A stretch of DNA of 64,000 bases. Source: Clostridium sp. CAG:914. Its GTDB lineage: Bacteria > Bacillota_I > Bacilli_A > RF39 > UBA660. The notes under the pieces are model-generated. The model ran no database searches and was not told where the DNA came from. It saw only the letters and a list, made by a program, of their open reading frames with translations. The DNA lies in contig FR902162.1 of assembly GCA_000437895.1 (NCBI GenBank), forward strand, positions 68,289-132,288, written 5' to 3'. Shown here piece after piece: positions 1 to 64,000 of this stretch (positions are counted from its first letter, which is position 1; each line of letters begins with the position of its first letter). A program made the translations under genes and the position numbers.

Positions 1-337
1 GAACAATAATAGTATCACTAATAATACTATATACAGGTATAAATATATTAATTGATAGTGTAGGTTCCATTTTAGGAAAACAAGAAGATGATAAAGAATA
101 TGTAGATAAAATAACAAAAATAATTTTAAAAGATGATAGAATAAAGAAAATTGATAAATTAAATATCATAAAATATGGTTCTTATTATCAAGTAGAATTA
201 GTAGTATTAGTGTCTGATAAATTAAAACTTACAGATTCTTATAAAATACAAAAAGATTTAAGAAAAAGGTTGATAGGCAAAAGAAATAGAATTCATCACT
301 TACAAATAGTAGTTAATCCATTTACAGGAGGATAAAT

Positions 338-1147
338 ATGCCAGAATTACCAGAAGTAGAAACAGTTAAAAATAGTTTAAAAAATTATGTACTAAATAGA
401 AAAATATTAAAAGTAGATGTATTATATAAAGGTATTATAAATTATCCAAGTGTTAAGGAATTTATAGAAAAAATAACTAATCAAACAATACTAGATGTAA
501 AAAGAAGAGGAAAATATTTAGTATTCGTCTTAGAAGATTATAATTTGATTTCTCATCTAAAAATGGAAGGAAAATACTTTATAAAAGATAAATATGAAAT
601 TACTAAACATGATCATGTTATATTTACCTTAGATAATAATAAATATTTAATATATAATGACACAAGAAAATTTGGAAAAATGTATCTAATTAATAAAGAA
701 TATGATAATAATTCACCACTAAATATATTAGGATTAGAACCATGGGATAAAGAACTTACCATTAGTTATTTAAAAGATAAACTAAATAGAAATATAGCTA
801 TTAAAACATTACTATTAGACCAAACTATTATCGTTGGTATTGGTAATATATATGCTGATGAAATTCTCTTTCTATCAAAAATAAATCCGTTAAGAAAAGG
901 TTATACATTAACTAATTTAGAACTAGAAAATATTATTAAATACACCAAAGAAGTATTGGAAAAAGCAATATCTCAAGGAGGTACTACAATTAGAACATAT
1001 TCCTCTGTAAATGGAATACATGGCTTATTTCAACAAGAACTATTAGTACATGGAAAAACTAGTAATTGTCCAATTTGTCAAGAACAAATCCTAAAGATTA
1101 GAGTAGGAGGTCGTGGAACTTATTACTGTAATAATTGTCAGAAATAA
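338..1147 (+). CDS. mutM: Formamidopyrimidine-DNA glycosylase (Fpg/MutM)
   Basis: N-terminus MPELPEVETV is the Fpg catalytic Pro2/Glu3 signature. C-terminal CxxC...CxxC zinc finger (CPICQ...YYCNNCQ). Good RBS GGAGG upstream. Confidence 0.9.
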   Translation: MPELPEVETVKNSLKNYVLNRKILKVDVLYKGIINYPSVKEFIEKITNQTILDVKRRGKYLVFVLEDYNLISHLKMEGKYFIKDKYEITKHDHVIFTLDNNKYLIYNDTRKFGKMYLINKEYDNNSPLNILGLEPWDKELTISYLKDKLNRNIAIKTLLLDQTIIVGIGNIYADEILFLSKINPLRKGYTLTNLELENIIKYTKEVLEKAISQGGTTIRTYSSVNGIHGLFQQELLVHGKTSNCPICQEQILKIRVGGRGTYYCNNCQK

Positions 1148-1204
1148 GTTATTAAGTGTTGATTTTAACTATAAAAAAGTGTAGAATTAATTTGGGAGGT
1201 AAAT

Positions 1205-1681
1205 ATGAAGAAATCAGATTTTATACTTATTGGAATAGTTATCGTAGTTATAGTCATTGCTATATTTTCAACCAAAGGAACAAAATCTCTAGATATTGAG
1301 TATCCTATAAATTTATCTGGTGAAGTAGGATTAAATGAAATAACATACGCTGATTATAAAAATCTAGTAGATAGTAATGAACCATTCCTATTTATAATTG
1401 AAAGAGAAGGTTGCTACTATTGTGGTTTATATATGCCTATAGTAAAAGAGGTTGTAGAAGAGAAAAAAATACCTGTTTATTATGTAGATACAAATAATTT
1501 AACTTCTGAAGAAATGACAGAATTATCTACAACAAACAAGTATTTAAAGAAAAATTCAGATTGGGGAACACCTACAACACTTCTTATGCGTGGTGAAAAT
1601 ATATTAGACTCTATTGGTGGTTATGTAGAAAAAGAAGAATTTGTAAGTTTCCTAGAAGAAAAAGTAAAGATGGGTGATTAA
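1205..1681 (+). CDS. Membrane-anchored thioredoxin-fold protein with a CxxC (CYYC) redox motif
   Basis: N-terminal TM helix, then a thioredoxin-like region with CYYCG. Strong RBS GGGAGG. Confidence 0.55.
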   Translation: MKKSDFILIGIVIVVIVIAIFSTKGTKSLDIEYPINLSGEVGLNEITYADYKNLVDSNEPFLFIIEREGCYYCGLYMPIVKEVVEEKKIPVYYVDTNNLTSEEMTELSTTNKYLKKNSDWGTPTTLLMRGENILDSIGGYVEKEEFVSFLEEKVKMGD

Positions 1682-1683
1682 AA

Positions 1684-2151
1684 TTGGCTATAAAAAGTGA
1701 AAGCTATAAAAAAGCATGTGAATTTAGAAAAAAATATCCTTTAACCATTGGTTGGAGAATAAAACAACATTGTAAAATAATTGATAGATACGTTGATGGA
1801 GATGAAAAAGTAGAATATGTATTCTATGGACAAAAGAATGAAGGTTCATTTGACTTTGCTAATACATATGTCATAGCTCTTACTAATAAGAGAATTGTAT
1901 TAGGTACTAAAAGAGTTTTATTTGGACACTTTTTCAAATCAGTTATGCCAGATATGTATAACGACTCAACCGTTCATAGTGGATTAATATGGGGAAGAAT
2001 AATTATTGATACTGTAAAAGAAAAAATTCTTTTAACCAATATAGATCCAAATGCTTTATCTGAAATAGAAGATCATATAACTGAAGGTATGGCAAATATG
2101 AAATGTCAAAGTGCTATAGATTGTAAAAATCAAAGCGAAGGTAGATGTTAG
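1684..2151 (+). CDS. Hypothetical protein, possible bacterial PH-domain fold
   Basis: Pattern VEYVFYGQ...ALTNKRIVLG resembles bacterial PH (YdbS/T-like) domains. Weak call. Confidence 0.35.
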   Translation: MAIKSESYKKACEFRKKYPLTIGWRIKQHCKIIDRYVDGDEKVEYVFYGQKNEGSFDFANTYVIALTNKRIVLGTKRVLFGHFFKSVMPDMYNDSTVHSGLIWGRIIIDTVKEKILLTNIDPNALSEIEDHITEGMANMKCQSAIDCKNQSEGRC

Positions 2152-2231
2152 TATACAAGGAATAAAAATATTCCTTGTTTTTATATACACTTTTTTTAAA
2201 ATTAAGAATACTCTATATTAGGAGTGATGAA

Positions 2232-2678
2232 ATGTTTGATACTTATATAGTTAAAGAAGGAGATACAATAAAAAGTATTTCATCTAAATCTGGAATTTCC
2301 GAAGATATAATATATCAGCTAAATGGTTACTATGATACTTTAACTCCTGGCACTATTTTAGTTATTCCAAAAACAAGTAGTAAATATTTTAACTACTATA
2401 CAATCAGTAAAGGAGATACCTTATACCAAATAGCTAAAAAATATAATATTAATCCTAGTCTATTAGCCCAAATTAATGGATTAAATGAAAATGATTATAT
2501 ATATCCAAACCAAACGATATTAGTACCTAAAGAAGGATCTAAATTATATATAACAGCAGAAGGAGATACTTTAAACGAAGTAGTAAAAGGATTAAATGCC
2601 GATATTAATAAATTATTAGAACAAAACAACAATATCTATTTACAAAAAGAACAATTAATTATTTATAATTATAAATAA
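2232..2678 (+). CDS. Triple LysM-domain peptidoglycan-binding protein
   Basis: Three repeats of the LysM consensus (YIVKEGDTIKSIS..., YTISKGDTLYQIAKKYNI..., YITAEGDTLNEVV...). Start moved to the ATG following RBS AGGAGTGA. Confidence 0.7.
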   Translation: MFDTYIVKEGDTIKSISSKSGISEDIIYQLNGYYDTLTPGTILVIPKTSSKYFNYYTISKGDTLYQIAKKYNINPSLLAQINGLNENDYIYPNQTILVPKEGSKLYITAEGDTLNEVVKGLNADINKLLEQNNNIYLQKEQLIIYNYK

Positions 2679-2725
2679 TATTTATTTAAAATAAAAAATA
2701 TGGTAATATAATTATAGGTGATAAA

Positions 2726-3802
2726 ATGATACTAAAGAAGCCATATGCTTTCTTAATTAAGCATTTTAGATTAATTCATATTATATTATCAACATTATTA
2801 ATATATATAGCTTTTTCGTTTAATAAAGTACATAAGTATATAAAAGAACTAATATCAGGAATATCTAACAAATATGATGCTATTAATTATGTTAATAAAG
2901 GTTTGTTTATATTTATATTCTTAGTAATACTAATATCTATAGGAGTATATTACTTAATGAAATATAAAAAGAAACCAAAGACAATATACATAATTACTAC
3001 TATTGGTTATCTTTTAATGGGAGTTTTACTTGCCTTTGTAAATGGCTACTTATCTTCATTATCAATGGAAGTTATCAATGCAAAAACCATCAGGTTTTAT
3101 AGAGACACCCTTTCATTTACTATGTTATATCAATATATAATAATTATAATTATGATAATTAGAGGATTAGGATTTGATATAAAGAAGTTTAATTTTACAA
3201 AAGACATCCAAGAACTAAATATTGAAGATATTGATTCTGAAGAGGTAGAAGTAAATGTAAATATAGATACTAAAAATATTATAAGAGATATTAATAGGAG
3301 AAAGAGAGAATTAGGTTATTGGATAAAAGAAAATCTTCTTTTCAGTATAATTTTAATATCTGTAATATTAATTGGAGCATCATATCTATTATATAAAAAT
3401 GTTTTATTAAAAAATAGATTATACCCTATGAAAGAACCTTTTGGAACTAATAACATATATCAAATAGATAATAGTTATATATCTACAAAAGATGGCAATA
3501 ATTATATTATAGTAAAATTTAATGTATATTCTAAAATAGGAAGAAATACTCTTAATTTAGATAAATTTAGTTTAAAAATAGGAAAAGAAACATATTATAT
3601 AAATCAAAAGAAATGTTATTTGTATACTGATATAGGTCCTTGTTATCAAAAACAATATATTAATTCTAATACTTCTACTTATATTCTAGTATTTGAAGTA
3701 AATGATATAAATATAAATAAAACATACTTAATATACAGTGAAGATTTAGAAAATAAAACAAAAATAAAACTAAGACTAGAAGATTATATTTTAAAATCAT
3801 AG
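2726..3802 (+). CDS. Integral membrane protein, unknown function
   Basis: Several N-terminal TM helices followed by a long hydrophilic C-terminal region. No recognisable motif. Confidence 0.45.
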   Translation: MILKKPYAFLIKHFRLIHIILSTLLIYIAFSFNKVHKYIKELISGISNKYDAINYVNKGLFIFIFLVILISIGVYYLMKYKKKPKTIYIITTIGYLLMGVLLAFVNGYLSSLSMEVINAKTIRFYRDTLSFTMLYQYIIIIIMIIRGLGFDIKKFNFTKDIQELNIEDIDSEEVEVNVNIDTKNIIRDINRRKRELGYWIKENLLFSIILISVILIGASYLLYKNVLLKNRLYPMKEPFGTNNIYQIDNSYISTKDGNNYIIVKFNVYSKIGRNTLNLDKFSLKIGKETYYINQKKCYLYTDIGPCYQKQYINSNTSTYILVFEVNDININKTYLIYSEDLENKTKIKLRLEDYILKS

Positions 3803-3908
3803 GATACTATTAGACAAACTATTATGGTTTGTCTTTTTAAATTGTAAATACTTAGTTGAGATATAATTAACCATGTGTTATAATCAAACAAGAAGGTTTG
3901 GTGATAAT

Positions 3909-4856
3909 ATGAAAAAAGTTGTTATACTAGGTGGGGGAACAGGCCTATCTGCATTACTAAGAGGATTAAAACTATTTCCAATAGATATTACAGCTGTAGT
4001 AACAGTAGCTGATGATGGATCTTCAACAGGAAGACTTAGAAAAGAATTTAATATACCTGCTGTAGGAGATCTAAGAAAGGTATTGGTGTCACTTGCCGAA
4101 GTAGAACCCTTAGTAGAAGAACTTTTACAATATAGATTTGATACATATAGTGATTTAGATAAACATACTGTTGGTAATTTAATGTTAACAGCCCTATATA
4201 ATATTACAGGTAGTTTAACTAAATCATTAGAATCTTTAAGTAAAATATTAAATATTAAAGGAAAAGTTTTACCATTTACAGAAGATAAACCCGTATTAGT
4301 GGCACATATGACAGATGGTACTATCGTAGAAGGTGAAGAAGAAATAACGTTAGCACATAAAAAAATAGATAAAATAAAATACAAAAATAAAATAAAAGTA
4401 ACAGATGAAGTTCTAAATGCTATTGCTGAAGCTGATTTAATAATTATTGGAATAGGTAGTTTATATACAAGTATTATTCCTAATTTACTAACTAAAGAAG
4501 TTAAAAAAGCACTAATTAATGCCAAAGCTAAGAAAATGTATATATGTAATATAATGAGTCAACATGGTGAAACAGATGGATTTAAAGCAAGTGATTGTAT
4601 TAAAGAAATAAATAAATATGTTTGCAAAGACTTTATAGATGTCGTCCTAACTAATTCCACAAAAATAAATAATGAAATATTAGATCGATATAAAGAAGAA
4701 ATTAGTGAACCTATATTCGTAGATAAAGAAACTATAAAGAAAATGAACGTAGAATTAATTAATAAAGATTTACTTAATACCAAAGATAATCAAGCTAAAC
4801 ACGATTCATTAAAAACAGCCTTAGAAGTATTTTCTTACTTAACAAAAGGAGATTAA
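3909..4856 (+). CDS. yvcK: YvcK/UPF0052 family (gluconeogenesis factor, CofD-like)
   Basis: VVILGGGTGLSALLRGLK nucleotide-binding N-terminus typical of YvcK. Lies immediately upstream of whiA, the conserved yvcK-whiA synteny. Confidence 0.85.
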   Translation: MKKVVILGGGTGLSALLRGLKLFPIDITAVVTVADDGSSTGRLRKEFNIPAVGDLRKVLVSLAEVEPLVEELLQYRFDTYSDLDKHTVGNLMLTALYNITGSLTKSLESLSKILNIKGKVLPFTEDKPVLVAHMTDGTIVEGEEEITLAHKKIDKIKYKNKIKVTDEVLNAIAEADLIIIGIGSLYTSIIPNLLTKEVKKALINAKAKKMYICNIMSQHGETDGFKASDCIKEINKYVCKDFIDVVLTNSTKINNEILDRYKEEISEPIFVDKETIKKMNVELINKDLLNTKDNQAKHDSLKTALEVFSYLTKGD

Positions 4857-4858
4857 TC

Positions 4859-5791
4859 ATGAGCTTTTCTACTGAAATAAAAAATGAAGTAACAAAATTG
4901 GATTCTACTAAATTAGAACTTATCTCTGAGTTATCAGCCATTGTTAGAAATAGTGCCATAATAGAAGACTCTATTAAAATAACTATTGAAAATAATTCTG
5001 TAGCAAGAAGAATATTTAAGTTATTTAGAACAATTTATGACATAACACCAATTATTACCGTAAGAAATAGATATTTTAATAAAGGTATAAGTTATATATT
5101 AGAGATAAAAGAAAAAAATAATACTATTTTACAAGACTTATCAATATATGATGAAAATAATAATTATTTAAGTATACCAAGAGAATATATTATTAGTGAT
5201 GAAGATGAATTAAGAGCATACTTAAGAGGACTATTTATATCCGTAGGTAGTTTAAATGATCCCAAAACAAGTCGTTATCATTTAGAATTTTTATTAGATA
5301 CCAGTATGTATGCTAAATTTATTAGTAAATTACTAAATGAATATGATTTAAATAGTAAAATAATTAAAAGAGAAAAAAAATACATGGTATACATCAAAGA
5401 GGCAGAAAAAATAAGTGATTTCTTACGAATAATTAAAGCTTATAATGCCGTAATGTATTATGAAGATATAAGAATATATAGAGACCATAAAAATATGACT
5501 AATAGATTAAATAACTGTGAACAAGCTAATATGGATAAAATATTCTTCACAGCAAATAGTCAATTAAAAGACATAGAAAAATTACAGGAGTTAGATTTAA
5601 TAGATGCACTAGATGATAAACTAAAACTAGTAATAGATTACAGATTAAAATATAAAGAAGCTAGTTTAGCAGAATTAAGTGAAATAATTAGTAAAGAAAC
5701 AAATGATAAAATAACTAAGTCAGGATTAAATCATAGATTTAGAAAGATTAAAGAAATAATACATAATATAGAAAAAAATAATAATAAGTGA
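4859..5791 (+). CDS. whiA: Sporulation/cell-division transcription regulator WhiA
   Basis: LAGLIDADG-like core (LRGLFISVGSLNDP) plus a C-terminal HTH. Conserved position after yvcK. Confidence 0.85.
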   Translation: MSFSTEIKNEVTKLDSTKLELISELSAIVRNSAIIEDSIKITIENNSVARRIFKLFRTIYDITPIITVRNRYFNKGISYILEIKEKNNTILQDLSIYDENNNYLSIPREYIISDEDELRAYLRGLFISVGSLNDPKTSRYHLEFLLDTSMYAKFISKLLNEYDLNSKIIKREKKYMVYIKEAEKISDFLRIIKAYNAVMYYEDIRIYRDHKNMTNRLNNCEQANMDKIFFTANSQLKDIEKLQELDLIDALDDKLKLVIDYRLKYKEASLAELSEIISKETNDKITKSGLNHRFRKIKEIIHNIEKNNNK

Positions 5792-5815
5792 TATAATAAT
5801 TAAGAGAGGTAAATT

Positions 5816-7057
5816 ATGAGTTTTTATGAAGAATTAAAAGAAAGAGGATTAATAAAAGATGTAGCTGGTGATGAAGAAGTCATAAAAGACTTATTAGATA
5901 ATCATAGTATATCTTTCTATTGGGGAACAGACCCAACATCAGATAGCCTACATATTGGACATTATTCTTCTTTAGTAACTGCTAAAAGATTATTTTTACA
6001 TGGTCATAAACCTATTCTTTTAGTAGGGGGAGCCACAGGATTAATTGGAGATCCAAAACCAAGTGCAGAAAGAGAAATAATAGATAAAGACGTCCTAAAT
6101 AAAAATTTACAAGGAATAAAAAAACAAGTTGCTGAAATATTTGACAATAAAGCTTTAGTAGTTAATAACTATGATTGGATAAAAGACTTTGACTACATAA
6201 CTTTCTTAAGAGATGTAGGAAAATATATAAATATTAATTATATGTTAGATAAAGATATTATAAGAAGAAGATTAGAAACAGGAATAACTTATGCCGAATT
6301 TTCTTATACACTAATTCAAGGCTATGACTTCTTACATCTATTCAATAACTATAATTGTATAATGCAAGTAGAAGGTAGCGATCAATGGGGAAATATAACT
6401 ACAGGAATAGATTTAATAAAGAAAATTACTGGTCGTGACGCTTATGCTTTTACTATGCCACTTGTCCTAGATAAAACAGGTAAAAAATTTGGTAAAAGCG
6501 AAGGAAATGCTTTATGGTTAGATAAAAATAAAACATCTAGTTACAAAATATATCAATACTTAATTAATTCAGATGATGACCTAGTAGAATCTTACTTAAA
6601 AATATTTACATTTCTATCTTTAGAAGAAATAAAAGAAATAATGGAAAAACATCAAAAAGAGCCACACTTAAGATTAGCCCAAAAAACATTAGCTATGGAA
6701 GTAGTAAGAGATTTAAGAGGAGAAGAAGAATTAACTAAGGCAATTAATTTATCAGAAGTCTTATTTACAAATAAATTCAAAGAACTAACAAGTGAGGATA
6801 TTAAAGAAGTATTTTCTGATATGGAAATAATTAATGTAAAATTGGGTACTAATATATTAGATTTATTAGTAGAACTAAAAGCATCATCTTCAAAAAGAGA
6901 AGCAAAAGAATTTGTTTTAAATAATGCTATATTACTTAACGGGGATAAAATAAATGATATAAATTATATTGTAGATAATAATTCATTTATAGATAATACA
7001 TATATTGTAATAAAAAGAGGCAAAAAGAATTACTATATAGGTAAAAAAGAAATATAA
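5816..7057 (+). CDS. tyrS: Tyrosyl-tRNA synthetase
   Basis: HIGH motif (HIGHYSS), KMSKS-like KFGKS, and a C-terminal S4 domain. Confidence 0.9.
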   Translation: MSFYEELKERGLIKDVAGDEEVIKDLLDNHSISFYWGTDPTSDSLHIGHYSSLVTAKRLFLHGHKPILLVGGATGLIGDPKPSAEREIIDKDVLNKNLQGIKKQVAEIFDNKALVVNNYDWIKDFDYITFLRDVGKYININYMLDKDIIRRRLETGITYAEFSYTLIQGYDFLHLFNNYNCIMQVEGSDQWGNITTGIDLIKKITGRDAYAFTMPLVLDKTGKKFGKSEGNALWLDKNKTSSYKIYQYLINSDDDLVESYLKIFTFLSLEEIKEIMEKHQKEPHLRLAQKTLAMEVVRDLRGEEELTKAINLSEVLFTNKFKELTSEDIKEVFSDMEIINVKLGTNILDLLVELKASSSKREAKEFVLNNAILLNGDKINDINYIVDNNSFIDNTYIVIKRGKKNYYIGKKEI

Positions 7058-7070
7058 AAGGAGTTTTAAA

Positions 7071-7922
7071 ATGTTTAGTAAAAGAAGAGATGCCAAGTTA
7101 ATTAAAGGTAAAAATATAGGATTCGATAGATTTTTATATTATTTAAAGCCTAGAAGAAGTGATAGTGAAGTATATATTTCAAGAGAAATAGATGTAACTA
7201 ATTTAAAAAAATATATAGATTTAAAGAAAGAAAGTGGAGAAAAAATAACTTATTTTCATGCCTTTTCTACAGCAATAGCTAAAGTTATATATAATAGACC
7301 ATACTTAAATAGATTTATAATAAAAGGAAATAAGTATGAAAGAAATGAAGTTAAATTATCTTTTGTAGCTAAAAAAGATTTTACAGATGATTCTAATGAA
7401 TTTATGAATGTTGTCACAGTAGACAAGGAAGATAATTTAAATACTATAAGTAAAAAAATAACTGGTGATGTTGAAAGAATCAGAAGTAATAAAGGAAATA
7501 GTGCTGATAATTTGGTTATCACTCTAGGTAAACTACCTAAATGGCTTTTTGCTTTTATTGTATGGTTTATTAAAAGATTAGATAATAATGATTTATTACC
7601 AAGTTCACTAACTAATAATAGTTTATATCATAGTACTATTATCTTATCTAATCTTGGTAGTATTCATTGTGGTGCCATATATCATAACTTGACTAACTTT
7701 GGAACTAATTCCATATTAGCAACAATGGGTGAAGTTAAAGAAGTAGCAAAAGTAATAGATGGAAAAATAGAAAAAAGATGGGTTTGTGACTTTGGAATTA
7801 CTCTAGATGAAAGAATAGCTGATGGTGTATACTATGCAAAAGCAGTTAATTTATTGGAGTATATATTAGACAATCCAAAAATGTTAGAAGGTGAAATAAA
7901 TGATAAAATCAATATGGAATAA
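7071..7922 (+). CDS. Stand-alone CAT/2-oxoacid-dehydrogenase-E2-like acyltransferase catalytic domain protein
   Basis: C-terminal DERIADG...LLEYILDNP aligns with the E2/CAT catalytic motif DHRxxDG...LLEDP. The His is replaced by Glu. Overlaps the downstream ANL ligase gene. Confidence 0.45.
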   Translation: MFSKRRDAKLIKGKNIGFDRFLYYLKPRRSDSEVYISREIDVTNLKKYIDLKKESGEKITYFHAFSTAIAKVIYNRPYLNRFIIKGNKYERNEVKLSFVAKKDFTDDSNEFMNVVTVDKEDNLNTISKKITGDVERIRSNKGNSADNLVITLGKLPKWLFAFIVWFIKRLDNNDLLPSSLTNNSLYHSTIILSNLGSIHCGAIYHNLTNFGTNSILATMGEVKEVAKVIDGKIEKRWVCDFGITLDERIADGVYYAKAVNLLEYILDNPKMLEGEINDKINME

Positions 7923-9645
7923 TATAACAAAAAGAGTAAATGGTTTAATTGATAAAATAAGACATAAAGAACCATGGTATAAGTATTATGGTAATAATCC
8001 TAGAAAGATTAATTATCCTACAATGACACTTTACGAAACAATTGAAAAAACAGCCGAATCATATCCATACTATGATGCTTTTATGTACTATGGAAAGAAA
8101 ATAACATATAAAGAATTCATAATAAGAATCAAAAAAATGGCAAGTTCATTACTCGAAGAAGGAATAAAAGAAGGCGATGTTATAACCATATGTATGCCAA
8201 ACACTCCTTCAGCTATATGTATGTTTTATGCCGTAAATATGGTTGGTGCTGTTGCCAGCATGATTCACCCTCTATCAAGTGAAAAAGAAATAGAATTGTA
8301 TTTAAACACATCAAATAGCAAATATATCATGACAATAGACTTAGTATATGACAAAATAATTAAAATAATAGATAATACTAATGTATCAAAGATAATAGTA
8401 AGTTCTGTAAGTGATGATATGGATAATGCTAAGCATGCTATATATTGGTTCATGTCTGGAAGAAAAACTAAAATAGCTAAAAACAATAAAGCAATATTAT
8501 TAAAAGATTTCTTAAAAAAGGGTATATATTATAAAGATTTAAAACCAGTAAAAAGAAAAAATGATGATGACGCTGTTATACTTTATAGTGGAGGAACAAC
8601 AGGAAATCCTAAAGGAATAGTTCTAACAAACCTAAATTTTAATGCCTTAGCAATGCAAGCTCACATTATGACAGAAGCCAAAGCAGGAGAAACTATATTG
8701 TCAATAATGCCAATATTCCATGGTTTTGGATTAGGTGTTAGCGTACATACTCCATTGTATATAGGTATGACTTGCATCTTTGTTCCAGATTTTAGTCCAA
8801 AAAAATTTGACAATTTAATAAGAAAATATCATCCAAATTTCATAACAGGTGTTCCAACTTTATATGAAGGACTTTTAAAAAATAGATTCAAACCAAAAGA
8901 ATTATCATGTATTAAGGTAGCTATTTCGGGAGGAGATACATTATCTGTAGAATTAAAAAATAGAGTAGATGAATTTTTTAAAAATCATGGTTCTAAAGCT
9001 GAACTTAGAAGTGGTTATGGATTAACAGAGAGTACAGCAGCTGTTTGTTTAACACCTACAAAATATTATAAGCCAAATATTATAGGTATGCCTTTTCCTG
9101 ATATGACTATTAAAATTGTTCAAATAGGTACAACAGAAGAAGTTAATGTCATGGAAGAAGGAGAAATATGTGTCAATGGGCCAACAGTAATGAAAAAATA
9201 CTTAAATAATGAAAATGAAACTAAAACAACACTAATTAAACACAATGATGGAAAATATTGGTTACATACTGGAGACATAGGATATATGGATACAGAAGGA
9301 TTTGTTTATTTTAAACAAAGACTAAAAAGATTAATAATATCTTCAGGATATAATATATATCCAAGTTATGTTGAGGAAATAATATGCCGACATCCTAGGG
9401 TAGAAAGTTGTGTTGTCATAGGTATACCTCATGAATATAAAAAACAAGTAGTTAAAGCTTATATTGTTTTAAATGGTGATAAAAAAGCTGATAAAAGTAC
9501 TAAAAAAAGTATTAAAAAATATTGTGAAGACAACTTAGCAAAATATTCATGGCCATATGAATATGAATATCGTGATAGCTTACCAACAACATTGGTAGGA
9601 AAAGTTGCCTATAAAAAACTAGAAGAGGAGAATAGTGATAAATAA
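7900..9645 (+). CDS. ANL-superfamily acyl-CoA synthetase / AMP-binding ligase
   Basis: A3 motif YSGGTTGNPKG, A5 GYGLTES, A8 TGDIGYMDTEGFVYFKQRLKRLI. Confidence 0.8.
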   Translation: MIKSIWNNITKRVNGLIDKIRHKEPWYKYYGNNPRKINYPTMTLYETIEKTAESYPYYDAFMYYGKKITYKEFIIRIKKMASSLLEEGIKEGDVITICMPNTPSAICMFYAVNMVGAVASMIHPLSSEKEIELYLNTSNSKYIMTIDLVYDKIIKIIDNTNVSKIIVSSVSDDMDNAKHAIYWFMSGRKTKIAKNNKAILLKDFLKKGIYYKDLKPVKRKNDDDAVILYSGGTTGNPKGIVLTNLNFNALAMQAHIMTEAKAGETILSIMPIFHGFGLGVSVHTPLYIGMTCIFVPDFSPKKFDNLIRKYHPNFITGVPTLYEGLLKNRFKPKELSCIKVAISGGDTLSVELKNRVDEFFKNHGSKAELRSGYGLTESTAAVCLTPTKYYKPNIIGMPFPDMTIKIVQIGTTEEVNVMEEGEICVNGPTVMKKYLNNENETKTTLIKHNDGKYWLHTGDIGYMDTEGFVYFKQRLKRLIISSGYNIYPSYVEEIICRHPRVESCVVIGIPHEYKKQVVKAYIVLNGDKKADKSTKKSIKKYCEDNLAKYSWPYEYEYRDSLPTTLVGKVAYKKLEEENSDK

Positions 9646-10483
9646 TATGATTATAATGGATGGTAGAAAAATAAAAGAAAATATCTTAAATAATCTAAAA
9701 ATAGAGATAGATAAATTAAAGTTAAAACCATCATTAACCGTTATCCAAGTAGGAAATGATGAAGCAAGTAATATATATGTAAGACAAAAAAAGAATATGG
9801 CATCTTTCCTTGGATATACTTTTAATCATATTAGTTTAGAAGAAAATATAACAGAAGAAGAACTATTAGATTTAATAGACAAGTTGAATAAAGATAAAAC
9901 TATTAATGGAATACTTGTTCAAATGCCTCTTCCTAAACATATAGATGAAGCAAGAATACAAAATAAAATTAATGAATATAAAGATGTAGATGGATTAACA
10001 GATATAAATTCTGGTAGATTGTTTCATAATAAAGAATGTTTATTACCATGTACACCATACGGAATTATGGAATTGTTAGATTACTATAATATAAATGTAG
10101 AAGGTAAGAATGTAACTATTATAGGAAAAAGTAATTTAGTAGGTAAACCACTATCTATGCTTATGCTAAATAAAGGAGCTACTGTAACTATATGTCATTC
10201 CAAAACAAAAAATATAAGTGAACTTACAAAAAATGCTGATATTTTAGTGGTAGCTGTAGGAAAAAGAAATTTAGTAAATGCCAACATGGTAAAAGACAAT
10301 GCCATAGTTATAGATGTAGGAATTAATAGAGATGAAAATAACCATATGTGTGGAGACGTTGATTTTGAAAATGTTAAAAACAAAACATCATACATTACTC
10401 CCGTTCCATATGGAGTAGGTCAATTAACCGTAGCTATGTTAGGAGTAAATGTATATAAAGCATATATGATGCAAAATAATTAA
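9635..10483 (+). CDS. folD: Bifunctional methylene-THF dehydrogenase/cyclohydrolase FolD
   Basis: GILVQMPLP and TPVPYGVGQLTVAML motifs. Confidence 0.9.
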   Translation: MINNMIIMDGRKIKENILNNLKIEIDKLKLKPSLTVIQVGNDEASNIYVRQKKNMASFLGYTFNHISLEENITEEELLDLIDKLNKDKTINGILVQMPLPKHIDEARIQNKINEYKDVDGLTDINSGRLFHNKECLLPCTPYGIMELLDYYNINVEGKNVTIIGKSNLVGKPLSMLMLNKGATVTICHSKTKNISELTKNADILVVAVGKRNLVNANMVKDNAIVIDVGINRDENNHMCGDVDFENVKNKTSYITPVPYGVGQLTVAMLGVNVYKAYMMQNN

Positions 10484-10503
10484 GGGGCTTCCCCTTTTTT
10501 TTA
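10482..10503 (+). terminator. Rho-independent terminator after folD
   Basis: AAGGGG-CTT-CCCCTT hairpin followed by a T9 run. Confidence 0.6.
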
Positions 10504-10568
10504 ACATAAGTTTACTAATGAAGAAATTTGTGTTAATATAGTTAGCAACATTTAAAAAAGGAGAAAAT

Positions 10569-11837
10569 ATGAAAAATTTAAGTATTCAACAAATAAATGA
10601 AATGTATAAAGAATTAGCATATACAATTATGACAGAAAAAGAGTTTTTAAAAATAGTTAAAAATATAACAGAAAAAGAAAAAGAACCATCAATAATTATA
10701 GAAAAAATAAGAGAATATATTTTGAAAATAATAGATAAAGATTCAAATATATTAGAAATATTAAATGAAATTATAAATACTAAATTTAAAAATACAAATG
10801 AATATAATACTGCACTAAAAGCTCTTGAATACATATGTGATTTACTAAATAAATATAATATAAACTTAGAAGTTGAAACTATTAATAGTTTATTAACATC
10901 AAATGAAACTTTTAATACTATAGTAAGTACTATAGTAAATAAAAATTTACAAGCTATAAAGAAAGGCAATATATCCACACTATTTAAAAGAGAAGAAATA
11001 AATGAAATTATAGAAATATATTGTATTATAAATGAAATAGAAGAAGAAAAAGTTCTATTAGAAAATATTCCTAATTCACTAACACAATATATAAAGGAAA
11101 TAATACAAATACCATTACTTACTAAAGAAGAAGAAATATCCCTATTAGAAAGAGCAAAAAATGGCGATGAAGAAGCCAAAAATAAACTTATCGAAGCCAA
11201 TCAAAGATTAGTAATTCATGTAGCTCAAAAATATCAAAATAGTATAACAAATATGGAATTAGGAGATCTAATACAAGAAGGAAATTTCGGACTTAAAAAA
11301 GCAATAGAAAGATTTGATTTAGATAAAGAATGCAAATTTTCAACATATGCCTATTGGTGGATAAGACAAAAAATAACAAGAGCAATTTCTAATAAAGAAA
11401 GAATCATTAGATTACCTGTATATCTAGTTGAAAAGATAAAGGATTTACATAATGCAATATATAAATTAACAATAAAACTAAATAGAGAGCCAACAGAAGA
11501 AGAAATAGCAAGAGAAATGAATTTATCTATTGATGGAGTAAGAAAAATTAAAAAATATGCTCAAGATTCAATGTCATTAGATATAACAGTCGGAGAAGAT
11601 GGTAGTAGTTGTATTGGAGATTTTATTGAAGATGGAAAAAGTAATATAGAAGATGAAGCTATTAATAATAAGAAAAGAGAGAAAATATTTGAATATTTAA
11701 ATAAATTATCTGAAAGATATAGAGAAGTCATAATGATGAGATATGGCTTTGAAGGAGAGCCAAAAACATTTCAAGAAATTGGTAAATCACTTGGAATTAC
11801 TAGACAAAGAGCTGAACAAATAGAAAAAAAGTATTAA
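10569..11837 (+). CDS. rpoD: Primary sigma factor RpoD/SigA, main ORF C-terminally truncated by a local repeat
   Basis: Region 2.4 YAYWWIRQKITRAI and region 4 ITRQRAEQIE. The ORF ends ...EQIEKKY inside the region-4.2 recognition helix. The natural C-terminus (EKSARRAILLMIRRAGHEDF...) is found only in a detached repeat copy downstream. Confidence 0.8.
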   Translation: MKNLSIQQINEMYKELAYTIMTEKEFLKIVKNITEKEKEPSIIIEKIREYILKIIDKDSNILEILNEIINTKFKNTNEYNTALKALEYICDLLNKYNINLEVETINSLLTSNETFNTIVSTIVNKNLQAIKKGNISTLFKREEINEIIEIYCIINEIEEEKVLLENIPNSLTQYIKEIIQIPLLTKEEEISLLERAKNGDEEAKNKLIEANQRLVIHVAQKYQNSITNMELGDLIQEGNFGLKKAIERFDLDKECKFSTYAYWWIRQKITRAISNKERIIRLPVYLVEKIKDLHNAIYKLTIKLNREPTEEEIAREMNLSIDGVRKIKKYAQDSMSLDITVGEDGSSCIGDFIEDGKSNIEDEAINNKKREKIFEYLNKLSERYREVIMMRYGFEGEPKTFQEIGKSLGITRQRAEQIEKKY

Positions 11838-11947
11838 GAATGATAACAACGATGATAAAAGAAGATGGCCAAGAAGAATTTTTAAATGATAATTATACCT
11901 ATAAAAGGACACAATAGTAAAAATAAATATGCTATTAAGAAAAAAAA

Positions 11948-12183
11948 TTAGAAAATATTTGAATATTTAAATAAATTATCTGAAAGATATAGAGAAGTCA
12001 TAATGATGAGATATGGCTTTGAAGGAGAGCCAAAAACATTTCAAGAAATTGGTAAATCACTTGGAATTACTAGACAAAGAGCTGAACAAATAGAAAAATC
12101 AGCAAGAAGAGCAATATTATTAATGATAAGAAGAGCTGGTCATGAGGATTTTATATCAGAAGGTTATAGTTACATACGTTAAA
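11948..12183 (+). repeat. Second copy of the 151-bp rpoD 3' segment, carrying the intact rpoD C-terminal coding end
   Basis: 11948-12098 is identical to 11678-11828. It continues in frame to the stop at about 12181, encoding ...RQRAEQIEKSARRAILLMIRRAGHEDFISEGYSYIR. A TAG sits in frame just upstream of the copy. Confidence 0.7.
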
Positions 12184-12295
12184 AAATAATGCTACAATTA
12201 GTAGTGTTATTTTCTTTTAACTATTTGTAAAAATATAGTAAATGTATCTTTACAAAATTAAAAAAGTTATATTATAATTATATTAAGGTGAGAAT

Positions 12296-13333
12296 ATGAA
12301 AAAACAATCTATACTTAATCTTAATATCTCATCAATAAATGATATAACTAAGATAGAAGAAAGTTGTAAATATATTGATTTAGATCTTACTAATTATAGT
12401 AGTGAAGTTATAAATTATTTCTTAAAAAACGGAAGTAATTATATGTATAGTGAAATAATAAATAACAAGAAAGGTTATGTATATGTTGACTATGAAATAT
12501 TTGCAAGAGGAGAACACATCATAGATTTAATATATCAAAATATGCCTCAAAATCTTAATGAACTAGCCAAAGCAAAATATTTATATATTTCCCTAGGTAG
12601 TCTAGTAGGATATGATATAAATACAGATATAGAAAAAAATGATGATTATTCATATTCCTTTCAAAGTACTACTGATAGTATCTGGGGAACTCTTTCAAAA
12701 GGAAAATGTAGCAATATAAGTATTGTAAAAATATACTATTATTTATGTAAAATTTCTAACATTAATTGTGAAATAATAAAATCAAAAAATGATTACTATA
12801 ATAAAATAATTATTAATAATACAACATTGATTATAGATTTATATAAAGATATTCCATATATACAAAGTAAGTTTAAAACAAAATATTTTTCTAACTATAA
12901 TGATGATATAGAATTAGATAAAACAATCGGATATATTAAAAATAATTATTGTGAAGTATTAATTGATGAATCATTAAAAGAACTTAATTTCAATAAAGAA
13001 AATATTTTGCCTAGCATATTGAATAAAACACAAAATATTATGGATATAGCTAACATCGAACCATCTTGCTTATCTATTATATATAATTTAATATTTACTA
13101 AATATTGTCCAGACTATAATATAAGTATTAATAATTTATACTTAAATGATATTTATAATAAACATGATCATTTTATATTAATAAGTCATGATAAACTACA
13201 TTATAGTTATAATTATAAAACAAAAAATTTCATACAAATGGATTATAACAATATAATTAATAATATAGAAAAAGGTAGAATAGGAATATACCTTAATGAA
13301 AAAATTCCTAATATAAATGAAAGAAGTGATTAA
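12296..13333 (+). CDS. Hypothetical cytoplasmic protein (N/Y/I-rich), possible transglutaminase-like fold
   Basis: Consensus-like promoter (TTTACA...TATAAT) and RBS AAGGTGAG upstream. Cys...His...Asp spacing weakly recalls the transglutaminase-like core. Confidence 0.35.
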   Translation: MKKQSILNLNISSINDITKIEESCKYIDLDLTNYSSEVINYFLKNGSNYMYSEIINNKKGYVYVDYEIFARGEHIIDLIYQNMPQNLNELAKAKYLYISLGSLVGYDINTDIEKNDDYSYSFQSTTDSIWGTLSKGKCSNISIVKIYYYLCKISNINCEIIKSKNDYYNKIIINNTTLIIDLYKDIPYIQSKFKTKYFSNYNDDIELDKTIGYIKNNYCEVLIDESLKELNFNKENILPSILNKTQNIMDIANIEPSCLSIIYNLIFTKYCPDYNISINNLYLNDIYNKHDHFILISHDKLHYSYNYKTKNFIQMDYNNIINNIEKGRIGIYLNEKIPNINERSD

Positions 13334-13335
13334 AT

Positions 13336-14607
13336 TTGGATCCCTCGGTTATAATCTACATAATAATTTTACTCCTATTAATTGGAGTATCTGCAATATG
13401 TTCAGCAGCAGAAACAGCATTTTCAAGTGCTAATATTATAAGAATAAAATCATTAGCCAAGAAAAAAGATAAAAGAGCCAAAAAAGCTTATAAACTAATA
13501 AAATACTACTCTAAAACACTAACTACTATTTTAGTATTTAATAATATAGTTAATATATTATCTACATCTTTAGCAACGTATATATTTACAAAGTATTTAG
13601 GAGGAAGCGGTGTTATATATGCCACAATAATAATGACCATTCTAATACTTATTTTTGGAGAAATAATTCCCAAAATATTAGCCAAAGAATACTCTGAAGA
13701 ATTTGCTTATTTTATAGCACCAATATTTAGTGTATTAATAATTATTTTAACACCTATTACTAAACTAGTAAGTTTACTCGAAAATAAACTAAAAGGCAAA
13801 AAGAAAAACATAACTGCTACAGAAGATGAACTTATAGAAATAATTCAAACAGTAGAATTAGAAGGAGTATTAAATCAAGTTGAAAGTGAATTAATTCAAA
13901 ATGCTTTAGAATTTGATGACAAAAGAATTAAAGATGTCATGGTTGATAAAAAAGATGTAATATTTCTATATGACACAGATAGCAGTGAACGTATAAAGCA
14001 ATTAATAATCAATCAAAAATATTCAAGAATACCCGTTGTATGTAGACGTACAGGACGAGTACTAGGTATCATTCATGAAGGAGATTTAATTGATGATATC
14101 TTACAAGGAAAAGAAATATCAATTAATACATTATTAAAAGATGCTATATATGTAAATAAAAATAGAAAATTAGCTTATGCACTAGAAAAAATTCAAAAAA
14201 GTAGAATGCATATGGCTATAGTAATAGATAATAATGAAGATCATAATTTCTTAGGAATTGTAACTCTTGAAGATATATTAGAGGAATTAGTAGGTGAAAT
14301 ATATGATGAATATGATGACCTTCCTACAAATGTTTTAGAAATAGGCCTACATACATTTCAAATAAATCCTAATATAGAAATAAAAACATTTTTTAATAAA
14401 TATCTAGAAAATACCAACTTACCAAATACTAAAGCCAAAACATTTACAGGTTGGATACAAGAACTATCAAATGGAAGACCCAAAAAAAATCAAGAATTTA
14501 ATTATGAAAATATAAAAATAACAATATTATCTTTAGATGGAAAAATACCTACAAAACTAGAGGTAACATTCACATCTAATTATGAAGATGATAATGATTT
14601 GTTATAA
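13336..14607 (+). CDS. CNNM/TlyC-family membrane protein (DUF21 + CBS pair + CorC_HlyC)
   Basis: N-terminal 4-TM DUF21 with the SAAETAF motif, tandem CBS domains, and a C-terminal CorC/HlyC transporter-associated domain. Probable TTG start. Confidence 0.75.
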   Translation: MDPSVIIYIIILLLLIGVSAICSAAETAFSSANIIRIKSLAKKKDKRAKKAYKLIKYYSKTLTTILVFNNIVNILSTSLATYIFTKYLGGSGVIYATIIMTILILIFGEIIPKILAKEYSEEFAYFIAPIFSVLIIILTPITKLVSLLENKLKGKKKNITATEDELIEIIQTVELEGVLNQVESELIQNALEFDDKRIKDVMVDKKDVIFLYDTDSSERIKQLIINQKYSRIPVVCRRTGRVLGIIHEGDLIDDILQGKEISINTLLKDAIYVNKNRKLAYALEKIQKSRMHMAIVIDNNEDHNFLGIVTLEDILEELVGEIYDEYDDLPTNVLEIGLHTFQINPNIEIKTFFNKYLENTNLPNTKAKTFTGWIQELSNGRPKKNQEFNYENIKITILSLDGKIPTKLEVTFTSNYEDDNDLL

Positions 14608-14615
14608 GAAAATAT

Positions 14616-14648
14616 GAGATAGACAGAAATGCCTATCTCTTTTATTAT
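14616..14648 (+). terminator. Rho-independent terminator
   Basis: GAGATAG...CTATCTC hairpin followed by TTTTATT. Confidence 0.6.
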
Positions 14649-14773
14649 AAAATAAGCTAAATGTTAATTATTGCTAAAATTTAATTCACATTAGTCCAAA
14701 TTTTTATCAAATAAAAGTAATTCACAAAATAAAATAAAATAATATTATTGAAAGGACCAAAGTAAGGAGTGAT

Positions 14774-15835
14774 ATGCCAAAAAAAATTATAATATTTTTA
14801 ATTATTTTAATACTTTTCATATCTAAAGTATATGCAGAAGATACTTATCGAGAAATAAAAGATTATGAAATAAGATATCGTTTTTATAAAGAAATAAATA
14901 ATAATGATAGTATTTATTATCCCAAAGGAGAAAAATTAAATGGATATATAGAAGAAGAAAATAACTTAAAATATGGAGAGTATAGTGAATATATGAATGA
15001 GTGTGAAGTTTCTGAAGAATTATATGATATAGAGTATAAAGATATTTATGTATATAAAGAGTTAAAGGAATTTCAATCATTAGTCCTTAATAAATTTGAT
15101 GGCGTTATTAAGAGTGTTATGATTATGTTTTATAATAAAGAAAATCTAAAAAAATATAACAACATAACAGACTTTTCATATCCAGCAGGAACACATCAGT
15201 ATTTTGAAGAAAAACTTAATGTTAACGATGTATTTCTACATGCTTATTGTGGTGGAATAAATACTTTTACAATAACATTATATAGTGATAAAAATTATCA
15301 ATACCCCATAGCATACAAAGAAGTAAATAATAGTATGGGACATATAACTTTTTTTGATACTCCATGGCAATTAGTAGATAAAGAATTTATAACTAAAAAA
15401 TATGATAGTAAACAAGAGGAAGGTTTATTTAGAGAATATGTTAGTAAAGAAAAAATGTGCCGTTATAGAAGAATATACACTTATAGGTATAGTAGTAAAA
15501 GAGAATATTATGATAATGATTATCATGTTAATGTAGATGGATATATTAAAGATACAAATGATTTTAAAATATATTCTAAAATAGATAACAAAGAAATAGC
15601 CAAAGAAAAAATAATAGTTAAGTTTTCAGACAATATAAAAAAAGAAGAAATATTACCAGATAATAACAATTCAAATACCATAGAAGATAAAATTAAAGAA
15701 AACGATAAATTAAAAGAACAAGAAAATAATATAACAGAAAATAATAACAAAAAAATATATTATATATTAATAATTGTAACAACATTAATTATATTTATAA
15801 TATATAAATTAATAAAAAAATGTCGAGTGAAATAA
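14774..15835 (+). CDS. Secreted Tyr/Glu-rich protein with signal peptide and C-terminal TM anchor
   Basis: N-terminal signal peptide (IIIFLIILILFISKVYA) and C-terminal TM plus a KKCRVK tail. No LPXTG motif. Confidence 0.4.
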   Translation: MPKKIIIFLIILILFISKVYAEDTYREIKDYEIRYRFYKEINNNDSIYYPKGEKLNGYIEEENNLKYGEYSEYMNECEVSEELYDIEYKDIYVYKELKEFQSLVLNKFDGVIKSVMIMFYNKENLKKYNNITDFSYPAGTHQYFEEKLNVNDVFLHAYCGGINTFTITLYSDKNYQYPIAYKEVNNSMGHITFFDTPWQLVDKEFITKKYDSKQEEGLFREYVSKEKMCRYRRIYTYRYSSKREYYDNDYHVNVDGYIKDTNDFKIYSKIDNKEIAKEKIIVKFSDNIKKEEILPDNNNSNTIEDKIKENDKLKEQENNITENNNKKIYYILIIVTTLIIFIIYKLIKKCRVK

Positions 15836-15906
15836 ATGCAAGGTTTTGTCGAAAATATATATATTTTAATTAATATATGATAGATTATAGAAAAGAGGAT
15901 GATATT

Positions 15907-16227
15907 ATGTTAAAAATAAATTATGAATTTAGAAAAGGAATATTTTTTGTAAGATTAATTGGAGATTTAGATAAAAATAATTATTATAAACAAGAAAACT
16001 TTTTAGAAGAATTAATAAGCTATAATGGCTTTAAACAAGTAGTTATTAATACAGATTTACTTAGAAATGTTGATATATATGGCATCAATTACTTAATCAA
16101 TTTTAACAAGATATTAAGAAGTAAAAATACTAATTTGGTATTATGTGATAAAACAAACATTTGGAGAACTCTTTTTGGTAATCAAATTCAACATATTAAT
16201 AATGAATTGGAGGTATTTAATGGATAA
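15907..16227 (+). CDS. STAS-domain protein (SpoIIAA/anti-sigma-antagonist-like), non-phosphorylatable variant
   Basis: Aligns with SpoIIAA (LxG(D/E)LD, VxNxxDL..(D)..G). The conserved phospho-Ser position carries Leu (DLLRNVDIYG). Its stop overlaps the sigma gene start (ATGGATAA). Confidence 0.55.
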   Translation: MLKINYEFRKGIFFVRLIGDLDKNNYYKQENFLEELISYNGFKQVVINTDLLRNVDIYGINYLINFNKILRSKNTNLVLCDKTNIWRTLFGNQIQHINNELEVFNG

Positions 16228-16894
16228 TCTACAAACCATTGATTCTTATAATAAAATTATTTTAGATAATGAATGGTTAATATATAAAATAATTAATAAA
16301 TACACATCACATTTAGAACTAGAAGATTTATATCAAGTAGCTTCCATAGGATTAATAAAAGCATATAAAAGTTTTAAAGATGATTATAATACCAAATTTT
16401 CTTCTTATGCATATAAATATGTTCTAGGAGAAGTAATAAAATATGTTAATCAATATCGTAGTATTAAAGTAAATAAAGAAATGGGAAATTTATATGGAAA
16501 AATTCTAAAGGTAAGAGATTTATTATGTCAAAAATATATGCGAGAACCAAGTAATTATGAATTATCAGTATTTATGGGAATTGATGAAATAACATTAACC
16601 GAAATAATGAAAGCTAACATGGAAATAGATAGTTTAGACAAAATAATTAGTATTGATGATAAAGAAATGTACTTATACGATATAATAGGGTATGATGCCA
16701 TTAAACTAGACCAGATGGATTTATATAATGAAATTAGTAAACTATCTGAAGAGGAACAAAAAATGATTAAGGCTAAATACTACTATGGAATGTCACAGCA
16801 AGATATAGGGAACCTCTTTGGAATGCATCAAGTAGAAGTGTCTAGAAAACTTACAAAGACTATTGGAAAACTAAGAGATAAAATAGCTTCATAG
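16220..16894 (+). CDS. SigF/SigG/SigB-type (group 3) sigma-70 family sigma factor
   Basis: Region 2 DLYQVASIGLIKAYKSFK...FSSYAYKYVLGEV. Region 4 HQVEVSRKLTKTIGKLR is typical of SigF/G/B. RBS GGAGG lies 7 nt upstream. Confidence 0.75.
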   Translation: MDNLQTIDSYNKIILDNEWLIYKIINKYTSHLELEDLYQVASIGLIKAYKSFKDDYNTKFSSYAYKYVLGEVIKYVNQYRSIKVNKEMGNLYGKILKVRDLLCQKYMREPSNYELSVFMGIDEITLTEIMKANMEIDSLDKIISIDDKEMYLYDIIGYDAIKLDQMDLYNEISKLSEEEQKMIKAKYYYGMSQQDIGNLFGMHQVEVSRKLTKTIGKLRDKIAS

Positions 16895-16897
16895 AAC

Positions 16898-17152
16898 ATG
16901 TTAAAAGAAAACATTTATGACATAGTAGCCCAAAATATAAAAAAGTATAGAATAGCCCAAAATATTACATTAAAAGAGTTAGCTAAATTAACAGGATATT
17001 CATATGCATATTTAAGAAGAATAGAAGCCCCAAAATGTCCAAAAAACTTCTCGTTATTAACTATTTCAATTATAGCAAATGCACTAAACATAGATATTAA
17101 GTATTTATTTAATAATGATACATATAATTTAATATATGAAAATAAAAGATAG
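16898..17152 (+). CDS. XRE-family HTH transcriptional regulator
   Basis: HTH_3 signature KKYRIAQNITLKELAKLTGYSYAYLRRIE. Confidence 0.6.
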   Translation: MLKENIYDIVAQNIKKYRIAQNITLKELAKLTGYSYAYLRRIEAPKCPKNFSLLTISIIANALNIDIKYLFNNDTYNLIYENKR

Positions 17153-17375
17153 GATTAATAATTATTTAAATGATAATGAATTTAGAGTAACAGTATTTGC
17201 CAATAAAATAGACATTATTAATTACAAATCTATACTAGATTTTTCAAGTACAGAAATATCAGTTAAAGTTAACAACAAAATAGTAATAATAACAGGAGAC
17301 GATTTAGTTATATCCAAAATGTATGATGACGAACTTTTAATAAAAGGAAAAATAAACAACATAAAAATTACTTAA
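17136..17375 (+). CDS. yqfC: Sporulation protein YqfC (YabP/YqfC family)
   Basis: C-terminal VIITGDDLVISKMYDDELLIKGKINNIKI matches the YabP/YqfC signature (ITG.nL.I..l...el.I.G.I..i.f). Confidence 0.7.
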   Translation: MKIKDRINNYLNDNEFRVTVFANKIDIINYKSILDFSSTEISVKVNNKIVIITGDDLVISKMYDDELLIKGKINNIKIT

Positions 17376-17460
17376 CTTTATATAATATTGCTATATTTAA
17401 TCATATTATTTATGATAAATTATTAGATTATGTCTAGGAAAACTATAATTGGGGGAATTT

Positions 17461-18609
17461 ATGCATAATTTAATTAAGGTTAAAGTAGAAGGTAAAAATA
17501 TAAATAATTATATATTATGGCTCATAAAAAACAAAATTAATATTACTAACGTATCACTAGTATCACATAATGAAATGACCTTTTTAATAGAATATAAATA
17601 CTATAACTATTTAAAAAAATACTCTAAGACATATACGGTAAGTATATTGGAGGTACACGGTAAAGTAAAATTTATTATGTTTTTGAAACAAAACTTCATC
17701 ACATTAATATCTATCATTATATCTTTAACAATTTTATATATATTATCAAACGTAATATTTTCAGTTGATATAGTTTATAATAATAAAGAAATAGTAAATT
17801 TACTTAATAAAGAATTAAATAATTATAATATAAAAAAGTATCAGTTAAAAAAATCTTATGACAATCTTGAAATAATAAAAAAACAAATTTTGGAAAATAA
17901 TAAAGACACATTGGAATGGCTAGAAATATTAGAAAGTGGTACAAAATATATAGTTAAAGTAGTTGAGAGAAAACAAGAAACAAAAGATAATAGTTATAAA
18001 TATCAATCAATTACTGCTAAAAAAAATGCCATAATATATGATATAAAAGCATATAATGGAGAAAAATTAAAAGAAAAAAACGATTATGTAAAAAAAGATA
18101 CCATAATTATCAGTGGCATATTAAATAAAGCAAATGGTGAAATAATATATAAAAAAGCCTTAGGACAAATCCTTGGTGAAGTTTGGTATGAAACACAAGT
18201 TGAATTTCCATATTTTTATAAAGAAGAACAATTAACAGGTAGAAAAAGAGAAGTATATACCATAAAATTTATTAATAAGTCATTTCCATTATTCACATTT
18301 AAGAATTATCATAATTTTAAAAAAGATGAAATTATATTGGTGGATAATGATGTTGTTCCCATAAAATTTATTAAAGAAAAGCAATACGAAGTAAATATAA
18401 TTGAAAAAATTTATACTGAAGAAGAAGTTATAAAAGAAGCAATAACATATGCCAAAGAAAAGTTACAAGAAAGCAATCACAATATTTTAAAAATAAAAGA
18501 TTATTCAATAATGAAAAAAGAAAATATAGGAAATAAAGTAAAATTAAAAATATTTTTCTCTGTTATTGAAGATATTACCAAAATAGAAGAAATTAAAGTA
18601 GAATATTAA
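17461..18609 (+). CDS. yqfD: Stage IV sporulation protein YqfD-like
   Basis: N-terminal MHNLIKVKVEG...NIT YqfD-type domain, a single TM, and a long C-terminal domain. Follows yqfC as in Bacillus and Clostridium. Confidence 0.65.
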   Translation: MHNLIKVKVEGKNINNYILWLIKNKINITNVSLVSHNEMTFLIEYKYYNYLKKYSKTYTVSILEVHGKVKFIMFLKQNFITLISIIISLTILYILSNVIFSVDIVYNNKEIVNLLNKELNNYNIKKYQLKKSYDNLEIIKKQILENNKDTLEWLEILESGTKYIVKVVERKQETKDNSYKYQSITAKKNAIIYDIKAYNGEKLKEKNDYVKKDTIIISGILNKANGEIIYKKALGQILGEVWYETQVEFPYFYKEEQLTGRKREVYTIKFINKSFPLFTFKNYHNFKKDEIILVDNDVVPIKFIKEKQYEVNIIEKIYTEEEVIKEAITYAKEKLQESNHNILKIKDYSIMKKENIGNKVKLKIFFSVIEDITKIEEIKVEY

Positions 18610-18640
18610 TATTTACAATTAAATAAAATTAAGCTATAAT

Positions 18641-19048
18641 TTGGGTATAAAGATAGGTGATAGTATGGTAGAAACACAAACAATAGATATAGAACATGTT
18701 CAAAAAATATTAAAGAATTGTCCCAATTATGACATTATTGTTAATAGTGAATTTCCTTTTGAAGATACCTTTTCAGATAAGTTAGTAGACTGGTATCGAG
18801 AACTTGTTTTCTCTGCCAATGGTAATAATGAAGGACAATTAAAAATTATTAATGCCTTAGATAAAAGTATATATTTATATGTTACAAATAATAGATATAA
18901 AAGAGGATTAAGAAAAATAGTTGATGAGAACGAAATAACATTAAAAGACAAAGAAATAATAAAAGAACTTTTAAAAAAAATAATTAATTATACCAATTCC
19001 TATGAAAATAAAACTTTATTAGAGATAGATACAACAAAATGGATATAG
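18641..19048 (+). CDS. Hypothetical protein
   Basis: ORF with plausible RBS. No recognisable motifs. Confidence 0.3.
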   Translation: MGIKIGDSMVETQTIDIEHVQKILKNCPNYDIIVNSEFPFEDTFSDKLVDWYRELVFSANGNNEGQLKIINALDKSIYLYVTNNRYKRGLRKIVDENEITLKDKEIIKELLKKIINYTNSYENKTLLEIDTTKWI

Positions 19049-19117
19049 TTTATAAAAACATCCACTTTTAAAGTAATTTATCTTTTTTTTTCGAATAATA
19101 CTATTGAAAGGAGGAAT

Positions 19118-19807
19118 ATGATTAGATTTAAAGATATACCTAAAGAAGAAAAACCACGAGAAAGATTAGTAAAATATGGAGAAAAATATTTATCAAATGA
19201 AGAACTATTGTGTATATTACTAAAAACAGGAACAAAAAAATACAATGTAAAAGAAGTTGCTAATAACTTATTATATAGAATAGGTAATATAAAAAAACTA
19301 AAAGAAGTAGGTATTAATACATTAAAGAGTATAGAAGGAATAGGAGATATAAAAGCAATTGAATTAAAAGCAATGATAGAGTTAGGTAGAAGAATATATC
19401 AAGAAGAGAATATAGAAAAATTAGTATGTACCAATGCATTAAGCATTTATAAATATTTTAATTCCATGTTTAAAGACATAAAGCAAGAAGAGTTTTACTG
19501 TTTATATTTAGATACCAAAAAGAAATTTATATCAAAAAAGAAATTATTCGTAGGAAGTATAAATAAATCTATTGTCCATCCAAGGGAAATATTTAAAGAA
19601 GCATATTTATTATCATCAAGTTTCATTGTATGTCTTCATAATCATCCAAGTGGAGATCCAAATCCAAGTAAAGAAGACATAATATTAACACAAAATATCC
19701 TAGAATTAGGCTATATACATGGCATTTATTTAATAGACCATATAATTGTTGGAAATAATAAGTATTTTAGTTTTTATGAAAATGGTTATATCAACAATAG
19801 ACAATAA
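19118..19807 (+). CDS. radC: RadC-like JAB-domain protein
   Basis: JAMM motif HNHPSGDPNPSKED plus a HhH N-terminal region. Confidence 0.85.
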   Translation: MIRFKDIPKEEKPRERLVKYGEKYLSNEELLCILLKTGTKKYNVKEVANNLLYRIGNIKKLKEVGINTLKSIEGIGDIKAIELKAMIELGRRIYQEENIEKLVCTNALSIYKYFNSMFKDIKQEEFYCLYLDTKKKFISKKKLFVGSINKSIVHPREIFKEAYLLSSSFIVCLHNHPSGDPNPSKEDIILTQNILELGYIHGIYLIDHIIVGNNKYFSFYENGYINNRQ

Positions 19808-19937
19808 TATTTTTTTTTAGTATAATTTCACTAGAGAGACTATTTAATAAATAAATTTATTAAAAATAAAAATTAAAAAGGAGATATTATATATAATAAC
19901 AATCTCTCTTATTAATATTATATATAATTAAATAAAA

Positions 19938-20642
19938 ATGACAGTGCATATAGAAAGTAATAAAGAAGATATTTCAAAGAATATTTTAATGCCAGGCGAT
20001 CCAAAAAGATGTGAGTATATAGCTAAAAATTATTTACAAGATTATAAGATTGTTAATAATGTTAGAGGAATGACAGCCTATACAGGATACTATAAAGGAA
20101 AAAGAATAACAATATTCCCATCTGGTATGGGAATACCAAGTATGGGAATATATTCATATGAATTATATAAGTATTATGATGTAGAAAACATTATCAGGAT
20201 AGGTTCATGTGGAGGATATAATCATACATTAAAACTAAAAGACATTATTTTAGTAGACAATTCATATAGTCAATCAACATATGCTAAATATTTAGATGGA
20301 TATCAAGATAATTTAGTAAAATCAACAAAAAATTTAAACGATATTATTCTAAAAACATCTAATGAACTAAGCATGAATATAATAAAAGGAACTATATGTT
20401 CTACAGATGTTTTTTATGAAAAAGATTACAAAAATAAACCTATAGAAGAATATAATATTTTAGGGGTTGAAATGGAATCTTTTGCCTTATTTAATAATGC
20501 AAGAACACTAGAAAAAAATGCTGCATGTTTGCTTACTGTTTCTGATTCATTTTTTAGTGAAGATAAATTAACATCCTTAGAAAGAGAACAAAATTTAAAT
20601 GAAATGATAGTTCTCGCATTAGAAAGTTGTTTAAAATTATAA
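19938..20642 (+). CDS. deoD: Purine nucleoside phosphorylase DeoD-type
   Basis: ILMPGDPKRCEYIAKNYL aligns with E. coli DeoD VLMPGDPLRAKYIAETFL. C-terminal SMGIPS/EMES motifs. Confidence 0.85.
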   Translation: MTVHIESNKEDISKNILMPGDPKRCEYIAKNYLQDYKIVNNVRGMTAYTGYYKGKRITIFPSGMGIPSMGIYSYELYKYYDVENIIRIGSCGGYNHTLKLKDIILVDNSYSQSTYAKYLDGYQDNLVKSTKNLNDIILKTSNELSMNIIKGTICSTDVFYEKDYKNKPIEEYNILGVEMESFALFNNARTLEKNAACLLTVSDSFFSEDKLTSLEREQNLNEMIVLALESCLKL

Positions 20643-20675
20643 AAAGTAGCCATAATATGTAAAGGAGGGATAGTT

Positions 20676-21932
20676 ATGGAATATATTTGCTATAATATGA
20701 ATGCATATAATTTACATATAGTAAATACTAAAAAATTTAAAACAATCACCGTAGACATATGTTTTAGAGAAAAAATTAATAAAGATGAAATAACATTAAG
20801 AAACTTATTGAAAGAAATTATGGTAAATGCCTCATATGACTATCCAAGTGAAAGAGAGCTTATAAAAGCTACGGAAGAGTTATATGATTTAAAACTATTA
20901 ACATCAACATATCGAATAGGAAATTATAATTTTCTATCTATGAAGATTCGTTTTTTAAATGAAAAATACACAGAAAAAGGTATGAATTATGCATCTATTA
21001 AATTATTGTTAGATCTAATATTTAAACCAAAACTAGATGCTGATTTTGAAAAATGTAAAAATAAAATAGAAAAGAGTATACTTTCATTAAATGATAATAA
21101 AGTAAAGTATGCAATATCAAAATTGCTAGAAAGTACAAAGGATATGCCATATTCTTATAATTTCTATGGAAATATAGAAGACTTAAATAAAATAACAATA
21201 GAAGATATAAAAAAATGTTATGAAAATCTTTTGACTAACGATATAATCGATATATTTGTTGTTGGAGAAGTAAATCCAGAAGAAATAAAAAATATATTTA
21301 AGGAAAATTTCAAAGTAAAGACATTCCATAAAGTAGATAATAAAGTAATTGTAAAAGAACTAACACCACGTGCAAAAACTAATATAATTAGAGAACAAGA
21401 TGATATTAATCAAATTCAACTAACTATTTTATGTAGTCTTAATAGTATAACAGAATATGAAAGAAAATATGTATCATTAGTATATTCAGAAATGTTAGGA
21501 GGAAGTGCAAATTCTATTCTATTTGATACTGTAAGAGAAAAAAAATCTTATGCATACTATGTCAATAGTATTATAAAACCATATGATAATAATATGATTA
21601 TATACTCTGGAATCCATGAAGATAATGAAAAAGAAGTAATTAAATTAATAAAAAAATGTTTAAAAGACATTACAAAAGGAAAATTTAATGATGAAATATT
21701 TCTAAGTAGTAAAAATACAATAATTTCTTCATTAAAAGCAAGTTTAGATAACCCAATAGGTATAATTAATAACTGCTTATCCAATATTCTGGTGTCATCT
21801 CCAACAATTGAAGAAAAGATTAAAATTATTGAAAAAATAACCAAAGAAGAAGTAATTAATTTCAGTAAAAAAATAACTATACATACAATATATATTTTGG
21901 AGGGGTCTAATGAAGAAAATAACAATCAATAA
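20676..21932 (+). CDS. M16-family peptidase-like protein (no HxxEH motif, likely non-catalytic partner)
   Basis: Length and fold consistent with M16. No inverted zinc motif in the N-terminal domain. Confidence 0.6.
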   Translation: MEYICYNMNAYNLHIVNTKKFKTITVDICFREKINKDEITLRNLLKEIMVNASYDYPSERELIKATEELYDLKLLTSTYRIGNYNFLSMKIRFLNEKYTEKGMNYASIKLLLDLIFKPKLDADFEKCKNKIEKSILSLNDNKVKYAISKLLESTKDMPYSYNFYGNIEDLNKITIEDIKKCYENLLTNDIIDIFVVGEVNPEEIKNIFKENFKVKTFHKVDNKVIVKELTPRAKTNIIREQDDINQIQLTILCSLNSITEYERKYVSLVYSEMLGGSANSILFDTVREKKSYAYYVNSIIKPYDNNMIIYSGIHEDNEKEVIKLIKKCLKDITKGKFNDEIFLSSKNTIISSLKASLDNPIGIINNCLSNILVSSPTIEEKIKIIEKITKEEVINFSKKITIHTIYILEGSNEENNNQ

Positions 21933-23196
21933 AGTAAATGAAGATATATATTATGAAAAACTAGATAATGGATTAGAAGTATATTTTTATATTAATCCAA
22001 CTATTCATAATAATTATGTAACATATACAACAAAATATGGATCTATCTATAAAGAATTTACCCCCATTAATGAAGATAAAATGATAAATGTACCTAATGG
22101 AATAGCCCATTTTCTAGAACACAAAGTATTTGTTCAAGAAATAGATCCACAACCAGAAGAATTTTTTGCTCAAAATGGTGCATTATGTAATGCGTATACA
22201 ACATTTAAAAATACGACATATCTTTTTTCTGGACCAGACAATTTAAAAGAAAATATCATTTACTTATTAGACTATGTATCATCACTATATTTAACAGAAG
22301 AGAATGTAGAGTCAGAAAAAAACATAATTATTCAAGAAATTAATATGTGCAATGATAGACCAACTGATATTTTATATGATATGATTAGAAAAAATACTAT
22401 AAAAAATAATCCATTTAAAGAAAGCATAATAGGGACAGCAAAAGAGGTAAAAAGTATAACAAAAGAATTATTGGAAACTTGTTACAATACTTTTTATAAT
22501 TCTTCAAATATGTTTCTTGTTGTTACTGGTAATTTTGATAAAGATGAAATATTAGAAGCTATTAAAGAAAATCAAAGTAAAAAAAATCAAAAAGAAATTC
22601 CCAAAATTGAAGTAAAAAAATATAAAGAACCTGATAAAATTGTAAAAGAAAAAGAAATAATCAAATGTAATACTAACATACCTAAAGTAGCATATAGTGT
22701 TAAAATAAATGTTGATAAATTAAAAGTTGATAAAAGAAAATTGAATGTTTACATGTATTTATTATATACATTATTATTTGGAGATACTTCTAATTTTGAT
22801 GAAAAAATGAAAAAACAAGGTATAATAACAAGTACACTATATTATAATTTTCTAGATATTGGAAGTCATTTCATATTATCTTTAATCAATAGTTGTTATG
22901 AATACGAAAAATTAATAAAAGAAATAGAAAAAATATCATCAAATATAACTATTGATAAAAATGAATTTGAAAGAAAGAAGAAAGTATTAATAAGTAATGA
23001 AATATTTAGTTATGAAAATGTTGAAATGATTAATGATATGATAATAGATAATATTTTGTTTGATGGAACAATCTATGAAGATACGATAGGCATGATTAAT
23101 TCACTAAATGTAGAAGAATTAGAAAAAATAATAAAAGAGATAGATTGGAATAATAAAAGTATCGTTATATTGGATAAAAATGCAACCGCAGAGTAA
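21910..23196 (+). CDS. M16-family zinc peptidase (catalytic subunit)
   Basis: HFLEH inverted zincin motif near the N-terminus. Overlaps the preceding M16-like gene. Confidence 0.75.
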   Translation: MKKITINKVNEDIYYEKLDNGLEVYFYINPTIHNNYVTYTTKYGSIYKEFTPINEDKMINVPNGIAHFLEHKVFVQEIDPQPEEFFAQNGALCNAYTTFKNTTYLFSGPDNLKENIIYLLDYVSSLYLTEENVESEKNIIIQEINMCNDRPTDILYDMIRKNTIKNNPFKESIIGTAKEVKSITKELLETCYNTFYNSSNMFLVVTGNFDKDEILEAIKENQSKKNQKEIPKIEVKKYKEPDKIVKEKEIIKCNTNIPKVAYSVKINVDKLKVDKRKLNVYMYLLYTLLFGDTSNFDEKMKKQGIITSTLYYNFLDIGSHFILSLINSCYEYEKLIKEIEKISSNITIDKNEFERKKKVLISNEIFSYENVEMINDMIIDNILFDGTIYEDTIGMINSLNVEELEKIIKEIDWNNKSIVILDKNATAE

Positions 23197-23215
23197 TAAA
23201 AACTCTGTTTTTTTA
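23189..23215 (+). terminator. Rho-independent terminator
   Basis: CAGAGT-aataaaa-ACTCTG hairpin followed by T8. Confidence 0.6.
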
Positions 23216-23303
23216 GTTTCTATTTAGTTAATTCTTAACAACACAATTATTTTATATGCTATTATTATGATGTCTAACTTTCTAGAACACATAAGGAGAA
23301 AAA

Positions 23304-25430
23304 ATGTTAAAACTAGAAAATATTAATAAAAGTTATAATAATGAATTGATTTTAAAAAATATTAACCTCTATTTTGAAGATACCGGATTTATATCAATAT
23401 TAGGTCCATCGGGAAGCGGAAAAACTACATTATTAAATATTATTTCAGGACTTATTAAACCAGATAGTGGTACTATTCAATATAACAATTTATTATTAAA
23501 TAAGTTTAATAGAAAATCATGGGATTCTTTTAGAACTTATAATTTAAGTTACATATTTCAAGACTATAAATTATTAGAAGATATAACAGTTACAGACAAT
23601 ATAAAAATAGTAACCAATAATAACAATAAGATAAAACAATTACTAGCAAAACTAGAAATAAATAAAATACAAAAACAAAAAGTAAATAAATTATCCGGAG
23701 GAGAAAAACAACGCGTTGCAATTGCAAGAGCATTAGCTAATGATCCAGATATATTATTAGCAGATGAACCAACCGGAGCTCTTGATACCATTAATAGTGT
23801 AAAAATAATGAATATTTTAAAAGAAATGTCTAAAAACAAACTTGTTATAATAGTCACACACAATATAGAATTAGCTAAAAAATACTCAGACAAAATTATA
23901 TATATAAAAGATGGTACTATTGAACATAACGATTATATAAAAGAATTTACAGATATAAAAACAACTATATTAAAGAAAAATAAATCATCAATAAAAAGTA
24001 TAATTAAATTAGCTCTAAATGGATTAAAAAGTAAAAAGAAAAGAACTATATTAACATCATTAGCTAGTTCCATAGGTATTATAACTATGGCCTTAGTATT
24101 ATTAATATCTAATGGTTTCAATAAAGATTTAAAAAATTATGAAGAAACAACTTTATCTAAAATACCAATTACAATTTCTAATGGCATATATGAAAAAAAA
24201 TCAAATAGTGAAAAATTAAAAGATAATCAAATCAATATAAAGAAAAAAGATGAATACTTACATGAAAATAACATAGATAATAATTATCTAAATTATATAA
24301 ATAAACTAAATAATAATTATTACATATCATATAAGTATGATATAAATTTACCACTACTTACAAATAAATATAAATATATAGATATATCATATTTCAATAT
24401 GATTCCTTATAAAGATAATGATTATATAAAAGAAAATTATAATATTATATATGGAAGAAATATAAATAACTATAATGAAGTATTACTAGCTATAGACGAA
24501 AATAATATGGTAGAAGAAGACCTACTTATGACATTTGGAATAAATACTGACATAGAATATAATAAATTAATTAATACTAAAATAAAAATAATACCCAATG
24601 ATATTTATTATAAAGAAGAAAATAATTATTTTATAGTTAACAATGACCTACAATATCAATATAGTAATGGAATAGAATTAACAATCGTAGGTATAGTAAA
24701 AGAAAAAGAACCAATAAAAAATATAAGTACTATTTTATATAATAAAGAATTAATTGATAAATATTTAACTATAAATGAAAATAGTAAAATAGTAAAAAAA
24801 TATCTAAATACAGATAATGTTATAATACCTAGCAATACTACAAAAGATAAAATATTAAGTTATCTTGGATATAAGACTATTCCTTATGAAATAGAAATAT
24901 ATGCCAATAACATATATGACAAAGAAAATTTAATAAAATATTTAGATAATTATAATAAAGAAGAAGATAAAATAATTTATATTGATATCACTAAAGATAT
25001 GTTAGAACTATTAAAAAATATTATAAATATAATAACTATTGTCTTAGTAACATTTTCTCTAATTTCCCTAATTGTTTCATCCATAATGATAAGTATTATA
25101 ACCAATATGAGAGTATTAGAAAGAACAAAAGATATTGGAATACTTAGAAGTATAGGAAAAAGTAGAAAAACAATATCTAGATTATTTAATATAGAAAATA
25201 TTTTAATTGGAATAATTTCTTCAATAATATCATCGTTAATAGTGTATATCTTAGTTAATCCTATCAATATATTATTAAATAAACTATTAGATATGGGAAA
25301 TATCCTAGAATATAATTATAAATATATGCTTATCTTATCATTATTAAACATAACCATTACTATGTTATCTGGATATATTCCTAGTAAAAAAGCAAGTAAA
25401 AAAGAAATTATCACTTGTTTTAATACATAA
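23304..25430 (+). CDS. Fused ABC ATPase + FtsX-like permease (MacB-type transporter)
   Basis: Walker A GPSGSGKT, signature LSGGEKQR, Walker B ILLADEP. The C-terminal half has 4 TM helices of FtsX type. Confidence 0.8.
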   Translation: MLKLENINKSYNNELILKNINLYFEDTGFISILGPSGSGKTTLLNIISGLIKPDSGTIQYNNLLLNKFNRKSWDSFRTYNLSYIFQDYKLLEDITVTDNIKIVTNNNNKIKQLLAKLEINKIQKQKVNKLSGGEKQRVAIARALANDPDILLADEPTGALDTINSVKIMNILKEMSKNKLVIIVTHNIELAKKYSDKIIYIKDGTIEHNDYIKEFTDIKTTILKKNKSSIKSIIKLALNGLKSKKKRTILTSLASSIGIITMALVLLISNGFNKDLKNYEETTLSKIPITISNGIYEKKSNSEKLKDNQINIKKKDEYLHENNIDNNYLNYINKLNNNYYISYKYDINLPLLTNKYKYIDISYFNMIPYKDNDYIKENYNIIYGRNINNYNEVLLAIDENNMVEEDLLMTFGINTDIEYNKLINTKIKIIPNDIYYKEENNYFIVNNDLQYQYSNGIELTIVGIVKEKEPIKNISTILYNKELIDKYLTINENSKIVKKYLNTDNVIIPSNTTKDKILSYLGYKTIPYEIEIYANNIYDKENLIKYLDNYNKEEDKIIYIDITKDMLELLKNIINIITIVLVTFSLISLIVSSIMISIITNMRVLERTKDIGILRSIGKSRKTISRLFNIENILIGIISSIISSLIVYILVNPINILLNKLLDMGNILEYNYKYMLILSLLNITITMLSGYIPSKKASKKEIITCFNT

Positions 25431-25500
25431 ATAGATAAAAATACTATTGTTTAAGTTAATTTTATAAAAAATACTCATATAATAACATAGGTGATAAATA

Positions 25501-25842
25501 ATGGATAACATAAACGAATTTAAGTCCTTTGTAAAAAAACACCCCAATTTAAATAGCTATGTCACAGATGGACAAATGACATGGCAAAAGTTCTACGAAA
25601 TGTACGATATGTATGGAGAAGATAGTGAAGTTTGGCAATCATATAAAACAAAAGAAAGAAAGACAACAAGTTTAACAGATATAGTCAATATGGCCAAAAA
25701 TGTCGATGTAGATAAATTACAAGATGGAATAGGGTCTCTTCAAAAAGCTATAACTTTGTTTAGCGATTTATTCTTATCTAAAGATACAGAAGCAAAATCC
25801 ACATATAAACCAAGAGCTATATATAAAAGGTTTGATGACTAA
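25501..25842 (+). CDS. ylbD: YlbD-like protein (putative spore coat protein family)
   Basis: N-terminal EFKSFVKKHPNL...TWQKFYEMY resembles B. subtilis YlbD. ylbD-ylbE-ylbF-rsmD synteny. Confidence 0.45.
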   Translation: MDNINEFKSFVKKHPNLNSYVTDGQMTWQKFYEMYDMYGEDSEVWQSYKTKERKTTSLTDIVNMAKNVDVDKLQDGIGSLQKAITLFSDLFLSKDTEAKSTYKPRAIYKRFDD

Positions 25843-26063
25843 TGAGTTTAGAATTACAATATAGAATAAACAGTGATCCAAGATTAAAACAATTTCTAAG
25901 AGAAAATTCCTATTGGTATAAATATCTAAATAGAAGTAATACCTATCTAAAACCATTTATATCTGATATGAAAGATAAATATAAATTAAAAACAACAGAT
26001 AAAATAAATAAATTAACTAATAATATTAGTATGGTAAGAGCTTTCTTAGATGTCTTAAAATAA
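25842..26063 (+). CDS. ylbE: YlbE-like protein
   Basis: P.LKQFLRENSYWYKYLNRS matches the YlbE-family N-terminal pattern. The synteny supports the call. Confidence 0.45.
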   Translation: MSLELQYRINSDPRLKQFLRENSYWYKYLNRSNTYLKPFISDMKDKYKLKTTDKINKLTNNISMVRAFLDVLK

Positions 26064-26101
26064 AAGTAGACAATATAAAATTATTGTGTTATTCTTGATA
26101 T

Positions 26102-26404
26102 ATGAACGAAATTATAGAAAATACATTTATTTTTATAGACGATTTAGAAAAGTCAGACTTAATTAAAGAATTAACTGAATGCAAAGAAATATTATCAAAA
26201 GATAATAAAGTTTTAAATCTAATAAAAGAATATAATAATCTAGAAGATACAAATATACTATTAAATCTAAAGAAAGAGTTATATCAAAATCATACTTATC
26301 AAAGATATATGGAATTATATGATGAATTATATATGTTAGTTAAAAGCATCAATAAAAAGTATTCAAGTTATCTAGGAGAAAATGTATGTCAGAAAAATAC
26401 ATAA
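26102..26404 (+). CDS. ylbF: YlbF/YmcA-family (RicF-like) regulatory protein
   Basis: Size, helical character and position in the ylb cluster. Confidence 0.45.
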   Translation: MNEIIENTFIFIDDLEKSDLIKELTECKEILSKDNKVLNLIKEYNNLEDTNILLNLKKELYQNHTYQRYMELYDELYMLVKSINKKYSSYLGENVCQKNT

Positions 26405-27045
26405 CTTATAATATAGATAACAATATAGAATGTTACTATACATATAAAGGTTATACATTAGAAAATTTAATTAAAGACTTAAATATAGATAATTACTATA
26501 TATTAAAACAAATACATTCTAATAAAGTATTTGATATTACTAACATACCAAAGAATTATGAAGGAGATGGATTAATAACAAATAAGTCTAATATAGCTTT
26601 AGTTACTAAAAGTAAAGATTGTAACAGTATTTTTATAATAGACACTAAAAATAAAATACTAGGTAATATTCATTCAGGATGGAAAGGAACACTTAAAAGT
26701 ATTATAACAATAGCTATAAATCAAATGAAAGAAAAATATAACAGTGCATCAAAAGACATAAAAATAGTATTTAATCCATCCATAAGAGAATGTTGCTTTG
26801 AAGTAGATAATGATGTATATGATTTATTTATAAAAAAATATAAAGACAAGTCTTATTATCAAAAAGTAGGTAATAAATATCTTATAAACCTAGTAAAAAT
26901 AATAAAAGATGATGCTAAAAAATTAGGAATAAAAGAAGAAAATATTATAGATAATAATATTTGTACATTATGTAATAGAAAATTGTTTAATTCACATAGA
27001 AATAATGATATAGAATTAAATTATGCATTAATAATAAAGAGGTAA
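26386..27045 (+). CDS. pgeF: PgeF/YfiH (DUF152) family purine-nucleoside-phosphorylase/laccase-domain protein
   Basis: HSNKV, GDGLITN, KDCNSIFI and HSGWKGT motifs correspond to the HS..V / DC.P / HAGWRG signature. Confidence 0.75.
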   Translation: MSEKYITYNIDNNIECYYTYKGYTLENLIKDLNIDNYYILKQIHSNKVFDITNIPKNYEGDGLITNKSNIALVTKSKDCNSIFIIDTKNKILGNIHSGWKGTLKSIITIAINQMKEKYNSASKDIKIVFNPSIRECCFEVDNDVYDLFIKKYKDKSYYQKVGNKYLINLVKIIKDDAKKLGIKEENIIDNNICTLCNRKLFNSHRNNDIELNYALIIKR

Positions 27046-27047
27046 TA

Positions 27048-27596
27048 ATGAGAGTAATAAGTGGAATATTAAAAGGTAAAAATATAGAAGGATATAGTAT
27101 TAGTGGTACTAGACCAACCATGGATAGAGTAAAAGAATCCGTTTTTTCTACAATTCAAGATAGCATTAAAAATAGTGTAGTACTAGACCTATTTGCCGGT
27201 AGTGGACAATTAGGCATAGAAGCAATTAGTAATGGCAGTAAACTATGCTATTTTATAGATAACAACAAAGAAGCTACAAATACCATAAAAAAGAATATAG
27301 AATTATTAAATATTAAAGACAAATCTATAGTACTTAACTATGATTATAAAAAAAGTCTAAATTATTTTAAAGATAATAATATTAAATTTAATATTATATT
27401 TGTAGATCCACCATATGACTATGATGTATTAGATAAAGTTATATCAAAAATATTAGAATATAATCTATTAGAAAAAAAAGGTATATTAGTAATAGAGCAT
27501 ACTAAAGAAATAAAAGGAGACTATAAAGATTTATACTTATATAAAGCAAAGAAATATGGATATAAATACATAAACATATACATAAGAAATAACTGA
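27048..27596 (+). CDS. rsmD: 16S rRNA (guanine966-N2)-methyltransferase RsmD
   Basis: GTRPTMDRVKESVFS, LDLFAGSGQLGIEA and FVDPPY motifs. Confidence 0.85.
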   Translation: MRVISGILKGKNIEGYSISGTRPTMDRVKESVFSTIQDSIKNSVVLDLFAGSGQLGIEAISNGSKLCYFIDNNKEATNTIKKNIELLNIKDKSIVLNYDYKKSLNYFKDNNIKFNIIFVDPPYDYDVLDKVISKILEYNLLEKKGILVIEHTKEIKGDYKDLYLYKAKKYGYKYINIYIRNN

Positions 27597-27616
27597 TTTA
27601 ACATAATCAGTTTTTA
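27592..27616 (+). terminator. Rho-independent terminator overlapping the rsmD stop
   Basis: ACTGATT-taacat-AATCAGT hairpin followed by TTTTT. Confidence 0.55.
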
Positions 27617-27734
27617 TATTAGTGATAGTAATGGAAATTGTCAATAATTATCATAAAGTGTGTAAAATTTAATAGCTAACAGTTGACAATGACCAAGCAA
27701 AATGATAACCTTATATCATAGGAGGAAAATAAAA

Positions 27735-28187
27735 ATGAAAAAATTAAACAGAAAAGGTTTTACATTAGTTGAGTTACTAGCAGTTATCATAATTCTAGCT
27801 GTAGTAGTAGGTATTACTATACCAACAATTTTAACTACAACAGCTAATGCCAAGAAAAAAGCATTTGAAACAGCAGCAGCAACAGCAGCAGATTGGTTTG
27901 ACAGACAATATCAGTCATATTTAATTGGTAATCCAGATTTATCACAATATGATGCAGCTTTTGAAACACTTTTCATTGATACTACCAATAAAACATTAAA
28001 GCAAACATCGGTAAAAATAGATGCTACATCTTTAATTCAAAATGCTGGATTATCAACAAAAAATGTTTTAAAAATGGAAGTAACATTCAATAGTGCTGGA
28101 AGATCATGTGTTGAACTAACACCACAACCAGATGGTGATTATGCTAACATTACTGGTATGCCCACAGCTGAAGGTGGAAATTGTTAA
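27735..28187 (+). CDS. Type IV (major) pilin-like protein with C-terminal disulfide loop
   Basis: Class III prepilin leader MKKLNRKG|FTLVELLAVIIILAVV with Gly-1/Phe+1/Glu+5. C-terminal Cys...Cys D-region-like loop (SCVELTPQPDGDYANITGMPTAEGGNC). Takes the internal ATG as start. Confidence 0.7.
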   Translation: MKKLNRKGFTLVELLAVIIILAVVVGITIPTILTTTANAKKKAFETAAATAADWFDRQYQSYLIGNPDLSQYDAAFETLFIDTTNKTLKQTSVKIDATSLIQNAGLSTKNVLKMEVTFNSAGRSCVELTPQPDGDYANITGMPTAEGGNC

Positions 28188-28188
28188 C

Positions 28189-28214
28189 TAGAAGCAAAAA
28201 TGCTTCTTTTTTCT
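28189..28214 (+). terminator. Rho-independent terminator after the pilin gene
   Basis: AGAAGCA-aaaa-TGCTTCT hairpin followed by a T-run. Confidence 0.6.
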
Positions 28215-28260
28215 TTGTGAGTTTTATGATATACTTATCTTATAAGAAAGAGGTAAGAAA

Positions 28261-29166
28261 ATGAATGAATTAATTATAGGAAGTCATGTATCATTTAATA
28301 ATAAAGATCAATTATTAGGGGCTGTTAAAGAAGCAGTATCTTATGGAAGCAATACATTTATGTTTTATACGGGAGCGCCTCAAAATACTAGACGAGGAGA
28401 AATAAATGATTTTGTGACTTTAGAAGCATATAAATTAATGAAAGAAAATAATATTGAATTAGATAAAGTAATAGTACATGCTCCATATATTGTTAATTTA
28501 GCAAATCCAGATAATATGGAGTTCTCAATTGATTTTTTAACTAATGAAGTAGAAAGATGTAATTTACTAGGTATGAAATATTTGGTTCTACATCCCGGTT
28601 CTAGCGTTAATGTATCAAGAGAAGAAGGAATTGCTAATATTATTAAAGGACTAAATGCTATATTGACAAATAACAATAATATTTGTATATGTTTAGAAAC
28701 TATGGCAGGTAAGGGTAACGAATTAGGAAGAAACTTTTTAGAATTAAAAGAAATTATAGATGGAGTAAATTTTAAAGATTCAATTGGAGTATGTATGGAT
28801 ACATGTCATTTATTTGATAGTGGTATTGATATAACAGATTTTGACAAAGTATTAGATGACTTTGATAAACAAATAGGACTAAATTATTTAAAATGTATTC
28901 ATATAAATGATAGTAAGAATATATTCTCTAGTCATAAAGATAGACATGAGAATATAGGGTATGGTAACATTGGTTTTGATATATTAATTAAAATTATATA
29001 TAATGAAAGAATTAAAAATATACCAAAAATATTAGAAACTCCTTATGTAGGAAAAACTGATGATGACAAAGAAAGAATATATCCACCATATAAATATGAA
29101 ATAGAGATGATTAGAAATAAAAAATTTGATACTAGTCTTTTAGAAAAAATTAGAAATAATGAATAA
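28261..29166 (+). CDS. nfo: Endonuclease IV (AP endonuclease, Nfo)
   Basis: HAPYIVNLANP, HPGS, ETMAGKGNELG, CMDTCHLF and HINDSK motifs of the Nfo TIM barrel. Confidence 0.9.
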   Translation: MNELIIGSHVSFNNKDQLLGAVKEAVSYGSNTFMFYTGAPQNTRRGEINDFVTLEAYKLMKENNIELDKVIVHAPYIVNLANPDNMEFSIDFLTNEVERCNLLGMKYLVLHPGSSVNVSREEGIANIIKGLNAILTNNNNICICLETMAGKGNELGRNFLELKEIIDGVNFKDSIGVCMDTCHLFDSGIDITDFDKVLDDFDKQIGLNYLKCIHINDSKNIFSSHKDRHENIGYGNIGFDILIKIIYNERIKNIPKILETPYVGKTDDDKERIYPPYKYEIEMIRNKKFDTSLLEKIRNNE

Positions 29167-29302
29167 AGTATGTTATTTAAAAAATAATATGCTTTTTTCT
29201 ATCTATCTATGTAATTTAATAAAAAAATAATATTTCACTTAAATGTAGTTGATATTTTGCCAAATATTTTGTATAATGTTAGAAGAATAGGAGTGTTTTA
29301 AC

Positions 29303-29959
29303 ATGGCAGAAAAACCGGAAATGACAGTTGAATATGACAATAAATTTGGCGTTAAACATTATAAAGTTAAAGTAATTAAGAAAAAAGAAAATCTTTTTAA
29401 ATACATTGTAAGTGTATTATCTTATGCTGTTTTTATATGGCTTCTTCTTATTGGAGGAACACTGCTTTTATATGTAGCAGATATTAAGATAAGAGCCATG
29501 AAAGGAGATAATTCTCCACCGGTATTTAATGCTTATGTTGTTATGTCTGGTAGTATGTTACCACAGATTAAAATAAAAGATATTGTTGTTACTAAAAGAG
29601 TTCCTGAAGAAAGACTTAAAGTTGAAGATGTTATAACATTTATTAGTCCAGACGAAAGACTTGGAGGAATAACTATTACTCATAGAATAAAAGAAAAATT
29701 TTATGATGATAGTATTAAAGGCTTCTATTATAGAACAAAAGGTGATAATAATAATATTGCTGATCCAGCTTTAGTTCCTTATGATAATATATTAGGTAAA
29801 GTAATACTAAAAATACCTAAATTAGGATATTTACAAGACATACTTGCAAGTAAAGGAACAGTTATAATTGTAATAATTATTCCATGTCTAGTAATATTTT
29901 CTTATGATATAATGAAGGGCTTAAAGAGTCTAGGAAAAAAGACTAAACTTATAAAATAG
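29303..29959 (+). CDS. sipW: SipW-type (archaeal/ER-like) signal peptidase I
   Basis: Catalytic VVMSGSMLP (SGSMEP-like), DVITF, ITHRI and KTKGDNN motifs. A C-terminal TM anchor follows the catalytic domain, which is characteristic of SipW. Confidence 0.8.
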   Translation: MAEKPEMTVEYDNKFGVKHYKVKVIKKKENLFKYIVSVLSYAVFIWLLLIGGTLLLYVADIKIRAMKGDNSPPVFNAYVVMSGSMLPQIKIKDIVVTKRVPEERLKVEDVITFISPDERLGGITITHRIKEKFYDDSIKGFYYRTKGDNNNIADPALVPYDNILGKVILKIPKLGYLQDILASKGTVIIVIIIPCLVIFSYDIMKGLKSLGKKTKLIK

Positions 29960-29969
29960 GAGTTATTTC

Positions 29970-31619
29970 ATGAGTAAGAAAAAATATGATGTAGTAGAAC
30001 TTAACAAAAAAGAAAATAAAATACTACTTGAAAAAAAACAAAATATGTTCATTTTGTTCTTAAATAAAATGGGACCATTATTTTCTATATTATTACTATT
30101 AATAGGCATTGGATTAGTGTCTCTAAGTTTAATGTTAGTAACAAAAAAATTACTAGTGTCTGAAGAACCTAATATCAAAGATGCTAAAATAACAGTTAAG
30201 TTTTTAGATGACATATCAGATGTTACAATGAAGAATATTACCCCTATACCAGAAAATACTGCTGTGAATAGCTTTAAAAATAGTAATGTATTTGCATCTA
30301 ATGGGGAAATTCTTATATATAAAAAAGTAGAAGCAAGTAGTTACATAATATATTATTTTAGTGATAAAAGTGCTTTAAAATTAAATAAAGAAGATAATAC
30401 AGTTATTAGAATTGCTCCCATAAATAATGAATATGGCATAAGTGATAATGGTACAATCAATATGAGCACTAAAATGAGTAATATAAACATAGATAATATA
30501 AAAGATACTAACTATGGAAAAATAACATATTTTACTGATGGAAGTGCTTTAATTACTAATAGTGATATAGATATGTTTGTAAGAAATAGTCTAGATATAA
30601 AAGAAAATTATATTTCTAATAATAAAGTATCTTATTTAAAAAATACTAATATTGAAAATGGTAAAGAAATAAATAACTTTTATGATGGAAGTATGTTAAT
30701 TAATTATAATGGTACAAATTATATTGTAAGAAATAATGATGATATAAAAGTAAATGGAAAAAATATAACATTTCCAAATAACAATCAAGCAACATTAACA
30801 GAAAGTATATCATTAGAACATAATATAAGAATAGATTATTATAGTGATGGATCTGCTATTGTTAAAGACGGCAGTAAAATAATTAGTGTAAGAAAAAGTA
30901 ACAGTATTATTATAAAAAACAATACTTTAATAGAAATAATTGATAATGTTGAAGTAAGTATTGCATCAACTAAAGATAATACCACATACTATACAAATGG
31001 AAGTGCTATGACAAAATATAATGATTTATTAGTGTTTGTTTCTGATAATTCACAAATTAAATATAAAGATAATAATGTTAATATTGAAGATAATTATAAA
31101 GAATTAACTCGTGAAAGTCATTTAAATAATGAAGATATATTTATATTTGATGATATAACTATTGTTACTAAAGATAATAAAACAATTATAACTAATACTA
31201 GCAATGTTATCATGGATAGTGATGGATATGTAAAAGAAATTATTAATAATACAATTGAAGATGATAAATTTTCCTTTACTATATCTAATGATACTAATGA
31301 AGAAATTAATTATAGAGTAGTTATAGAGTCATCAGAAAAAACAACTCTAGATACGAAGTTTATGAGATATATTTTAAGTTATAATAATATATATACTAAT
31401 CCTAGCAAATTAGAAGATAATATTTGGAAATATGATAAATTAAGTGAAAAATTAAACTTAAATGGTATTAATTATATTCTATTAGAAAAAAGTCTAGAGG
31501 CATATCAAATGGATGAAATATCTTTGATGTTATGGACTGATTATGAAACTATTCCTAATTCTATGATGAATAAAGCATTTTTAGGAACAATAAAAGTATA
31601 TTCTTGGATTAACGAATAA
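29970..31619 (+). CDS. N-terminally membrane-anchored surface protein with repeated YxxDGSA motifs
   Basis: Single TM near residues 35-55. Four copies of the Y(F/Y)(S/T)DGSA(L/I/M) motif at about 50-60 aa spacing. No cleavable SipW-type signal. Confidence 0.4.
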   Translation: MSKKKYDVVELNKKENKILLEKKQNMFILFLNKMGPLFSILLLLIGIGLVSLSLMLVTKKLLVSEEPNIKDAKITVKFLDDISDVTMKNITPIPENTAVNSFKNSNVFASNGEILIYKKVEASSYIIYYFSDKSALKLNKEDNTVIRIAPINNEYGISDNGTINMSTKMSNINIDNIKDTNYGKITYFTDGSALITNSDIDMFVRNSLDIKENYISNNKVSYLKNTNIENGKEINNFYDGSMLINYNGTNYIVRNNDDIKVNGKNITFPNNNQATLTESISLEHNIRIDYYSDGSAIVKDGSKIISVRKSNSIIIKNNTLIEIIDNVEVSIASTKDNTTYYTNGSAMTKYNDLLVFVSDNSQIKYKDNNVNIEDNYKELTRESHLNNEDIFIFDDITIVTKDNKTIITNTSNVIMDSDGYVKEIINNTIEDDKFSFTISNDTNEEINYRVVIESSEKTTLDTKFMRYILSYNNIYTNPSKLEDNIWKYDKLSEKLNLNGINYILLEKSLEAYQMDEISLMLWTDYETIPNSMMNKAFLGTIKVYSWINE

Positions 31620-31635
31620 CTAGAAAGGTGGTACT

Positions 31636-33873
31636 ATGGAAGAAATATTAAATAAAAAAAATTATATTTTATTAATAGCAATTATTTTTGTGGCCGTTTC
31701 TTTATCAGGTACCACATATTCATTGTTTATTAAAGTAGATGATACTAATCAATTTAATTATAAAACAGGTATATTAGATCTAGAATTCCAAGAAGAAAAC
31801 ATCATTGAATTACCAGAAGCTTTCCCTGTTAGTGACACTAAAGGAATGTCTTATGAACCGTACACTTTATCAGTTAAAAATATAGGAACAATTGCATATA
31901 TCTTTGATTTAAAAGTATCTGATAATGATGATAATAAACTAATTAATAGTAAATATATTAAAGTACAAATAGATGATAATTTACCAATAACACTACAAAA
32001 TAGTAATAATACATTAAAGAAAAATATAATTTTATATCCAGGGGAAACAATAAAATTTAAAATAAAAATGTGGTTAGATATAAATACTCCAAATACTGAA
32101 CTTGGAAAACAATTTAATGCTACATTAATTACCAGTGGCAGTTCATTTTATAAAACTTTAGATGAAAGTGGAGCTAACCACCCAAGTCTAGAAGATAATA
32201 TGCTTCCTGTATATTATGATGAATATAACAAGGTATGGAAAAAAGCTGATGAAAGTAATTTAGATGCTAGTTATAAATGGTATGATTATGATGATAAAAT
32301 GTGGGCTAATTCTATAGTTTTAAAAGATGGAGAAAAGGTTATTCATGATATATCAAGTAAAAATAATAATATAAAAAATATAAGTAATATAAATGTAATT
32401 GATAAAAATTTAATATTAGAAAATAATAAATTAGATATAAATTTAAGTAAGTATATTAATAAGAACATAAGTATTGTAGAAAGATTGGCTTTAAATGACT
32501 TAAAGCATAATGATATAGATATTATTTCAAGCGATGGATTTAATTTAAGATATAATACTAAAAATAATAATTTTATTATAGATATAAATGGATTTAATAT
32601 AACATCTAATAAATATATTATTGAGGAAAATAAATTTTATATTATAAGTCTTACTATGAGTGATAAAGACATAAATCTATATATAAATGGTAGTAGTGTT
32701 TTAAATTATAGTATGGCAATCAATACAAATTATAATATATTAACTATTGGTGGTATAGGAAATGTTTTAGTTAGTGATTTATATGTATATAATGATATAT
32801 TGACAAGTAAAGAAGTAAATAATAATTATAGGGATAATCTAATATTAATAACTGATAATTTAGTAAGTGGATATAATAATTTTTATCCAATGACAACGGA
32901 TAGCTATTATAAAAGTAGTCCTTTAGGAACTACTATTAAAGATAGTGATATAAATGAATTTTATGTATGGATACCAAGATTTAAGTATCGTTTATGGAAT
33001 GTTACTGGAGAACCTAATATAAGTTCTTATGATGCTTACACTAAAGGAATAGATATATCTTTTGAAAAAAATAAAGAAAGTGGAGGAAGTATATACTGTA
33101 AAGATAATATTTGTTATAGTGATGAGGGGAGAATAATACCTTTAACACAAAATGATAATGACAAATACTATACACCAAGTAGTTTTACTAACAATGAGGA
33201 ATTATTAGGATTTTGGGTTGGTAAGTACGAAGTATCTAATGGTTGCAAAGATAATTGCCTAACCAATAGCAGTAACTTTACTATACTACCTAATCAAGAA
33301 TCATGGAGAAATAATAATTTATCTAATTATTATGAAGCTATAAAAGGTAAAGCAAACAGTTATCATATAATAAAAAATAGTGAATGGGGAACTATAAGTT
33401 ATCTATCACATTCAAAGTATGGAATATGTTCTAACATGAAATGTACAGAGATAACTTCAAACAATACATATATTTCAGGAAAAGACGAAAAAGACAGTAC
33501 TACAGGAAACATCTATGGAGTATATGATATGGCAGGAAGTGCTTCAGAATTTGTTATGGCAAATTATTCCACAAATAATTCTTTAGCACTAAATAATAGT
33601 AATTTCAAATATAACACTACTATCCCTAGTACTGATTATGATTTGTATAGTGGTACTAACTTTATCTTAGGAGACGCTACAAAAGAAATACTTTTGTCAT
33701 CGTCAAATACAGGTGCTTGGTACAACAATTACTCTGTATTTATCGACAAAGTAAATAACTGGTTTATACGTGGTGGAATGGCTGGAAATGAAGTTGGTAA
33801 TGGAATATTCTACTATAATGCTACTAGTGATAATCAAAGCGAATATATATCCACAAGAGTAGTTATTAGATAA
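31636..33873 (+). CDS. TasA/camelysin-like N-terminal domain with SipW-cognate signal peptide fused to a C-terminal FGE/SUMF1-like domain
   Basis: N-terminus LLIAIIFVAVSLSGTTYSLF...KTGILDLEF parallels TasA ...GGGTWAAF...SGTLDLSA. C-terminal NIYGVYDMAGSASEFV...FIRGGMAGNE resembles FGE-sulfatase-family motifs (YGLYDMSGNVWEW...RGGSW). Confidence 0.55.
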   Translation: MEEILNKKNYILLIAIIFVAVSLSGTTYSLFIKVDDTNQFNYKTGILDLEFQEENIIELPEAFPVSDTKGMSYEPYTLSVKNIGTIAYIFDLKVSDNDDNKLINSKYIKVQIDDNLPITLQNSNNTLKKNIILYPGETIKFKIKMWLDINTPNTELGKQFNATLITSGSSFYKTLDESGANHPSLEDNMLPVYYDEYNKVWKKADESNLDASYKWYDYDDKMWANSIVLKDGEKVIHDISSKNNNIKNISNINVIDKNLILENNKLDINLSKYINKNISIVERLALNDLKHNDIDIISSDGFNLRYNTKNNNFIIDINGFNITSNKYIIEENKFYIISLTMSDKDINLYINGSSVLNYSMAINTNYNILTIGGIGNVLVSDLYVYNDILTSKEVNNNYRDNLILITDNLVSGYNNFYPMTTDSYYKSSPLGTTIKDSDINEFYVWIPRFKYRLWNVTGEPNISSYDAYTKGIDISFEKNKESGGSIYCKDNICYSDEGRIIPLTQNDNDKYYTPSSFTNNEELLGFWVGKYEVSNGCKDNCLTNSSNFTILPNQESWRNNNLSNYYEAIKGKANSYHIIKNSEWGTISYLSHSKYGICSNMKCTEITSNNTYISGKDEKDSTTGNIYGVYDMAGSASEFVMANYSTNNSLALNNSNFKYNTTIPSTDYDLYSGTNFILGDATKEILLSSSNTGAWYNNYSVFIDKVNNWFIRGGMAGNEVGNGIFYYNATSDNQSEYISTRVVIR

Positions 33874-33908
33874 TAATAAAACTGATTAGAATTTTTTACT
33901 AATCAGTT

Positions 33909-34772
33909 TTATTTATATTCAGCTTTAATCATTTTAGCATGAATAACAATTCTTTTTGTACTATCATTATTACAAGTAGATAAAGTTAAAATTTTATCTT
34001 CCGTTGAAATATCTTCATTAAAATCATATATGCTTCTTCCTTTAATCGTATCAACAAACTTTTGATGTTCTTCCTCTGTTTCAAAATAAGTCTTTAAGTA
34101 ATATACTTCTGTTTTAATCATATATATTGAAAATATTTTCCATACAGTATTAGAGGTAGGAGTGGATACTTTGATATAATGATTATCGACATTAGTATAC
34201 CAACTATCTTTTAAACACCAAGTTAATGTACTAAACATCGTATCTGTTCTTGTATTATGAGCATAAATAATAGAATTATTACCAAAATATTTAAAATCAT
34301 CACGATAGTCAGCATAAACCCAACCACTACGATTACTTTTTTTATTAAAATCATGTTTTAAATAGTATGCATTATCACTCGTTTGTACAACTGGATAATT
34401 AACATTAGTATTATTAACCTTAATCCACCCCACAGTATCGCTGTTTTTGGATAATAATTCCCCAAAATCAACATTCATAAAACTAATATTCTTATATTTG
34501 TCTTCACTATCTGGATAATATTCAACATAATCAATAGTTTCTTGCTTTTCATCTTTTAAAGCTTCTGTAGTTTTTAAAATATCGTTTGTAAGAAAATCCA
34601 ACTTCAATTGCTGAACATACCACTTAGAACAAATAAATACACAAATAAGATAAGTACCTAATGTCAAAGATAAAATAATTATAGGTATAACAGGTTTACC
34701 ATTGTACTTAATTTCATTTGCTTTCTTTGGATTAAATAATGTTATAATACCCTGTATAAAATATTTTGGCAT
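33909..34772 (-). CDS. srtB: Class B sortase
   Basis: Aligns along its length with S. aureus SrtB: DTVGWIKVNNTNVNYPVVQ, IIYAHN (His), TMFSTL, KILTLSTCNN...TKRIVIHAKMIK (TLxTC Cys plus conserved Arg). N-terminal TM anchor. Confidence 0.8.
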   Translation of the reverse strand: MPKYFIQGIITLFNPKKANEIKYNGKPVIPIIILSLTLGTYLICVFICSKWYVQQLKLDFLTNDILKTTEALKDEKQETIDYVEYYPDSEDKYKNISFMNVDFGELLSKNSDTVGWIKVNNTNVNYPVVQTSDNAYYLKHDFNKKSNRSGWVYADYRDDFKYFGNNSIIYAHNTRTDTMFSTLTWCLKDSWYTNVDNHYIKVSTPTSNTVWKIFSIYMIKTEVYYLKTYFETEEEHQKFVDTIKGRSIYDFNEDISTEDKILTLSTCNNDSTKRIVIHAKMIKAEYK

Positions 34773-34927
34773 AGTTATAACAGTTTTTAGTCCTAAGAAA
34801 AACCATCTAAAAATATCTATTATAACACCTCCATATTCTTATAAAATTATATCAAATAATATAATATTTGTCGATATTTTTTATTTTTTTCTACAAAAGA
34901 AATTAATATAGTGGTATAATACACTTA

Positions 34928-35485
34928 ATGGAGGGAAGTGAATTTGTGGATAATAATATAAAAGTTGGAGATAAATTACAAATTCATTGCTATAAACATG
35001 ACGGATCATTACATCGAACTTGGGATGAAGCAACATTATTAGAAATACACGATGATTATTTAGTTTTTGGTAATAATCAAACAACCGTCGTAGATGCAGA
35101 TGGAAAAGTATGGAAAACGAAAGAACCTGCTATCATGTTTTTCTTTAAAGATAGATGGTTTAATATTATAGGTCAGTTAAAAGATTATGGAATATATTTT
35201 TATTGTAATATCGCAACACCAGCACTAATTGATAATAAAGTAATAAAATACATTGACTATGACTTAGATTTAAGAGTTTTCCCTAACGGAAGTTTTAAAA
35301 TACTAGATCGTATGGAATATAAATACCATAAAAAACAAATGCACTATTCTAATAGATTAGATTTTATTTTAAAATATGAATTAGGTAATTTAATAGATAT
35401 GGTTAGAGTAAGAGAAACACCATTTAATAAAGAAGTTATAAATAATTATTATGAAAAATATGTAGAATTAACAAACAAAAAATAA
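34928..35485 (+). CDS. DUF402/YgaC-family nucleoside tri/diphosphatase (Ntdp-like)
   Basis: GDKLQIHCYKHDGSLHRTWDE...DYDLDLRV pattern of the DUF402 family. The true start may be the internal GTG. Confidence 0.65.
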   Translation: MEGSEFVDNNIKVGDKLQIHCYKHDGSLHRTWDEATLLEIHDDYLVFGNNQTTVVDADGKVWKTKEPAIMFFFKDRWFNIIGQLKDYGIYFYCNIATPALIDNKVIKYIDYDLDLRVFPNGSFKILDRMEYKYHKKQMHYSNRLDFILKYELGNLIDMVRVRETPFNKEVINNYYEKYVELTNKK

Positions 35486-35587
35486 TTCTTTTTTTCTGTA
35501 AATTAAAATAAGAAAAATGCTATAAAACTATTGTAATATTATATTGAGTTTTGCTATAATGTAATTGAATATGAAAGGAAGATTAAA

Positions 35588-36037
35588 ATGAATGAATACA
35601 AAATAACAGTACATGATGAAAATGAAACAATGGAGTTAGCAGAAAATATTGAATCAGAGAAGTTTCCTAATATGGTTATTTGTTTAAATGGAGACCTAGG
35701 AAGTGGTAAAACCGTATTTACTAAAGCATTTGCTAGTGCTATGACTATTCCTGAAATATCTTCTCCAACATTCAATATAATTAAAGAATATAATGGAGAA
35801 TTACCTTTATATCATATGGATATGTATAGAGTAGAAGATAAAATAGAATCACTTGGTATAGAAGAATACTATACTAAAGGAGGAGTAACTATTATTGAAT
35901 GGGCTGAATTAATTAAAGACTATTTACCAGAGGAAAGATTAGATATAAAATTTAAAATAGTAGATGAAAATACAAGAATTATAATATTAAAGCCTTATGG
36001 TGAAGAATACGTTAGAGTATGTGAGGACATTTTATGA
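35588..36037 (+). CDS. tsaE: tRNA t6A biosynthesis ATPase TsaE
   Basis: GDLGSGKT P-loop and the HMDMYRV motif. Confidence 0.85.
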   Translation: MNEYKITVHDENETMELAENIESEKFPNMVICLNGDLGSGKTVFTKAFASAMTIPEISSPTFNIIKEYNGELPLYHMDMYRVEDKIESLGIEEYYTKGGVTIIEWAELIKDYLPEERLDIKFKIVDENTRIIILKPYGEEYVRVCEDIL

Positions 36038-36663
36038 TAAGTTTATTTATAGATACATCTTCTTCTGATGTATCTATTGCCATTGTTAAGGATAATATTA
36101 TATTAGGTAGCATAAATAAGTCTTCTATAAAAGAACACTCTAAACATGTTGCAAATGATATAAAAACATTATTAGATAATAATAGTATTTCTCCTAAAGA
36201 AGTAAATACCATAATGGTTTGTGTAGGACCAGGTTCATTTACTGGAATAAGAATCGGTGTAACTATTGCAAAAACCTACGGATATTTAGTTAATAATTCT
36301 TTGTACCCTATGTCAAGTTTAAAAGAATTAGCTTTAAGTACTAAAGAAAAAAAAGAATATATTATGTCATTAATAAGTGCTAAAAATAATAATTATTATA
36401 TTGGATTATATGATGAAAATTATGAAGAAGTAGTTAATGAACAATTTATGAATGAAACAAATATTATAGAATTAATAAAAGAATATAATCCTACACTAGT
36501 GGGAGATAACATCTATACCTTAGGAGAATACTATACTAGTAAAGTAGATTTAGATATACTTTCTATTATTAATTATTATAAAAATAAAAGAAAGGTAATG
36601 TCTCACGAATTATTACCTAATTATTTAAAACAACCACAGGCATTAGAAAATAAAAATGATTAA
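36034..36663 (+). CDS. tsaB: tRNA t6A biosynthesis protein TsaB (YeaZ)
   Basis: ASKHA fold N-terminus (LFIDTSS...VGPGSFTGIRIGV). Lies in the tsaE-tsaB-rimI-tsaD operon. Confidence 0.8.
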   Translation: MISLFIDTSSSDVSIAIVKDNIILGSINKSSIKEHSKHVANDIKTLLDNNSISPKEVNTIMVCVGPGSFTGIRIGVTIAKTYGYLVNNSLYPMSSLKELALSTKEKKEYIMSLISAKNNNYYIGLYDENYEEVVNEQFMNETNIIELIKEYNPTLVGDNIYTLGEYYTSKVDLDILSIINYYKNKRKVMSHELLPNYLKQPQALENKND

Positions 36664-37009
36664 AGAAGTAGAAATAGTAGCATCCAATCCATTTGGAAGA
36701 AGAATAGAGTATTTCTATGATGATATAAGTGTAGGTTATTTAGATTTTTCAATTATCTATGACAGAATGGAAATAGATAATTTGTTTGTTAAAGAAGAAT
36801 ATAGAGGATTAGGAATTGCTACTAAATTAATGTCTCATGTTATAAGTATTGCTATAGAAACAAGAATGATAAATATTACTTTAGAAGTAAGAATAAGTAA
36901 TGAAATAGCTAGAAATTTATATAAAAAATTTGGCTTTAGAGAAGTAAGCTTAAGAAAATACTATTATGGAGATGAAGATGGTATTTTAATGGAGAAACAG
37001 GTGATGTAA
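36656..37009 (+). CDS. rimI: Ribosomal-protein-alanine N-acetyltransferase RimI (GNAT)
   Basis: GNAT motif A (RGLGIATKLM). Conserved operon position. Confidence 0.75.
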   Translation: MIKEVEIVASNPFGRRIEYFYDDISVGYLDFSIIYDRMEIDNLFVKEEYRGLGIATKLMSHVISIAIETRMINITLEVRISNEIARNLYKKFGFREVSLRKYYYGDEDGILMEKQVM

Positions 37010-38023
37010 ATGAAAGATATATATTGTTTAGCAATAGAAACATCTTGTGATGAAACAAGTATGAGTATTGTAAAAAATGGAACAGAAGAAATAGCTACAG
37101 TTACAAATACACAAATTGATATTCATAAAAAATTTGGAGGAGTAGTACCAGAAATAGCTAGTCGTAGCCATATAGAATCGATAACTATAGTATTAGATGA
37201 ACTACTAGAAAAAACAGACTTAACCCTAGAAGATATAGATATCATAGGGGTAACCTATGGGCCAGGCTTAATTGGATCACTATTAATAGGAGTAGAATGT
37301 GCTAAAACGATATCATTGGTTTTAAATAAACCATTAATACCAGTTCATCATATAGCAGGACATATATATGCCAATAATTTAGAGAAAAGATTACAGTTCC
37401 CTCTAATTGCATTAGTTGTATCTGGTGGACATACAGATTTAGTGTATATGGAGAATGATTATACCTTTAAAAGAATAGGTTCAACTCTAGATGATGCTGT
37501 TGGAGAATGTTACGATAAAGTAGCAAAAGTATTGGGACTAGAGTACCCAGGAGGACCAAAGGTAGATAAATTAGCTAAGTTAGGACAAGACACTTATGAT
37601 TTACCTCTTCCATTAGATGATAATACTTATAATTTCAGTTTTAGCGGTATCAAATCCAAAATTGTAAATTTAGTACATAATGAATTACAAAGAGGTAATG
37701 AAATAAGAATAAATGATATGTGCAATTCATTTCAAGAAAGAGTTGTTAAAGTTCTAGTCAAGAAAACAAAAAAAGCAATACGAGAATATAATGTTAAAAA
37801 TCTTGTATTAGCAGGAGGCGTAGCAGCAAATAGCTATCTAAGAGAAAAATTAACAGAAATGTCAAACGAAGAGAATATTAATTTTTCATATCCATCAATA
37901 AATTATTGCACAGATAACGCTACGATGATAGGAAGTGCAGCATATTATGCTTACAAAAAAGGAATTACAGCTGATTTAACTTTAAATGCTAAAGCAGTTG
38001 ATACTTTATACAAAAATGACTAA
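37010..38023 (+). CDS. tsaD: tRNA N6-adenosine threonylcarbamoyltransferase TsaD
   Basis: ETSCDET, His-rich HHIAGH metal site, GGVAAN. Confidence 0.9.
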   Translation: MKDIYCLAIETSCDETSMSIVKNGTEEIATVTNTQIDIHKKFGGVVPEIASRSHIESITIVLDELLEKTDLTLEDIDIIGVTYGPGLIGSLLIGVECAKTISLVLNKPLIPVHHIAGHIYANNLEKRLQFPLIALVVSGGHTDLVYMENDYTFKRIGSTLDDAVGECYDKVAKVLGLEYPGGPKVDKLAKLGQDTYDLPLPLDDNTYNFSFSGIKSKIVNLVHNELQRGNEIRINDMCNSFQERVVKVLVKKTKKAIREYNVKNLVLAGGVAANSYLREKLTEMSNEENINFSYPSINYCTDNATMIGSAAYYAYKKGITADLTLNAKAVDTLYKND

Positions 38024-38099
38024 TAAATTTAGTCTTTTTCTTGTTATTTAACTATACTTATTATATAATTAAGTTATAAATAAAGAAGGATGTGACATA

Positions 38100-38582
38100 A
38101 TGAAAAATAAAGGTTTTACATTAATAGAATTACTTGCTACCCTAATAATTTTAGCTCTAATCACCTCTGTAGTAACAATAGTTACATTGAATACTATGAA
38201 AAAAGCTAAAGAAAAAGAAAGAGATATTCTTGTTGCAAACATTATAGATGGAGCTACCGCTATGGCATTAGAATGTGTAAACACTACACCAAAAGAATTA
38301 CCTATATGTGGGAATATTAATGAAAACAACAAAATACCTTTAGGAGATTTAGTAAAATATGGATATATACAAGGTGATGAAAATGGAAAGATTTATAATC
38401 CCGCCGCCTCAAAAGAAGAATACAAAGATGTCACAGATTGTGAGTTTTACATAGAAACAATCAAAGATGTAGCAGAATTTCATATCTGTGAGATGAACGA
38501 GAGTGGTAAACCAATATGTCCAAATGGACCACAAATAGAAAAGTGTTATGAATTAAAATTAGCTGTAGATGGAGGAAAATAA
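38100..38582 (+). CDS. Type IV pilin/pseudopilin-like, Cys-rich
   Basis: Prepilin leader MKNKG|FTLIELLATLIILALI. Mature region has about 7 Cys. Confidence 0.6.
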   Translation: MKNKGFTLIELLATLIILALITSVVTIVTLNTMKKAKEKERDILVANIIDGATAMALECVNTTPKELPICGNINENNKIPLGDLVKYGYIQGDENGKIYNPAASKEEYKDVTDCEFYIETIKDVAEFHICEMNESGKPICPNGPQIEKCYELKLAVDGGK

Positions 38583-39232
38583 TGACCAATAATTATTGGG
38601 ATGCAGTCTTAAAAGAAGAATATGAAAAGAATTATTTTAAAAACATAGCAATGTTTATAAATAAAGAATATAAAGAGAAAATAGTATATCCACCAAAAAG
38701 AGATATTCTAAGAGCATTAAAATTAACAGATTATAATGATGTAAAAGTAGTTATTTTAGGACAAGATCCATATCATGGGGAAAATGAAGCAAATGGATTG
38801 TCATTTTCCGTAAATGAAGGCATTAAATTACCACCATCTCTTAAAAATATATATAAAGAATTATATGATGATTTAGGAATAACTAAAACTACTGGTGACT
38901 TAACTTCATGGGCTAATCAAGGTGTATTGCTTTTAAATAGTGTCTTAACAGTATTAAAAGATACGCCTACATCTCATAGCAAAATAGGATGGCAAGAATA
39001 TACTGATGCCATTATAAGAAAATTAAATGAAAGAGAAAAAACTATCGTATTTATTCTATGGGGAAATTATGCCAGAAGTAAAAAAAATTTAATTACTAAT
39101 AAAAGACATTATATTATAGAATCACCCCATCCATCACCATTTTCAGCAAATAGCGGTTTCTTTGGCAGTAGACCATTTTCTAAAACAAACGAATTCTTAA
39201 AAAAGAACAATATAAAAGAAATAGAGTGGTAA
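38582..39232 (+). CDS. ung: Uracil-DNA glycosylase
   Basis: GQDPYHG water-activating loop and HPSPFSA C-terminal motif. Confidence 0.9.
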   Translation: MTNNYWDAVLKEEYEKNYFKNIAMFINKEYKEKIVYPPKRDILRALKLTDYNDVKVVILGQDPYHGENEANGLSFSVNEGIKLPPSLKNIYKELYDDLGITKTTGDLTSWANQGVLLLNSVLTVLKDTPTSHSKIGWQEYTDAIIRKLNEREKTIVFILWGNYARSKKNLITNKRHYIIESPHPSPFSANSGFFGSRPFSKTNEFLKKNNIKEIEW

Positions 39233-39233
39233 T

Positions 39234-40325
39234 ATGTTAGGAGTTTATATACACATACCATTTTGCAAAAAAATATGTAATTATTGTGATTTTTGTAAAA
39301 TGAATTATAATGAAAAATATATAAAAAATTATCTAAATAATTTAAAAAAAGAAATACATACAAGATATAAAGGAGAAAAAATAGACACCCTTTATATAGG
39401 TGGAGGTACTCCAACAAGTCTTACTCTAGAAGAATTAGAATACCTACTAGAAATAACAAATATATTTAATAAAGAAGATGATATAGAATTTACTATTGAA
39501 AGTAATATTGAAGATATGGATATAAATAAAATTAATCTTCTAAAATCATATGGTGTCAATAGGATAAGTTTTGGTGTGGAATCATTTAACAAAGAATCAT
39601 TAAATATATTAGGAAGAACTCATACTAAAGAAGAAATATTTGATACCATTGATTTAACAAAAAAATATTTTTCTAACATAAATATTGACTTAATATATGG
39701 AGTTACTGATAATATTGATACATTAAAAGAAGATATTCATAACTTCTTATTACTAGATATACCACATATATCATGCTATTCACTAATATTGGAAAAAAAT
39801 ACTAAATTATACAACGATAAATTTACTCCAATATCAGAAGATATAGATTATGAAATGTATAATTATATAAAAGAAGAATTAAAAAAGAAAGGCTATAATC
39901 ATTACGAAATAAGTAATTATGCAAAAAAAGGTTATGAAAGTATTCATAATAAAATATATTGGCTAAATGAATCATATTATGGATTTGGCTTGGGAGCAGT
40001 AAGTTATATTAATAACTATCGTATATCTAATACTAAAAATTTATCTAAGTATTTAGAAGATAATTTCATATTTGAAAATAACTATGAAAATAAACAAACA
40101 AGAAAAGAGAATGGTTTAATATTAGGACTTAGATTAATAGATGGAATTAATTATCTAGATTACAATAAAAAATATAACACTAATATTTTAGAAAAAGAAA
40201 TAATAAAAAAATTAATTAATGATAATAAATTAGAAATCATAGATAATAATATTAGAATCCCATCAAAATATATATATTTATCTAATACTATACTAAGTGA
40301 AATAATAGGAAGTGACCAATTATAA
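39234..40325 (+). CDS. hemW: Radical SAM heme chaperone HemW (HemN-like)
   Basis: YIHIPFCKKICNYCDF radical-SAM CxxxCxxC. HemN-like length. Confidence 0.85.
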   Translation: MLGVYIHIPFCKKICNYCDFCKMNYNEKYIKNYLNNLKKEIHTRYKGEKIDTLYIGGGTPTSLTLEELEYLLEITNIFNKEDDIEFTIESNIEDMDINKINLLKSYGVNRISFGVESFNKESLNILGRTHTKEEIFDTIDLTKKYFSNINIDLIYGVTDNIDTLKEDIHNFLLLDIPHISCYSLILEKNTKLYNDKFTPISEDIDYEMYNYIKEELKKKGYNHYEISNYAKKGYESIHNKIYWLNESYYGFGLGAVSYINNYRISNTKNLSKYLEDNFIFENNYENKQTRKENGLILGLRLIDGINYLDYNKKYNTNILEKEIIKKLINDNKLEIIDNNIRIPSKYIYLSNTILSEIIGSDQL

Positions 40326-40410
40326 CAAAGAAAAATTTAAGACAAATATTAAATCAAAATATTTATAAAAAATATAGAATATTATGTAAAATAAAAGGAA
40401 GTGATTTGTA

Positions 40411-41196
40411 ATGAAAATATTAACATCTCCACGTTTTTATCAACCAGCTATATATATATTATTAGGAATAATTATATATGCAATTATAAAAACAATAATA
40501 CTTAAAATATTTAAAACAAAAAAGATAGATAATAAAAAGAAAACAATAATTTCTCTAACAACTAATGTTATAAAATATTTAATCGTAGCTTTTGTTGTAT
40601 TATCTATATTAAATGTTTATGGAGTAAATACTACTTCAATTGTAGCTTCTATTGGAATAATTGGGGTAGTATTAGGACTTGCTGTCCAAGACTTAGTAAG
40701 AGATCTTTTAAGTGGAATATTAATAATATTTGATAATCAATATAATATTGGTGATACTGTTTTAATAAATGGGTTTAAAGGTGAAGTAGTATCATTAGGG
40801 TTAATAAGCACTAAGATAAGAGGATTTAATGGAGATATAAAATCTATATCTAATTCATCTTTTAAAGAAGTTATAAACTATAATATGTCAAATACAATAC
40901 TATATATAGATCTACCCGTGGCTTATGGAACGGATATAGAAAAGTTAGAAGATACTTTAAAAAGTATGAAAAAAGACGTTTTAAGTATAGAAAATGTTAA
41001 AGATTACTCACTACTTGGAGTAAATGAATTTAATTCATCATCTATATCATATCTAGTAAGCATTGAGTGTGCTCCTAATAAAGGATACCAAATAAAAAGA
41101 GACTATTATGGTTTAATATTAAAATATTTTAAAGAAAACAATATTGAGATACCTTATAATAAAATAGATGTAAATATAAGGAGGAATAATGAATAA
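40411..41196 (+). CDS. MscS-family mechanosensitive channel
   Basis: Three N-terminal TM helices followed by the MscS beta domain (LAVQDLVRDLLSG...GDTVLINGFKGEVVSLGLISTKIR). Confidence 0.75.
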   Translation: MKILTSPRFYQPAIYILLGIIIYAIIKTIILKIFKTKKIDNKKKTIISLTTNVIKYLIVAFVVLSILNVYGVNTTSIVASIGIIGVVLGLAVQDLVRDLLSGILIIFDNQYNIGDTVLINGFKGEVVSLGLISTKIRGFNGDIKSISNSSFKEVINYNMSNTILYIDLPVAYGTDIEKLEDTLKSMKKDVLSIENVKDYSLLGVNEFNSSSISYLVSIECAPNKGYQIKRDYYGLILKYFKENNIEIPYNKIDVNIRRNNE

Positions 41197-41761
41197 AATA
41201 AAATATTTTGAAAAAGAAATAGGTTATTTAAAAAAAGAAAGTAATAAAGAAGATTTAAAAAAACTAATTAATTTACTACCAGACTATTTCTTCGAAATAC
41301 CTGCTTCTTCTACTGGAAAATATCATCCGAAATTTTCTACCACCAAGCATGGATTATTAAAACATACTAAGGTAGCTGTAAGAATAGCTTATGAATTGTT
41401 CAATATAGAAGATAGATTTAATGATGAAGACAAAGACTTAATAATTATGGCCTTAGTATTGCATGATGGATGTAAATTAGGTCTACCTAAAGAAGAATAT
41501 ACCAAAATAGAACACCCACTAATTGTCTCAAAACTAATAATGGAACATCATAATGAATTACAAATGGATATAATAGAAGTAAGAAAATTATGTACTATGA
41601 TAGAAGCACATATGGGTAAATGGAATAAAGACTATAAAGGAAACGAAATATTACCTATACCTAGAAATGAAATTGAAAGATTTGTTCATAAATGTGATTA
41701 TCTATCTAGTCGTAAATTTCTAAATATAAAATTTAAAAATACGGAAATTAGTGAGGAGTAA
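41189..41761 (+). CDS. HD-domain phosphohydrolase
   Basis: H...HD (LVLHDGCK)...H...D metal-binding pattern. Confidence 0.6.
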   Translation: MNKIKYFEKEIGYLKKESNKEDLKKLINLLPDYFFEIPASSTGKYHPKFSTTKHGLLKHTKVAVRIAYELFNIEDRFNDEDKDLIIMALVLHDGCKLGLPKEEYTKIEHPLIVSKLIMEHHNELQMDIIEVRKLCTMIEAHMGKWNKDYKGNEILPIPRNEIERFVHKCDYLSSRKFLNIKFKNTEISEE

Positions 41762-42848
41762 AATGAGTGAATTAAAAATTATTGTACCAGAGAATTTTAA
41801 AGAAATGGGTTCAAAAATTAATACCCATATCCAAGCTCTAAGAAATACCCAAGATAATTATCTAGTAGATATTGATTTAGTAAGATTTAATAACGGAGAA
41901 GGTAAAGTATTGATAAATGAAACCATTAGGGAAAAAGATGTCTATATTATATCTGATGTTACTAACTATGATATAACTTATGAAGCATTTGGAAAAACAC
42001 ATAATATGATGCCAGATGAACATTACCAAGATATAAAAAGAATTCTAAGTGCAATATGTGGACATGCTAAAAAAATAACTCTAATTATGCCATATATGTA
42101 TCAATCAAGGCAAGATAAAAAATCAGGCCGTGAATCACTAGACTGTGCTGTAGCCTTACAAGAATTAGTAAAAAGTGGTGTAAATGAAGTAATTACGTTT
42201 GATATTCATAATAGTGGAATATGTAATGCTATACCAGATATTGCCTTTGAAAATATATATGCTACCGATGAAATGTTATTTAATTTAATAACAAAAGAGA
42301 ATATAAGTTCTAAAAACTTAGTTGTCGTATCACCTGATGAAGGAGCAATGAAAAGAGCAAGTCTACTATCTGATATATTAGGAGGAATTCCTGTTGCTTC
42401 GTTTTACAAACAAAGAGATTATACTAAATTAGAGAATGGTCATCACCCAATAATAGAACATCGCTTTTTAGGCCCAGATTCACTAGAAGGAAAAGATGTT
42501 ATCGTAGCAGATGATATGATTGCATCAGGAGGATCATTATTAGATACTTCAGAAAGACTAAAGAAATTAAAAGCTAATAGAATATTTTTAATGGCAACAT
42601 TTGCCTTGTTTACAAGTGGTCCTGATAAATTTGATTTATTTTACAAGAAAAAATATTTTGATAGAGTATATGCTACAAATTTATCTTATGTACCAGAAAA
42701 TATTAGAAAAAAAGAGTGGTTTATTTTGATAGATTGTTCATATAAATTAAGTTATGTTATAAATGAACTTAATCAAGGACATTCTATATCTAGTATACTA
42801 GACGGAGAAGCCAACATTATAGAAAAATTAAAGGATGTGAATATATGA
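41751..42848 (+). CDS. prs: Ribose-phosphate pyrophosphokinase family (PRPP synthetase-like, with insertion)
   Basis: PYMYQSRQDKK (compare PYFGYARQDRR), VVSPDEGAMKRA, PRPP-binding DDMIASGGSL. Confidence 0.65.
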   Translation: MRSKMSELKIIVPENFKEMGSKINTHIQALRNTQDNYLVDIDLVRFNNGEGKVLINETIREKDVYIISDVTNYDITYEAFGKTHNMMPDEHYQDIKRILSAICGHAKKITLIMPYMYQSRQDKKSGRESLDCAVALQELVKSGVNEVITFDIHNSGICNAIPDIAFENIYATDEMLFNLITKENISSKNLVVVSPDEGAMKRASLLSDILGGIPVASFYKQRDYTKLENGHHPIIEHRFLGPDSLEGKDVIVADDMIASGGSLLDTSERLKKLKANRIFLMATFALFTSGPDKFDLFYKKKYFDRVYATNLSYVPENIRKKEWFILIDCSYKLSYVINELNQGHSISSILDGEANIIEKLKDVNI

Positions 42849-43210
42849 AATTAAATAACAAAGGCTTTACACTAATAGAATTATTAGCAGTAATAGTTTT
42901 ACTAATAGCTATATCAGCCATTGCTATACCAAGTATTACTGCCTCAATAGAAAGAAGCAAAGCCAAACAAGATGATGCCAAAAAAAGAATTATTGAATCT
43001 TCAGCAGAATTATACTATTCAAATAATAAAAATAAATTAACTAATTTTAAAAATGGTACTTGTTATATAAGTGTAGATGACTTAGATTTAACTGACAAAG
43101 AAAAAACAGATCCATATAACAATACATATAATGGTGGAGTGGTTTATGAAAATAAAAAATATGTATATAAAGATGCAGATGAAATAAAAATAAGTAAATG
43201 TAACATCTAG
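42845..43210 (+). CDS. Type IV pilin/pseudopilin-like (ComGC/PilA-like)
   Basis: Prepilin leader MKLNNKG|FTLIELLAVIVLLIAI. Start overlaps the prs stop. Confidence 0.6.
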   Translation: MKLNNKGFTLIELLAVIVLLIAISAIAIPSITASIERSKAKQDDAKKRIIESSAELYYSNNKNKLTNFKNGTCYISVDDLDLTDKEKTDPYNNTYNGGVVYENKKYVYKDADEIKISKCNI

Positions 43211-43218
43211 GAGGATAA

Positions 43219-43674
43219 ATGAATAATAAAGGGTTTATGATAACAGAAGTTGTAGTCGTATCAGTAATAGTATTATCTGTATTAGTAACTATGTATGTAA
43301 GTTATGGAAAACTATTTACGGGATTTAAAGAAAAAATAAATTATTATAATCCTGATAGTATATACAAGTTAGCTAATGTAAGAGATGCAATGATAAAAGA
43401 TGGAACATTAAATACTCTAATAAAAGAATATACAAGTACAATAAAAATAGATAGTTATTGTAAAGGACTATGTAATGAATTAAAAAGTACAAACAATATA
43501 TATATATCTAATTATGAAGACTTAGAAAAAATTAATAATACTAATCAAACTTTTAAAGACTATATAGCCTTCTTAGAAAATAATATTGAAAATAAAAATA
43601 ATTATTATCTTATAATAGAAACAGAAGTATATAATAACTATTATTATTCGTATTTAGAGGTAGAAAAACTATGA
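43219..43674 (+). CDS. Minor pilin-like protein
   Basis: MNNKGFMITEVVVVSVIVL N-terminus, a prepilin-like leader with Glu+5. Confidence 0.5.
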   Translation: MNNKGFMITEVVVVSVIVLSVLVTMYVSYGKLFTGFKEKINYYNPDSIYKLANVRDAMIKDGTLNTLIKEYTSTIKIDSYCKGLCNELKSTNNIYISNYEDLEKINNTNQTFKDYIAFLENNIENKNNYYLIIETEVYNNYYYSYLEVEKL

Positions 43675-44150
43675 AAAAATTAAACAATAAAGGTTATCTA
43701 ACTGTTGAAGTAGTATTAGCAAGTGTAATAGCTTTTGGTCTTGCATATTTCTTATTGAATCTAACTATTAAAGTAAAAGATAAGAATGACGATATGTTAG
43801 TTAAAACAATACTAATTAATGATAAGGCTATAATAGAAAATAATATTATGAAAGATAATGATAAATATACTAGTGTAGAATTAGAAGAATGTGCGCAAAA
43901 AAAATGTACAATCAGTTTTCTATCAGATACAAATAATAAACTAATATATATAAATGTAGAAGGTAAATATCCTAAAATCGAGTGTAGAACAGATGGAAAT
44001 TTAACATTTTCTAAAGAGTTTAGTAAATATGCTAATGTAGGAAATATAAATATTAATGAAACTAGTGATTTATTATCAATAACAATACCTATCACTAATG
44101 AGTTTATAAAAGATTATAATTTTGATATAAATATAGAATTAATAAAATAG
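43671..44150 (+). CDS. Minor pilin-like protein
   Basis: MKKLNNKGYLTVEVVLASVIAF prepilin-like leader. Overlaps the preceding gene. Confidence 0.5.
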   Translation: MKKLNNKGYLTVEVVLASVIAFGLAYFLLNLTIKVKDKNDDMLVKTILINDKAIIENNIMKDNDKYTSVELEECAQKKCTISFLSDTNNKLIYINVEGKYPKIECRTDGNLTFSKEFSKYANVGNININETSDLLSITIPITNEFIKDYNFDINIELIK

Positions 44151-44174
44151 TACCTTAATTAGGTACTATTTTAT
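44148..44174. terminator. Bidirectional rho-independent terminator between the pilin cluster and def
   Basis: TAGTACCT-taatt-AGGTACTA hairpin flanked by T-runs on both strands. Confidence 0.6.
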
Positions 44175-44752
44175 ATTTCTCTCATAAAATCTTTGTCTTT
44201 AAATGGATTATCTGGATCAATTTTATCAACAAACAATATTCCATTCAAGTGATCAAGTTCATGCTGAAAAGCAATTGATAGTTCTTCTCTAGCTCTATAT
44301 CTTATAGGATTACCATCAACATCATATCCAGTAAAAGTAACTCTAGCATATCTAGGAACAATACCAACGACATCTCTATTAACACTTAAACAGCCTTCTC
44401 CTTCAGATGCATATATAAGTTCTTCAGAATTAGAAATAAGTTTAGGATTAATTAATACATAATCCTTAAATTTGCCAGGTTCCTCTTCATGACAAACCAC
44501 AAAAAATCTTTCATTAACGCCAACTTGTGGAGCAGCAAGACCCATACCAGGACGAAGATCATATTTTTCAGCATATTCTTCTATCTGACTTAATCTTAAA
44601 TGTTCTAGCATATCGTGAATTAATTTCTTTTTTTCATTTGATAAAGGAAAAACAACCTCTTTATTTTCAGCTCTAACTCTTTTATCTTTTTCATCAAGAA
44701 TATCACAAGTTCTAAGCATACTATCCCTTCTTTCCAAGAAGTATTTTAACAC
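44171..44752 (-). CDS. def: Peptide deformylase
   Basis: GLAAPQVG, EGCLS and HELDHL motifs. Confidence 0.9.
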   Translation of the reverse strand: MLKYFLERRDSMLRTCDILDEKDKRVRAENKEVVFPLSNEKKKLIHDMLEHLRLSQIEEYAEKYDLRPGMGLAAPQVGVNERFFVVCHEEEPGKFKDYVLINPKLISNSEELIYASEGEGCLSVNRDVVGIVPRYARVTFTGYDVDGNPIRYRAREELSIAFQHELDHLNGILFVDKIDPDNPFKDKDFMREI

Positions 44753-44793
44753 ATAATATAAAAAAAGGGAAGCATTTCCCTTAAAATATAGAG

Positions 44794-45000
44794 CTAGGCA
44801 TTAAAAGTTCTAGTACCTATAATTATAACTAGTAAAATAAATAGTACTAAAACAATAGCAGCAGCACTTCCATATCCTCCATATCCTCCGCATCCACAGC
44901 TAGGATATCCGTAACTAGGATATGATTGATATGAAGCACCACATCCACATCCACTAGTACCTGTGCCATATCCACTATTGTATCCACCATAGTAATACAT
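44794..45000 (-). CDS. YjcZ-like tiny Gly/Tyr/Cys-rich transmembrane (sporulation-family) peptide
   Basis: G/Y/C-rich N-terminus (YYYGGYNSGYGTGTSGCGCG...) followed by a single TM AAAIVLVLFILLVIIIG. Strong RBS AGGAGG. Confidence 0.5.
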   Translation of the reverse strand: MYYYGGYNSGYGTGTSGCGCGASYQSYPSYGYPSCGCGGYGGYGSAAAIVLVLFILLVIIIGTRTFNA

Positions 45001-45137
45001 AATAAATACCTCCTTTAAGTATCTAATATAGTTTACTCAAAAAAGCAAAAATGGTTAAAGTAAAATACCCAATTTAAAAAAATGTTTACTTTTTTTGAAT
45101 TTTTAGTATAATTATAATAAAGAATAGAGGGAATAAT

Positions 45138-45830
45138 ATGAGTTTAGAAAAGTTTATAGTTTATTTATTAATATGTTTTTTTCTAAGTTTTTTTATAGGA
45201 ATAGAAAGACAATATAGACACCGTTCTGTAGGTCTTAGAACAACTATTCTAGTAGCTATAGGATCATATTTATTTGTTAATTTTTCATTTTTATTAAATG
45301 GATATAACATAGATGTAACAAGAATAGCTGCTCAAATAGTAACAGGAATAGGTTTCTTAGGAGCTGGAGTAATATTAAAAGATGGAGTAAAAATTAGAGG
45401 ATTAACAACAGCAGCAACATTATGGTGTACAGCATCAATAGGAGTTTTATGTGCTAGTGGTTTTATACTTGAAGCAATATCAGGAACAGTAATAATTTTG
45501 TTCTCTAATGTTTTTCTAAGATATGTTAATAAAATAGTCAATCAAAAAAGTAAATATGAACAAACAAAGGAAGAATTTAAAGTTACAATTACTTCCTCAA
45601 AAGATAGAATAAAAGAACTAATAAAAGATATTACCAGTAATACAAAATTTAATATAAACAAACTAGATGTTAAGAAAAATACTATTATTTTAAATATTAC
45701 TTTTTTTAAACCAGAAGAAAAACAAATAACAGAATTTATTGATATAATAAATAAAAAATATGAAATAGAAGAATATAGTTATGAAAAATTAAAAGAAGAA
45801 ATAAAGATAGAAGAGTATGATGAACTATAA
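45138..45830 (+). CDS. mgtC: MgtC/SapB-family membrane protein
   Basis: IGIERQYRHRSVGLRTTILVAIGS N-terminal signature and 4-5 TM helices. Upstream promoter TTTACT-N17-ATAATT-like. Confidence 0.75.
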   Translation: MSLEKFIVYLLICFFLSFFIGIERQYRHRSVGLRTTILVAIGSYLFVNFSFLLNGYNIDVTRIAAQIVTGIGFLGAGVILKDGVKIRGLTTAATLWCTASIGVLCASGFILEAISGTVIILFSNVFLRYVNKIVNQKSKYEQTKEEFKVTITSSKDRIKELIKDITSNTKFNINKLDVKKNTIILNITFFKPEEKQITEFIDIINKKYEIEEYSYEKLKEEIKIEEYDEL

Positions 45831-45856
45831 ATTGTAAATTACTATAGGGAGAAAAT

Positions 45857-47383
45857 ATGAGAACAAAAAAAATGCTATTAAATGTAATTACAGATATATT
45901 ACCATATATTATAATTGGAGTAATTGGTCTAGTCAAAATGAATGTTTTGATTAAATATGTAGGAGATGTAGGAAATGGTTATTATCAAACTATAAACCAA
46001 ATTATATCTTATGTCTTTTTAGCACAATTTGGTTTTGACGATGCTGTAATTTATAGTTTATATAAGCCATTTGCTGAAAAAAATAAAGATGATATTAATA
46101 GAATATATTCTGGAAGCAGATATATATTTAAAATAATTGGTATAATAATAATTGCCATAGTAGCCATAGTTAGTTTAGGATTATATCTATTCTATGGATT
46201 TACAGATGGTTATAGAAGCAGTGCTTTAATATGTTTTATAGTAATATGTTGTTCTTATTTAATAGCATATTTTGGAAAAACGCAGACATATCGTTCCATA
46301 TTATGTTCTAATCAAGAAAAATATATTTATTCTAGTGTTATAAATACTTTTAAAATAATATGTGATTTATTAATAATTTTTGCATCTATAAAATTTAGAA
46401 ATTTAGAAAGTATAGCAATTGTTATATTAATTGTAAAAATACTAGAAGAAATAACTATGCGAATAGTTGTTAAAAAGAGATATTATTGGTTAAAAGAAGT
46501 AGAAAACAAGAATACTACTATGGTAAAAATGGTAAAAGATTTAGGTGTAAGTCAAATAGGCTATTTAATACTAAATAATGTAGATGCCATATTATTGATG
46601 GGATTTCTAGGACCAACCATAGTAAGTATATATACAACATATAACTATATATTAAGGTTTTTATCAGAAATAGCCTCTAGAATACAAGTAGTATCAGTAT
46701 ATTCATTTGGTAATGTTTTAGCAAGTGATGAAAAAGAAGAAAAAGTTATTGGTTTATATAATGAATCATTTACGTTATTTTCAATTATTTCTTTTTCCTT
46801 ATCATTAACATTTTTACTAGGAATAAGAACTTTTGTAAATCTATGGATAAATGATCCAACATATATTCTAAGTTACAGAACAGCTGTATTATTTACTGCA
46901 ACACTATTCTTAGGTATTATATACTACCCATTATTAACCCTAATAAATGCTAATGGACAATTTAAAACCAATAAGAATCATACATTAACATGCGCTATAA
47001 TTAATTTAATATTATCATTTGTATTAATTAAACCTTATGGTATAGATGGTTTATTATTTGCTACATCTTTAGCATATTTTGTAAATATTATCCTAAAAGC
47101 TAAGGATACTGGTAAAACAAACTTAAAAAAATTAGGTGTACATAAAGTAGTAACAACATATATGATAACAGTAATAATATTTTTTATAGTATGTTATTTA
47201 TTTAAATATATTGAAATACTTTTCTTCAATAATATTCATTCTATATTAACTTGTGTCATAGTATTAGGAATTACCTTTATAGTATTAATATTCCTAATAA
47301 CTGCAATTATGTACATGATTACCCCAGCTACTAAAGAATTATTGAATAGAGGAAAAAAATTAATAAAAAGAAAATCATCATAA
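45857..47383 (+). CDS. MOP-superfamily oligo/polysaccharide flippase (Wzx/SpoVB-like)
   Basis: About 14 predicted TM helices, 508 aa. MOP-like N-terminus. Confidence 0.6.
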   Translation: MRTKKMLLNVITDILPYIIIGVIGLVKMNVLIKYVGDVGNGYYQTINQIISYVFLAQFGFDDAVIYSLYKPFAEKNKDDINRIYSGSRYIFKIIGIIIIAIVAIVSLGLYLFYGFTDGYRSSALICFIVICCSYLIAYFGKTQTYRSILCSNQEKYIYSSVINTFKIICDLLIIFASIKFRNLESIAIVILIVKILEEITMRIVVKKRYYWLKEVENKNTTMVKMVKDLGVSQIGYLILNNVDAILLMGFLGPTIVSIYTTYNYILRFLSEIASRIQVVSVYSFGNVLASDEKEEKVIGLYNESFTLFSIISFSLSLTFLLGIRTFVNLWINDPTYILSYRTAVLFTATLFLGIIYYPLLTLINANGQFKTNKNHTLTCAIINLILSFVLIKPYGIDGLLFATSLAYFVNIILKAKDTGKTNLKKLGVHKVVTTYMITVIIFFIVCYLFKYIEILFFNNIHSILTCVIVLGITFIVLIFLITAIMYMITPATKELLNRGKKLIKRKSS

Positions 47384-47412
47384 GAGAATGAAAAAACACA
47401 TTCTCTTTTTTA
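47384..47412 (+). terminator. Rho-independent terminator
   Basis: AGAGAATG-aaaaaac-CATTCTCT hairpin followed by TTTTT. Confidence 0.65.
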
Positions 47413-47503
47413 ATTTGAAAAAAAATAATAAAATTAAAAAAAATAAAAGTAATTTTAAAATTTATTTCGTATAATATTAATGAAAGGACCAAACAAAGGT
47501 ATC

Positions 47504-47569
47504 GTAAGTAGAATATGTCTGTAAGTAGAATATGTCGTTATTGACATTGATAATTATATCTAATATAAT
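47504..47569 (+). promoter_or_regulatory. Tandem 16-bp direct repeats abutting a perfect consensus sigma-A promoter
   Basis: GTAAGTAGAATATGTC at 47504-47519 and again at 47521-47536. TTGACA at 47541-47546, 17-bp spacer, TATAAT at 47564-47569. The ATG lies 20 nt downstream. Confidence 0.6.
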
Positions 47570-47588
47570 AAAAATCAAGGAGGATTAT

Positions 47589-48482
47589 ATGCTTGAAGTA
47601 CAAAATGTTACAAAAAAATATGGAAATATAACAGCTGTAGATAATTTATCATTTACTGTTGAAGAAGGATGTATATTTGGATTATTAGGACTAAATGGAG
47701 CAGGAAAAACGACGACTTTTAGAATGATCTTAGGGCTTATTGATGATTATGATGGAAAAATACTATTAAATGGAAAAAAAATAGATTACAAAGTAACGGA
47801 CATTATAGGATTTTTAACAGAAGAGAGAAGTTTATTAACAAAACTTACCGTCGATGAACAAATAAAGTTTTATGGCGCATTAAAGTCATTAGACGAAAAA
47901 ACAATCGAAGAAAGATTAGATTACTGGTTAGAGAGATTTAACATAAAAGAATATAAATCGAGAAAAATAAAGTCGTTATCTAAAGGGAATCAACAAAAAA
48001 TACAATTTATATCAGCTATCATTAATGAACCAAAATTATTGATACTAGATGAACCATTTTCAGGACTGGATCCAGTTAACGTTGAATTATTCAAAAACAT
48101 AATATTAGAACTAAAGAAGAAAGGAACAATAATAATATTCTCTTCTCATAGAATGGAACACGTCGAATTATTTTGTGAAAAGTTAGTAGTTTTAGTAAAA
48201 GGAAAGTGTGTTCTAAGTGGGTATTTGAAAGATATTAAAGATAAGTATAAAAAGAAAAATATAATTGTTAAGGGTGATTTTAATATAGATAAAATAAAAA
48301 AATTAGATGGTGTAATAGATATTAAAGAAGAAAATAATAAATATATAATATCAATTGAGGATGATAGTTATACTAATAAAATATTCAAAGAAATAAGCAA
48401 ATATGATATAAAAATGTTTTCTGAAGAAGATCCATCTCTTAATGAAATATTTCTATCAGTAGTAGGTGAAAATTATGAATAA
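47589..48482 (+). CDS. ABC transporter ATP-binding protein (ABC-2 type)
   Basis: Walker A GLNGAGKTTT, signature LSKGNQQK, Walker B LILDEP. Confidence 0.85.
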   Translation: MLEVQNVTKKYGNITAVDNLSFTVEEGCIFGLLGLNGAGKTTTFRMILGLIDDYDGKILLNGKKIDYKVTDIIGFLTEERSLLTKLTVDEQIKFYGALKSLDEKTIEERLDYWLERFNIKEYKSRKIKSLSKGNQQKIQFISAIINEPKLLILDEPFSGLDPVNVELFKNIILELKKKGTIIIFSSHRMEHVELFCEKLVVLVKGKCVLSGYLKDIKDKYKKKNIIVKGDFNIDKIKKLDGVIDIKEENNKYIISIEDDSYTNKIFKEISKYDIKMFSEEDPSLNEIFLSVVGENYE

Positions 48483-49770
48483 ATTAGGTTTTTTGACAAA
48501 ATATTCGTTAGGAAAGAAAATAAAAAGTAAATGGTTTATTGTAGTAAATATAATCATATTATTAGTAATATCTGCACTTATAAATATGGATTCAATAATT
48601 AAATTATTTGGAGGAGACTTCAATAATAATGAAGAAATACTGATCATAGATAATATTGGTGTAATAGATACATTTAAAAATGTATATGAAATAAATAATG
48701 AATATCTAAAATCAGAAACAAAATATTCCATAGAAGAATATAAAGAAGGATATGATAGTGCTATAGAAGAAATAAAAGATACTGATAAAATACTTATTGT
48801 AATAGACAAAGATGAAACTAATTATATAACTTCTAAGTTAATAACTAATAGCAGTATGGATACGATAACTTATACTATAATATCTAATACTCTTGACAGT
48901 GTAAAAAGAGAAGAAGTATTAAAAAGTTATAATATAACAAAAGAAATGTATGAAAAAATAGAAAGTAAAGTAGAAGTTGAGAGAATAATATTAGATTCTG
49001 AAAATAAAGATGATAATATGTTAACCAATTTAGTTGTAACTATTATAACAATGCCATTTTTCTTCTTAACAGTTTATCTTGTACAAATGATTGGAGCAGA
49101 AATAAATGAAGAAAAAAGTACTAAAAGCATGGAAATAATTATATCAAACGTAAGTGCTAAAACACATTTTATCTCAAAAATAATATCTTCCAATGTATTT
49201 GTTCTAATTCAAGGAGCATTATTAATAATATATTGCATAATAGGAATTATAATAAGATACTTTGTAAGTGGAAGTATTATCAATAGTTTACCAGTTGAAT
49301 TGACCACTTTAGGTAGTACTTTATCATCAAGTGGAATAATGGATAATATAAAAATAGCATTACCTCTTATGTTATTGTTATTAATAATAACACTATTTGC
49401 ATATTCAATAGTAAGTGGAGTATTAGCATCCGTAACTACAAATATGGAAGATTATCAACAAATACAAACTCCAATAGTATTAATTCTATTAGCAGGATTT
49501 TATTTATCATCGCTAGCAAGTATATTTAAAGGGTCAATCTTTATTAAAGTAGCATCTTATTTACCATTTATATCGAGTTTATTAGCTCCAACAATGTATA
49601 CTCTTGGTGAGTTTAGCTTGTTTGATATGTTAATATCAATATTACTAATGGTCGTAACTATATTATTACTTATGAAATATGGATTTAGAATATATAAAGT
49701 TGGTATATTAAATTATTCAGATAATAACTTATGGAAAAAAATATTTAAATCAATGAAGGGAGAAAAATAA
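48475..49770 (+). CDS. ABC-2 family permease
   Basis: N-terminal TM, a large extracytoplasmic loop, then 5 C-terminal TM helices. Overlaps the ATPase gene. Confidence 0.65.
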   Translation: MNKLGFLTKYSLGKKIKSKWFIVVNIIILLVISALINMDSIIKLFGGDFNNNEEILIIDNIGVIDTFKNVYEINNEYLKSETKYSIEEYKEGYDSAIEEIKDTDKILIVIDKDETNYITSKLITNSSMDTITYTIISNTLDSVKREEVLKSYNITKEMYEKIESKVEVERIILDSENKDDNMLTNLVVTIITMPFFFLTVYLVQMIGAEINEEKSTKSMEIIISNVSAKTHFISKIISSNVFVLIQGALLIIYCIIGIIIRYFVSGSIINSLPVELTTLGSTLSSSGIMDNIKIALPLMLLLLIITLFAYSIVSGVLASVTTNMEDYQQIQTPIVLILLAGFYLSSLASIFKGSIFIKVASYLPFISSLLAPTMYTLGEFSLFDMLISILLMVVTILLLMKYGFRIYKVGILNYSDNNLWKKIFKSMKGEK

Positions 49771-50483
49771 TGAAAGGAACATACATTATAATAACATTTA
49801 AGGACGGAACTACTAAGACAATTTATACAGGAAAAAATAAAATAAAAGAAGCAGATGAACTTACTAAGAAATTTAATGGTCAAAATGAATTGATTGAATG
49901 GATAAATAGAGAACTGTTGATAAATAATCCTAAAATAGATCCTAATCGTGTAAAGTGTGTAACAATAGGACAAAAAAAACATGATAGCTATGACTTTGAT
50001 GGTAAAATTTCTCCAGTAATGTATGCTTATGATAAAATGGATATTTCTAAAATAAAGGAACTTGTTTTAAATTATATACTAGTATCTCCAAATGAAAGAA
50101 TAAAAATTTTTGGTATTCATTTTGTTCAAACTGATGCCATGTTAAACTATAGAGATGGATATAAAAATCTAGAAACACAAGATGTTATAAGAACAGTAGA
50201 AGCTTATTTTGCTCCATCTAAAAATGGAACTATACCATACAAGAAATATAGAGATAGTTATTTTAAATTAGTAGAACTTGGAATAATAAAACATGACAAT
50301 ACAAATACGATCAAAACACCTTCTATAGAAACTAATGATGAAATGTATAATTATGAAGATAGATTTTTTGATGGTGATATGTTAGACTTAGCATCATGTG
50401 AAGAAAATCAAATAGGGTTTGATGGATATGCCAATTACTTAGAAGGGATATATCCTGCCACATATACTAGAAGGAGAATATAA
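49770..50483 (+). CDS. Hypothetical protein
   Basis: ORF overlapping the permease stop. No recognisable motifs. Confidence 0.3.
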   Translation: MKGTYIIITFKDGTTKTIYTGKNKIKEADELTKKFNGQNELIEWINRELLINNPKIDPNRVKCVTIGQKKHDSYDFDGKISPVMYAYDKMDISKIKELVLNYILVSPNERIKIFGIHFVQTDAMLNYRDGYKNLETQDVIRTVEAYFAPSKNGTIPYKKYRDSYFKLVELGIIKHDNTNTIKTPSIETNDEMYNYEDRFFDGDMLDLASCEENQIGFDGYANYLEGIYPATYTRRRI

Positions 50484-50486
50484 TTT

Positions 50487-50792
50487 ATGATAGAAGTGAA
50501 AACACATAATTATACATTAGTATTAATGTTTAAAGATAAAAAAATAATAATCCCCCTAAATGTTAGAAATACAAATTATAACAACATAGAAAGTAATATC
50601 GTTGATAAATATAGAAGCATTGAAGAATTAAAAAAAGAATTTACCGAAAAATTCGATAATGAAGTAATAGATGTGTATATTGAAGAAGAAATCTATATTC
50701 TTTCTCCAGGAATTTCCACAGAAAAAAATATAAAACATTATTTAAACTTCAATAAAAGAAAAAATGAGCCAAGCTTACTTAAAAAGAGATAA
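50487..50792 (+). CDS. Hypothetical protein
   Basis: Small ORF tightly following the previous gene. Confidence 0.3.
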   Translation: MIEVKTHNYTLVLMFKDKKIIIPLNVRNTNYNNIESNIVDKYRSIEELKKEFTEKFDNEVIDVYIEEEIYILSPGISTEKNIKHYLNFNKRKNEPSLLKKR

Positions 50793-50797
50793 TAAAT

Positions 50798-51685
50798 ATG
50801 AAATTAATTAATGAATTTTTAGAATACTTAAAAGTAATAAAACATTATTCAGAAAAAACTATTATTAGTTATGAATTTGATATTTGTGAATTATACAATT
50901 ATTTTAAAAGTAAAAAAATAGATATAATAAACATAACAAGAAAAGATACAGAAGCATATTTGGAATTTCTCTATAGCTTAAAAATTGACAAGAATACAAT
51001 ATCAAGAAAATTAAGTAGTATAAGATCATTTTATAACTATTTAGTAAAAGAAGAAAAAGTATCATATAATTATTTTAATTTAATATCTAATCCCAAACAT
51101 AAAATAAGTTTACCAAACTATCTTAAAGATAAAGACTTAGATAAAATGTTTGAAGTACCAGATTTAACAACACCATTAGGACAAAGAAATAGATTAATAT
51201 TAGAACTATTATATGCAACAGGAATTAGGGTAAGTGAACTGGTGAACATTAAAATAAATGAAATTAATCGATATAATAGAACCATCAAAGTATTAGGTAA
51301 GGGAGAAAAAGAAAGAATAGTAGTGTATGGACATATGTGTGAAAACATAATGAATATGTATATAAAAGATGGAAGATGTCAATTGTTAAAAAATAAAAAT
51401 AACGATTATTTACTTCTTAATAAAAATGGCAATAATTTATCGACAAGAATGATAAGAAATATTTTAGATGATATAATGATAAAAAGTGGCATTAGAAAAC
51501 ATGTTCACCCACATATGTTAAGACATACATTTGCTACAGATATGTTAAATAATGGAGCAGATATTATTAGTGTTAAAGAATTATTAGGACATGAAAATGT
51601 TAATACAACAAGTATATATACTCATGTTACTAATGAGCAAATAAAAAAAGTATATGAATCTTGTCATCCAAGAGCAAAGGAGTAA
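50798..51685 (+). CDS. Tyrosine recombinase of XerC/XerD family
   Basis: R...HxxR...Y catalytic pattern (HMLRHTFATDML...LLGHENVNTTSIYTHV). Housekeeping context. Confidence 0.75.
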   Translation: MKLINEFLEYLKVIKHYSEKTIISYEFDICELYNYFKSKKIDIINITRKDTEAYLEFLYSLKIDKNTISRKLSSIRSFYNYLVKEEKVSYNYFNLISNPKHKISLPNYLKDKDLDKMFEVPDLTTPLGQRNRLILELLYATGIRVSELVNIKINEINRYNRTIKVLGKGEKERIVVYGHMCENIMNMYIKDGRCQLLKNKNNDYLLLNKNGNNLSTRMIRNILDDIMIKSGIRKHVHPHMLRHTFATDMLNNGADIISVKELLGHENVNTTSIYTHVTNEQIKKVYESCHPRAKE

Positions 51686-51688
51686 TAT

Positions 51689-52703
51689 TATGTCAAAATT
51701 ATATTTTAGATATGGATACAGTAAATCAGCAGCTATTTGTCAAATAGCTTATAATTATAACGAAAGAGGAATGGAAGTAGCTATAATTAATGCCAAAAAC
51801 AACGAAAAAATCAAATCAAAGTTAGCCAATTTAGAAAGAGACGTTAATGTCATTTTAGATGGCAATAGTCTATATAATAAAATAGACTTAAAAAAAATAA
51901 GTGCCGTCTTAGTAGATAATGCACAATACTTAAGTCAACCTTTAATAGAAGAATTATTTTATATAGCGAAATTAGAAAATATTCCTGTCATTGCTTTTGG
52001 TGAAAGAATATCGCAAGAAAAAACAAATGGTGCCATTAGATTAATGGAATTAGCTGATACGATTGAATCAATAGACAAAGTTAACAACAGAGGAAATGGA
52101 TCTTTAGAATATTACTATGGGGCAATGAACTGTAGTAAAACAGCTAATCTATTATATAAAAACGAACATTTAATTGAAGATGGTAATATAACATTACTAA
52201 TAAAGCCAAAGTTGGATAGAGATGAAAAATTAATTCAATCTAGAATAGGACTAGAAAAAGAAGCAGATATTATTGCAGATGAAAATACACCTCTGTATGC
52301 AACATTAAAATATAAAATAGAACATGATTATGTAAATTATATACTAGTAGATGAAGCACAATTCCTAACAGAAAGTCAAATTGATCAGTTGAAAAGAATT
52401 AGTGAAGAATATAAAGTAAGTGTTATATGTTATGGTTTAAAGACAGATTTTTTATCTCATGCATTTACAGGAAGCAAAAGGCTCCTAGAAGTAGCAGATA
52501 CAATTACAAAAATGAGAACCGTTTGTAGATGTGGAAAAGGAGCAGACTTTAATGTACGAATTGATAAGAATGGTAATTACGTAAAAGAAGGAGAACAATT
52601 AGTTATTGATGATGGGGTGACTTACACATATGTATCTGTATGTGCCAACTGTTTTATAAAAAATGTTTTAGGTAATCCCCAAATAACAAGAGTAAAAAAA
52701 TAA
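51689..52703 (+). CDS. tdk: Thymidine kinase with tandem duplicated TK domain (N-terminal pseudo-TK plus C-terminal TK with Zn ribbon)
   Basis: N-half LYFRYGYSKSAAICQIAYNYNERGMEVAI aligns with E. coli TK [32 protein letters not shown]. C-half has YYYGAMNCSKTANLL, ILVDEAQFL, VICYGLKTDF and a CRCG...CANC zinc ribbon. Confidence 0.7.
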
Positions 52704-52811
52704 AATTAGAAAATTCTATTAACACATTGATTTTTTTTACTTTGTTTTTTTCTGCGTATTCATAGACTTATCTCATTAATTTTGGTATAATTACTATATG
52801 GGGAGGACACA

Positions 52812-53900
52812 ATGTATAATAAAGCATTAGAAGTATTAAACATATTTTATGAACATGGTTATGTTGCTTATATAGTTGGAGGCTATCCAAGAGATAGTAT
52901 TCTAGAAATAAAAACATCTGATATTGATATATGTACTGATGCTAGACCCAAGGAAATAATGGAAATATTTGCCTCACAAGCTGTTAGTGATGTTAGCTAT
53001 GGTTCCGTAAAAGTAATATATAAAAATAGTAAATTTGATGTTACTACTTTTAGAAAAGATATAAAATATGTAGACAATAGAAGACCTATTAAAATTAAAT
53101 ATATAAATAATTTAAAAAAAGATTTATTAAGAAGAGACTTTACAATTAATACAATATGTATTGATAAAGATGGTAATATAATAGACCTTCTTAATGCAAG
53201 AAGCGATATAAATAAAAGACTTATTAGAACAGTAGGAAATCCTAGATATAGAATTAAAGAAGATTCACTAAGAATTCTTAGAGCCATAAGGTTTGCTTCC
53301 ATACTTGATTTTGATATTGATGATAAAACAGGATACTATTTAGCAAAATATGGATGTTTGTTAAATAATTTATCTAAAGAAAGAAAAAAAGAAGAATTAA
53401 ATAAAATATTTTCATCACGGGGAAAAGAAAAAGGAAGAAAATTAATACTAAAATATAAATTAGAAAAGTATTTAAATATTGATAATATAGCTAATATTGT
53501 TATGTGTGATGATATTATAGGAATATGGACTCAATTAAATGTTGAAAATATATATAATTTTTCTAAACTAGAAAAAGAACAAATGAAATTAATAAGGGAA
53601 TTAATGTCAAGACCTATGGATAAATATAATATATATAAATATGGTCTATATATTTCAATGGTAGTTTGTGAAATAAAAGGATATGACAAAGTTAAAGTAA
53701 ACAATATATATAATAAATTGCCTATTCTAAACAAAAGTGATATATGTATTAGTGCAAACGATATAGCCAAAATATTAAATAGAAGACCGGGAGCGTATTT
53801 AAAAGAAATACTTAAAGATATAGAAAAAGAAATACTTAAAGATAAGTTAGATAATACAAAGGAAGATATAGAAAGATATATAATAGAAAAATACAATTAA
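52812..53900 (+). CDS. cca: CCA-adding enzyme / polyA polymerase-family tRNA nucleotidyltransferase
   Basis: GGYPRDSIL...DIDICTD nucleotidyltransferase motif. Upstream extended -10 TGgTATAAT. Confidence 0.8.
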   Translation: MYNKALEVLNIFYEHGYVAYIVGGYPRDSILEIKTSDIDICTDARPKEIMEIFASQAVSDVSYGSVKVIYKNSKFDVTTFRKDIKYVDNRRPIKIKYINNLKKDLLRRDFTINTICIDKDGNIIDLLNARSDINKRLIRTVGNPRYRIKEDSLRILRAIRFASILDFDIDDKTGYYLAKYGCLLNNLSKERKKEELNKIFSSRGKEKGRKLILKYKLEKYLNIDNIANIVMCDDIIGIWTQLNVENIYNFSKLEKEQMKLIRELMSRPMDKYNIYKYGLYISMVVCEIKGYDKVKVNNIYNKLPILNKSDICISANDIAKILNRRPGAYLKEILKDIEKEILKDKLDNTKEDIERYIIEKYN

Positions 53901-53910
53901 GGTGACTAAC

Positions 53911-54879
53911 ATGAAATTATTTGATAAAATTAAAAACGTTTTTAAAGGAAACAAAGAAGAAACAGTATTAAATTATGATAAGGGATTAAAGAAAACAAGA
54001 GAAGAATTTATTTCAGAACTTAGTAACTTATCAAAAAAATATAAATTCATTAATGAAGATTATTTTGAAGAATTAGAAAATATTTTGATTATGGCAGACA
54101 TTGGTGTATCTACAGTTATGAATTTTGTAGACTTACTAAAAAAGAGAGTTAAAAAAGAAAATATAGAAGATACTAATGTCTTAAAAGAAATCATAGTAGA
54201 TGAATTATTTATTATGTATGTTGGTAATGATATTATTGATAGTAAAATTCATTTTAATAGTGATGGTCCTACCATTATTTTGTTCGTAGGAGTTAATGGG
54301 GTAGGAAAAACAACTACTATTGGTAAAATAGCTAATAAATATAAAAGTTTAAATAAAAAAGTTTTATTAATAGCAGGTGATACTTTTAGAGCAGGAGCTA
54401 TAGAACAATTAGTAGAATGGGGAAAAAGAACGGATACAAAAGTTATCACACCTGTAAGTGCAGACCCATCTTCAGTTATTTATGATGGGTTAGATATTGC
54501 CAAAAAAGAAAATTATGATCTTGTATTGATAGATACAGCAGGAAGATTACAAAATAAAACAAACTTAATGCAAGAACTATCTAAAATTAATAAAGTAATT
54601 GAAAAAGTAATGGGACATAGTTGTGATGAAACACTCTTGGTAATAGACGCTACAACTGGACAAAATGGTGTTAATCAAGCCAAAGCATTCAAAGAAATTA
54701 CAAACATTACTGGAATAGTATTAACTAAATTAGATGGTACAGCCAAAGGAGGAATTGTTCTTGGAATAAAAGAAACACTTGGAATACCTGTCAAATTTGT
54801 AGGACTAGGTGAAGGCATTAATGATCTTGAGCCATTTGATATAGAAAAATATATATATGGATTATTTAAAGATCTTTAG
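53911..54879 (+). CDS. ftsY: Signal recognition particle receptor FtsY
   Basis: SRP GTPase G1 GVNGVGKTTTIGK, DTAGR, TKLDGTAKGG. Confidence 0.9.
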   Translation: MKLFDKIKNVFKGNKEETVLNYDKGLKKTREEFISELSNLSKKYKFINEDYFEELENILIMADIGVSTVMNFVDLLKKRVKKENIEDTNVLKEIIVDELFIMYVGNDIIDSKIHFNSDGPTIILFVGVNGVGKTTTIGKIANKYKSLNKKVLLIAGDTFRAGAIEQLVEWGKRTDTKVITPVSADPSSVIYDGLDIAKKENYDLVLIDTAGRLQNKTNLMQELSKINKVIEKVMGHSCDETLLVIDATTGQNGVNQAKAFKEITNITGIVLTKLDGTAKGGIVLGIKETLGIPVKFVGLGEGINDLEPFDIEKYIYGLFKDL

Positions 54880-54887
54880 GAGGAAAT

Positions 54888-55133
54888 ATGGAAAAAAAAA
54901 TAGAAAAAATATTTTGTTACATGGTATCAATTATTGTTTTAGTATTAATAATACTTACTATTAAAAAGATAATATTTTTACCAGCCTTACTTTTAATGAC
55001 TTCTTTATTACTTTTTGGATTATCTTATACAATTCGAGATAGTAAGAAAAAATGGTTAATATATACACTATTTATTATAGGAGTAATACTTGTTATATCA
55101 GCAATCAGTTATTTAATATGGAGATTAATATAA
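54888..55133 (+). CDS. Small membrane protein (2-3 TM)
   Basis: Strong RBS AGGAGG. Hydrophobic 81-aa product. Confidence 0.4.
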   Translation: MEKKIEKIFCYMVSIIVLVLIILTIKKIIFLPALLLMTSLLLFGLSYTIRDSKKKWLIYTLFIIGVILVISAISYLIWRLI

Positions 55134-55429
55134 TGGAAAGTAGAAATTATATAATAATACTTTATGACTTTTATAACATATTATTTAGTGATAAGCAAAA
55201 ATTATATTTTGAAGAATATTATTTTAATAACTTATCTCTAGGAGAAATTAGTGATAATTATTCGCTAAGTAGAAATGCTATTCATAAAATAATAAAAAGT
55301 ATGGTAGAAAAGTTAGAGTATTATGAAGATAAACTTAAATTATATGAAAAAAGTATTGAATTAACCAAGATTATTGATACTTTGGATAAAGATACAAAAG
55401 AAAAAATAAGTAAATTATATTTGGAGTGA
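55133..55429 (+). CDS. ylxM: YlxM/UPF0122 putative DNA-binding protein (normally precedes ffh)
   Basis: LYDFY..LF...Q..YFE.YY..NLSLGEI pattern of UPF0122. Located after ftsY as in B. subtilis. Confidence 0.6.
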   Translation: MESRNYIIILYDFYNILFSDKQKLYFEEYYFNNLSLGEISDNYSLSRNAIHKIIKSMVEKLEYYEDKLKLYEKSIELTKIIDTLDKDTKEKISKLYLE

Positions 55430-55433
55430 TCAT

Positions 55434-55592
55434 ATGAATTTAAAATTAGAAAATAGAAAGTTACCAGAAAAACCATATAAAGAAAAAAAAGAGTATTCAT
55501 ACGGATACGCCAGTATATTATATTTAATGTCTCTAGTAGTTACAATATTAAGTTTAGTATTAATAATAATGATTTTTACAAGGGGAAAATAA
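55434..55592 (+). CDS. Small hydrophobic peptide (52 aa)
   Basis: RBS GGAGTGA followed by ATG. Single TM. Confidence 0.25.
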   Translation: MNLKLENRKLPEKPYKEKKEYSYGYASILYLMSLVVTILSLVLIIMIFTRGK

Positions 55593-55593
55593 T

Positions 55594-56487
55594 ATGAATG
55601 AAAGTATATTAGAAAAAATTGGTGAAAATTTAACAGAAGTTAAGTATCTAGTAAATCCTGCAATTGCTCGTGATAAAGAACTAAAAGAACTAGTTATGGT
55701 TCTACTCACTCCAGAAAAGTCAGCAGTTTTAGTAGGAAAACCAGGTATTGGTAAAACAGCAATCGTAGAAGGTTTAGCCTACAGAATACAATTAAATGAT
55801 GTTCCTAATGCTCTAATGGGATACCAACTATATAGAATTAATACCCCATCATTATTGGGAGACTATGATGGTGAAAATAGAGTAGTATCTTTAGTTAATG
55901 AATTAAAAACAAAAGAAAAAATCATAATATTTATTGATGAAATACATACATTAATAGGTAATAATGCAGAAGGAGCATTAGACCTCGCCAATATGTTTAA
56001 AGAAGGATTAAGTAGAGGAACAATTAAACTTATCGGAGCTACAACTGATTATGAGTATGAAAGATATATATTAAGAGATAAAGCTTTCGTTAGAAGATTT
56101 GAAAAAATCGAAATAGAAGAACCGACACAAGAAATGTGTGTACAAATACTTATGAGAACAGTACCAAAAATAGAAGTTCAAACAGGAGTTAAATTACCTT
56201 ACAGTGATTTTACCAAAGAAAAAATAATGACATTTATCGTAGATATGACAAGTGAATATAAAAGAGTTTATGAAATATCTTCTAGATACCCGGATATTGC
56301 ATTAACTATATTAAGACAAGCATTTTCACAAGCTCTATATGAAAATAGAACAACTGTAGGAATGAAGAATATATATGATGCTATCAGTTCAACAAAAGCT
56401 GTATATCCAGATGTTATAAAAAAAGAGCTTGTTAAGTTTAAAGAAATATTTGCTAAAGAACTTCTTGAAGAAGGAGTAAATATTTAA
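55594..56487 (+). CDS. Stand-alone Clp/Hsp100 D1-type AAA+ module (no N-domain, no D2)
   Basis: [22 protein letters not shown] aligns with ClpA/B/C D1 Walker A ([20 protein letters not shown]). Walker B [12 protein letters not shown]. Sensor LIGATT..EY...I..D.A..RRF. Confidence 0.6.
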   Translation: [297 protein letters not shown]

Positions 56488-56500
56488 TTAAGGAGGAACT

Positions 56501-57961
56501 ATGGAATTAAAAAAAATACTTTCAGGTATTAAATATGAACTCGTAAATGGAACAGATGATATAGATATAAAAGATATATCACAAAATTCAAATAATATAA
56601 AAGAAGGGTATTTATTCGTAGCTATTAAAGGAAGTAATGTAGATGGACACAATTATATAGATAGTGCTATTAAAAATGGTGCAAAAGCTATAATCGTAGA
56701 AAATGATTATTCCAACAAAGATATAACAGTCATTAAAGTATCATCTACAGAAGAAATTTTTTGCAAATTAGCAATTAATTATTTTAACAATCCAATAAGC
56801 AAATTAACATCTATTGCTATTACGGGAACTAAAGGAAAAACATCAACTGCTTTTATGATTAAAACAATTCTTGAAAAAAATGGTAATACAGTAGGAATTA
56901 TTGGAACAAATGGAGTTTATATTAAAGACAAACACTATAAAATAATTAATACAACACCAAATGGATATGATATACAAAAATATATACAAGAAATGCTTGA
57001 TAATAAAATAGAATACCTAGTTATGGAAGTATCTAGTCAAGCTTTAAAATATGGAAGAGTAAAAGGAATGAATTTTGATTATGGTATATTCACTAATTTA
57101 TCAAAGGACCATATAAGTAAAACAGAACACTCTAGTATGGAAGATTACATAGAAAGTAAAAGTAAATTATTTGATATGTGTCATCATGGTATATTTAATT
57201 TAGATGATGAGCATGTCTTTAATATGATAGATAAGAAAAGTTCCACAATTAATACTTATGGATATAATGAAAAAAGTGATTTAAGAATTACAGATATAAA
57301 ATATATTAAATATGATCATTTTTTAGGAATTGAATTTAAAACAGATGGATTAATCAAAGATACATTTAAAGTTAGTAGTCCAGGTAAATTTTCTTCATAT
57401 AATGCCCTCGCAGCAATATTATGTACATACATGTTAGGAGTTACTCCAAACGTTATAAAAAGTGCTTTAGTTAATTTCTTCGTAAAAGGGAGAGTAGAAC
57501 CTATAAAAGTATCTGATAAATTTAATTTAATAATAGATTATGCACATAATGGAATAAGTACAGAAAGTCTAATAACAACAATAAGAGAATATAACCCTAA
57601 AAGAATAGTGACTATATTTGGTTGTGGTGGAAATAAAAGTGTAGATAGAAGATATGAAATGGGGCATGTAAGTGGAACATATTCCGACTTTTCTATCGTA
57701 ACCGAAGATAATAATAGATTTGAACCATTTGAAGATATTGCAAGAGATATATTAAAAGAGTTAGATAAAACAGGTGGAAAATATATTGTTATACCAGATA
57801 GAAAAGAAGCTATAAAATATAGTATAGAACATGCTAAAGAAGGAGATGTTATACTTCTAATAGGCAAAGGACATGAAGATTATAAGGAAATAAATGGTAA
57901 AAGAACACATTTTGACGAAAGAGAAGTAATTCAAGAAATCTTAGAAGAATTAAAAAAATAA
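56501..57961 (+). CDS. murE: UDP-N-acetylmuramoyl-tripeptide synthetase (MurE)
   Basis: Mur ligase P-loop ITGTKGKTST and C-terminal DNNR(F)E region. Confidence 0.8.
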   Translation: MELKKILSGIKYELVNGTDDIDIKDISQNSNNIKEGYLFVAIKGSNVDGHNYIDSAIKNGAKAIIVENDYSNKDITVIKVSSTEEIFCKLAINYFNNPISKLTSIAITGTKGKTSTAFMIKTILEKNGNTVGIIGTNGVYIKDKHYKIINTTPNGYDIQKYIQEMLDNKIEYLVMEVSSQALKYGRVKGMNFDYGIFTNLSKDHISKTEHSSMEDYIESKSKLFDMCHHGIFNLDDEHVFNMIDKKSSTINTYGYNEKSDLRITDIKYIKYDHFLGIEFKTDGLIKDTFKVSSPGKFSSYNALAAILCTYMLGVTPNVIKSALVNFFVKGRVEPIKVSDKFNLIIDYAHNGISTESLITTIREYNPKRIVTIFGCGGNKSVDRRYEMGHVSGTYSDFSIVTEDNNRFEPFEDIARDILKELDKTGGKYIVIPDRKEAIKYSIEHAKEGDVILLIGKGHEDYKEINGKRTHFDEREVIQEILEELKK

Positions 57962-58014
57962 ATCTATAGTAATTAATTTATGTATTATTTTTGAAGAAAA
58001 TTCACTAAAAACTC

Positions 58015-58041
58015 TTTACATTTTATCAAATTGTTATATAA
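58015..58041 (+). promoter_or_regulatory. Sigma-A-type promoter for the T-box leader
   Basis: TTTACA at 58015-58020, about 15 nt spacer, TATAAT at 58036-58041. Confidence 0.45.
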
Positions 58042-58044
58042 TGT

Positions 58045-58256
58045 AACTATACAGAAAGAAAAACTGTGAAAAGGACACGATTATATATTGATGTTTTATA
58101 GAGAGTTAGTGTTTGGTGAAAACTAATAAACAAGATATGTAATTACTACCTTGGAGTTAATCATGAAAAGTGATTCGGTTAAACCCGTTATTTAAATTAA
58201 GTATCAATTAGGATGGTACCGTGTTAATGACACTCCTTTATAAGGGGTGTTTTTTG
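58045..58256 (+). ncRNA. T-box riboswitch leader, probable Thr (ACU) specifier
   Basis: Stem I AGAGAG element. Candidate specifier GAAAACUAA. T-box sequence AATTAGGATGGTACCGTG (consensus AAnnnGGGTGGnACCGCG) overlaps the 5' arm of the terminator hairpin ACACTCCTT-tat-AAGGGGTGT plus T7. Confidence 0.7.
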
Positions 58257-58321
58257 TTTGAATACTTTATTAATGTTGAGTTTAATAATGTAAAATAATA
58301 TTAAAAATAAGGAGTAGTATT

Positions 58322-58780
58322 ATGGAAAGTATGTCATTAATAAAATATTTAAGAATATATTATGGGGTAAATATAAGTAAAAAAAATGGAAAATTAACAC
58401 ATAATCTTATAAAGAAAAATATGCCATTTGTTAAAAGATGCAACTTTGATTATTCATTATCAAATAGGGATATGCTCATGTGTGGAGAAATTGTAATGGT
58501 GTATGATGATACAGGAGCAGTATTGCCATATATAGTACCAGAAGAGAGGTATGTTACCTATTGTCAAGAAACAGAGGTAAAAGAAGAATCACCTCGCAAA
58601 TATATGTCGCTGGAAGAAGCTAAAGAATTACCGGATCACTTACTAATTAAAGAACTACATAACTCAAAACCTATGATAAGTAGATATAAAAAATTAAGAG
58701 AAGAACTTTTATATGAAAGAGGTCATGCTAAAGCTAAAGGATATAAAAGTAGAAAAAGAAAATTAGAAGGAAGGGAATGA
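58322..58780 (+). CDS. Hypothetical basic protein, first gene of the T-box-controlled thrS operon
   Basis: Strong RBS AAGGAG. Product is Lys/Arg-rich at the C-terminus. No recognisable motifs. Confidence 0.4.
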   Translation: MESMSLIKYLRIYYGVNISKKNGKLTHNLIKKNMPFVKRCNFDYSLSNRDMLMCGEIVMVYDDTGAVLPYIVPEERYVTYCQETEVKEESPRKYMSLEEAKELPDHLLIKELHNSKPMISRYKKLREELLYERGHAKAKGYKSRKRKLEGRE

Positions 58781-58785
58781 TATAA

Positions 58786-60525
58786 ATGATTAATATTCGT
58801 GAAGATAAAGAACTAAGTGTTATGAATCACAGTTGTGCTCATTTACTAGCACAAGCTGTAAAACACCTATACCCTAATGCTTTGTTTTGGGTAGGACCTG
58901 TTATTGAAGAAGGTTTTTATTATGATATTGATCTAAATGGTAAAACATTAACTGAAGAAGATTTACCTGTTATTGAAAAAGAAATGAAGAAAATAGCTAA
59001 AGATGGTAAAAGAATAGTAAGACATGAATTAACAAAAGAAGAAGCATTAGAAAAGTTTAAAGATGATCCATATAAAATTGATCTAATAAGTAGAATGGAT
59101 GAAAATGAACAAGTTATTAGTTGTTATACTCAGGGAGATTTTACTGATTTGTGTCGTGGTCCACATGTAGATACGGTTAAAGAACTAAAATATTTTAAAT
59201 TACTTAAAGTAAGTGGAGCATATTGGAAGGGTGACGCTAATAATAAAATGCTTCAAAGAATATATGGAATATGTTTTAAAAATGAAGAAGATTTAGTTAA
59301 GCACCTAGAAGATTTAGAAGAAGCTAAAAGAAGAGATCATAAGAAACTAGGACGTGAATTAGAATTATTTATGATTAGTGAATATGGTCCAGGATTTCCA
59401 TTCTTTTTACCAAAAGGTATGATATTAAGAAATGAACTTGAAAATTTTTGGTATAAAGAGCACACCAAAGAAGGTTATCAATTTATAAAAACACCTATAA
59501 TGTTAAATAAAGAATTATGGGAATTATCTGGTCACTGGTATAATTACAGAGAAAACATGTATACAAGTGAAATAGATGAAAAAACATTTGCTATTAAGCC
59601 AATGAATTGTCCTGGAGGAATGTTGGTATATAAAAATTCTCTTCATTCCTATAAAGATTTACCACTTCGTATTGGAGAACTTGGTCAAGTACATCGACAT
59701 GAAGCTAGTGGGGCTTTAAATGGATTATTTAGAGTTAGAACATTCACCCAAGATGATGCTCATATATTTATGAGAACAGATCAAATTGAAGAAGAAGTTA
59801 TTAGATTAATTAATTTTATTGACAGAATGTATAAAACATTTAATCTAACTTACAGTATTGAATTATCTACTAGACCAGAAGAAAAATATATTGGAGATAT
59901 TGAAGTATGGAATAAATCTGAAAAAGCATTGGAAGAAGCTTGTCTTAAATCCGGACATGAATATAAGATTAATCCTGGCGATGGAGCATTTTATGGTCCA
60001 AAACTAGATTTTCACATAAAAGACTCTTTAGGAAGAGTATGGCAATGTGGTACTATTCAATTAGACATGAATTTACCAGAAAGATTTGATTTAACTTATA
60101 TTGACTCAGATGGTAGTAAGAAAAGACCAGTTATGTTACATAGAGTAATATATGGTTCTATAGAAAGATTTATTGGAATATTGATAGAGCATTATGCTGG
60201 AGTATTTCCTCTATGGTTATCACCAGTACAAGTTAATGTTTTACCAGTAGTGTCTTCTTATCATGGAGATTATGCTAAAGAAATATATGACTATTTAATT
60301 GAAAATGATATTAGATGTGAAATTGATAGTAGAGATGAAAAATTAGGATACCGCTTAAGAGAAGCACAAATCAAAAAAATACCATACACATTAATACTTG
60401 GTGAAGAAGAATGTAACAATAAAACAATTTCTTATAGAAAACATGGTAGTAAGGATACATTTACTACTACAAAAGAAGAATTTTTAAATTTATTAAAAGA
60501 AGAAATAAAAAATAAAAGCAACTAA
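58786..60525 (+). CDS. thrS: Threonyl-tRNA synthetase lacking the N-terminal TGS domain
   Basis: Begins at the N2 editing domain (HSCAHLLAQAV). Class II motifs (FRVRTFTQDDAHIF, GTIQLD). Anticodon-binding C-terminus. 579 aa versus about 640. Confidence 0.9.
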   Translation: MINIREDKELSVMNHSCAHLLAQAVKHLYPNALFWVGPVIEEGFYYDIDLNGKTLTEEDLPVIEKEMKKIAKDGKRIVRHELTKEEALEKFKDDPYKIDLISRMDENEQVISCYTQGDFTDLCRGPHVDTVKELKYFKLLKVSGAYWKGDANNKMLQRIYGICFKNEEDLVKHLEDLEEAKRRDHKKLGRELELFMISEYGPGFPFFLPKGMILRNELENFWYKEHTKEGYQFIKTPIMLNKELWELSGHWYNYRENMYTSEIDEKTFAIKPMNCPGGMLVYKNSLHSYKDLPLRIGELGQVHRHEASGALNGLFRVRTFTQDDAHIFMRTDQIEEEVIRLINFIDRMYKTFNLTYSIELSTRPEEKYIGDIEVWNKSEKALEEACLKSGHEYKINPGDGAFYGPKLDFHIKDSLGRVWQCGTIQLDMNLPERFDLTYIDSDGSKKRPVMLHRVIYGSIERFIGILIEHYAGVFPLWLSPVQVNVLPVVSSYHGDYAKEIYDYLIENDIRCEIDSRDEKLGYRLREAQIKKIPYTLILGEEECNNKTISYRKHGSKDTFTTTKEEFLNLLKEEIKNKSN

Positions 60526-60551
60526 TCTTCTTTTAGTGTATAGTGAATAAT

Positions 60552-60600
60552 AAAACTTATTATTGATAATATCATCAATAATAAGTTTTACTTTTTTATT
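60552..60600 (+). terminator. Rho-independent terminator after thrS
   Basis: Perfect 16-bp inverted repeat AAAACTTATTATTGAT / ATCAATAATAAGTTTT, loop aatatc, followed by a T-run. Confidence 0.7.
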
Positions 60601-60794
60601 TTCTATAAATATCCTCTGGGAAGTTAGCACTCATCATTATTAGAACCTGTATTTTACCTTTTTGTTAACAAGATACAATCTTCTTCAATAATTATTTTTT
60701 TATTTAATGTATTTTTCTATAATACTGTATAATTTTATTTATTTAAGTGTAATATATAGGATGAAAGAACATTCCTAATAGGTGTAATAATATA

Positions 60795-62258
60795 TTAAAT
60801 TTTTGGCATTAAAAAATATATAATAAATAATATAGAAACAATTATTGTTATTAAATTTATATTTAATTTAGCTTTTTTATTGCCTTTTATTTTATCAATA
60901 ATATAAATTATTAAATCTATAATAACATAAGTAATTATACCTAAGCCTATTCCATCAGTTATAGAATATGTTAAAGGCATTAATATTATAGTGAGAAAGT
61001 TAGGAATAGCATTTCTTATGGAAGAAAAATCTACCTTTTTTATATTATTTATCATTAGTGAACCAACATAAATTAAAGCTGCAGACGATGAAGCAATTGG
61101 TATAAAAGCAAATACTGGTAAGATAAAGATCGATAACAAAAAGAATATTGATATAAATAAAGCAGTTAAACCAGTTCTTCCTCCTATGGCTACGCCAACA
61201 CTTGATTCAACATAAGTTGTTACAGTAGAAGTTCCTAACATAGCACCAATTGGGGTAGACAATGAATCAGCCATCATAGATTCAGAATAATTTTTAGGTT
61301 TTCCGTCTTCATCTAATAAATTAGCACTTTCAGTACAACCAACAATAGTTCCCATAGAGTCAAATAAATCTATTATTAGAAAAGTAACTATTATCATAAT
61401 AATGGTCATAATAGAGCCTTTTGGAAAAACAAAACCACCTTTTATAATAGACATAAATATTCCACCATTATCTGGATCCATAGAAAAATAGGTACTGAAA
61501 TTTTCCCAAAACTTCCAACTTATTCCATCTACTTTACCTAGTAATATACTTATATCAGCTACATTTAGAGGAATGGCTAAGAGTGTTGAACCTAGTATTC
61601 CTATTATAACACTTCCTTTTACTTTATAATGTGATAGTATAGTAATTAATAATAATCCAAATAAACAAACTAGTGCTTTAGATACATTACCGCCAGCCGT
61701 ATACTGACAAAAGTCTGTAAAATCCGTTAATTTTAATAAAGTAAAAGGACTATGTTCAATAATGCCTGCATTTTTTAAACCAATAAAAGCAATAAACAAC
61801 CCAATTCCTACTGGTATAGCAGTTATAATAACTTTGGGTATTCCACCAAATATTTTTTCTCTTATGGATACACCTTTTATTTTAATAAATGATAACATGA
61901 TAAATAGGATACCACTTAAAAATACGATAGACATAACATTACTATAGGTAAAAGCAAATCCTAGTGAACCACCCAAAATGGCTCCTATCGTAGAATTGAG
62001 TCCCATTCCTGGGGCTTCTACAAAAGGCATATTAGCAAATAAAGCCATAAATAAAGTTCCTATAGCACTACCTAGAGCTGTTGCTAAGAAAACAGATGAA
62101 AATTTTGGATCACTCGATCCCTCTATTAAAATATTATTAGGATTTACTGTTAAAATATACATAACAGCTAAGAACGTTGTTAATCCAGCAATAAATTCTA
62201 TCTTTATATTAGTGTTGTTTTCTTTTAATTTAAATATTTTTTCTAATTTTCTTTTCAT
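60795..62258 (-). CDS. NCS2/AzgA-family purine (guanine/hypoxanthine) permease
   Basis: N-terminus ...FIAGLTTFLAVMYILTVNPNIL and about 13 TM helices, typical of PbuG/PbuO-type permeases. RBS AGGTGG. Confidence 0.85.
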   Translation of the reverse strand: MKRKLEKIFKLKENNTNIKIEFIAGLTTFLAVMYILTVNPNNILIEGSSDPKFSSVFLATALGSAIGTLFMALFANMPFVEAPGMGLNSTIGAILGGSLGFAFTYSNVMSIVFLSGILFIMLSFIKIKGVSIREKIFGGIPKVIITAIPVGIGLFIAFIGLKNAGIIEHSPFTLLKLTDFTDFCQYTAGGNVSKALVCLFGLLLITILSHYKVKGSVIIGILGSTLLAIPLNVADISILLGKVDGISWKFWENFSTYFSMDPDNGGIFMSIIKGGFVFPKGSIMTIIMIIVTFLIIDLFDSMGTIVGCTESANLLDEDGKPKNYSESMMADSLSTPIGAMLGTSTVTTYVESSVGVAIGGRTGLTALFISIFFLLSIFILPVFAFIPIASSSAALIYVGSLMINNIKKVDFSSIRNAIPNFLTIILMPLTYSITDGIGLGIITYVIIDLIIYIIDKIKGNKKAKLNINLITIIVSILFIIYFLMPKI

Positions 62259-62515
62259 TCTACCACCTAATATAATTTTAACAAATAAAATTATAATTGC
62301 AAAGAAAAAAACAATTATTGTATTTAGAGGAGTTTCTTTCTTTCTTTTATTTTTTGTAAAATTTATGTAAAGTTAATTTAATTGTAGAATTGTTGTGCTA
62401 TAATTAGTTTGAATGATAGTTGAAGGCAAATAAAGTAGATTATCATAGTTAATGGAGGTGTTTGATAAGTAGGGGGAACATTTAAGTTAATTAAATATAA
62501 AAGAAAGGTGGAAAA

Positions 62516-64000
62516 ATGAAAAAGGTAAGTAAGAAAATAAGTAAAATAACTAAAGTTTTTCTAGTATTTGCTATAATATTTTCTAATTTAACTTGTTTAA
62601 AAACAGTATTTGCCTATGAAGAAAATAATGATTTTGAACTTACGTTAAATGAAGAAGAAAATAAAATTAATGTCAAATATTTAGAAACTTTAGAAGAAGT
62701 AAATTATACTCTTGAAACATGTGAAGATTATGTTTATTTGGATGAAACAAAAGAACATAATTGTAGCAGTAAAGGTATAACTGGAGTTGAATTAAATCAA
62801 GGTACTGAAATAGAATTAGATATCCTTGATAAAATTAAATTTGATGGAGAATACAAGTTTTCTATTATATTAACTGATGAAGAAAGTAGAGTCATTGGAG
62901 AAAGTGAACTTGATAAAAAAATAGAGTTTGGTAAAGGACTTAAATATCATGTTTATAATAATATATTAGAAGAAATAGCTCTAGAAAATGAAATGTATTC
63001 AATAGAAAACAGCAATTTTACTATTCATACTGAATTAGAAATGGGAGGATTAGCCCCTACAGATAACTATTTTATTAATGAAGTAGAATATAGTGGAACT
63101 GATTTATTAAATTATTTAGAAGAAAAAGAATATGACTTAGATGGTCATCTACATGGAAAACATGAAATAATTATTCCTATTACCATTTATAATAGTGAAG
63201 GAGAAATTATAAGAGAAAATAATGAACCTATTACTATTATGTATGGTAGTTATGAAGATAATGATAATATCTTAAATAGTGATGTTAATTATCCAGAATT
63301 AAAATTTGAAACTAATGATGATGAAGGTAATGGAACTTTATATATAATTGAGTCTGAAGAAAGTGTTTCTACTGTATCAGAAATGAAAGATTTCTTAGAT
63401 AATATGACAGAAGGTATCATTACTTATCAAATATTAGATGAATTAGGCAATGAAATAAATCTTGAAGAAGAAACAGACATTGAATTAGTAAATGATATGT
63501 TAATAGTACTATCTTGTCAAGATACTAATATATCTTATAAAATAGTATTTGTTACAAATGATTATATTGATGATTTAATTGAAGAGTCTTTAAATAGCGA
63601 AGATAAAAATATTCTAGATGTAAATTATTTTAATGAGGCTTTAAATGAAAAAAATTGGGACATAACTTCAAATGAAGACTATGAAGGCACATTAAAAGCT
63701 AAATTAGAAAAAAAAGACAGTAATATAACTACTGGAGATGAATTCACAATTGACTATATAGTGAGCCTTAAAGACTATGAATTAAATGGTATTGAAGGTA
63801 TAATTAATTATGATAAAGATAAATTAGAACTTATATCTGTTAATTCTCTAGATACTATGAAAGGAAATGTTTTAAATGATAGATTTATGTATCTATTTAA
63901 CACAAGATTATCTGGAGAAGAAGTAATTGATGAAGTTGATACCCCATACTACAATGAAGTAGATTATGTTGTTCTAAATATTAAATTTAAAGCTTTATCA
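62516..64000 (+). CDS. Secreted surface protein with cohesin-like domain (partial, runs off window end)
   Basis: Signal peptide KVFLVFAIIFSNLTCLKTVFA. GDEFTIDYIVSLKDYELNGIEGIINYDKDKLELISVN matches the cohesin pattern. No stop before 64000. Confidence 0.45.
   Translation, partial: MKKVSKKISKITKVFLVFAIIFSNLTCLKTVFAYEENNDFELTLNEEENKINVKYLETLEEVNYTLETCEDYVYLDETKEHNCSSKGITGVELNQGTEIELDILDKIKFDGEYKFSIILTDEESRVIGESELDKKIEFGKGLKYHVYNNILEEIALENEMYSIENSNFTIHTELEMGGLAPTDNYFINEVEYSGTDLLNYLEEKEYDLDGHLHGKHEIIIPITIYNSEGEIIRENNEPITIMYGSYEDNDNILNSDVNYPELKFETNDDEGNGTLYIIESEESVSTVSEMKDFLDNMTEGIITYQILDELGNEINLEEETDIELVNDMLIVLSCQDTNISYKIVFVTNDYIDDLIEESLNSEDKNILDVNYFNEALNEKNWDITSNEDYEGTLKAKLEKKDSNITTGDEFTIDYIVSLKDYELNGIEGIINYDKDKLELISVNSLDTMKGNVLNDRFMYLFNTRLSGEEVIDEVDTPYYNEVDYVVLNIKFKALS

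Follow-up and report, generated by a model that had tools for sequence, protein, structure and literature searches.

A SipW-type signal peptidase operon of a gut Clostridium encodes a signal-anchored repeat protein and a TasA-like protein with lectin-like domains: a candidate surface adhesin

Results

Organization of the locus

The 64,000-nucleotide stretch of DNA that was analyzed (the window) comes from Clostridium sp. CAG:914, a common uncultured human-gut bacterium, and carries a conserved three-gene operon. This trio consists of sipW (29303-29959), a gene for a 549-aa protein (29970-31619) and a gene for a 745-aa protein (31636-33873), tightly packed with intergenic gaps of 11 and 17 nt. 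An earlier note on this DNA had described six genes in the region, and all six are present with the coordinates and orientations that it gave. The features of the locus are as follows:

27735-28187, plus strand: type IV pilin-like gene; context only, judged to lie outside the system; not beside the trio in related loci L006, L007, L008 and L011
28261-29166, plus strand: nfo (deoxyribonuclease IV), a housekeeping gene (NF002196, 417 bits against a cut-off of 333); context only
29249-29277, plus strand: promoter-like site (TTGATA, 17-nt spacer, TATAAT; 11 of 12 matches), 26 nt upstream of sipW
29303-29959, plus strand: sipW-like gene, archaeal/ER-type signal peptidase I of 218 aa (TIGR02228)
29970-31619, plus strand: gene for the signal-anchored 549-aa stalk protein, 11 nt downstream of the sipW stop codon
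31636-33873, plus strand: gene for the 745-aa protein
33909-34772, minus strand: class B sortase gene; context only, a link to the trio being possible but unsupported
34874-34846: promoter-like site near the sortase gene

The promoter-like site upstream of sipW is a consensus match only and is weak evidence, because this AT-rich region shows no excess of such sites (62 against an expected 73).

The flanking genes had been read as encoding a type IV pilin and a class B sortase, and both calls hold. The pilin has the prepilin N-terminal cleavage and methylation motif, passing Pfam N_methyl PF07963 (30.6 against 21.2) and TIGR02532 (27.4 against 16.3), with two Cys within its last 25 residues. 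The window has three pilin-like genes in all, dispersed between housekeeping genes, with the other two at 38100 and 42845; no type IV pilus assembly genes were found among the scanned window ORFs. The sortase passes the class B model TIGR03064 (159.1 against 153.75); its gene is convergent to the 745-aa gene, and the two stops are 35 nt apart.

The signal peptidase

The sipW product passes TIGR02228 with 92.2 bits against a cut-off of 51.85, as expected from its previous assignment to the SipW type. It falls below the cut-off of the Bacillus SipW equivalog NF046067 (83.8 against 190), and a Pfam search of the protein returned no match. Judged by its sequence, the peptidase is the same enzyme type as Bacillus SipW and not an ortholog by NCBI's criterion. 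Hydropathy places two membrane spans at aa 30-63 and 177-207, and the sequence contains an SGSM motif with S84, a THR motif with H127 and, at its N-terminus, a conserved cytoplasmic extension of about 30 aa. S84, H127, D148 and D154 are invariant in the peptidase alignment (A3), and the trio peptidases of L006 and L007 are 67-73% identical to that of the window. We take S84 and H127 to be the catalytic Ser/His pair (not Ser/Lys) by analogy with published work on SipW. The identical peptidase in NCBI, CDE96135.1, is annotated 'signal peptidase I' and is present on at least 1000 contigs.

The 549-aa protein

The 549-aa protein has no sequence match in Pfam, NCBIfam or PDB, and belongs to a set of about 500 homologues, all of about 550 aa. 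In the loci examined, the gene for the homologue always has sipW on one side and the 745-aa homologue's gene on the other. Three parts of the protein can be distinguished:

29970-30149, plus strand: cytoplasmic tail that is nearly invariant (KKxEVVELNKKE, aa 1-33), followed by one membrane span (about aa 34-60, by hydropathy)
30288-31085, plus strand: five repeats of about 50 residues, with Y-[YF]-[ST]-[DN]-G-S-[AM] centers at aa 129, 187, 238, 290 and 340
31266-31613, plus strand: beta-sandwich domain at the C-terminus (aa 433-548), a homologue of aa 75-171 in the 745-aa protein

The single N-terminal span and the five repeats agree with the description of an N-anchored repeat protein that had been given. 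In an alignment of 25 family sequences (43-56% identical overall), A5, V8, E10, L11, N12, K13 and I18 are invariant, and because the cytoplasmic tail is so strongly conserved, we infer that the N-terminus is kept as an anchor and is not cleaved. It had also been called an unrelated protein in the position of TapA, and here the comparison gave a different result. The hhalign comparison of family profiles A4 and A5 shows its C-terminal domain to be homologous to the N-terminal domain of the 745-aa protein (95% probability, E 3.5e-8, 101 columns), covering only aa 75-171 of the latter.

The 745-aa protein: signal peptide and TasA-like domain

The 745-aa protein is composed of a TasA-like signal peptide, a beta-sandwich, a linker, a LamG domain and an FGE-type C-lectin fold. 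Its parts are as follows:

31636-31722, plus strand: SipW-type signal peptide (aa 1-29), with a predicted cut TYS(29)|LF between S29 and L30 and Phe at P2'
31723-32163, plus strand: domain with a TasA-like beta-sandwich (aa 30-176), its N-terminal arm at aa 28-37 being of low confidence
32164-32340, plus strand: linker or mini-domain (aa 177-235), with conserved SGANxP, MIPVYYD, WKKAD and WYDYxxxxWAN
32341-32889, plus strand: inserted LamG/ConA-like (pentraxin-like) lectin domain (aa about 236-418), by PF13385 Laminin_G_3 HMM match and fold
32890-33873, plus strand: C-terminal FGE-type C-type-lectin fold (aa 419-745 and the stop codon), by fold comparison

At the predicted cut, the family shows the consensus G-x-S-Y-A and then a hydrophobic residue. 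The hhalign comparison with B. subtilis TasA places S29, L30 and F31 of the 745-aa protein on A27, A28 and F29 of TasA, whose mature form in PDB 8aur begins at A28. According to one study, TasA needs SipW because of Phe at P2' (PMC10269814).

The earlier description of a TasA-like N-terminus is supported by fold and profile comparison and not by the family models that had been proposed for it. Neither TIGR04088 (searched with the N-terminus) nor Peptidase_M73, PF12389 (searched with the isolated N-terminal domain), gave a match even at E 10. Peptidase_M73 was matched by 2 of 40 family members (best E 8.6e-6), and a small protein adjoining a family homologue in another locus (L001) passes TIGR04088 (22.6 against 19) and is matched by the profile of the N-terminal domain (E 3e-5). 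In comparisons with PDB structures, the top match of this domain was the TasA fibre, and the archaeal pilus subunit AbpA was among the top ten. The alignments extend over 131 residues for TasA and 126 for AbpA, as against 85-113 for most generic sandwiches and 119-124 for a few integrin chains. The domain resembles TasA modestly, with scores almost as high for PapD-like, MSP and other Ig-like folds. The N-terminal arm is poorly ordered in structure models of the monomer.

The 745-aa protein: lectin-like heads

The earlier domain list for this protein had overlooked the LamG/ConA-like domain at aa about 236-418. In relatives that lack this insert, the linker is contiguous with the C-lectin domain; alignments A1 and A2 show no variation at its residues W215, Y218, W223 and A224.

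The FGE label given to the C-terminus stands as a fold, in that fold and profile comparison find an FGE-type C-lectin, whereas the threshold of FGE-sulfatase PF03781 (gathering score 23.3) was missed both by the whole protein (19.5 bits) and by the domain alone (22.5). We read it as a non-enzymatic, lectin-type fold, which is closest to the variable proteins of diversity-generating retroelements (DGRs). A blastn search of 33400-33900 against the window for a DGR template repeat gave only short AT-rich chance matches, and variation among 119 strains takes the form of a few linked haplotypes rather than adenine-directed hypervariation.

The head module represents a large unannotated family of at least 3195 clusters. 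In other Firmicutes the same module is fused to type IV pilin N-termini, which marks it as a cargo that filaments display; pilins of modular build that carry lectin modules have been described (PMC8179133, PMC9934059).

Conservation of the trio

The trio is kept as a block in five related species-level loci (L006, L007, L008, L010 and L011) with entirely different flanks, these being SASP/ArsP_2/ThiI upstream and VanZ/YbeY or GH31/BacA downstream. Across related loci and clustered relatives, the two substrate proteins are 44-56% identical. The SipW gene lies two genes upstream of the 745-aa homologue in the window and in all five loci; thus the coupling of SipW to a protein with a TasA-like signal, as previously proposed, is kept in every close relative examined, and the notion that these genes are never co-localised does not apply. 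Six distant relatives have an N-domain that can be recognised as TasA-like and flanks of at least 4 kb on either side; none of the six has a SipW gene nearby, so that tight linkage to SipW is a feature of this clade and not of the whole family. Many distant family members carry simple membrane anchors.

Discussion

A proposed assembly

The reading that we prefer, with about as much confidence as reserve, is that the trio builds a cell-surface adhesin of lectin type through donor-strand-type assembly, and that the pilin, nfo and sortase are not required parts. SipW would cut the 745-aa precursor after Ser29 and, as in TasA, free an N-terminal arm (L30 to about N38). The arm would then serve as the donor strand, either for the homologous domain that the membrane-anchored 549-aa stalk carries at its tip or for the next 745-aa subunit, the latter giving a short fibre rooted on the stalk. 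Because its N-terminus is cytoplasmic, the 549-aa protein could only accept a strand and not donate one as TapA does. The outcome would be a stalk or fibre showing two lectin-like heads, which may bind glycans or other gut ligands. Assembly by donor-strand exchange is known for both TasA and AbpA (PMC9674648, PMC9245690).

A simpler account, which we consider doubtful, holds that the 745-aa protein is a monomeric lectin or adhesin, secreted or loosely cell-associated, with SipW merely its dedicated peptidase and the sandwich a passive Ig-like spacer. There would be no donor-strand assembly, and the 549-aa protein would act separately, perhaps as a surface protein in its own right. The near-equal scores of other Ig-like folds, the failure to reach any TasA-family HMM threshold, and the distant family members, most without an adjacent SipW and many with simple anchors, are all consistent with this account. 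However, the longest structural alignments are those to the TasA fibre and AbpA, and the signal peptide and first strands are in register with TasA. In addition, the 549-aa protein has the same domain and is without exception inherited together with the 745-aa protein, which makes a lectin that does not interact with it hard to credit.

It is unlikely that the product is specifically a SipW-dependent, TasA (CotN)-like appendage or adhesin of the spore surface, made during sporulation. The window holds sporulation genes (YqfD, YlbD/YlbE, a sigma factor and STAS), a SASP gene lies directly upstream of the trio in L006, L007 and L008, and PDB 5of1 names TasA 'Spore coat-associated protein N'; no SASP gene, however, adjoins the trio in the window. 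Since a signal-anchored stalk fits the cell membrane and the forespore membrane equally, a spore role is a variant of the adhesin that we favor and not an exclusive alternative.

The earlier note had joined the products of the locus, from the pilin and SipW through the repeat protein and the TasA-like/FGE fusion to the class B sortase, into one composite pathway. In such a pathway a type IV pilus piston might, for example, export the large folded protein through the wall, with the sortase anchoring the structure. There is some precedent for this in Clostridium perfringens, where srtB is adjacent to the sipW-bsaA-bsaB-bsaC operon and secretion of BsaC depends on type IV pilus components, PilA3 and the machinery included (Kivimaki et al. 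preprint, PMC11580942). Pilin-like genes do occur in the window, and sortase genes turn up repeatedly in the vicinity of distant family members, in one case within the operon (L030 and L056), yet this enrichment is weak (684 kb of flanks gave 5 matches, of which about 3 are independent). None of pilin, nfo and sortase adjoins the trio in any of the five related loci. Directly 3' of the pilin gene is a terminator-like hairpin of its own (28190-28207), nfo lies in between, and the sortase is convergent. A C-terminal sorting signal (motif, then hydrophobic stretch and basic tail) was found in none of the window ORFs of at least 80 aa, and neither the 549-aa nor the 745-aa protein has a membrane span at its C-terminal end by hydropathy. 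Moreover, a C. perfringens srtB mutant still oligomerises BsaA (PMC11580942). A pathway that includes the pilin and sortase is therefore very unlikely, and the three genes are probably incidental neighbors.

Finally, weak FGE-sulfatase HMM matches and nearly invariant polar residues of the FGE-like family (K530, E532, H577, N581 and E583) might suggest a catalytic role for the C-terminal domain, be it that of a formylglycine-generating or similar oxidase or of some other enzyme with substrates at the surface, but this is most improbable, no Cys that could form the catalytic pair of formylglycine-generating enzyme being found among the invariant or near-invariant columns of 40 to 45 family members.

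Returning to the donor-strand adhesin, we tentatively raise the possibility that it is a Gram-positive surface organelle of an undescribed type. A SipW-released, TasA-like donor-strand module with lectin heads would dock onto, or polymerise from, a membrane-anchored stalk with an acceptor tip, and the same head would be an interchangeable cargo on TasA-like subunits and type IV pilins across thousands of gut Firmicutes lineages. If this is true, the organelle inverts the logic of TapA and TasA, and evolution has grafted one lectin head onto two unrelated filament systems.

Comparison with known systems

The cassette belongs with SipW/TasA-type systems as a variant form, the mechanism of assembly being one that we infer. 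Like B. subtilis tapA-sipW-tasA, it encodes a dedicated archaeal/ER-type signal peptidase with its substrates, a substrate signal peptide with a small P1 residue and Phe at P2', a beta-sandwich for which TasA is the top structural match, and a same-operon accessory protein related to the main subunit. In contrast, the operon starts with sipW and has no TapA homologue, and its proteins miss the Peptidase_M73, TIGR04088 and Bacillus SipW equivalog models. The accessory protein, at 549 aa and signal-anchored with a cytoplasmic N-terminus, differs from TapA in having no N-terminal strand to donate. At about 145 aa, the TasA-like domain is much smaller than TasA (234 aa), and some 570 residues of lectin-like domains are attached to it. 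This bulky C-terminal extension might sterically block TasA-like polymerisation, which counts against the assembly proposed here.

An operon sipW-bsaA-bsaB-bsaC of C. perfringens was reportedly described by Obana et al. in 2020. With this precedent published (PMC11580942), the combination in the window, which had been regarded as not a textbook arrangement, is less unprecedented than was thought. The two are alike by layout, sipW coming first with TasA-like proteins and a large multi-domain protein that has an interaction domain; a sortase gene (srtB in C. perfringens) adjoins both, and the proteins of both lack an LPXTG motif. They differ in that the binding domains of the window are LamG and C-lectin (not vWA), form a single fusion polypeptide with the TasA-like domain, and are not accompanied by a separate small BsaA-like subunit.

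AbpA, which forms the bundling pili of the archaeon Pyrobaculum calidifontis (PDB 7ueg), is by comparison a single-domain subunit with neither lectin heads nor an anchor protein. In the modular pilins PilB and PilC of Streptococcus sanguinis (PMC8179133, PMC9934059), the carrier is a prepilin with an N-terminal methylation motif that is processed by PilD, unlike the TasA-like carrier of SipW-processed type in the window. The DGR variable proteins TaqVP (5vf4) and TvpA (2y3c) use the FGE-type C-lectin fold for ligand binding; the window, with no template repeat and with linked haplotypes, has this fold in a chromosomal operon with SipW rather than in a retroelement. The two-domain tip adhesins of chaperone-usher systems, FimH and PapG, have the opposite domain order and use a Gram-negative usher, whereas the window has no periplasmic chaperone, and the likeness to them is probably analogous rather than homologous.

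Conservation and Organization of the sipW Gene Cluster

The window organism is a low-GC member of the Bacilli that is common in the human gut and uncultured, and the region studied, at 24% GC, is coded almost wholly on the + strand. The earlier note had proposed that a pilin, a SipW signal peptidase, a repeat protein, a TasA-like/FGE protein and a class B sortase form one composite locus interrupted by nfo, and all six of these genes were found:

27735-28187, + strand: type IV pilin-like gene; passes N_methyl and TIGR02532, with two C-terminal cysteines
28190-28207: terminator-like hairpin directly 3' of the pilin gene
28261-29166, + strand: nfo (NF002196, 417 bits)
29303-29959, + strand: signal peptidase of 218 aa (TIGR02228, 92.2 against a cut-off of 51.85)
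29970-31619, + strand: ORF of 549 aa, no family match
31636-33873, + strand: ORF of 745 aa; Laminin_G_3 and FGE-sulfatase matches, both sub-threshold
33909-34772, - strand: class B sortase, convergent (TIGR03064, 159.1 against a cut-off of 153.75)

The calls of a SipW-type peptidase, of a type IV pilin and of a class B sortase were borne out by the corresponding models. The peptidase failed the Bacillus SipW equivalog model and had no Pfam match; it has the N- and C-terminal membrane spans that are typical of SipW. The 549-aa protein contains one membrane span, which is N-terminal, and the 745-aa protein begins with a hydrophobic signal. An identical SipW is present on at least 1000 assembled contigs (NCBI CDE96135.1, labeled both 'signal peptidase I [Clostridium sp.]' and 'MAG: Bacilli bacterium'), and an identical 745-aa protein occurs, with gene order unchanged, on many ENA contigs of 100-170 kb.

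Five related loci were compared with the window, three from related species reached via 549-aa homologues at 43-56% identity (L006, L007 and L008) and two added by a metagenome scan (L010 and L011). The trio of sipW, the 549-aa gene and the 745-aa gene is present in all five, in the same order, as a peptidase of 217-223 aa followed by proteins of about 555 aa and of 720-760 aa, the last with a LamG domain; the linkage of SipW to a TasA-like protein that had been put forward is therefore a recurrent one. SipW of the window is 67-73% identical to that of the trio relatives, while the 549-aa and 745-aa proteins show approximately 44-56% identity across the five loci and clustered relatives. Where flanks were annotated (L006, L007 and L008), they show no relation to the window flanks, with SASP, ArsP_2 and ThiI upstream and VanZ/YbeY or GH31/BacA downstream. 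A direct search of the five loci for the rsmD, pilin, nfo, sortase, DUF402 and tsaE genes of the window found none of them. Since the trio is conserved within different flanks from which the neighbors in the window are absent, the conserved unit is sipW plus the 549-aa and 745-aa genes. Searched for paralogues of the three proteins, the rest of the window yielded none. In L011 the 549-aa homologue is split into two ORFs (8307-9044 and 9048-9974) by a frameshift or stop, or by an assembly error.

The intergenic gaps within the trio are 11 nt (sipW to the 549-aa gene) and 17 nt (549-aa to 745-aa gene). A site located 26 nt upstream of sipW matches the -35/-10 consensus well, as does a TG-extended site that precedes the sortase gene on the opposite strand. 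Consensus matches of this kind are weak evidence in DNA this AT-rich; they agree with a probable three-gene operon that leaves out the pilin, nfo and the sortase. The cytoplasmic N-terminal tails of the two membrane proteins in the trio are conserved to an unusual degree: NxFGVKHYxV...KxEN in SipW (aa 1-32, 29303-29400) and KKxEVVELNKKE in the 549-aa protein (aa 1-33, 29970-30068). These tails may contact each other or a cytoplasmic partner.

Family and Architecture of the 745-aa Protein

Homologues of the 745-aa protein from a direct search were all 96-100% identical to it, and a scan of GTDB genomes found just two distant relatives, with SipW adjacent in neither. An exhaustive search of 1.84 billion cluster representatives (clusters at 50% identity) revealed at least 3195 related clusters at E <= 1e-3, 1583 of them at E <= 1e-10, and this head family carries no annotation. 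In a typical member, of 560-690 aa, an N-terminal domain (query residues 1-230) is joined to a C-terminal one (420-745); the 745-aa protein and its closest relatives have an extra insert at residues 236-418. At the same insertion point, dockerin type I repeats occur in four family representatives (P0149, P0160, P0226 and P0256) and in the metagenome locus L002 (7989-10190); modules seem to be inserted preferentially here.

Searches of PDB chain sequences gave no match for the 745-aa protein, the 549-aa protein or the N-domain profile. An AlphaFold2 model of the 745-aa protein, built with 45 sequences, had a mean pLDDT of 86 and a pTM of 0.74; past the signal helix, its sole low-confidence stretch is residues 28-37. 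By Foldseek comparison with the PDB, the insert is a ConA/LamG-type lectin domain that matches BoNT Hc, trans-sialidase lectin domains and pentraxins. The best structural match of the C-terminal domain is the variable protein of a diversity-generating retroelement (DGR), and its closest structures are binding proteins. Because the C-type lectin fold of one such variable protein, TaqVP, is of the FGE subtype (PMC6328139), and because the weak HMM matches are to FGE-sulfatase, the C-terminal 330 residues are identified as an FGE-type C-lectin fold. The family has no conserved cysteine, and the domain is therefore not a formylglycine-generating enzyme; the FGE call thus stands as to fold, with a sub-threshold HMM match, and falls as to enzyme. 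The head has the motifs SGANxP, WYDY, VWIPRYKY, GKFE, STTGNxYGVYDMSGG and RGG.

The structural match prompted consideration of a DGR, which was rejected, as the window contains no template repeat and strain variation is haplotypic. In 119 strain variants of 96-100% identity, variation peaks at aa 686-745 (33691-33870), the counterpart of the variable region in DGR variable proteins; mean entropy is 0.16 in these last 60 residues versus 0.03-0.06 elsewhere, and the variation takes the form of two or three linked haplotypes.

A Probable TasA-like Domain Shared by the 745-aa and 549-aa Proteins

The N-terminus of the 745-aa protein had been described as TasA/camelysin-like with a SipW-cognate signal. 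Neither HMM that bears on this description matched: Peptidase_M73 gave no hit even with the isolated N-domain at E 10, nor did TIGR04088. Other criteria point to the relationship. The consensus N-terminus has a hydrophobic core, G-x-S-Y-A and then hydrophobic or aromatic residues, and 2 of 40 family members reached Peptidase_M73 (8.6e-6). An hhalign comparison of the N-domain profile with Bacillus subtilis TasA (E 1.8e-4, probability 48%, 70 columns) placed S29|L30-F31 on the known TasA site A27|A28-F29, aligned GILDL with GTLDL and matched an x-F-x-F-x-N-x-G strand; the TasA sequence used was identical to PDB 8aur over residues 28-261. We conclude that the N-domain carries a SipW-type signal peptide and is a small domain, probably a divergent relative of the TasA/AbpA fold; by threshold it falls outside the Pfam camelysin family.

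In the metagenome locus L001, two small proteins (3380-4360 and 4484-5197) are encoded directly downstream of a LamG-less 745-aa homologue. They have the classic SipW-dependent signal GATFAYF[TS]ASAT, and the N-domain profile matches both; one passes TIGR04088 and matches Peptidase_M73 weakly. The available 7.8 kb contains no SipW.

The 549-aa protein belongs to a family of about 500 detected sequences, all of approximately 550 aa. A cytoplasmic tail that hardly varies leads into a single membrane span; five repeats, each of some 50 residues (Y-Y-S-D-G-S-A), and a conserved C-terminal domain follow. That domain (residues 433-548) is homologous to residues 75-171 of the 745-aa protein (profile-profile probability 95%, E 3.5e-8), and thus the two proteins encoded 3' of SipW share one domain. 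The repeat protein, previously called unrelated, is in this respect a relative of the 745-aa protein. In the 745-aa protein the shared domain is found at the N-terminus, which is predicted to be processed; in the 549-aa protein it forms the distal end of a repeat stalk anchored in the membrane. The extreme conservation of the cytoplasmic tail argues that the N-terminus of the latter is probably kept as a signal anchor, and not removed.

Heads on Pilins and the Range of SipW Linkage

A SipW-type signal is present in most family members, among the best 150 representatives and 80 metagenome loci. In several, the same head is carried by a bona fide type IV pilin N-terminus that replaces the SipW-type TasA-like domain. 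Five representatives of this kind pass N_methyl (P0202, P0215, P0253, P0256 and P0176), and pilin-type N-termini also occur in five metagenome loci (L033, 593-2242; L046, 9431-11152; L055, 261-1976; L076, 8828-11257; L082, 510-2234). The head is thus common to two filament classes, which marks it as cargo displayed on filaments, and the modular pilins of Streptococcus sanguinis are a parallel (PMC8179133, PMC9934059). Two pilin-fused relatives checked for placement in a type IV pilus operon (L076 and L043) are surrounded by housekeeping genes, among them EF-G, EF-Tu, MurD, enolase and Rnf, and lend no support to a dedicated machinery context.

SipW was nearby in none of six distant relatives with a recognizable N-domain and at least 4 kb on both sides, and the only distant members with a SipW-like gene nearby were L021 (7787-8932) and L050 (3496-4644). 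Tight SipW linkage is clade-specific. The peptidases of L021 and L050, which are on unrelated contigs, have 382-383 aa, with the S26 domain C-terminal to an extension of about 250 aa.

Proposed Assembly and Its Implications

SipW-dependent TasA-like surface assembly is a kind of system already known, and we regard it as quite probable that the cassette is one. What is new is the fusion of a TasA-like module to lectin heads, the signal-anchored partner with a cognate domain, the head common to type IV pilins and the size of the unannotated head family. A literature search found no paper linking SipW with an FGE-type domain, and four sequences of the 745-aa and 549-aa families had no name in the sources searched.

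The observations are of a conserved operon, a peptidase of defined type, identified domains and one domain common to two proteins. An assembly can tentatively be proposed by analogy with TasA, TapA and AbpA (PMC9674648, PMC10151520, PMC9245690), which we judge to have an even chance, or slightly less, of being correct. SipW would remove residues 1-29 of the 745-aa protein, and the freed arm, from L30, would complement the beta-sandwich of a partner. The 549-aa protein would be acceptor and anchor only, because it has no free extracellular N-terminus; the 745-aa protein would be the donor, as a single head or a short polymer, with its LamG and C-lectin domains as ligand-binding heads.

The cassette is a concrete candidate adhesin that lends itself to experiment: its protease is defined, a cleavage site is predicted, an anchor is proposed and two domains are candidates for glycan binding. 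To our knowledge, nothing is known of how such gut Bacilli attach to mucus, food particles or other cells. TasA-like donor-strand domains may be carriers for lectin heads; taken with the pilin-borne head and the large family, such carriers would bring a second filament class under the 'modular pilin' concept. These three points would likewise open a way into a large set of surface proteins in gut metagenomes that have no annotation.

Sortase and Pilin Genes beside the Cassette

A single pathway comprising the pilin, the SipW trio and the class B sortase has a precedent in Clostridium perfringens, where a sipW-bsaA-bsaB-bsaC operon adjoins srtB, BsaC depends on PilA3 and the type IV pilus machinery for its secretion, and the Bsa proteins of strain 13 all lack LPXTG (PMC11580942). 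Sortase genes also recur near distant family members: within the operon in L030 (8656-9414, operon 7335-12577) and L056, upstream in L016 (6652-7401) and L012 (1-255), and 5 kb away in L081 (16513-17358). The sortase of L030 and L056 has 252 aa (Pfam Sortase, 32 bits) and lies within an operon of three head-module paralogues. About three of the cases are independent, over 684 kb of flanking DNA; no substrate was recognizable beside these sortases, and the proteins there have no C-terminal sorting signal. Against a joint pathway, none of the pilin, nfo and sortase genes adjoins the trio in the five related loci, and no sorting signal was found in any window ORF of at least 80 aa. A functional link may exist, but for the window cassette the comparative evidence is against it, and we consider the single pathway very improbable; the three-gene cassette is the preferred reading.

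The window has three pilin-like genes whose N-termini read GFTL[IV]ELLA (27735-28187, 38100-38582 and 42845-43210), each standing alone among housekeeping genes (rsmD/nfo, tsaD/ung and prs), and no pilus assembly genes were present among the window ORFs scanned. Small ORFs at 43219-43674 and 43671-44150 accompany the third pilin-like gene. Elsewhere in the window, two + strand ORFs of about 350 aa with no Pfam match at E 1e-3 (12296-13333 and 14774-15835) lie near sporulation-related genes, a STAS/sigma factor region (15877-16894) and YqfD (17449-18609).

Follow-up and report, generated by a model that had tools for sequence, protein, structure and literature searches.

A probable adhesin combining a TasA/camelysin-like N domain with an expanded C-type-lectin module downstream of a SipW-like signal peptidase

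The 745-residue reading frame ORF745 lies within a stretch of 64,000 nucleotides (the window) and raises the question whether its product is an enzyme or a binding protein, and whether it is displayed on a fibre. The initial annotation had proposed a TasA-like fibre domain, a long middle region and a C-terminal domain resembling formylglycine-generating enzyme (FGE/SUMF1) or C-type lectins. The frame is real and intact from ATG to stop exactly at 31636-33873 on the + strand. Both sets of motifs that had been quoted were found at their respective ends, namely GTTYSLF (aa 25-31) and GILDLEF (aa 45-51) as well as YGVYDM (aa 627-632), SEFVM (aa 637-641) and RGG (aa 712-714). The overall layout is well supported: a SipW-type signal peptide and a TasA/camelysin β-sandwich (aa 1-173) are followed by a C-type-lectin (C-lectin) module in two parts (aa 174-235 and 421-745), in which a LamG domain is nested (aa 236-420). 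The AF2 monomer was confident overall without a partner (pTM 0.81). ORF745 is probably a secreted surface protein of the adhesin type with a role in attachment, and it may form fibres or dock by a strand. A phmmer search of the PDB with the single sequence gave nothing useful, and Foldseek with the full model against PDB and viral libraries returned LamG-type matches only, with nothing informative on the N and C modules. Matches to NCBIfam ArlG (E = 0.16) and to Pfam Cep192 and Chlam_PMP were set aside as noise.

Table 1. Features of the locus, with positions in the window and residue numbers of the respective protein.
Feature	Position	Residues	Strand	Remarks
Promoter-like site TTGATA-17-TATAAT	29249..29277		+	11/12 matches; 25 nt upstream of the sipW start codon, followed by an AGGAG ribosome-binding site
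sipW-like archaeal/ER-type signal peptidase I	29303..29959	218 aa	+	First gene of the operon; NCBIfam TIGR02228
ORF549, bitopic membrane protein	29970..31619		+	Cytoplasmic peptide, one TM helix, repeat-rich ectodomain
TasA-like β-sandwich core of ORF549	31194..31610	409-547	+	Profile-profile homology to ORF745 aa 60-170
SipW/TasA-type signal peptide of ORF745	31636..31722	1-29	+	AF2 helix aa 10-28; hhalign; family consensus
Putative donor-strand segment LFIKVDDTNQFN	31723..31758	30-41	+	Aligns with the TasA donor strand
TasA/camelysin-superfamily β-sandwich core	31759..32154	42-173	+	AF2: 8 strands, pLDDT mostly 80-95; hhalign; Peptidase_M73 in relatives
L segment	32155..32340	174-235	+	SGANxPxL...MIPVYYD...WYDYxxKxWANAV
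LamG/ConA-like jelly-roll, inserted between L and C	32341..32895	236-420	+	Pfam Laminin_G_3; Foldseek
C segment, FGE-subtype C-type-lectin-like	32896..33870	421-745	+	Pfam FGE-sulfatase; TaqVP profile match
Hairpin terminator between the convergent ORF745 and sortase genes	33875..33913			-15.3 kcal/mol; z = -7.0 vs shuffles; U-rich tail

The proposed likeness of the C-terminus to FGE and C-type lectins was borne out by Pfam and by a profile match to TaqVP. The gathering score of the Pfam model FGE-sulfatase (PF03781) is 23.3 bits; ORF745 reached 19.5 bits in full length and 22.7 bits when the segment was scanned alone, with a match limited to aa 620-666, corresponding to profile positions 169-212 (44 of 255). 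Weak matches to this model were also obtained for six of 50 relatives. With the family profile, 5vf4 (TaqVP) was retrieved from the PDB at E = 9.8e-6 and PvdO at E = 0.46. TaqVP has an FGE-subtype C-lectin fold (10.1101/432187). This signal, weak but real, suggests that the C module adopts a distant FGE-subtype C-type-lectin fold with TaqVP as its closest solved relative. The C segment was modelled with pLDDT values of 85-98 and contains three close Cys pairs (488/493, 537/541 and 598/603).

The initial annotation had placed this module in the last ∼200 residues. The motifs do lie there, but the module extends over both parts, aa 174-235 and aa 421-745. Among 150 representatives, the L segment almost always abuts the C segment directly, and a tandem array of five L-C units was seen. 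At least 90% of the sequences share its residues W215, Y218, W223, A224 and N225. The L segment would be an indispensable N-terminal component of the C-lectin module, L and C forming one structural unit.

The catalytic, Cu-binding Cys pair of FGE is expected C-terminal to the RGG(S) motif, and its conservation had been named initially as a point to check. ORF745 has no Cys in aa 604-745, and neither ORF745 nor any of 77 aligned homologues has one after R712-G-G. Because the pair is absent, the module is regarded as a binding-type C-lectin fold and not as a formylglycine-generating enzyme. An extracellular enzyme of the FGE/SUMF1 family, formylglycine-generating or another oxidase, could account for the weak Pfam match and for the strong conservation of the motifs GKFE, HxxKNxEW, STTG and LGDAxxE in the C module. 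It is very improbable, however, and was rejected, as the Cys pair that defines FGE is missing. The Pfam match below the gathering score and over few profile positions also argues against it, as do the best solved relatives TaqVP and PvdO, both non-enzymatic, and the tandem arrays and fusions to pilins or dockerins, which are typical for binding modules. Annotation pipelines must not take the FGE-sulfatase likeness in such proteins for an enzyme.

The long middle region of the initial annotation exists, but it is not a separate unassigned stretch: according to Pfam and Foldseek it is a LamG/ConA-like domain nested in the C-lectin module. Laminin_G_3 (PF13385) matched with 28.7 bits on the isolated aa 191-430 (gathering score 27.6) and with 24.8 bits in the whole-protein scan. 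The Foldseek matches of the full model comprised the BoNT/B binding domain, trans-sialidase entries and LamG-annotated phage proteins with E-values of 1e-8 to 1e-10 and a probability of 1.0. The insert is rare in the family and was found in approx. seven of 150 representatives.

TaqVP is a variable protein of a diversity-generating retroelement (DGR), and the polymorphism of ORF745 is concentrated near the C-terminus. Common polymorphisms among metagenome variants affect ∼6.8% of the positions in the C segment compared to 2-3% in the N and LamG domains, and those in the C segment cluster at aa 688-701 and 731-744. Both observations would fit a DGR variable protein with a hypermutated C-terminal C-lectin region. 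Against this stands that no template repeat of nt 33300-33873 (the last 574 nt) was found in the 64-kb window and that 119 near-identical metagenome variants represent two or three haplotypes and not adenine-directed hypervariation. No reverse transcriptase was detected among the ten flanking genes scanned, which are of the housekeeping type, or among the called genes of related loci. A DGR origin is therefore extremely improbable and was rejected on account of the missing template repeat and the haplotype-like variation.

The C module bears a distant likeness to TaqVP, TvpA, Mtd and PvdO over α2-β2-β3 (HxxxNxEW..., GxxDxxGxxxEW). These proteins have lost FGE catalysis and employ the fold, with its long inserts, as a scaffold for ligand binding, as appears to be the case for ORF745. 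Unlike the DGR proteins TaqVP, TvpA and Mtd, ORF745 shows neither a template repeat nor hypervariation. Inserts and the nested LamG domain also make its module far larger than that of all four proteins, and secretion and fusion to a filament-type domain set it apart further; no counterpart of its conserved L segment has been described.

The N-terminus had been read as TasA/camelysin-like with a SipW-type signal peptide, and this assignment is backed by profile links and by the sipW gene of the operon. Cleavage is predicted between S29 and L30 with Y28 at P2 and F31 at P2′. At aa 27-31, the family consensus is [TS]-Y-A-x-F, and ORF745 reads TTY28-S29/L30-F31 (the slash marks the cleavage site). 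The pattern of an aromatic P2, a small P1 and Phe at P2′ is kept across the family and is the same in TasA, and hhalign pairs the cleavage region of the family with GGGTWA/AF of TasA. TasA is described as having Phe at P2′ and being cut by SipW (PMC10269814). The NCBIfam SipW-signal model had no match in ORF745. The segment directly behind the cleavage site, aa 30-41, may be a donor strand, as judged from its alignment with the TasA donor strand, residues 28-38 (PMC9674648). Its identity among orthologues is 0.58, compared to 0.47 for the remainder of the N domain. The pLDDT is below 50 for aa 26-35, and the donor-strand-equivalent segment is unplaced in the monomer model.

A profile of 28 homologous N domains matched B. 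subtilis TasA in hhalign with a probability of 85.5% and E = 5.7e-6 over the signal and ∼80 aa, so that the proposed pairing with TasA lies above chance. For most relatives, the likeness to TasA spans mainly the first ∼80-110 residues. The N-domain profile (A3) matched a 185-aa Peptidase_M73 protein from the paralogous locus L065 with 97.2% and E = 3e-11. The Pfam model Peptidase_M73 (PF12389; profile length 196, gathering score 22.5 bits) gave matches in six of the 28 homologous N domains. Two relatives exceeded the gathering score, namely P0186 with 26.1 bits and a 601-aa protein of L065 with 31.7 bits (profile 16-172), and the 185-aa protein reached 47.8 bits. ORF745 itself had no Peptidase_M73 match even at E ≤ 10 in Pfam scans of the whole protein and of segments. 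These data support that its N domain belongs to the TasA/camelysin superfamily, not at the Pfam level and with a link to TasA that is transitive via the relatives. Foldseek with the N-domain model gave weak matches only, all with E-values of at least 2.8e-3 and low TM-scores, among them AbpA and chaperone-usher pilins; none was below E = 1e-3 and TasA was absent from the top 50. The modelled fold could be that of a generic Ig-like sandwich.

ORF745 is preceded by two genes on the same strand. The product of the first matched TIGR02228 (sigpep_I_arch) with 3e-26 and 92 bits (cut-off 51.85), and the SipW-Bacillus model with 1.1e-23, which is under the equivalog cut-off. The intergenic gaps are 10 nt between sipW and ORF549 and 16 nt between ORF549 and ORF745. 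The promoter-like site is the best + strand match in 29000-35000, and it is weak evidence, as such sites are not enriched over shuffles in this AT-rich DNA. ORF549 lies next to ORF745 in all seven of the closest orthologous loci. An adjacent sipW was found in six of these seven (L002-L007), and L001 ends at a contig edge. The same gene order occurs in four independent metagenome assemblies.

ORF549 has a conserved cytoplasmic VVELNK peptide and an ectodomain with YY(S/T)DGSA repeats (repeat family D1). It is without a TasA-type cleavage motif and gave no Pfam or NCBIfam match. Approx. 500 homologues were retrieved, nearly all of 549-558 aa and without a protein name. Its C-terminal domain is homologous to the N domain of ORF745 by profile methods only: hhalign of the two profiles (A3 vs A6) yielded 96.9% with E = 1.4e-10, single-sequence versions of the comparison E = 1.6e-7 and 5.7e-7, and in hmmsearch the ORF549 orthologue of L001 was matched at 2.5e-11, while pairwise BLASTP was not significant. 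Both the donor strand and the first hairpin of ORF745 are missing from the TasA-like domain of ORF549.

A class B sortase gene lies adjacent to ORF745, but it is missing from more distant orthologous loci. ORF745 ends with ...YISTRVVIR and has no sorting motif of the LPXTG/NPQTN type, and no convincing sortase substrate was found in the window. For lack of a sorting signal and of a conserved sortase, ORF745 was rejected as a sortase B substrate.

The fusion, considered unusual in the initial annotation, turned out to be widespread. A whole-protein search gave 3195 clusters at 50% identity and a profile search more than 7900 proteins at E < 1e-10, all from MAGs of uncultured gut Bacilli/"Tenericutes". 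No family member bears a name in the cluster look-ups of the queried databases. The family is huge, with thousands of clusters and many paralogues per genome. More than 3000 clusters (50% identity) have the same C module, mostly with TasA-type and in some cases with type IV pilin N-termini. By a crude motif, TasA-type N-termini occur in ∼72% of 264 relatives, and GFTLxE pilin N-termini or N_methyl matches are seen in a minority; paralogues with a GFTLxE-type motif include P0202, P0215, P0245, P0253 and P0256. ORF745 had no N_methyl match in Pfam or NCBIfam and is therefore not counted among the proteins with a GFTLxE prepilin motif. Because the same head follows a TasA-type N-terminus in some relatives and a type IV pilin N-terminus in others, the C-lectin head is regarded as cargo on a filament-type chassis. 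In L065, the 601-aa protein, with an N domain and a C-lectin module, is followed by the 185-aa protein, which is an N domain alone, and the signal peptides of both are nearly identical. This pair resembles the layout of an adhesin and its major subunit. Most paralogous loci have neither an adjacent sipW nor a gene for an N domain only, and no gene for a small TasA-like major subunit was found in the 64-kb window.

The best explanation, with chances rated slightly better than even as a whole including docking and ligand binding, is that sipW, ORF549 and ORF745 form a three-gene operon with ORF745 as its exported adhesin-type product. ORF745 would be exported by Sec and cut by SipW at S29/L30, as TasA is before A28-F29. 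The freed strand aa 30-41 would then enter the TasA-like acceptor groove of the C-terminal domain of ORF549 or of another ORF745, by which ORF745 would be tethered or chained at the cell surface with no sortase involved. With its LamG and C-lectin head, it would bind an extracellular ligand, most likely a glycan of host mucus, food particles or other cells. Concerning the lectin-like module on a fibre suggested initially, display on a fibre-type chassis remains the best reading; an FGE enzyme does not, given the missing Cys pair, and polymerisation into a fibre is hypothetical: no gene for a small TasA-like major subunit was found in the window, and Foldseek did not retrieve TasA for the N-domain model.

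Alternatively, ORF745 might be a monomeric lectin, secreted or membrane-tethered, in which the TasA-like domain is a mere Ig-like spacer or stalk without strand exchange, the N-terminal helix is cleaved or kept as a signal anchor, and ORF549 is unrelated or just co-expressed. This is unlikely but deserves serious weight: the Foldseek matches of the N domain are generic β-sandwiches with low TM-scores, the AF2 monomer is confident alone, most paralogues are not located beside sipW and the window lacks a major-subunit gene. It is at odds with the conserved TasA-type cleavage motif and post-cleavage segment, the dedicated SipW-type peptidase in the operon and the truncation of the homologous ORF549 domain at exactly the N-terminal strands. 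The L065 pair and the swap to type IV pilin N-termini in relatives also disagree with it. A homopolymer, i.e. a TasA-like fibre with a bulky lectin head on each subunit and ORF549 as TapA-like membrane nucleator or anchor, is improbable. In its favour, ORF745 combines a donor-like strand with a full acceptor sandwich, no further subunit is encoded in the operon, and strand complementation has been put forward as the way in which TapA nucleates TasA (PMC9674648; PMC10151520). Still, a head of 570 aa per subunit may be sterically hard to fit, and, to judge from the separate small subunit in L065, the large proteins would be minor components. A bolder form of the docking model, rather doubtful at present, would be an undescribed type of surface display without sortase or chaperone. 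Here, the SipW-freed strand would lock into the acceptor-only domain at the tip of an ORF549 stalk, and uncultured gut Bacilli would employ the TasA fold, exchangeable for type IV pilins, as a common chassis for a vastly expanded set of C-lectin adhesins.

The proposed docking has parallels in the tapA-sipW-tasA operon of B. subtilis. Both operons encode an archaeal-type signal peptidase with its presumed substrates, the signal peptides share an aromatic residue at P2, a small one at P1 and the Phe at P2′, the N-terminal regions are homologous and have in common GTLDL-type strands and one strand of the type xFxxxNxG, and an accessory protein with a related domain is present, TapA there and ORF549 here. 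In contrast, the mature N domain comprises ∼145 residues in ORF745, which stays below the Pfam threshold, and ∼234 in TasA, and only ORF745 continues into a 570-aa LamG and C-lectin head. ORF549 differs from TapA in being anchored N-terminally in the membrane, in its length of 549 aa and in the C-terminal position of the TasA-like domain. Moreover, sipW comes first here, and a stand-alone major subunit is not encoded nearby. Tip adhesins of donor-strand pili (FimH/PapG; Bacteroides type V pili) follow the same two-part logic, in which an Ig-like pilin domain enters the fibre by strand complementation and a lectin domain binds the receptor, but they depend on usher, chaperone and lipoprotein sorting, none of which occurs in the Gram-positive/monoderm host of ORF745. 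DGR-diversified adhesive components have been described for Bacteroides type V pili (10.1101/2024.11.15.621889).

The proteins of this family are prime adhesin candidates for uncultured, reduced-genome gut Bacilli/"Tenericutes" and candidates for glycan-array or structural work. To our knowledge, no means of attachment to host or food particles is known for these lineages. TasA-type fibres are mainly known as plain biofilm scaffolds of Bacillus and recently as archaeal bundling pili. Modular type IV pilins resemble ORF745 in combining an N-terminal filament-subunit module with C-terminal adhesive modules, ConA/LamG-type lectins among them. PilB of S. sanguinis is such a pilin with a vWA module. 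PilC of the same species has a ConA-like lectin module (PMC9934059). Their α-helix is cut by a prepilin peptidase, whereas the chassis of ORF745 is a TasA-type β-sandwich with SipW cleavage, and the chief module grafted onto it has an FGE-type C-lectin fold. Paralogues within the ORF745 family carry class III (GFTLxE) pilin N-termini themselves. If true, a TasA-superfamily subunit with grafted lectin modules would add a third filament chassis to those that follow the modular-pilin principle.

The 745-aa query protein, ORF745, is a surface protein of modular build: a TasA-superfamily domain is followed by a non-catalytic FGE-type C-lectin module into which a LamG domain is inserted. It is encoded together with a SipW peptidase and a membrane-anchored partner bearing a truncated TasA-like domain (ORF549, the product of the gene directly upstream). 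All motifs quoted in the initial annotation were found in it, namely GTTYSLF (aa 25-31) and GILDLEF (aa 45-51) near the N-terminus and YGVYDM (aa 627-632), SEFVM (aa 637-641) and RGG (aa 712-714) near the C-terminus. The gene is the third of three closely packed + strand genes with intergenic gaps of 10 and 16 nt, and the order sipW-ORF549-ORF745 recurred unchanged in four independent assemblies of this species. Upstream of sipW, a promoter-like TTGATA-17-TATAAT and an AGGAG ribosome-binding site were seen, which is weak evidence in such AT-rich DNA (the window has ~24% G+C, and almost all of its genes are on the + strand). Beyond the stop codon of ORF745, a strong hairpin (-15.3 kcal/mol, z=-7) is followed by a U-rich tail. 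The flanking genes scanned were housekeeping genes (nfo, rsmD-like, tsaEBD, rimI, ung, deoD and yfmF/H). Synteny of the class B sortase gene is kept within the species, and the gene is missing from more distant orthologous loci; a sorting signal is lacking in ORF745, and no convincing C-terminal one was found in any protein of the 64-kb window.

Genes of the locus (window positions) and parts of the ORF745 model (residues)
Feature	Position	Strand	Basis
Signal peptidase I, archaeal/SipW type	29303-29959	+	TIGR02228, 92 bits (cut-off 51.85)
ORF549, 549 aa	29970-31619	+	no Pfam or NCBIfam match
ORF745, 745 aa	31636-33873 (exact)	+	ATG-to-stop ORF
Class B sortase, downstream of ORF745, convergent	33909-34772	-	TIGR03064, 159 bits
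N-terminal helix	aa 10-28		AlphaFold2 model
Short low-confidence stretch	aa 26-35		AlphaFold2 model
Eight-stranded beta-sandwich	aa 39-171		AlphaFold2 model
Small strand-rich segment	aa 189-229		AlphaFold2 model
Beta-rich domain	aa 253-414		AlphaFold2 model
Large last domain, regular secondary structure sparse	aa 421-745		AlphaFold2 model

The AlphaFold2 model was made from 77 diverse homologues and was confident (mean pLDDT 90.6, pTM 0.81). The protein was cut into the TasA-like domain N (aa 1-173), the short conserved piece L (aa 174-235), the LamG insert G (aa 236-420) and the C-lectin part C (aa 421-745), which were compared with 150 representatives obtained by clustering at 50% identity. 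C is directly preceded by L almost without exception, including the tandem L-C arrays of giant relatives with two to five copies (P0134, P0224, P0243 and, at 4516 aa and up to five copies, P0132). Since L nearly always adjoins C and G is present in only about seven of the 150, G is regarded as an insertion within the L-C module. The L segment (window 32155-32340; SGANxPxL...MIPVYYD...WYDYxxKxWANAV) ranks among the best-conserved parts in the entire family and matches no Pfam or NCBIfam model.

ORF745 alone did not match Pfam Peptidase_M73. This model was matched by six of 28 homologous N domains, among them P0186 with 26.1 bits (gathering score 22.5). A 601-aa family member from another assembly (locus L065) reached 31.7 bits over profile positions 16-172 of 196, and its 185-aa neighbour protein 47.8 bits. 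The profile of the 28 N domains aligned with this 185-aa protein over nearly its full length (97.2% probability, E=3e-11) and with a B. subtilis TasA sequence at 85.5% and E=5.7e-6; the match to archaeal AbpX was weak (E=0.12). Aligned TasA/ORF745 pairs were GGGTWA/AF with GTTYS/LF, SGTLDLSA with TGILDLEF and FQFENNGSL with YTLSVKNIGTI. The cleavage-site pattern of ORF745, an aromatic P2, a small P1 and Phe at P2', is kept throughout the family; this pattern makes TasA a substrate of SipW and not of LepB (PMC10269814). On these sequence-profile and context grounds, the N domain can be placed in the TasA/camelysin superfamily by a link that is transitive for the query, and the TasA-like N-terminus proposed initially was upheld through relatives linked to TasA and Peptidase_M73. 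When aa 1-176 were modelled separately with AF2 (pLDDT 84), the fold match was weak: Foldseek returned nothing below E=1e-3, TasA was outside the top 50, and the weak top matches included AbpA (7ueg), an archaeal bundling pilin resembling TasA, and several chaperone-usher pilins. The weak fold match speaks for the main rival explanation, in which ORF745 is a monomeric secreted or anchored lectin and its TasA-like domain only a spacer.

The G segment is a LamG/ConA-like jelly-roll. It matched Laminin_G_3 with 28.7 bits (gathering score 27.6), and Foldseek matched it with probability 1.0 to the binding domain of botulinum toxin B, trans-sialidase entries and viral LamG proteins. The FGE-sulfatase signal was confined to C, with 22.7 bits (gathering score 23.3) over 44 of 255 profile positions. 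Along C, the blocks GxWVGKFE, HxxKNxEWGAxxYL, GNxYGVYDMxGxxxEF, WFxRGG and a terminal xxRVVx strand follow each other in the order of the conserved blocks in the FGE-sulfatase family, a lead and not a test. Against the PDB, a 50-sequence family profile matched 5vf4 (E=9.8e-6) and, less well, PvdO (E=0.46), and both were matched again with a smaller family profile. The entry 5vf4 is TaqVP, which is the variable protein of a diversity-generating retroelement (DGR). Its authors assigned it the FGE subtype of C-type-lectin fold and termed this a general ligand-binding fold (10.1101/432187). Neither ORF745 nor any of 77 aligned sequences has a cysteine after RGG. The six cysteines of ORF745 lie elsewhere in three i/i+4-5 pairs, the arrangement expected of extracellular loops stapled by disulfides. 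An FGE enzyme was rejected because the catalytic cysteine pair is absent, and for the same reason the module is considered to be of the binding type. The FGE- or lectin-like C-terminus suggested initially was upheld as a similarity to TaqVP and PvdO.

The initial annotation had regarded this domain combination as an unusual fusion; within a large undescribed family it is instead the norm. In a HMMER scan of 1.84 billion representatives, 3195 clusters passed E<=1e-3 and 256 passed E<=1e-30. A profile search gave more than 7900 proteins at E<1e-10, of which none is named in its source and few have a precomputed Pfam match. The usual member has ~600-650 aa, follows the order N, L, C and lacks the LamG insert. 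Judged by a crude motif, the N-terminus is of TasA type in ~72% of 264 relatives; a minority carries a canonical type IV pilin N-terminus (GFTLxE, Pfam N_methyl). A few have dockerin (P0325 and P0377, precomputed PF00404) or bacterial Ig-like domains. Because of these partners and the tandem L-C copies, the C-lectin module can be seen as a repeatable cassette. The small clade of the window is distinguished only by its version with LamG and a sipW link, whose orthologues are 43-53% identical to ORF745. All genome matches were MAGs from the gut of humans, rabbits and ruminants, labelled as uncultured Bacilli, Tenericutes, Erysipelotrichaceae or Clostridiales and in some cases evidently mislabelled, with many paralogous loci per genome.

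ORF549 has ~500 unnamed orthologues, nearly all of 549-558 aa, with one TM helix, YY(S/T)DGSA-type repeats and no TasA-type cleavage motif. Their cytoplasmic VVELNK peptide is invariant. Within aa 1-37 (window 29970-30080), KKxEVVELNKKEExIxLEEKQ is almost invariant, and elsewhere the orthologues are only 43-56% identical, which suggests an intracellular interaction or regulatory role of the anchor protein. In the ectodomain (window 30347-31067), direct repeats that have diverged and are irregularly spaced (~150-310 nt from one detected copy to another) encode (Y/F)Y(S/T)DGSA...(V/I)R and match nothing in Pfam. The C-terminal domain of ORF549 is homologous to the N domain of ORF745 (profile-profile 96.9% probability, E=1.4e-10); aa 409-547 pair with aa 60-170 of ORF745, and the donor-strand and first-hairpin region has no counterpart. 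ORF549 adjoins ORF745 in all seven closest orthologous loci and sipW is also present in six, the remaining locus being cut at the contig end.

In TasA, SipW frees residues 28-38, which then serve as donor strand and complete the next subunit's sandwich, and TapA was proposed to supply the first strand to TasA (PMC9674648). The equivalent aa 30-41 of ORF745 have an orthologue identity of 0.58 vs 0.47 in the remaining domain and were unplaced in both monomer models, which would fit a strand requiring a partner. In the favoured reading, ORF745 would after export be cleaved by SipW between S29 and L30, anchored by donor-strand complementation to membrane-anchored ORF549 or to further ORF745 copies, and display its LamG and C-lectin head for binding of ligands, probably glycans. 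The absence of a major-subunit gene from the 64-kb window and the position of most paralogues away from sipW count for the monomeric lectin. Support for a cargo on a filament chassis comes from paralogues with the same head on type IV pilin N-termini and, as second comparative support, from the L065 pair: on a contig of only 3.7 kb, the 601-aa protein (L065:447-2252; N domain and C-lectin module) is directly followed by the 185-aa TasA-like protein (L065:2380-2937) with nearly identical signal peptide and first strands, which looks like the layout of an adhesin and its major subunit. Precedents are S. sanguinis PilC, a modular type IV pilin bearing a ConA-like lectin module (PMC9934059), and Bacteroides type V pili with DGR-diversified adhesive components (10.1101/2024.11.15.621889). 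The initial observation was thus confirmed and its interpretation supported in part; ORF745 would belong among modular filament-subunit adhesins, in a very large unannotated family.

Among 119 full-length metagenome variants (96-100% identical), two or three haplotypes and no hypervariation were seen. Common polymorphisms are ~2.5 times denser in C than in N or G and cluster at aa 688-701 (window 33697-33738) and aa 731-744 (window 33826-33867), where differences segregate as linked haplotypes (e.g. SS.N..A.Y....V to TQ.S..S.D....I). In DGR C-lectin proteins, the corresponding region is the variable end that binds the ligand (10.1101/432187). The two patches could reflect allelic exchange or selection at a putative ligand-binding face. 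A DGR target was rejected, as the variants are haplotype-like and the last 574 nt of ORF745 occur only once in the window.

Several small genes for type IV pilin-like proteins (GFTLxE / N_methyl, ComGC/ComGE-like), at 27702-28187, 38100-38582 and 42845-43210, are dispersed among housekeeping genes and not in one pilus operon; one lies directly upstream of nfo-sipW. Further upstream (25501-26404), small YlbD/YlbE/YlbF-like genes were found, of families linked to sporulation or competence in Bacillus. The 100-aa ORF at 26102-26404 also gave a sub-threshold match to NCBIfam halo-CC-star (HcsL) at E=1e-7.
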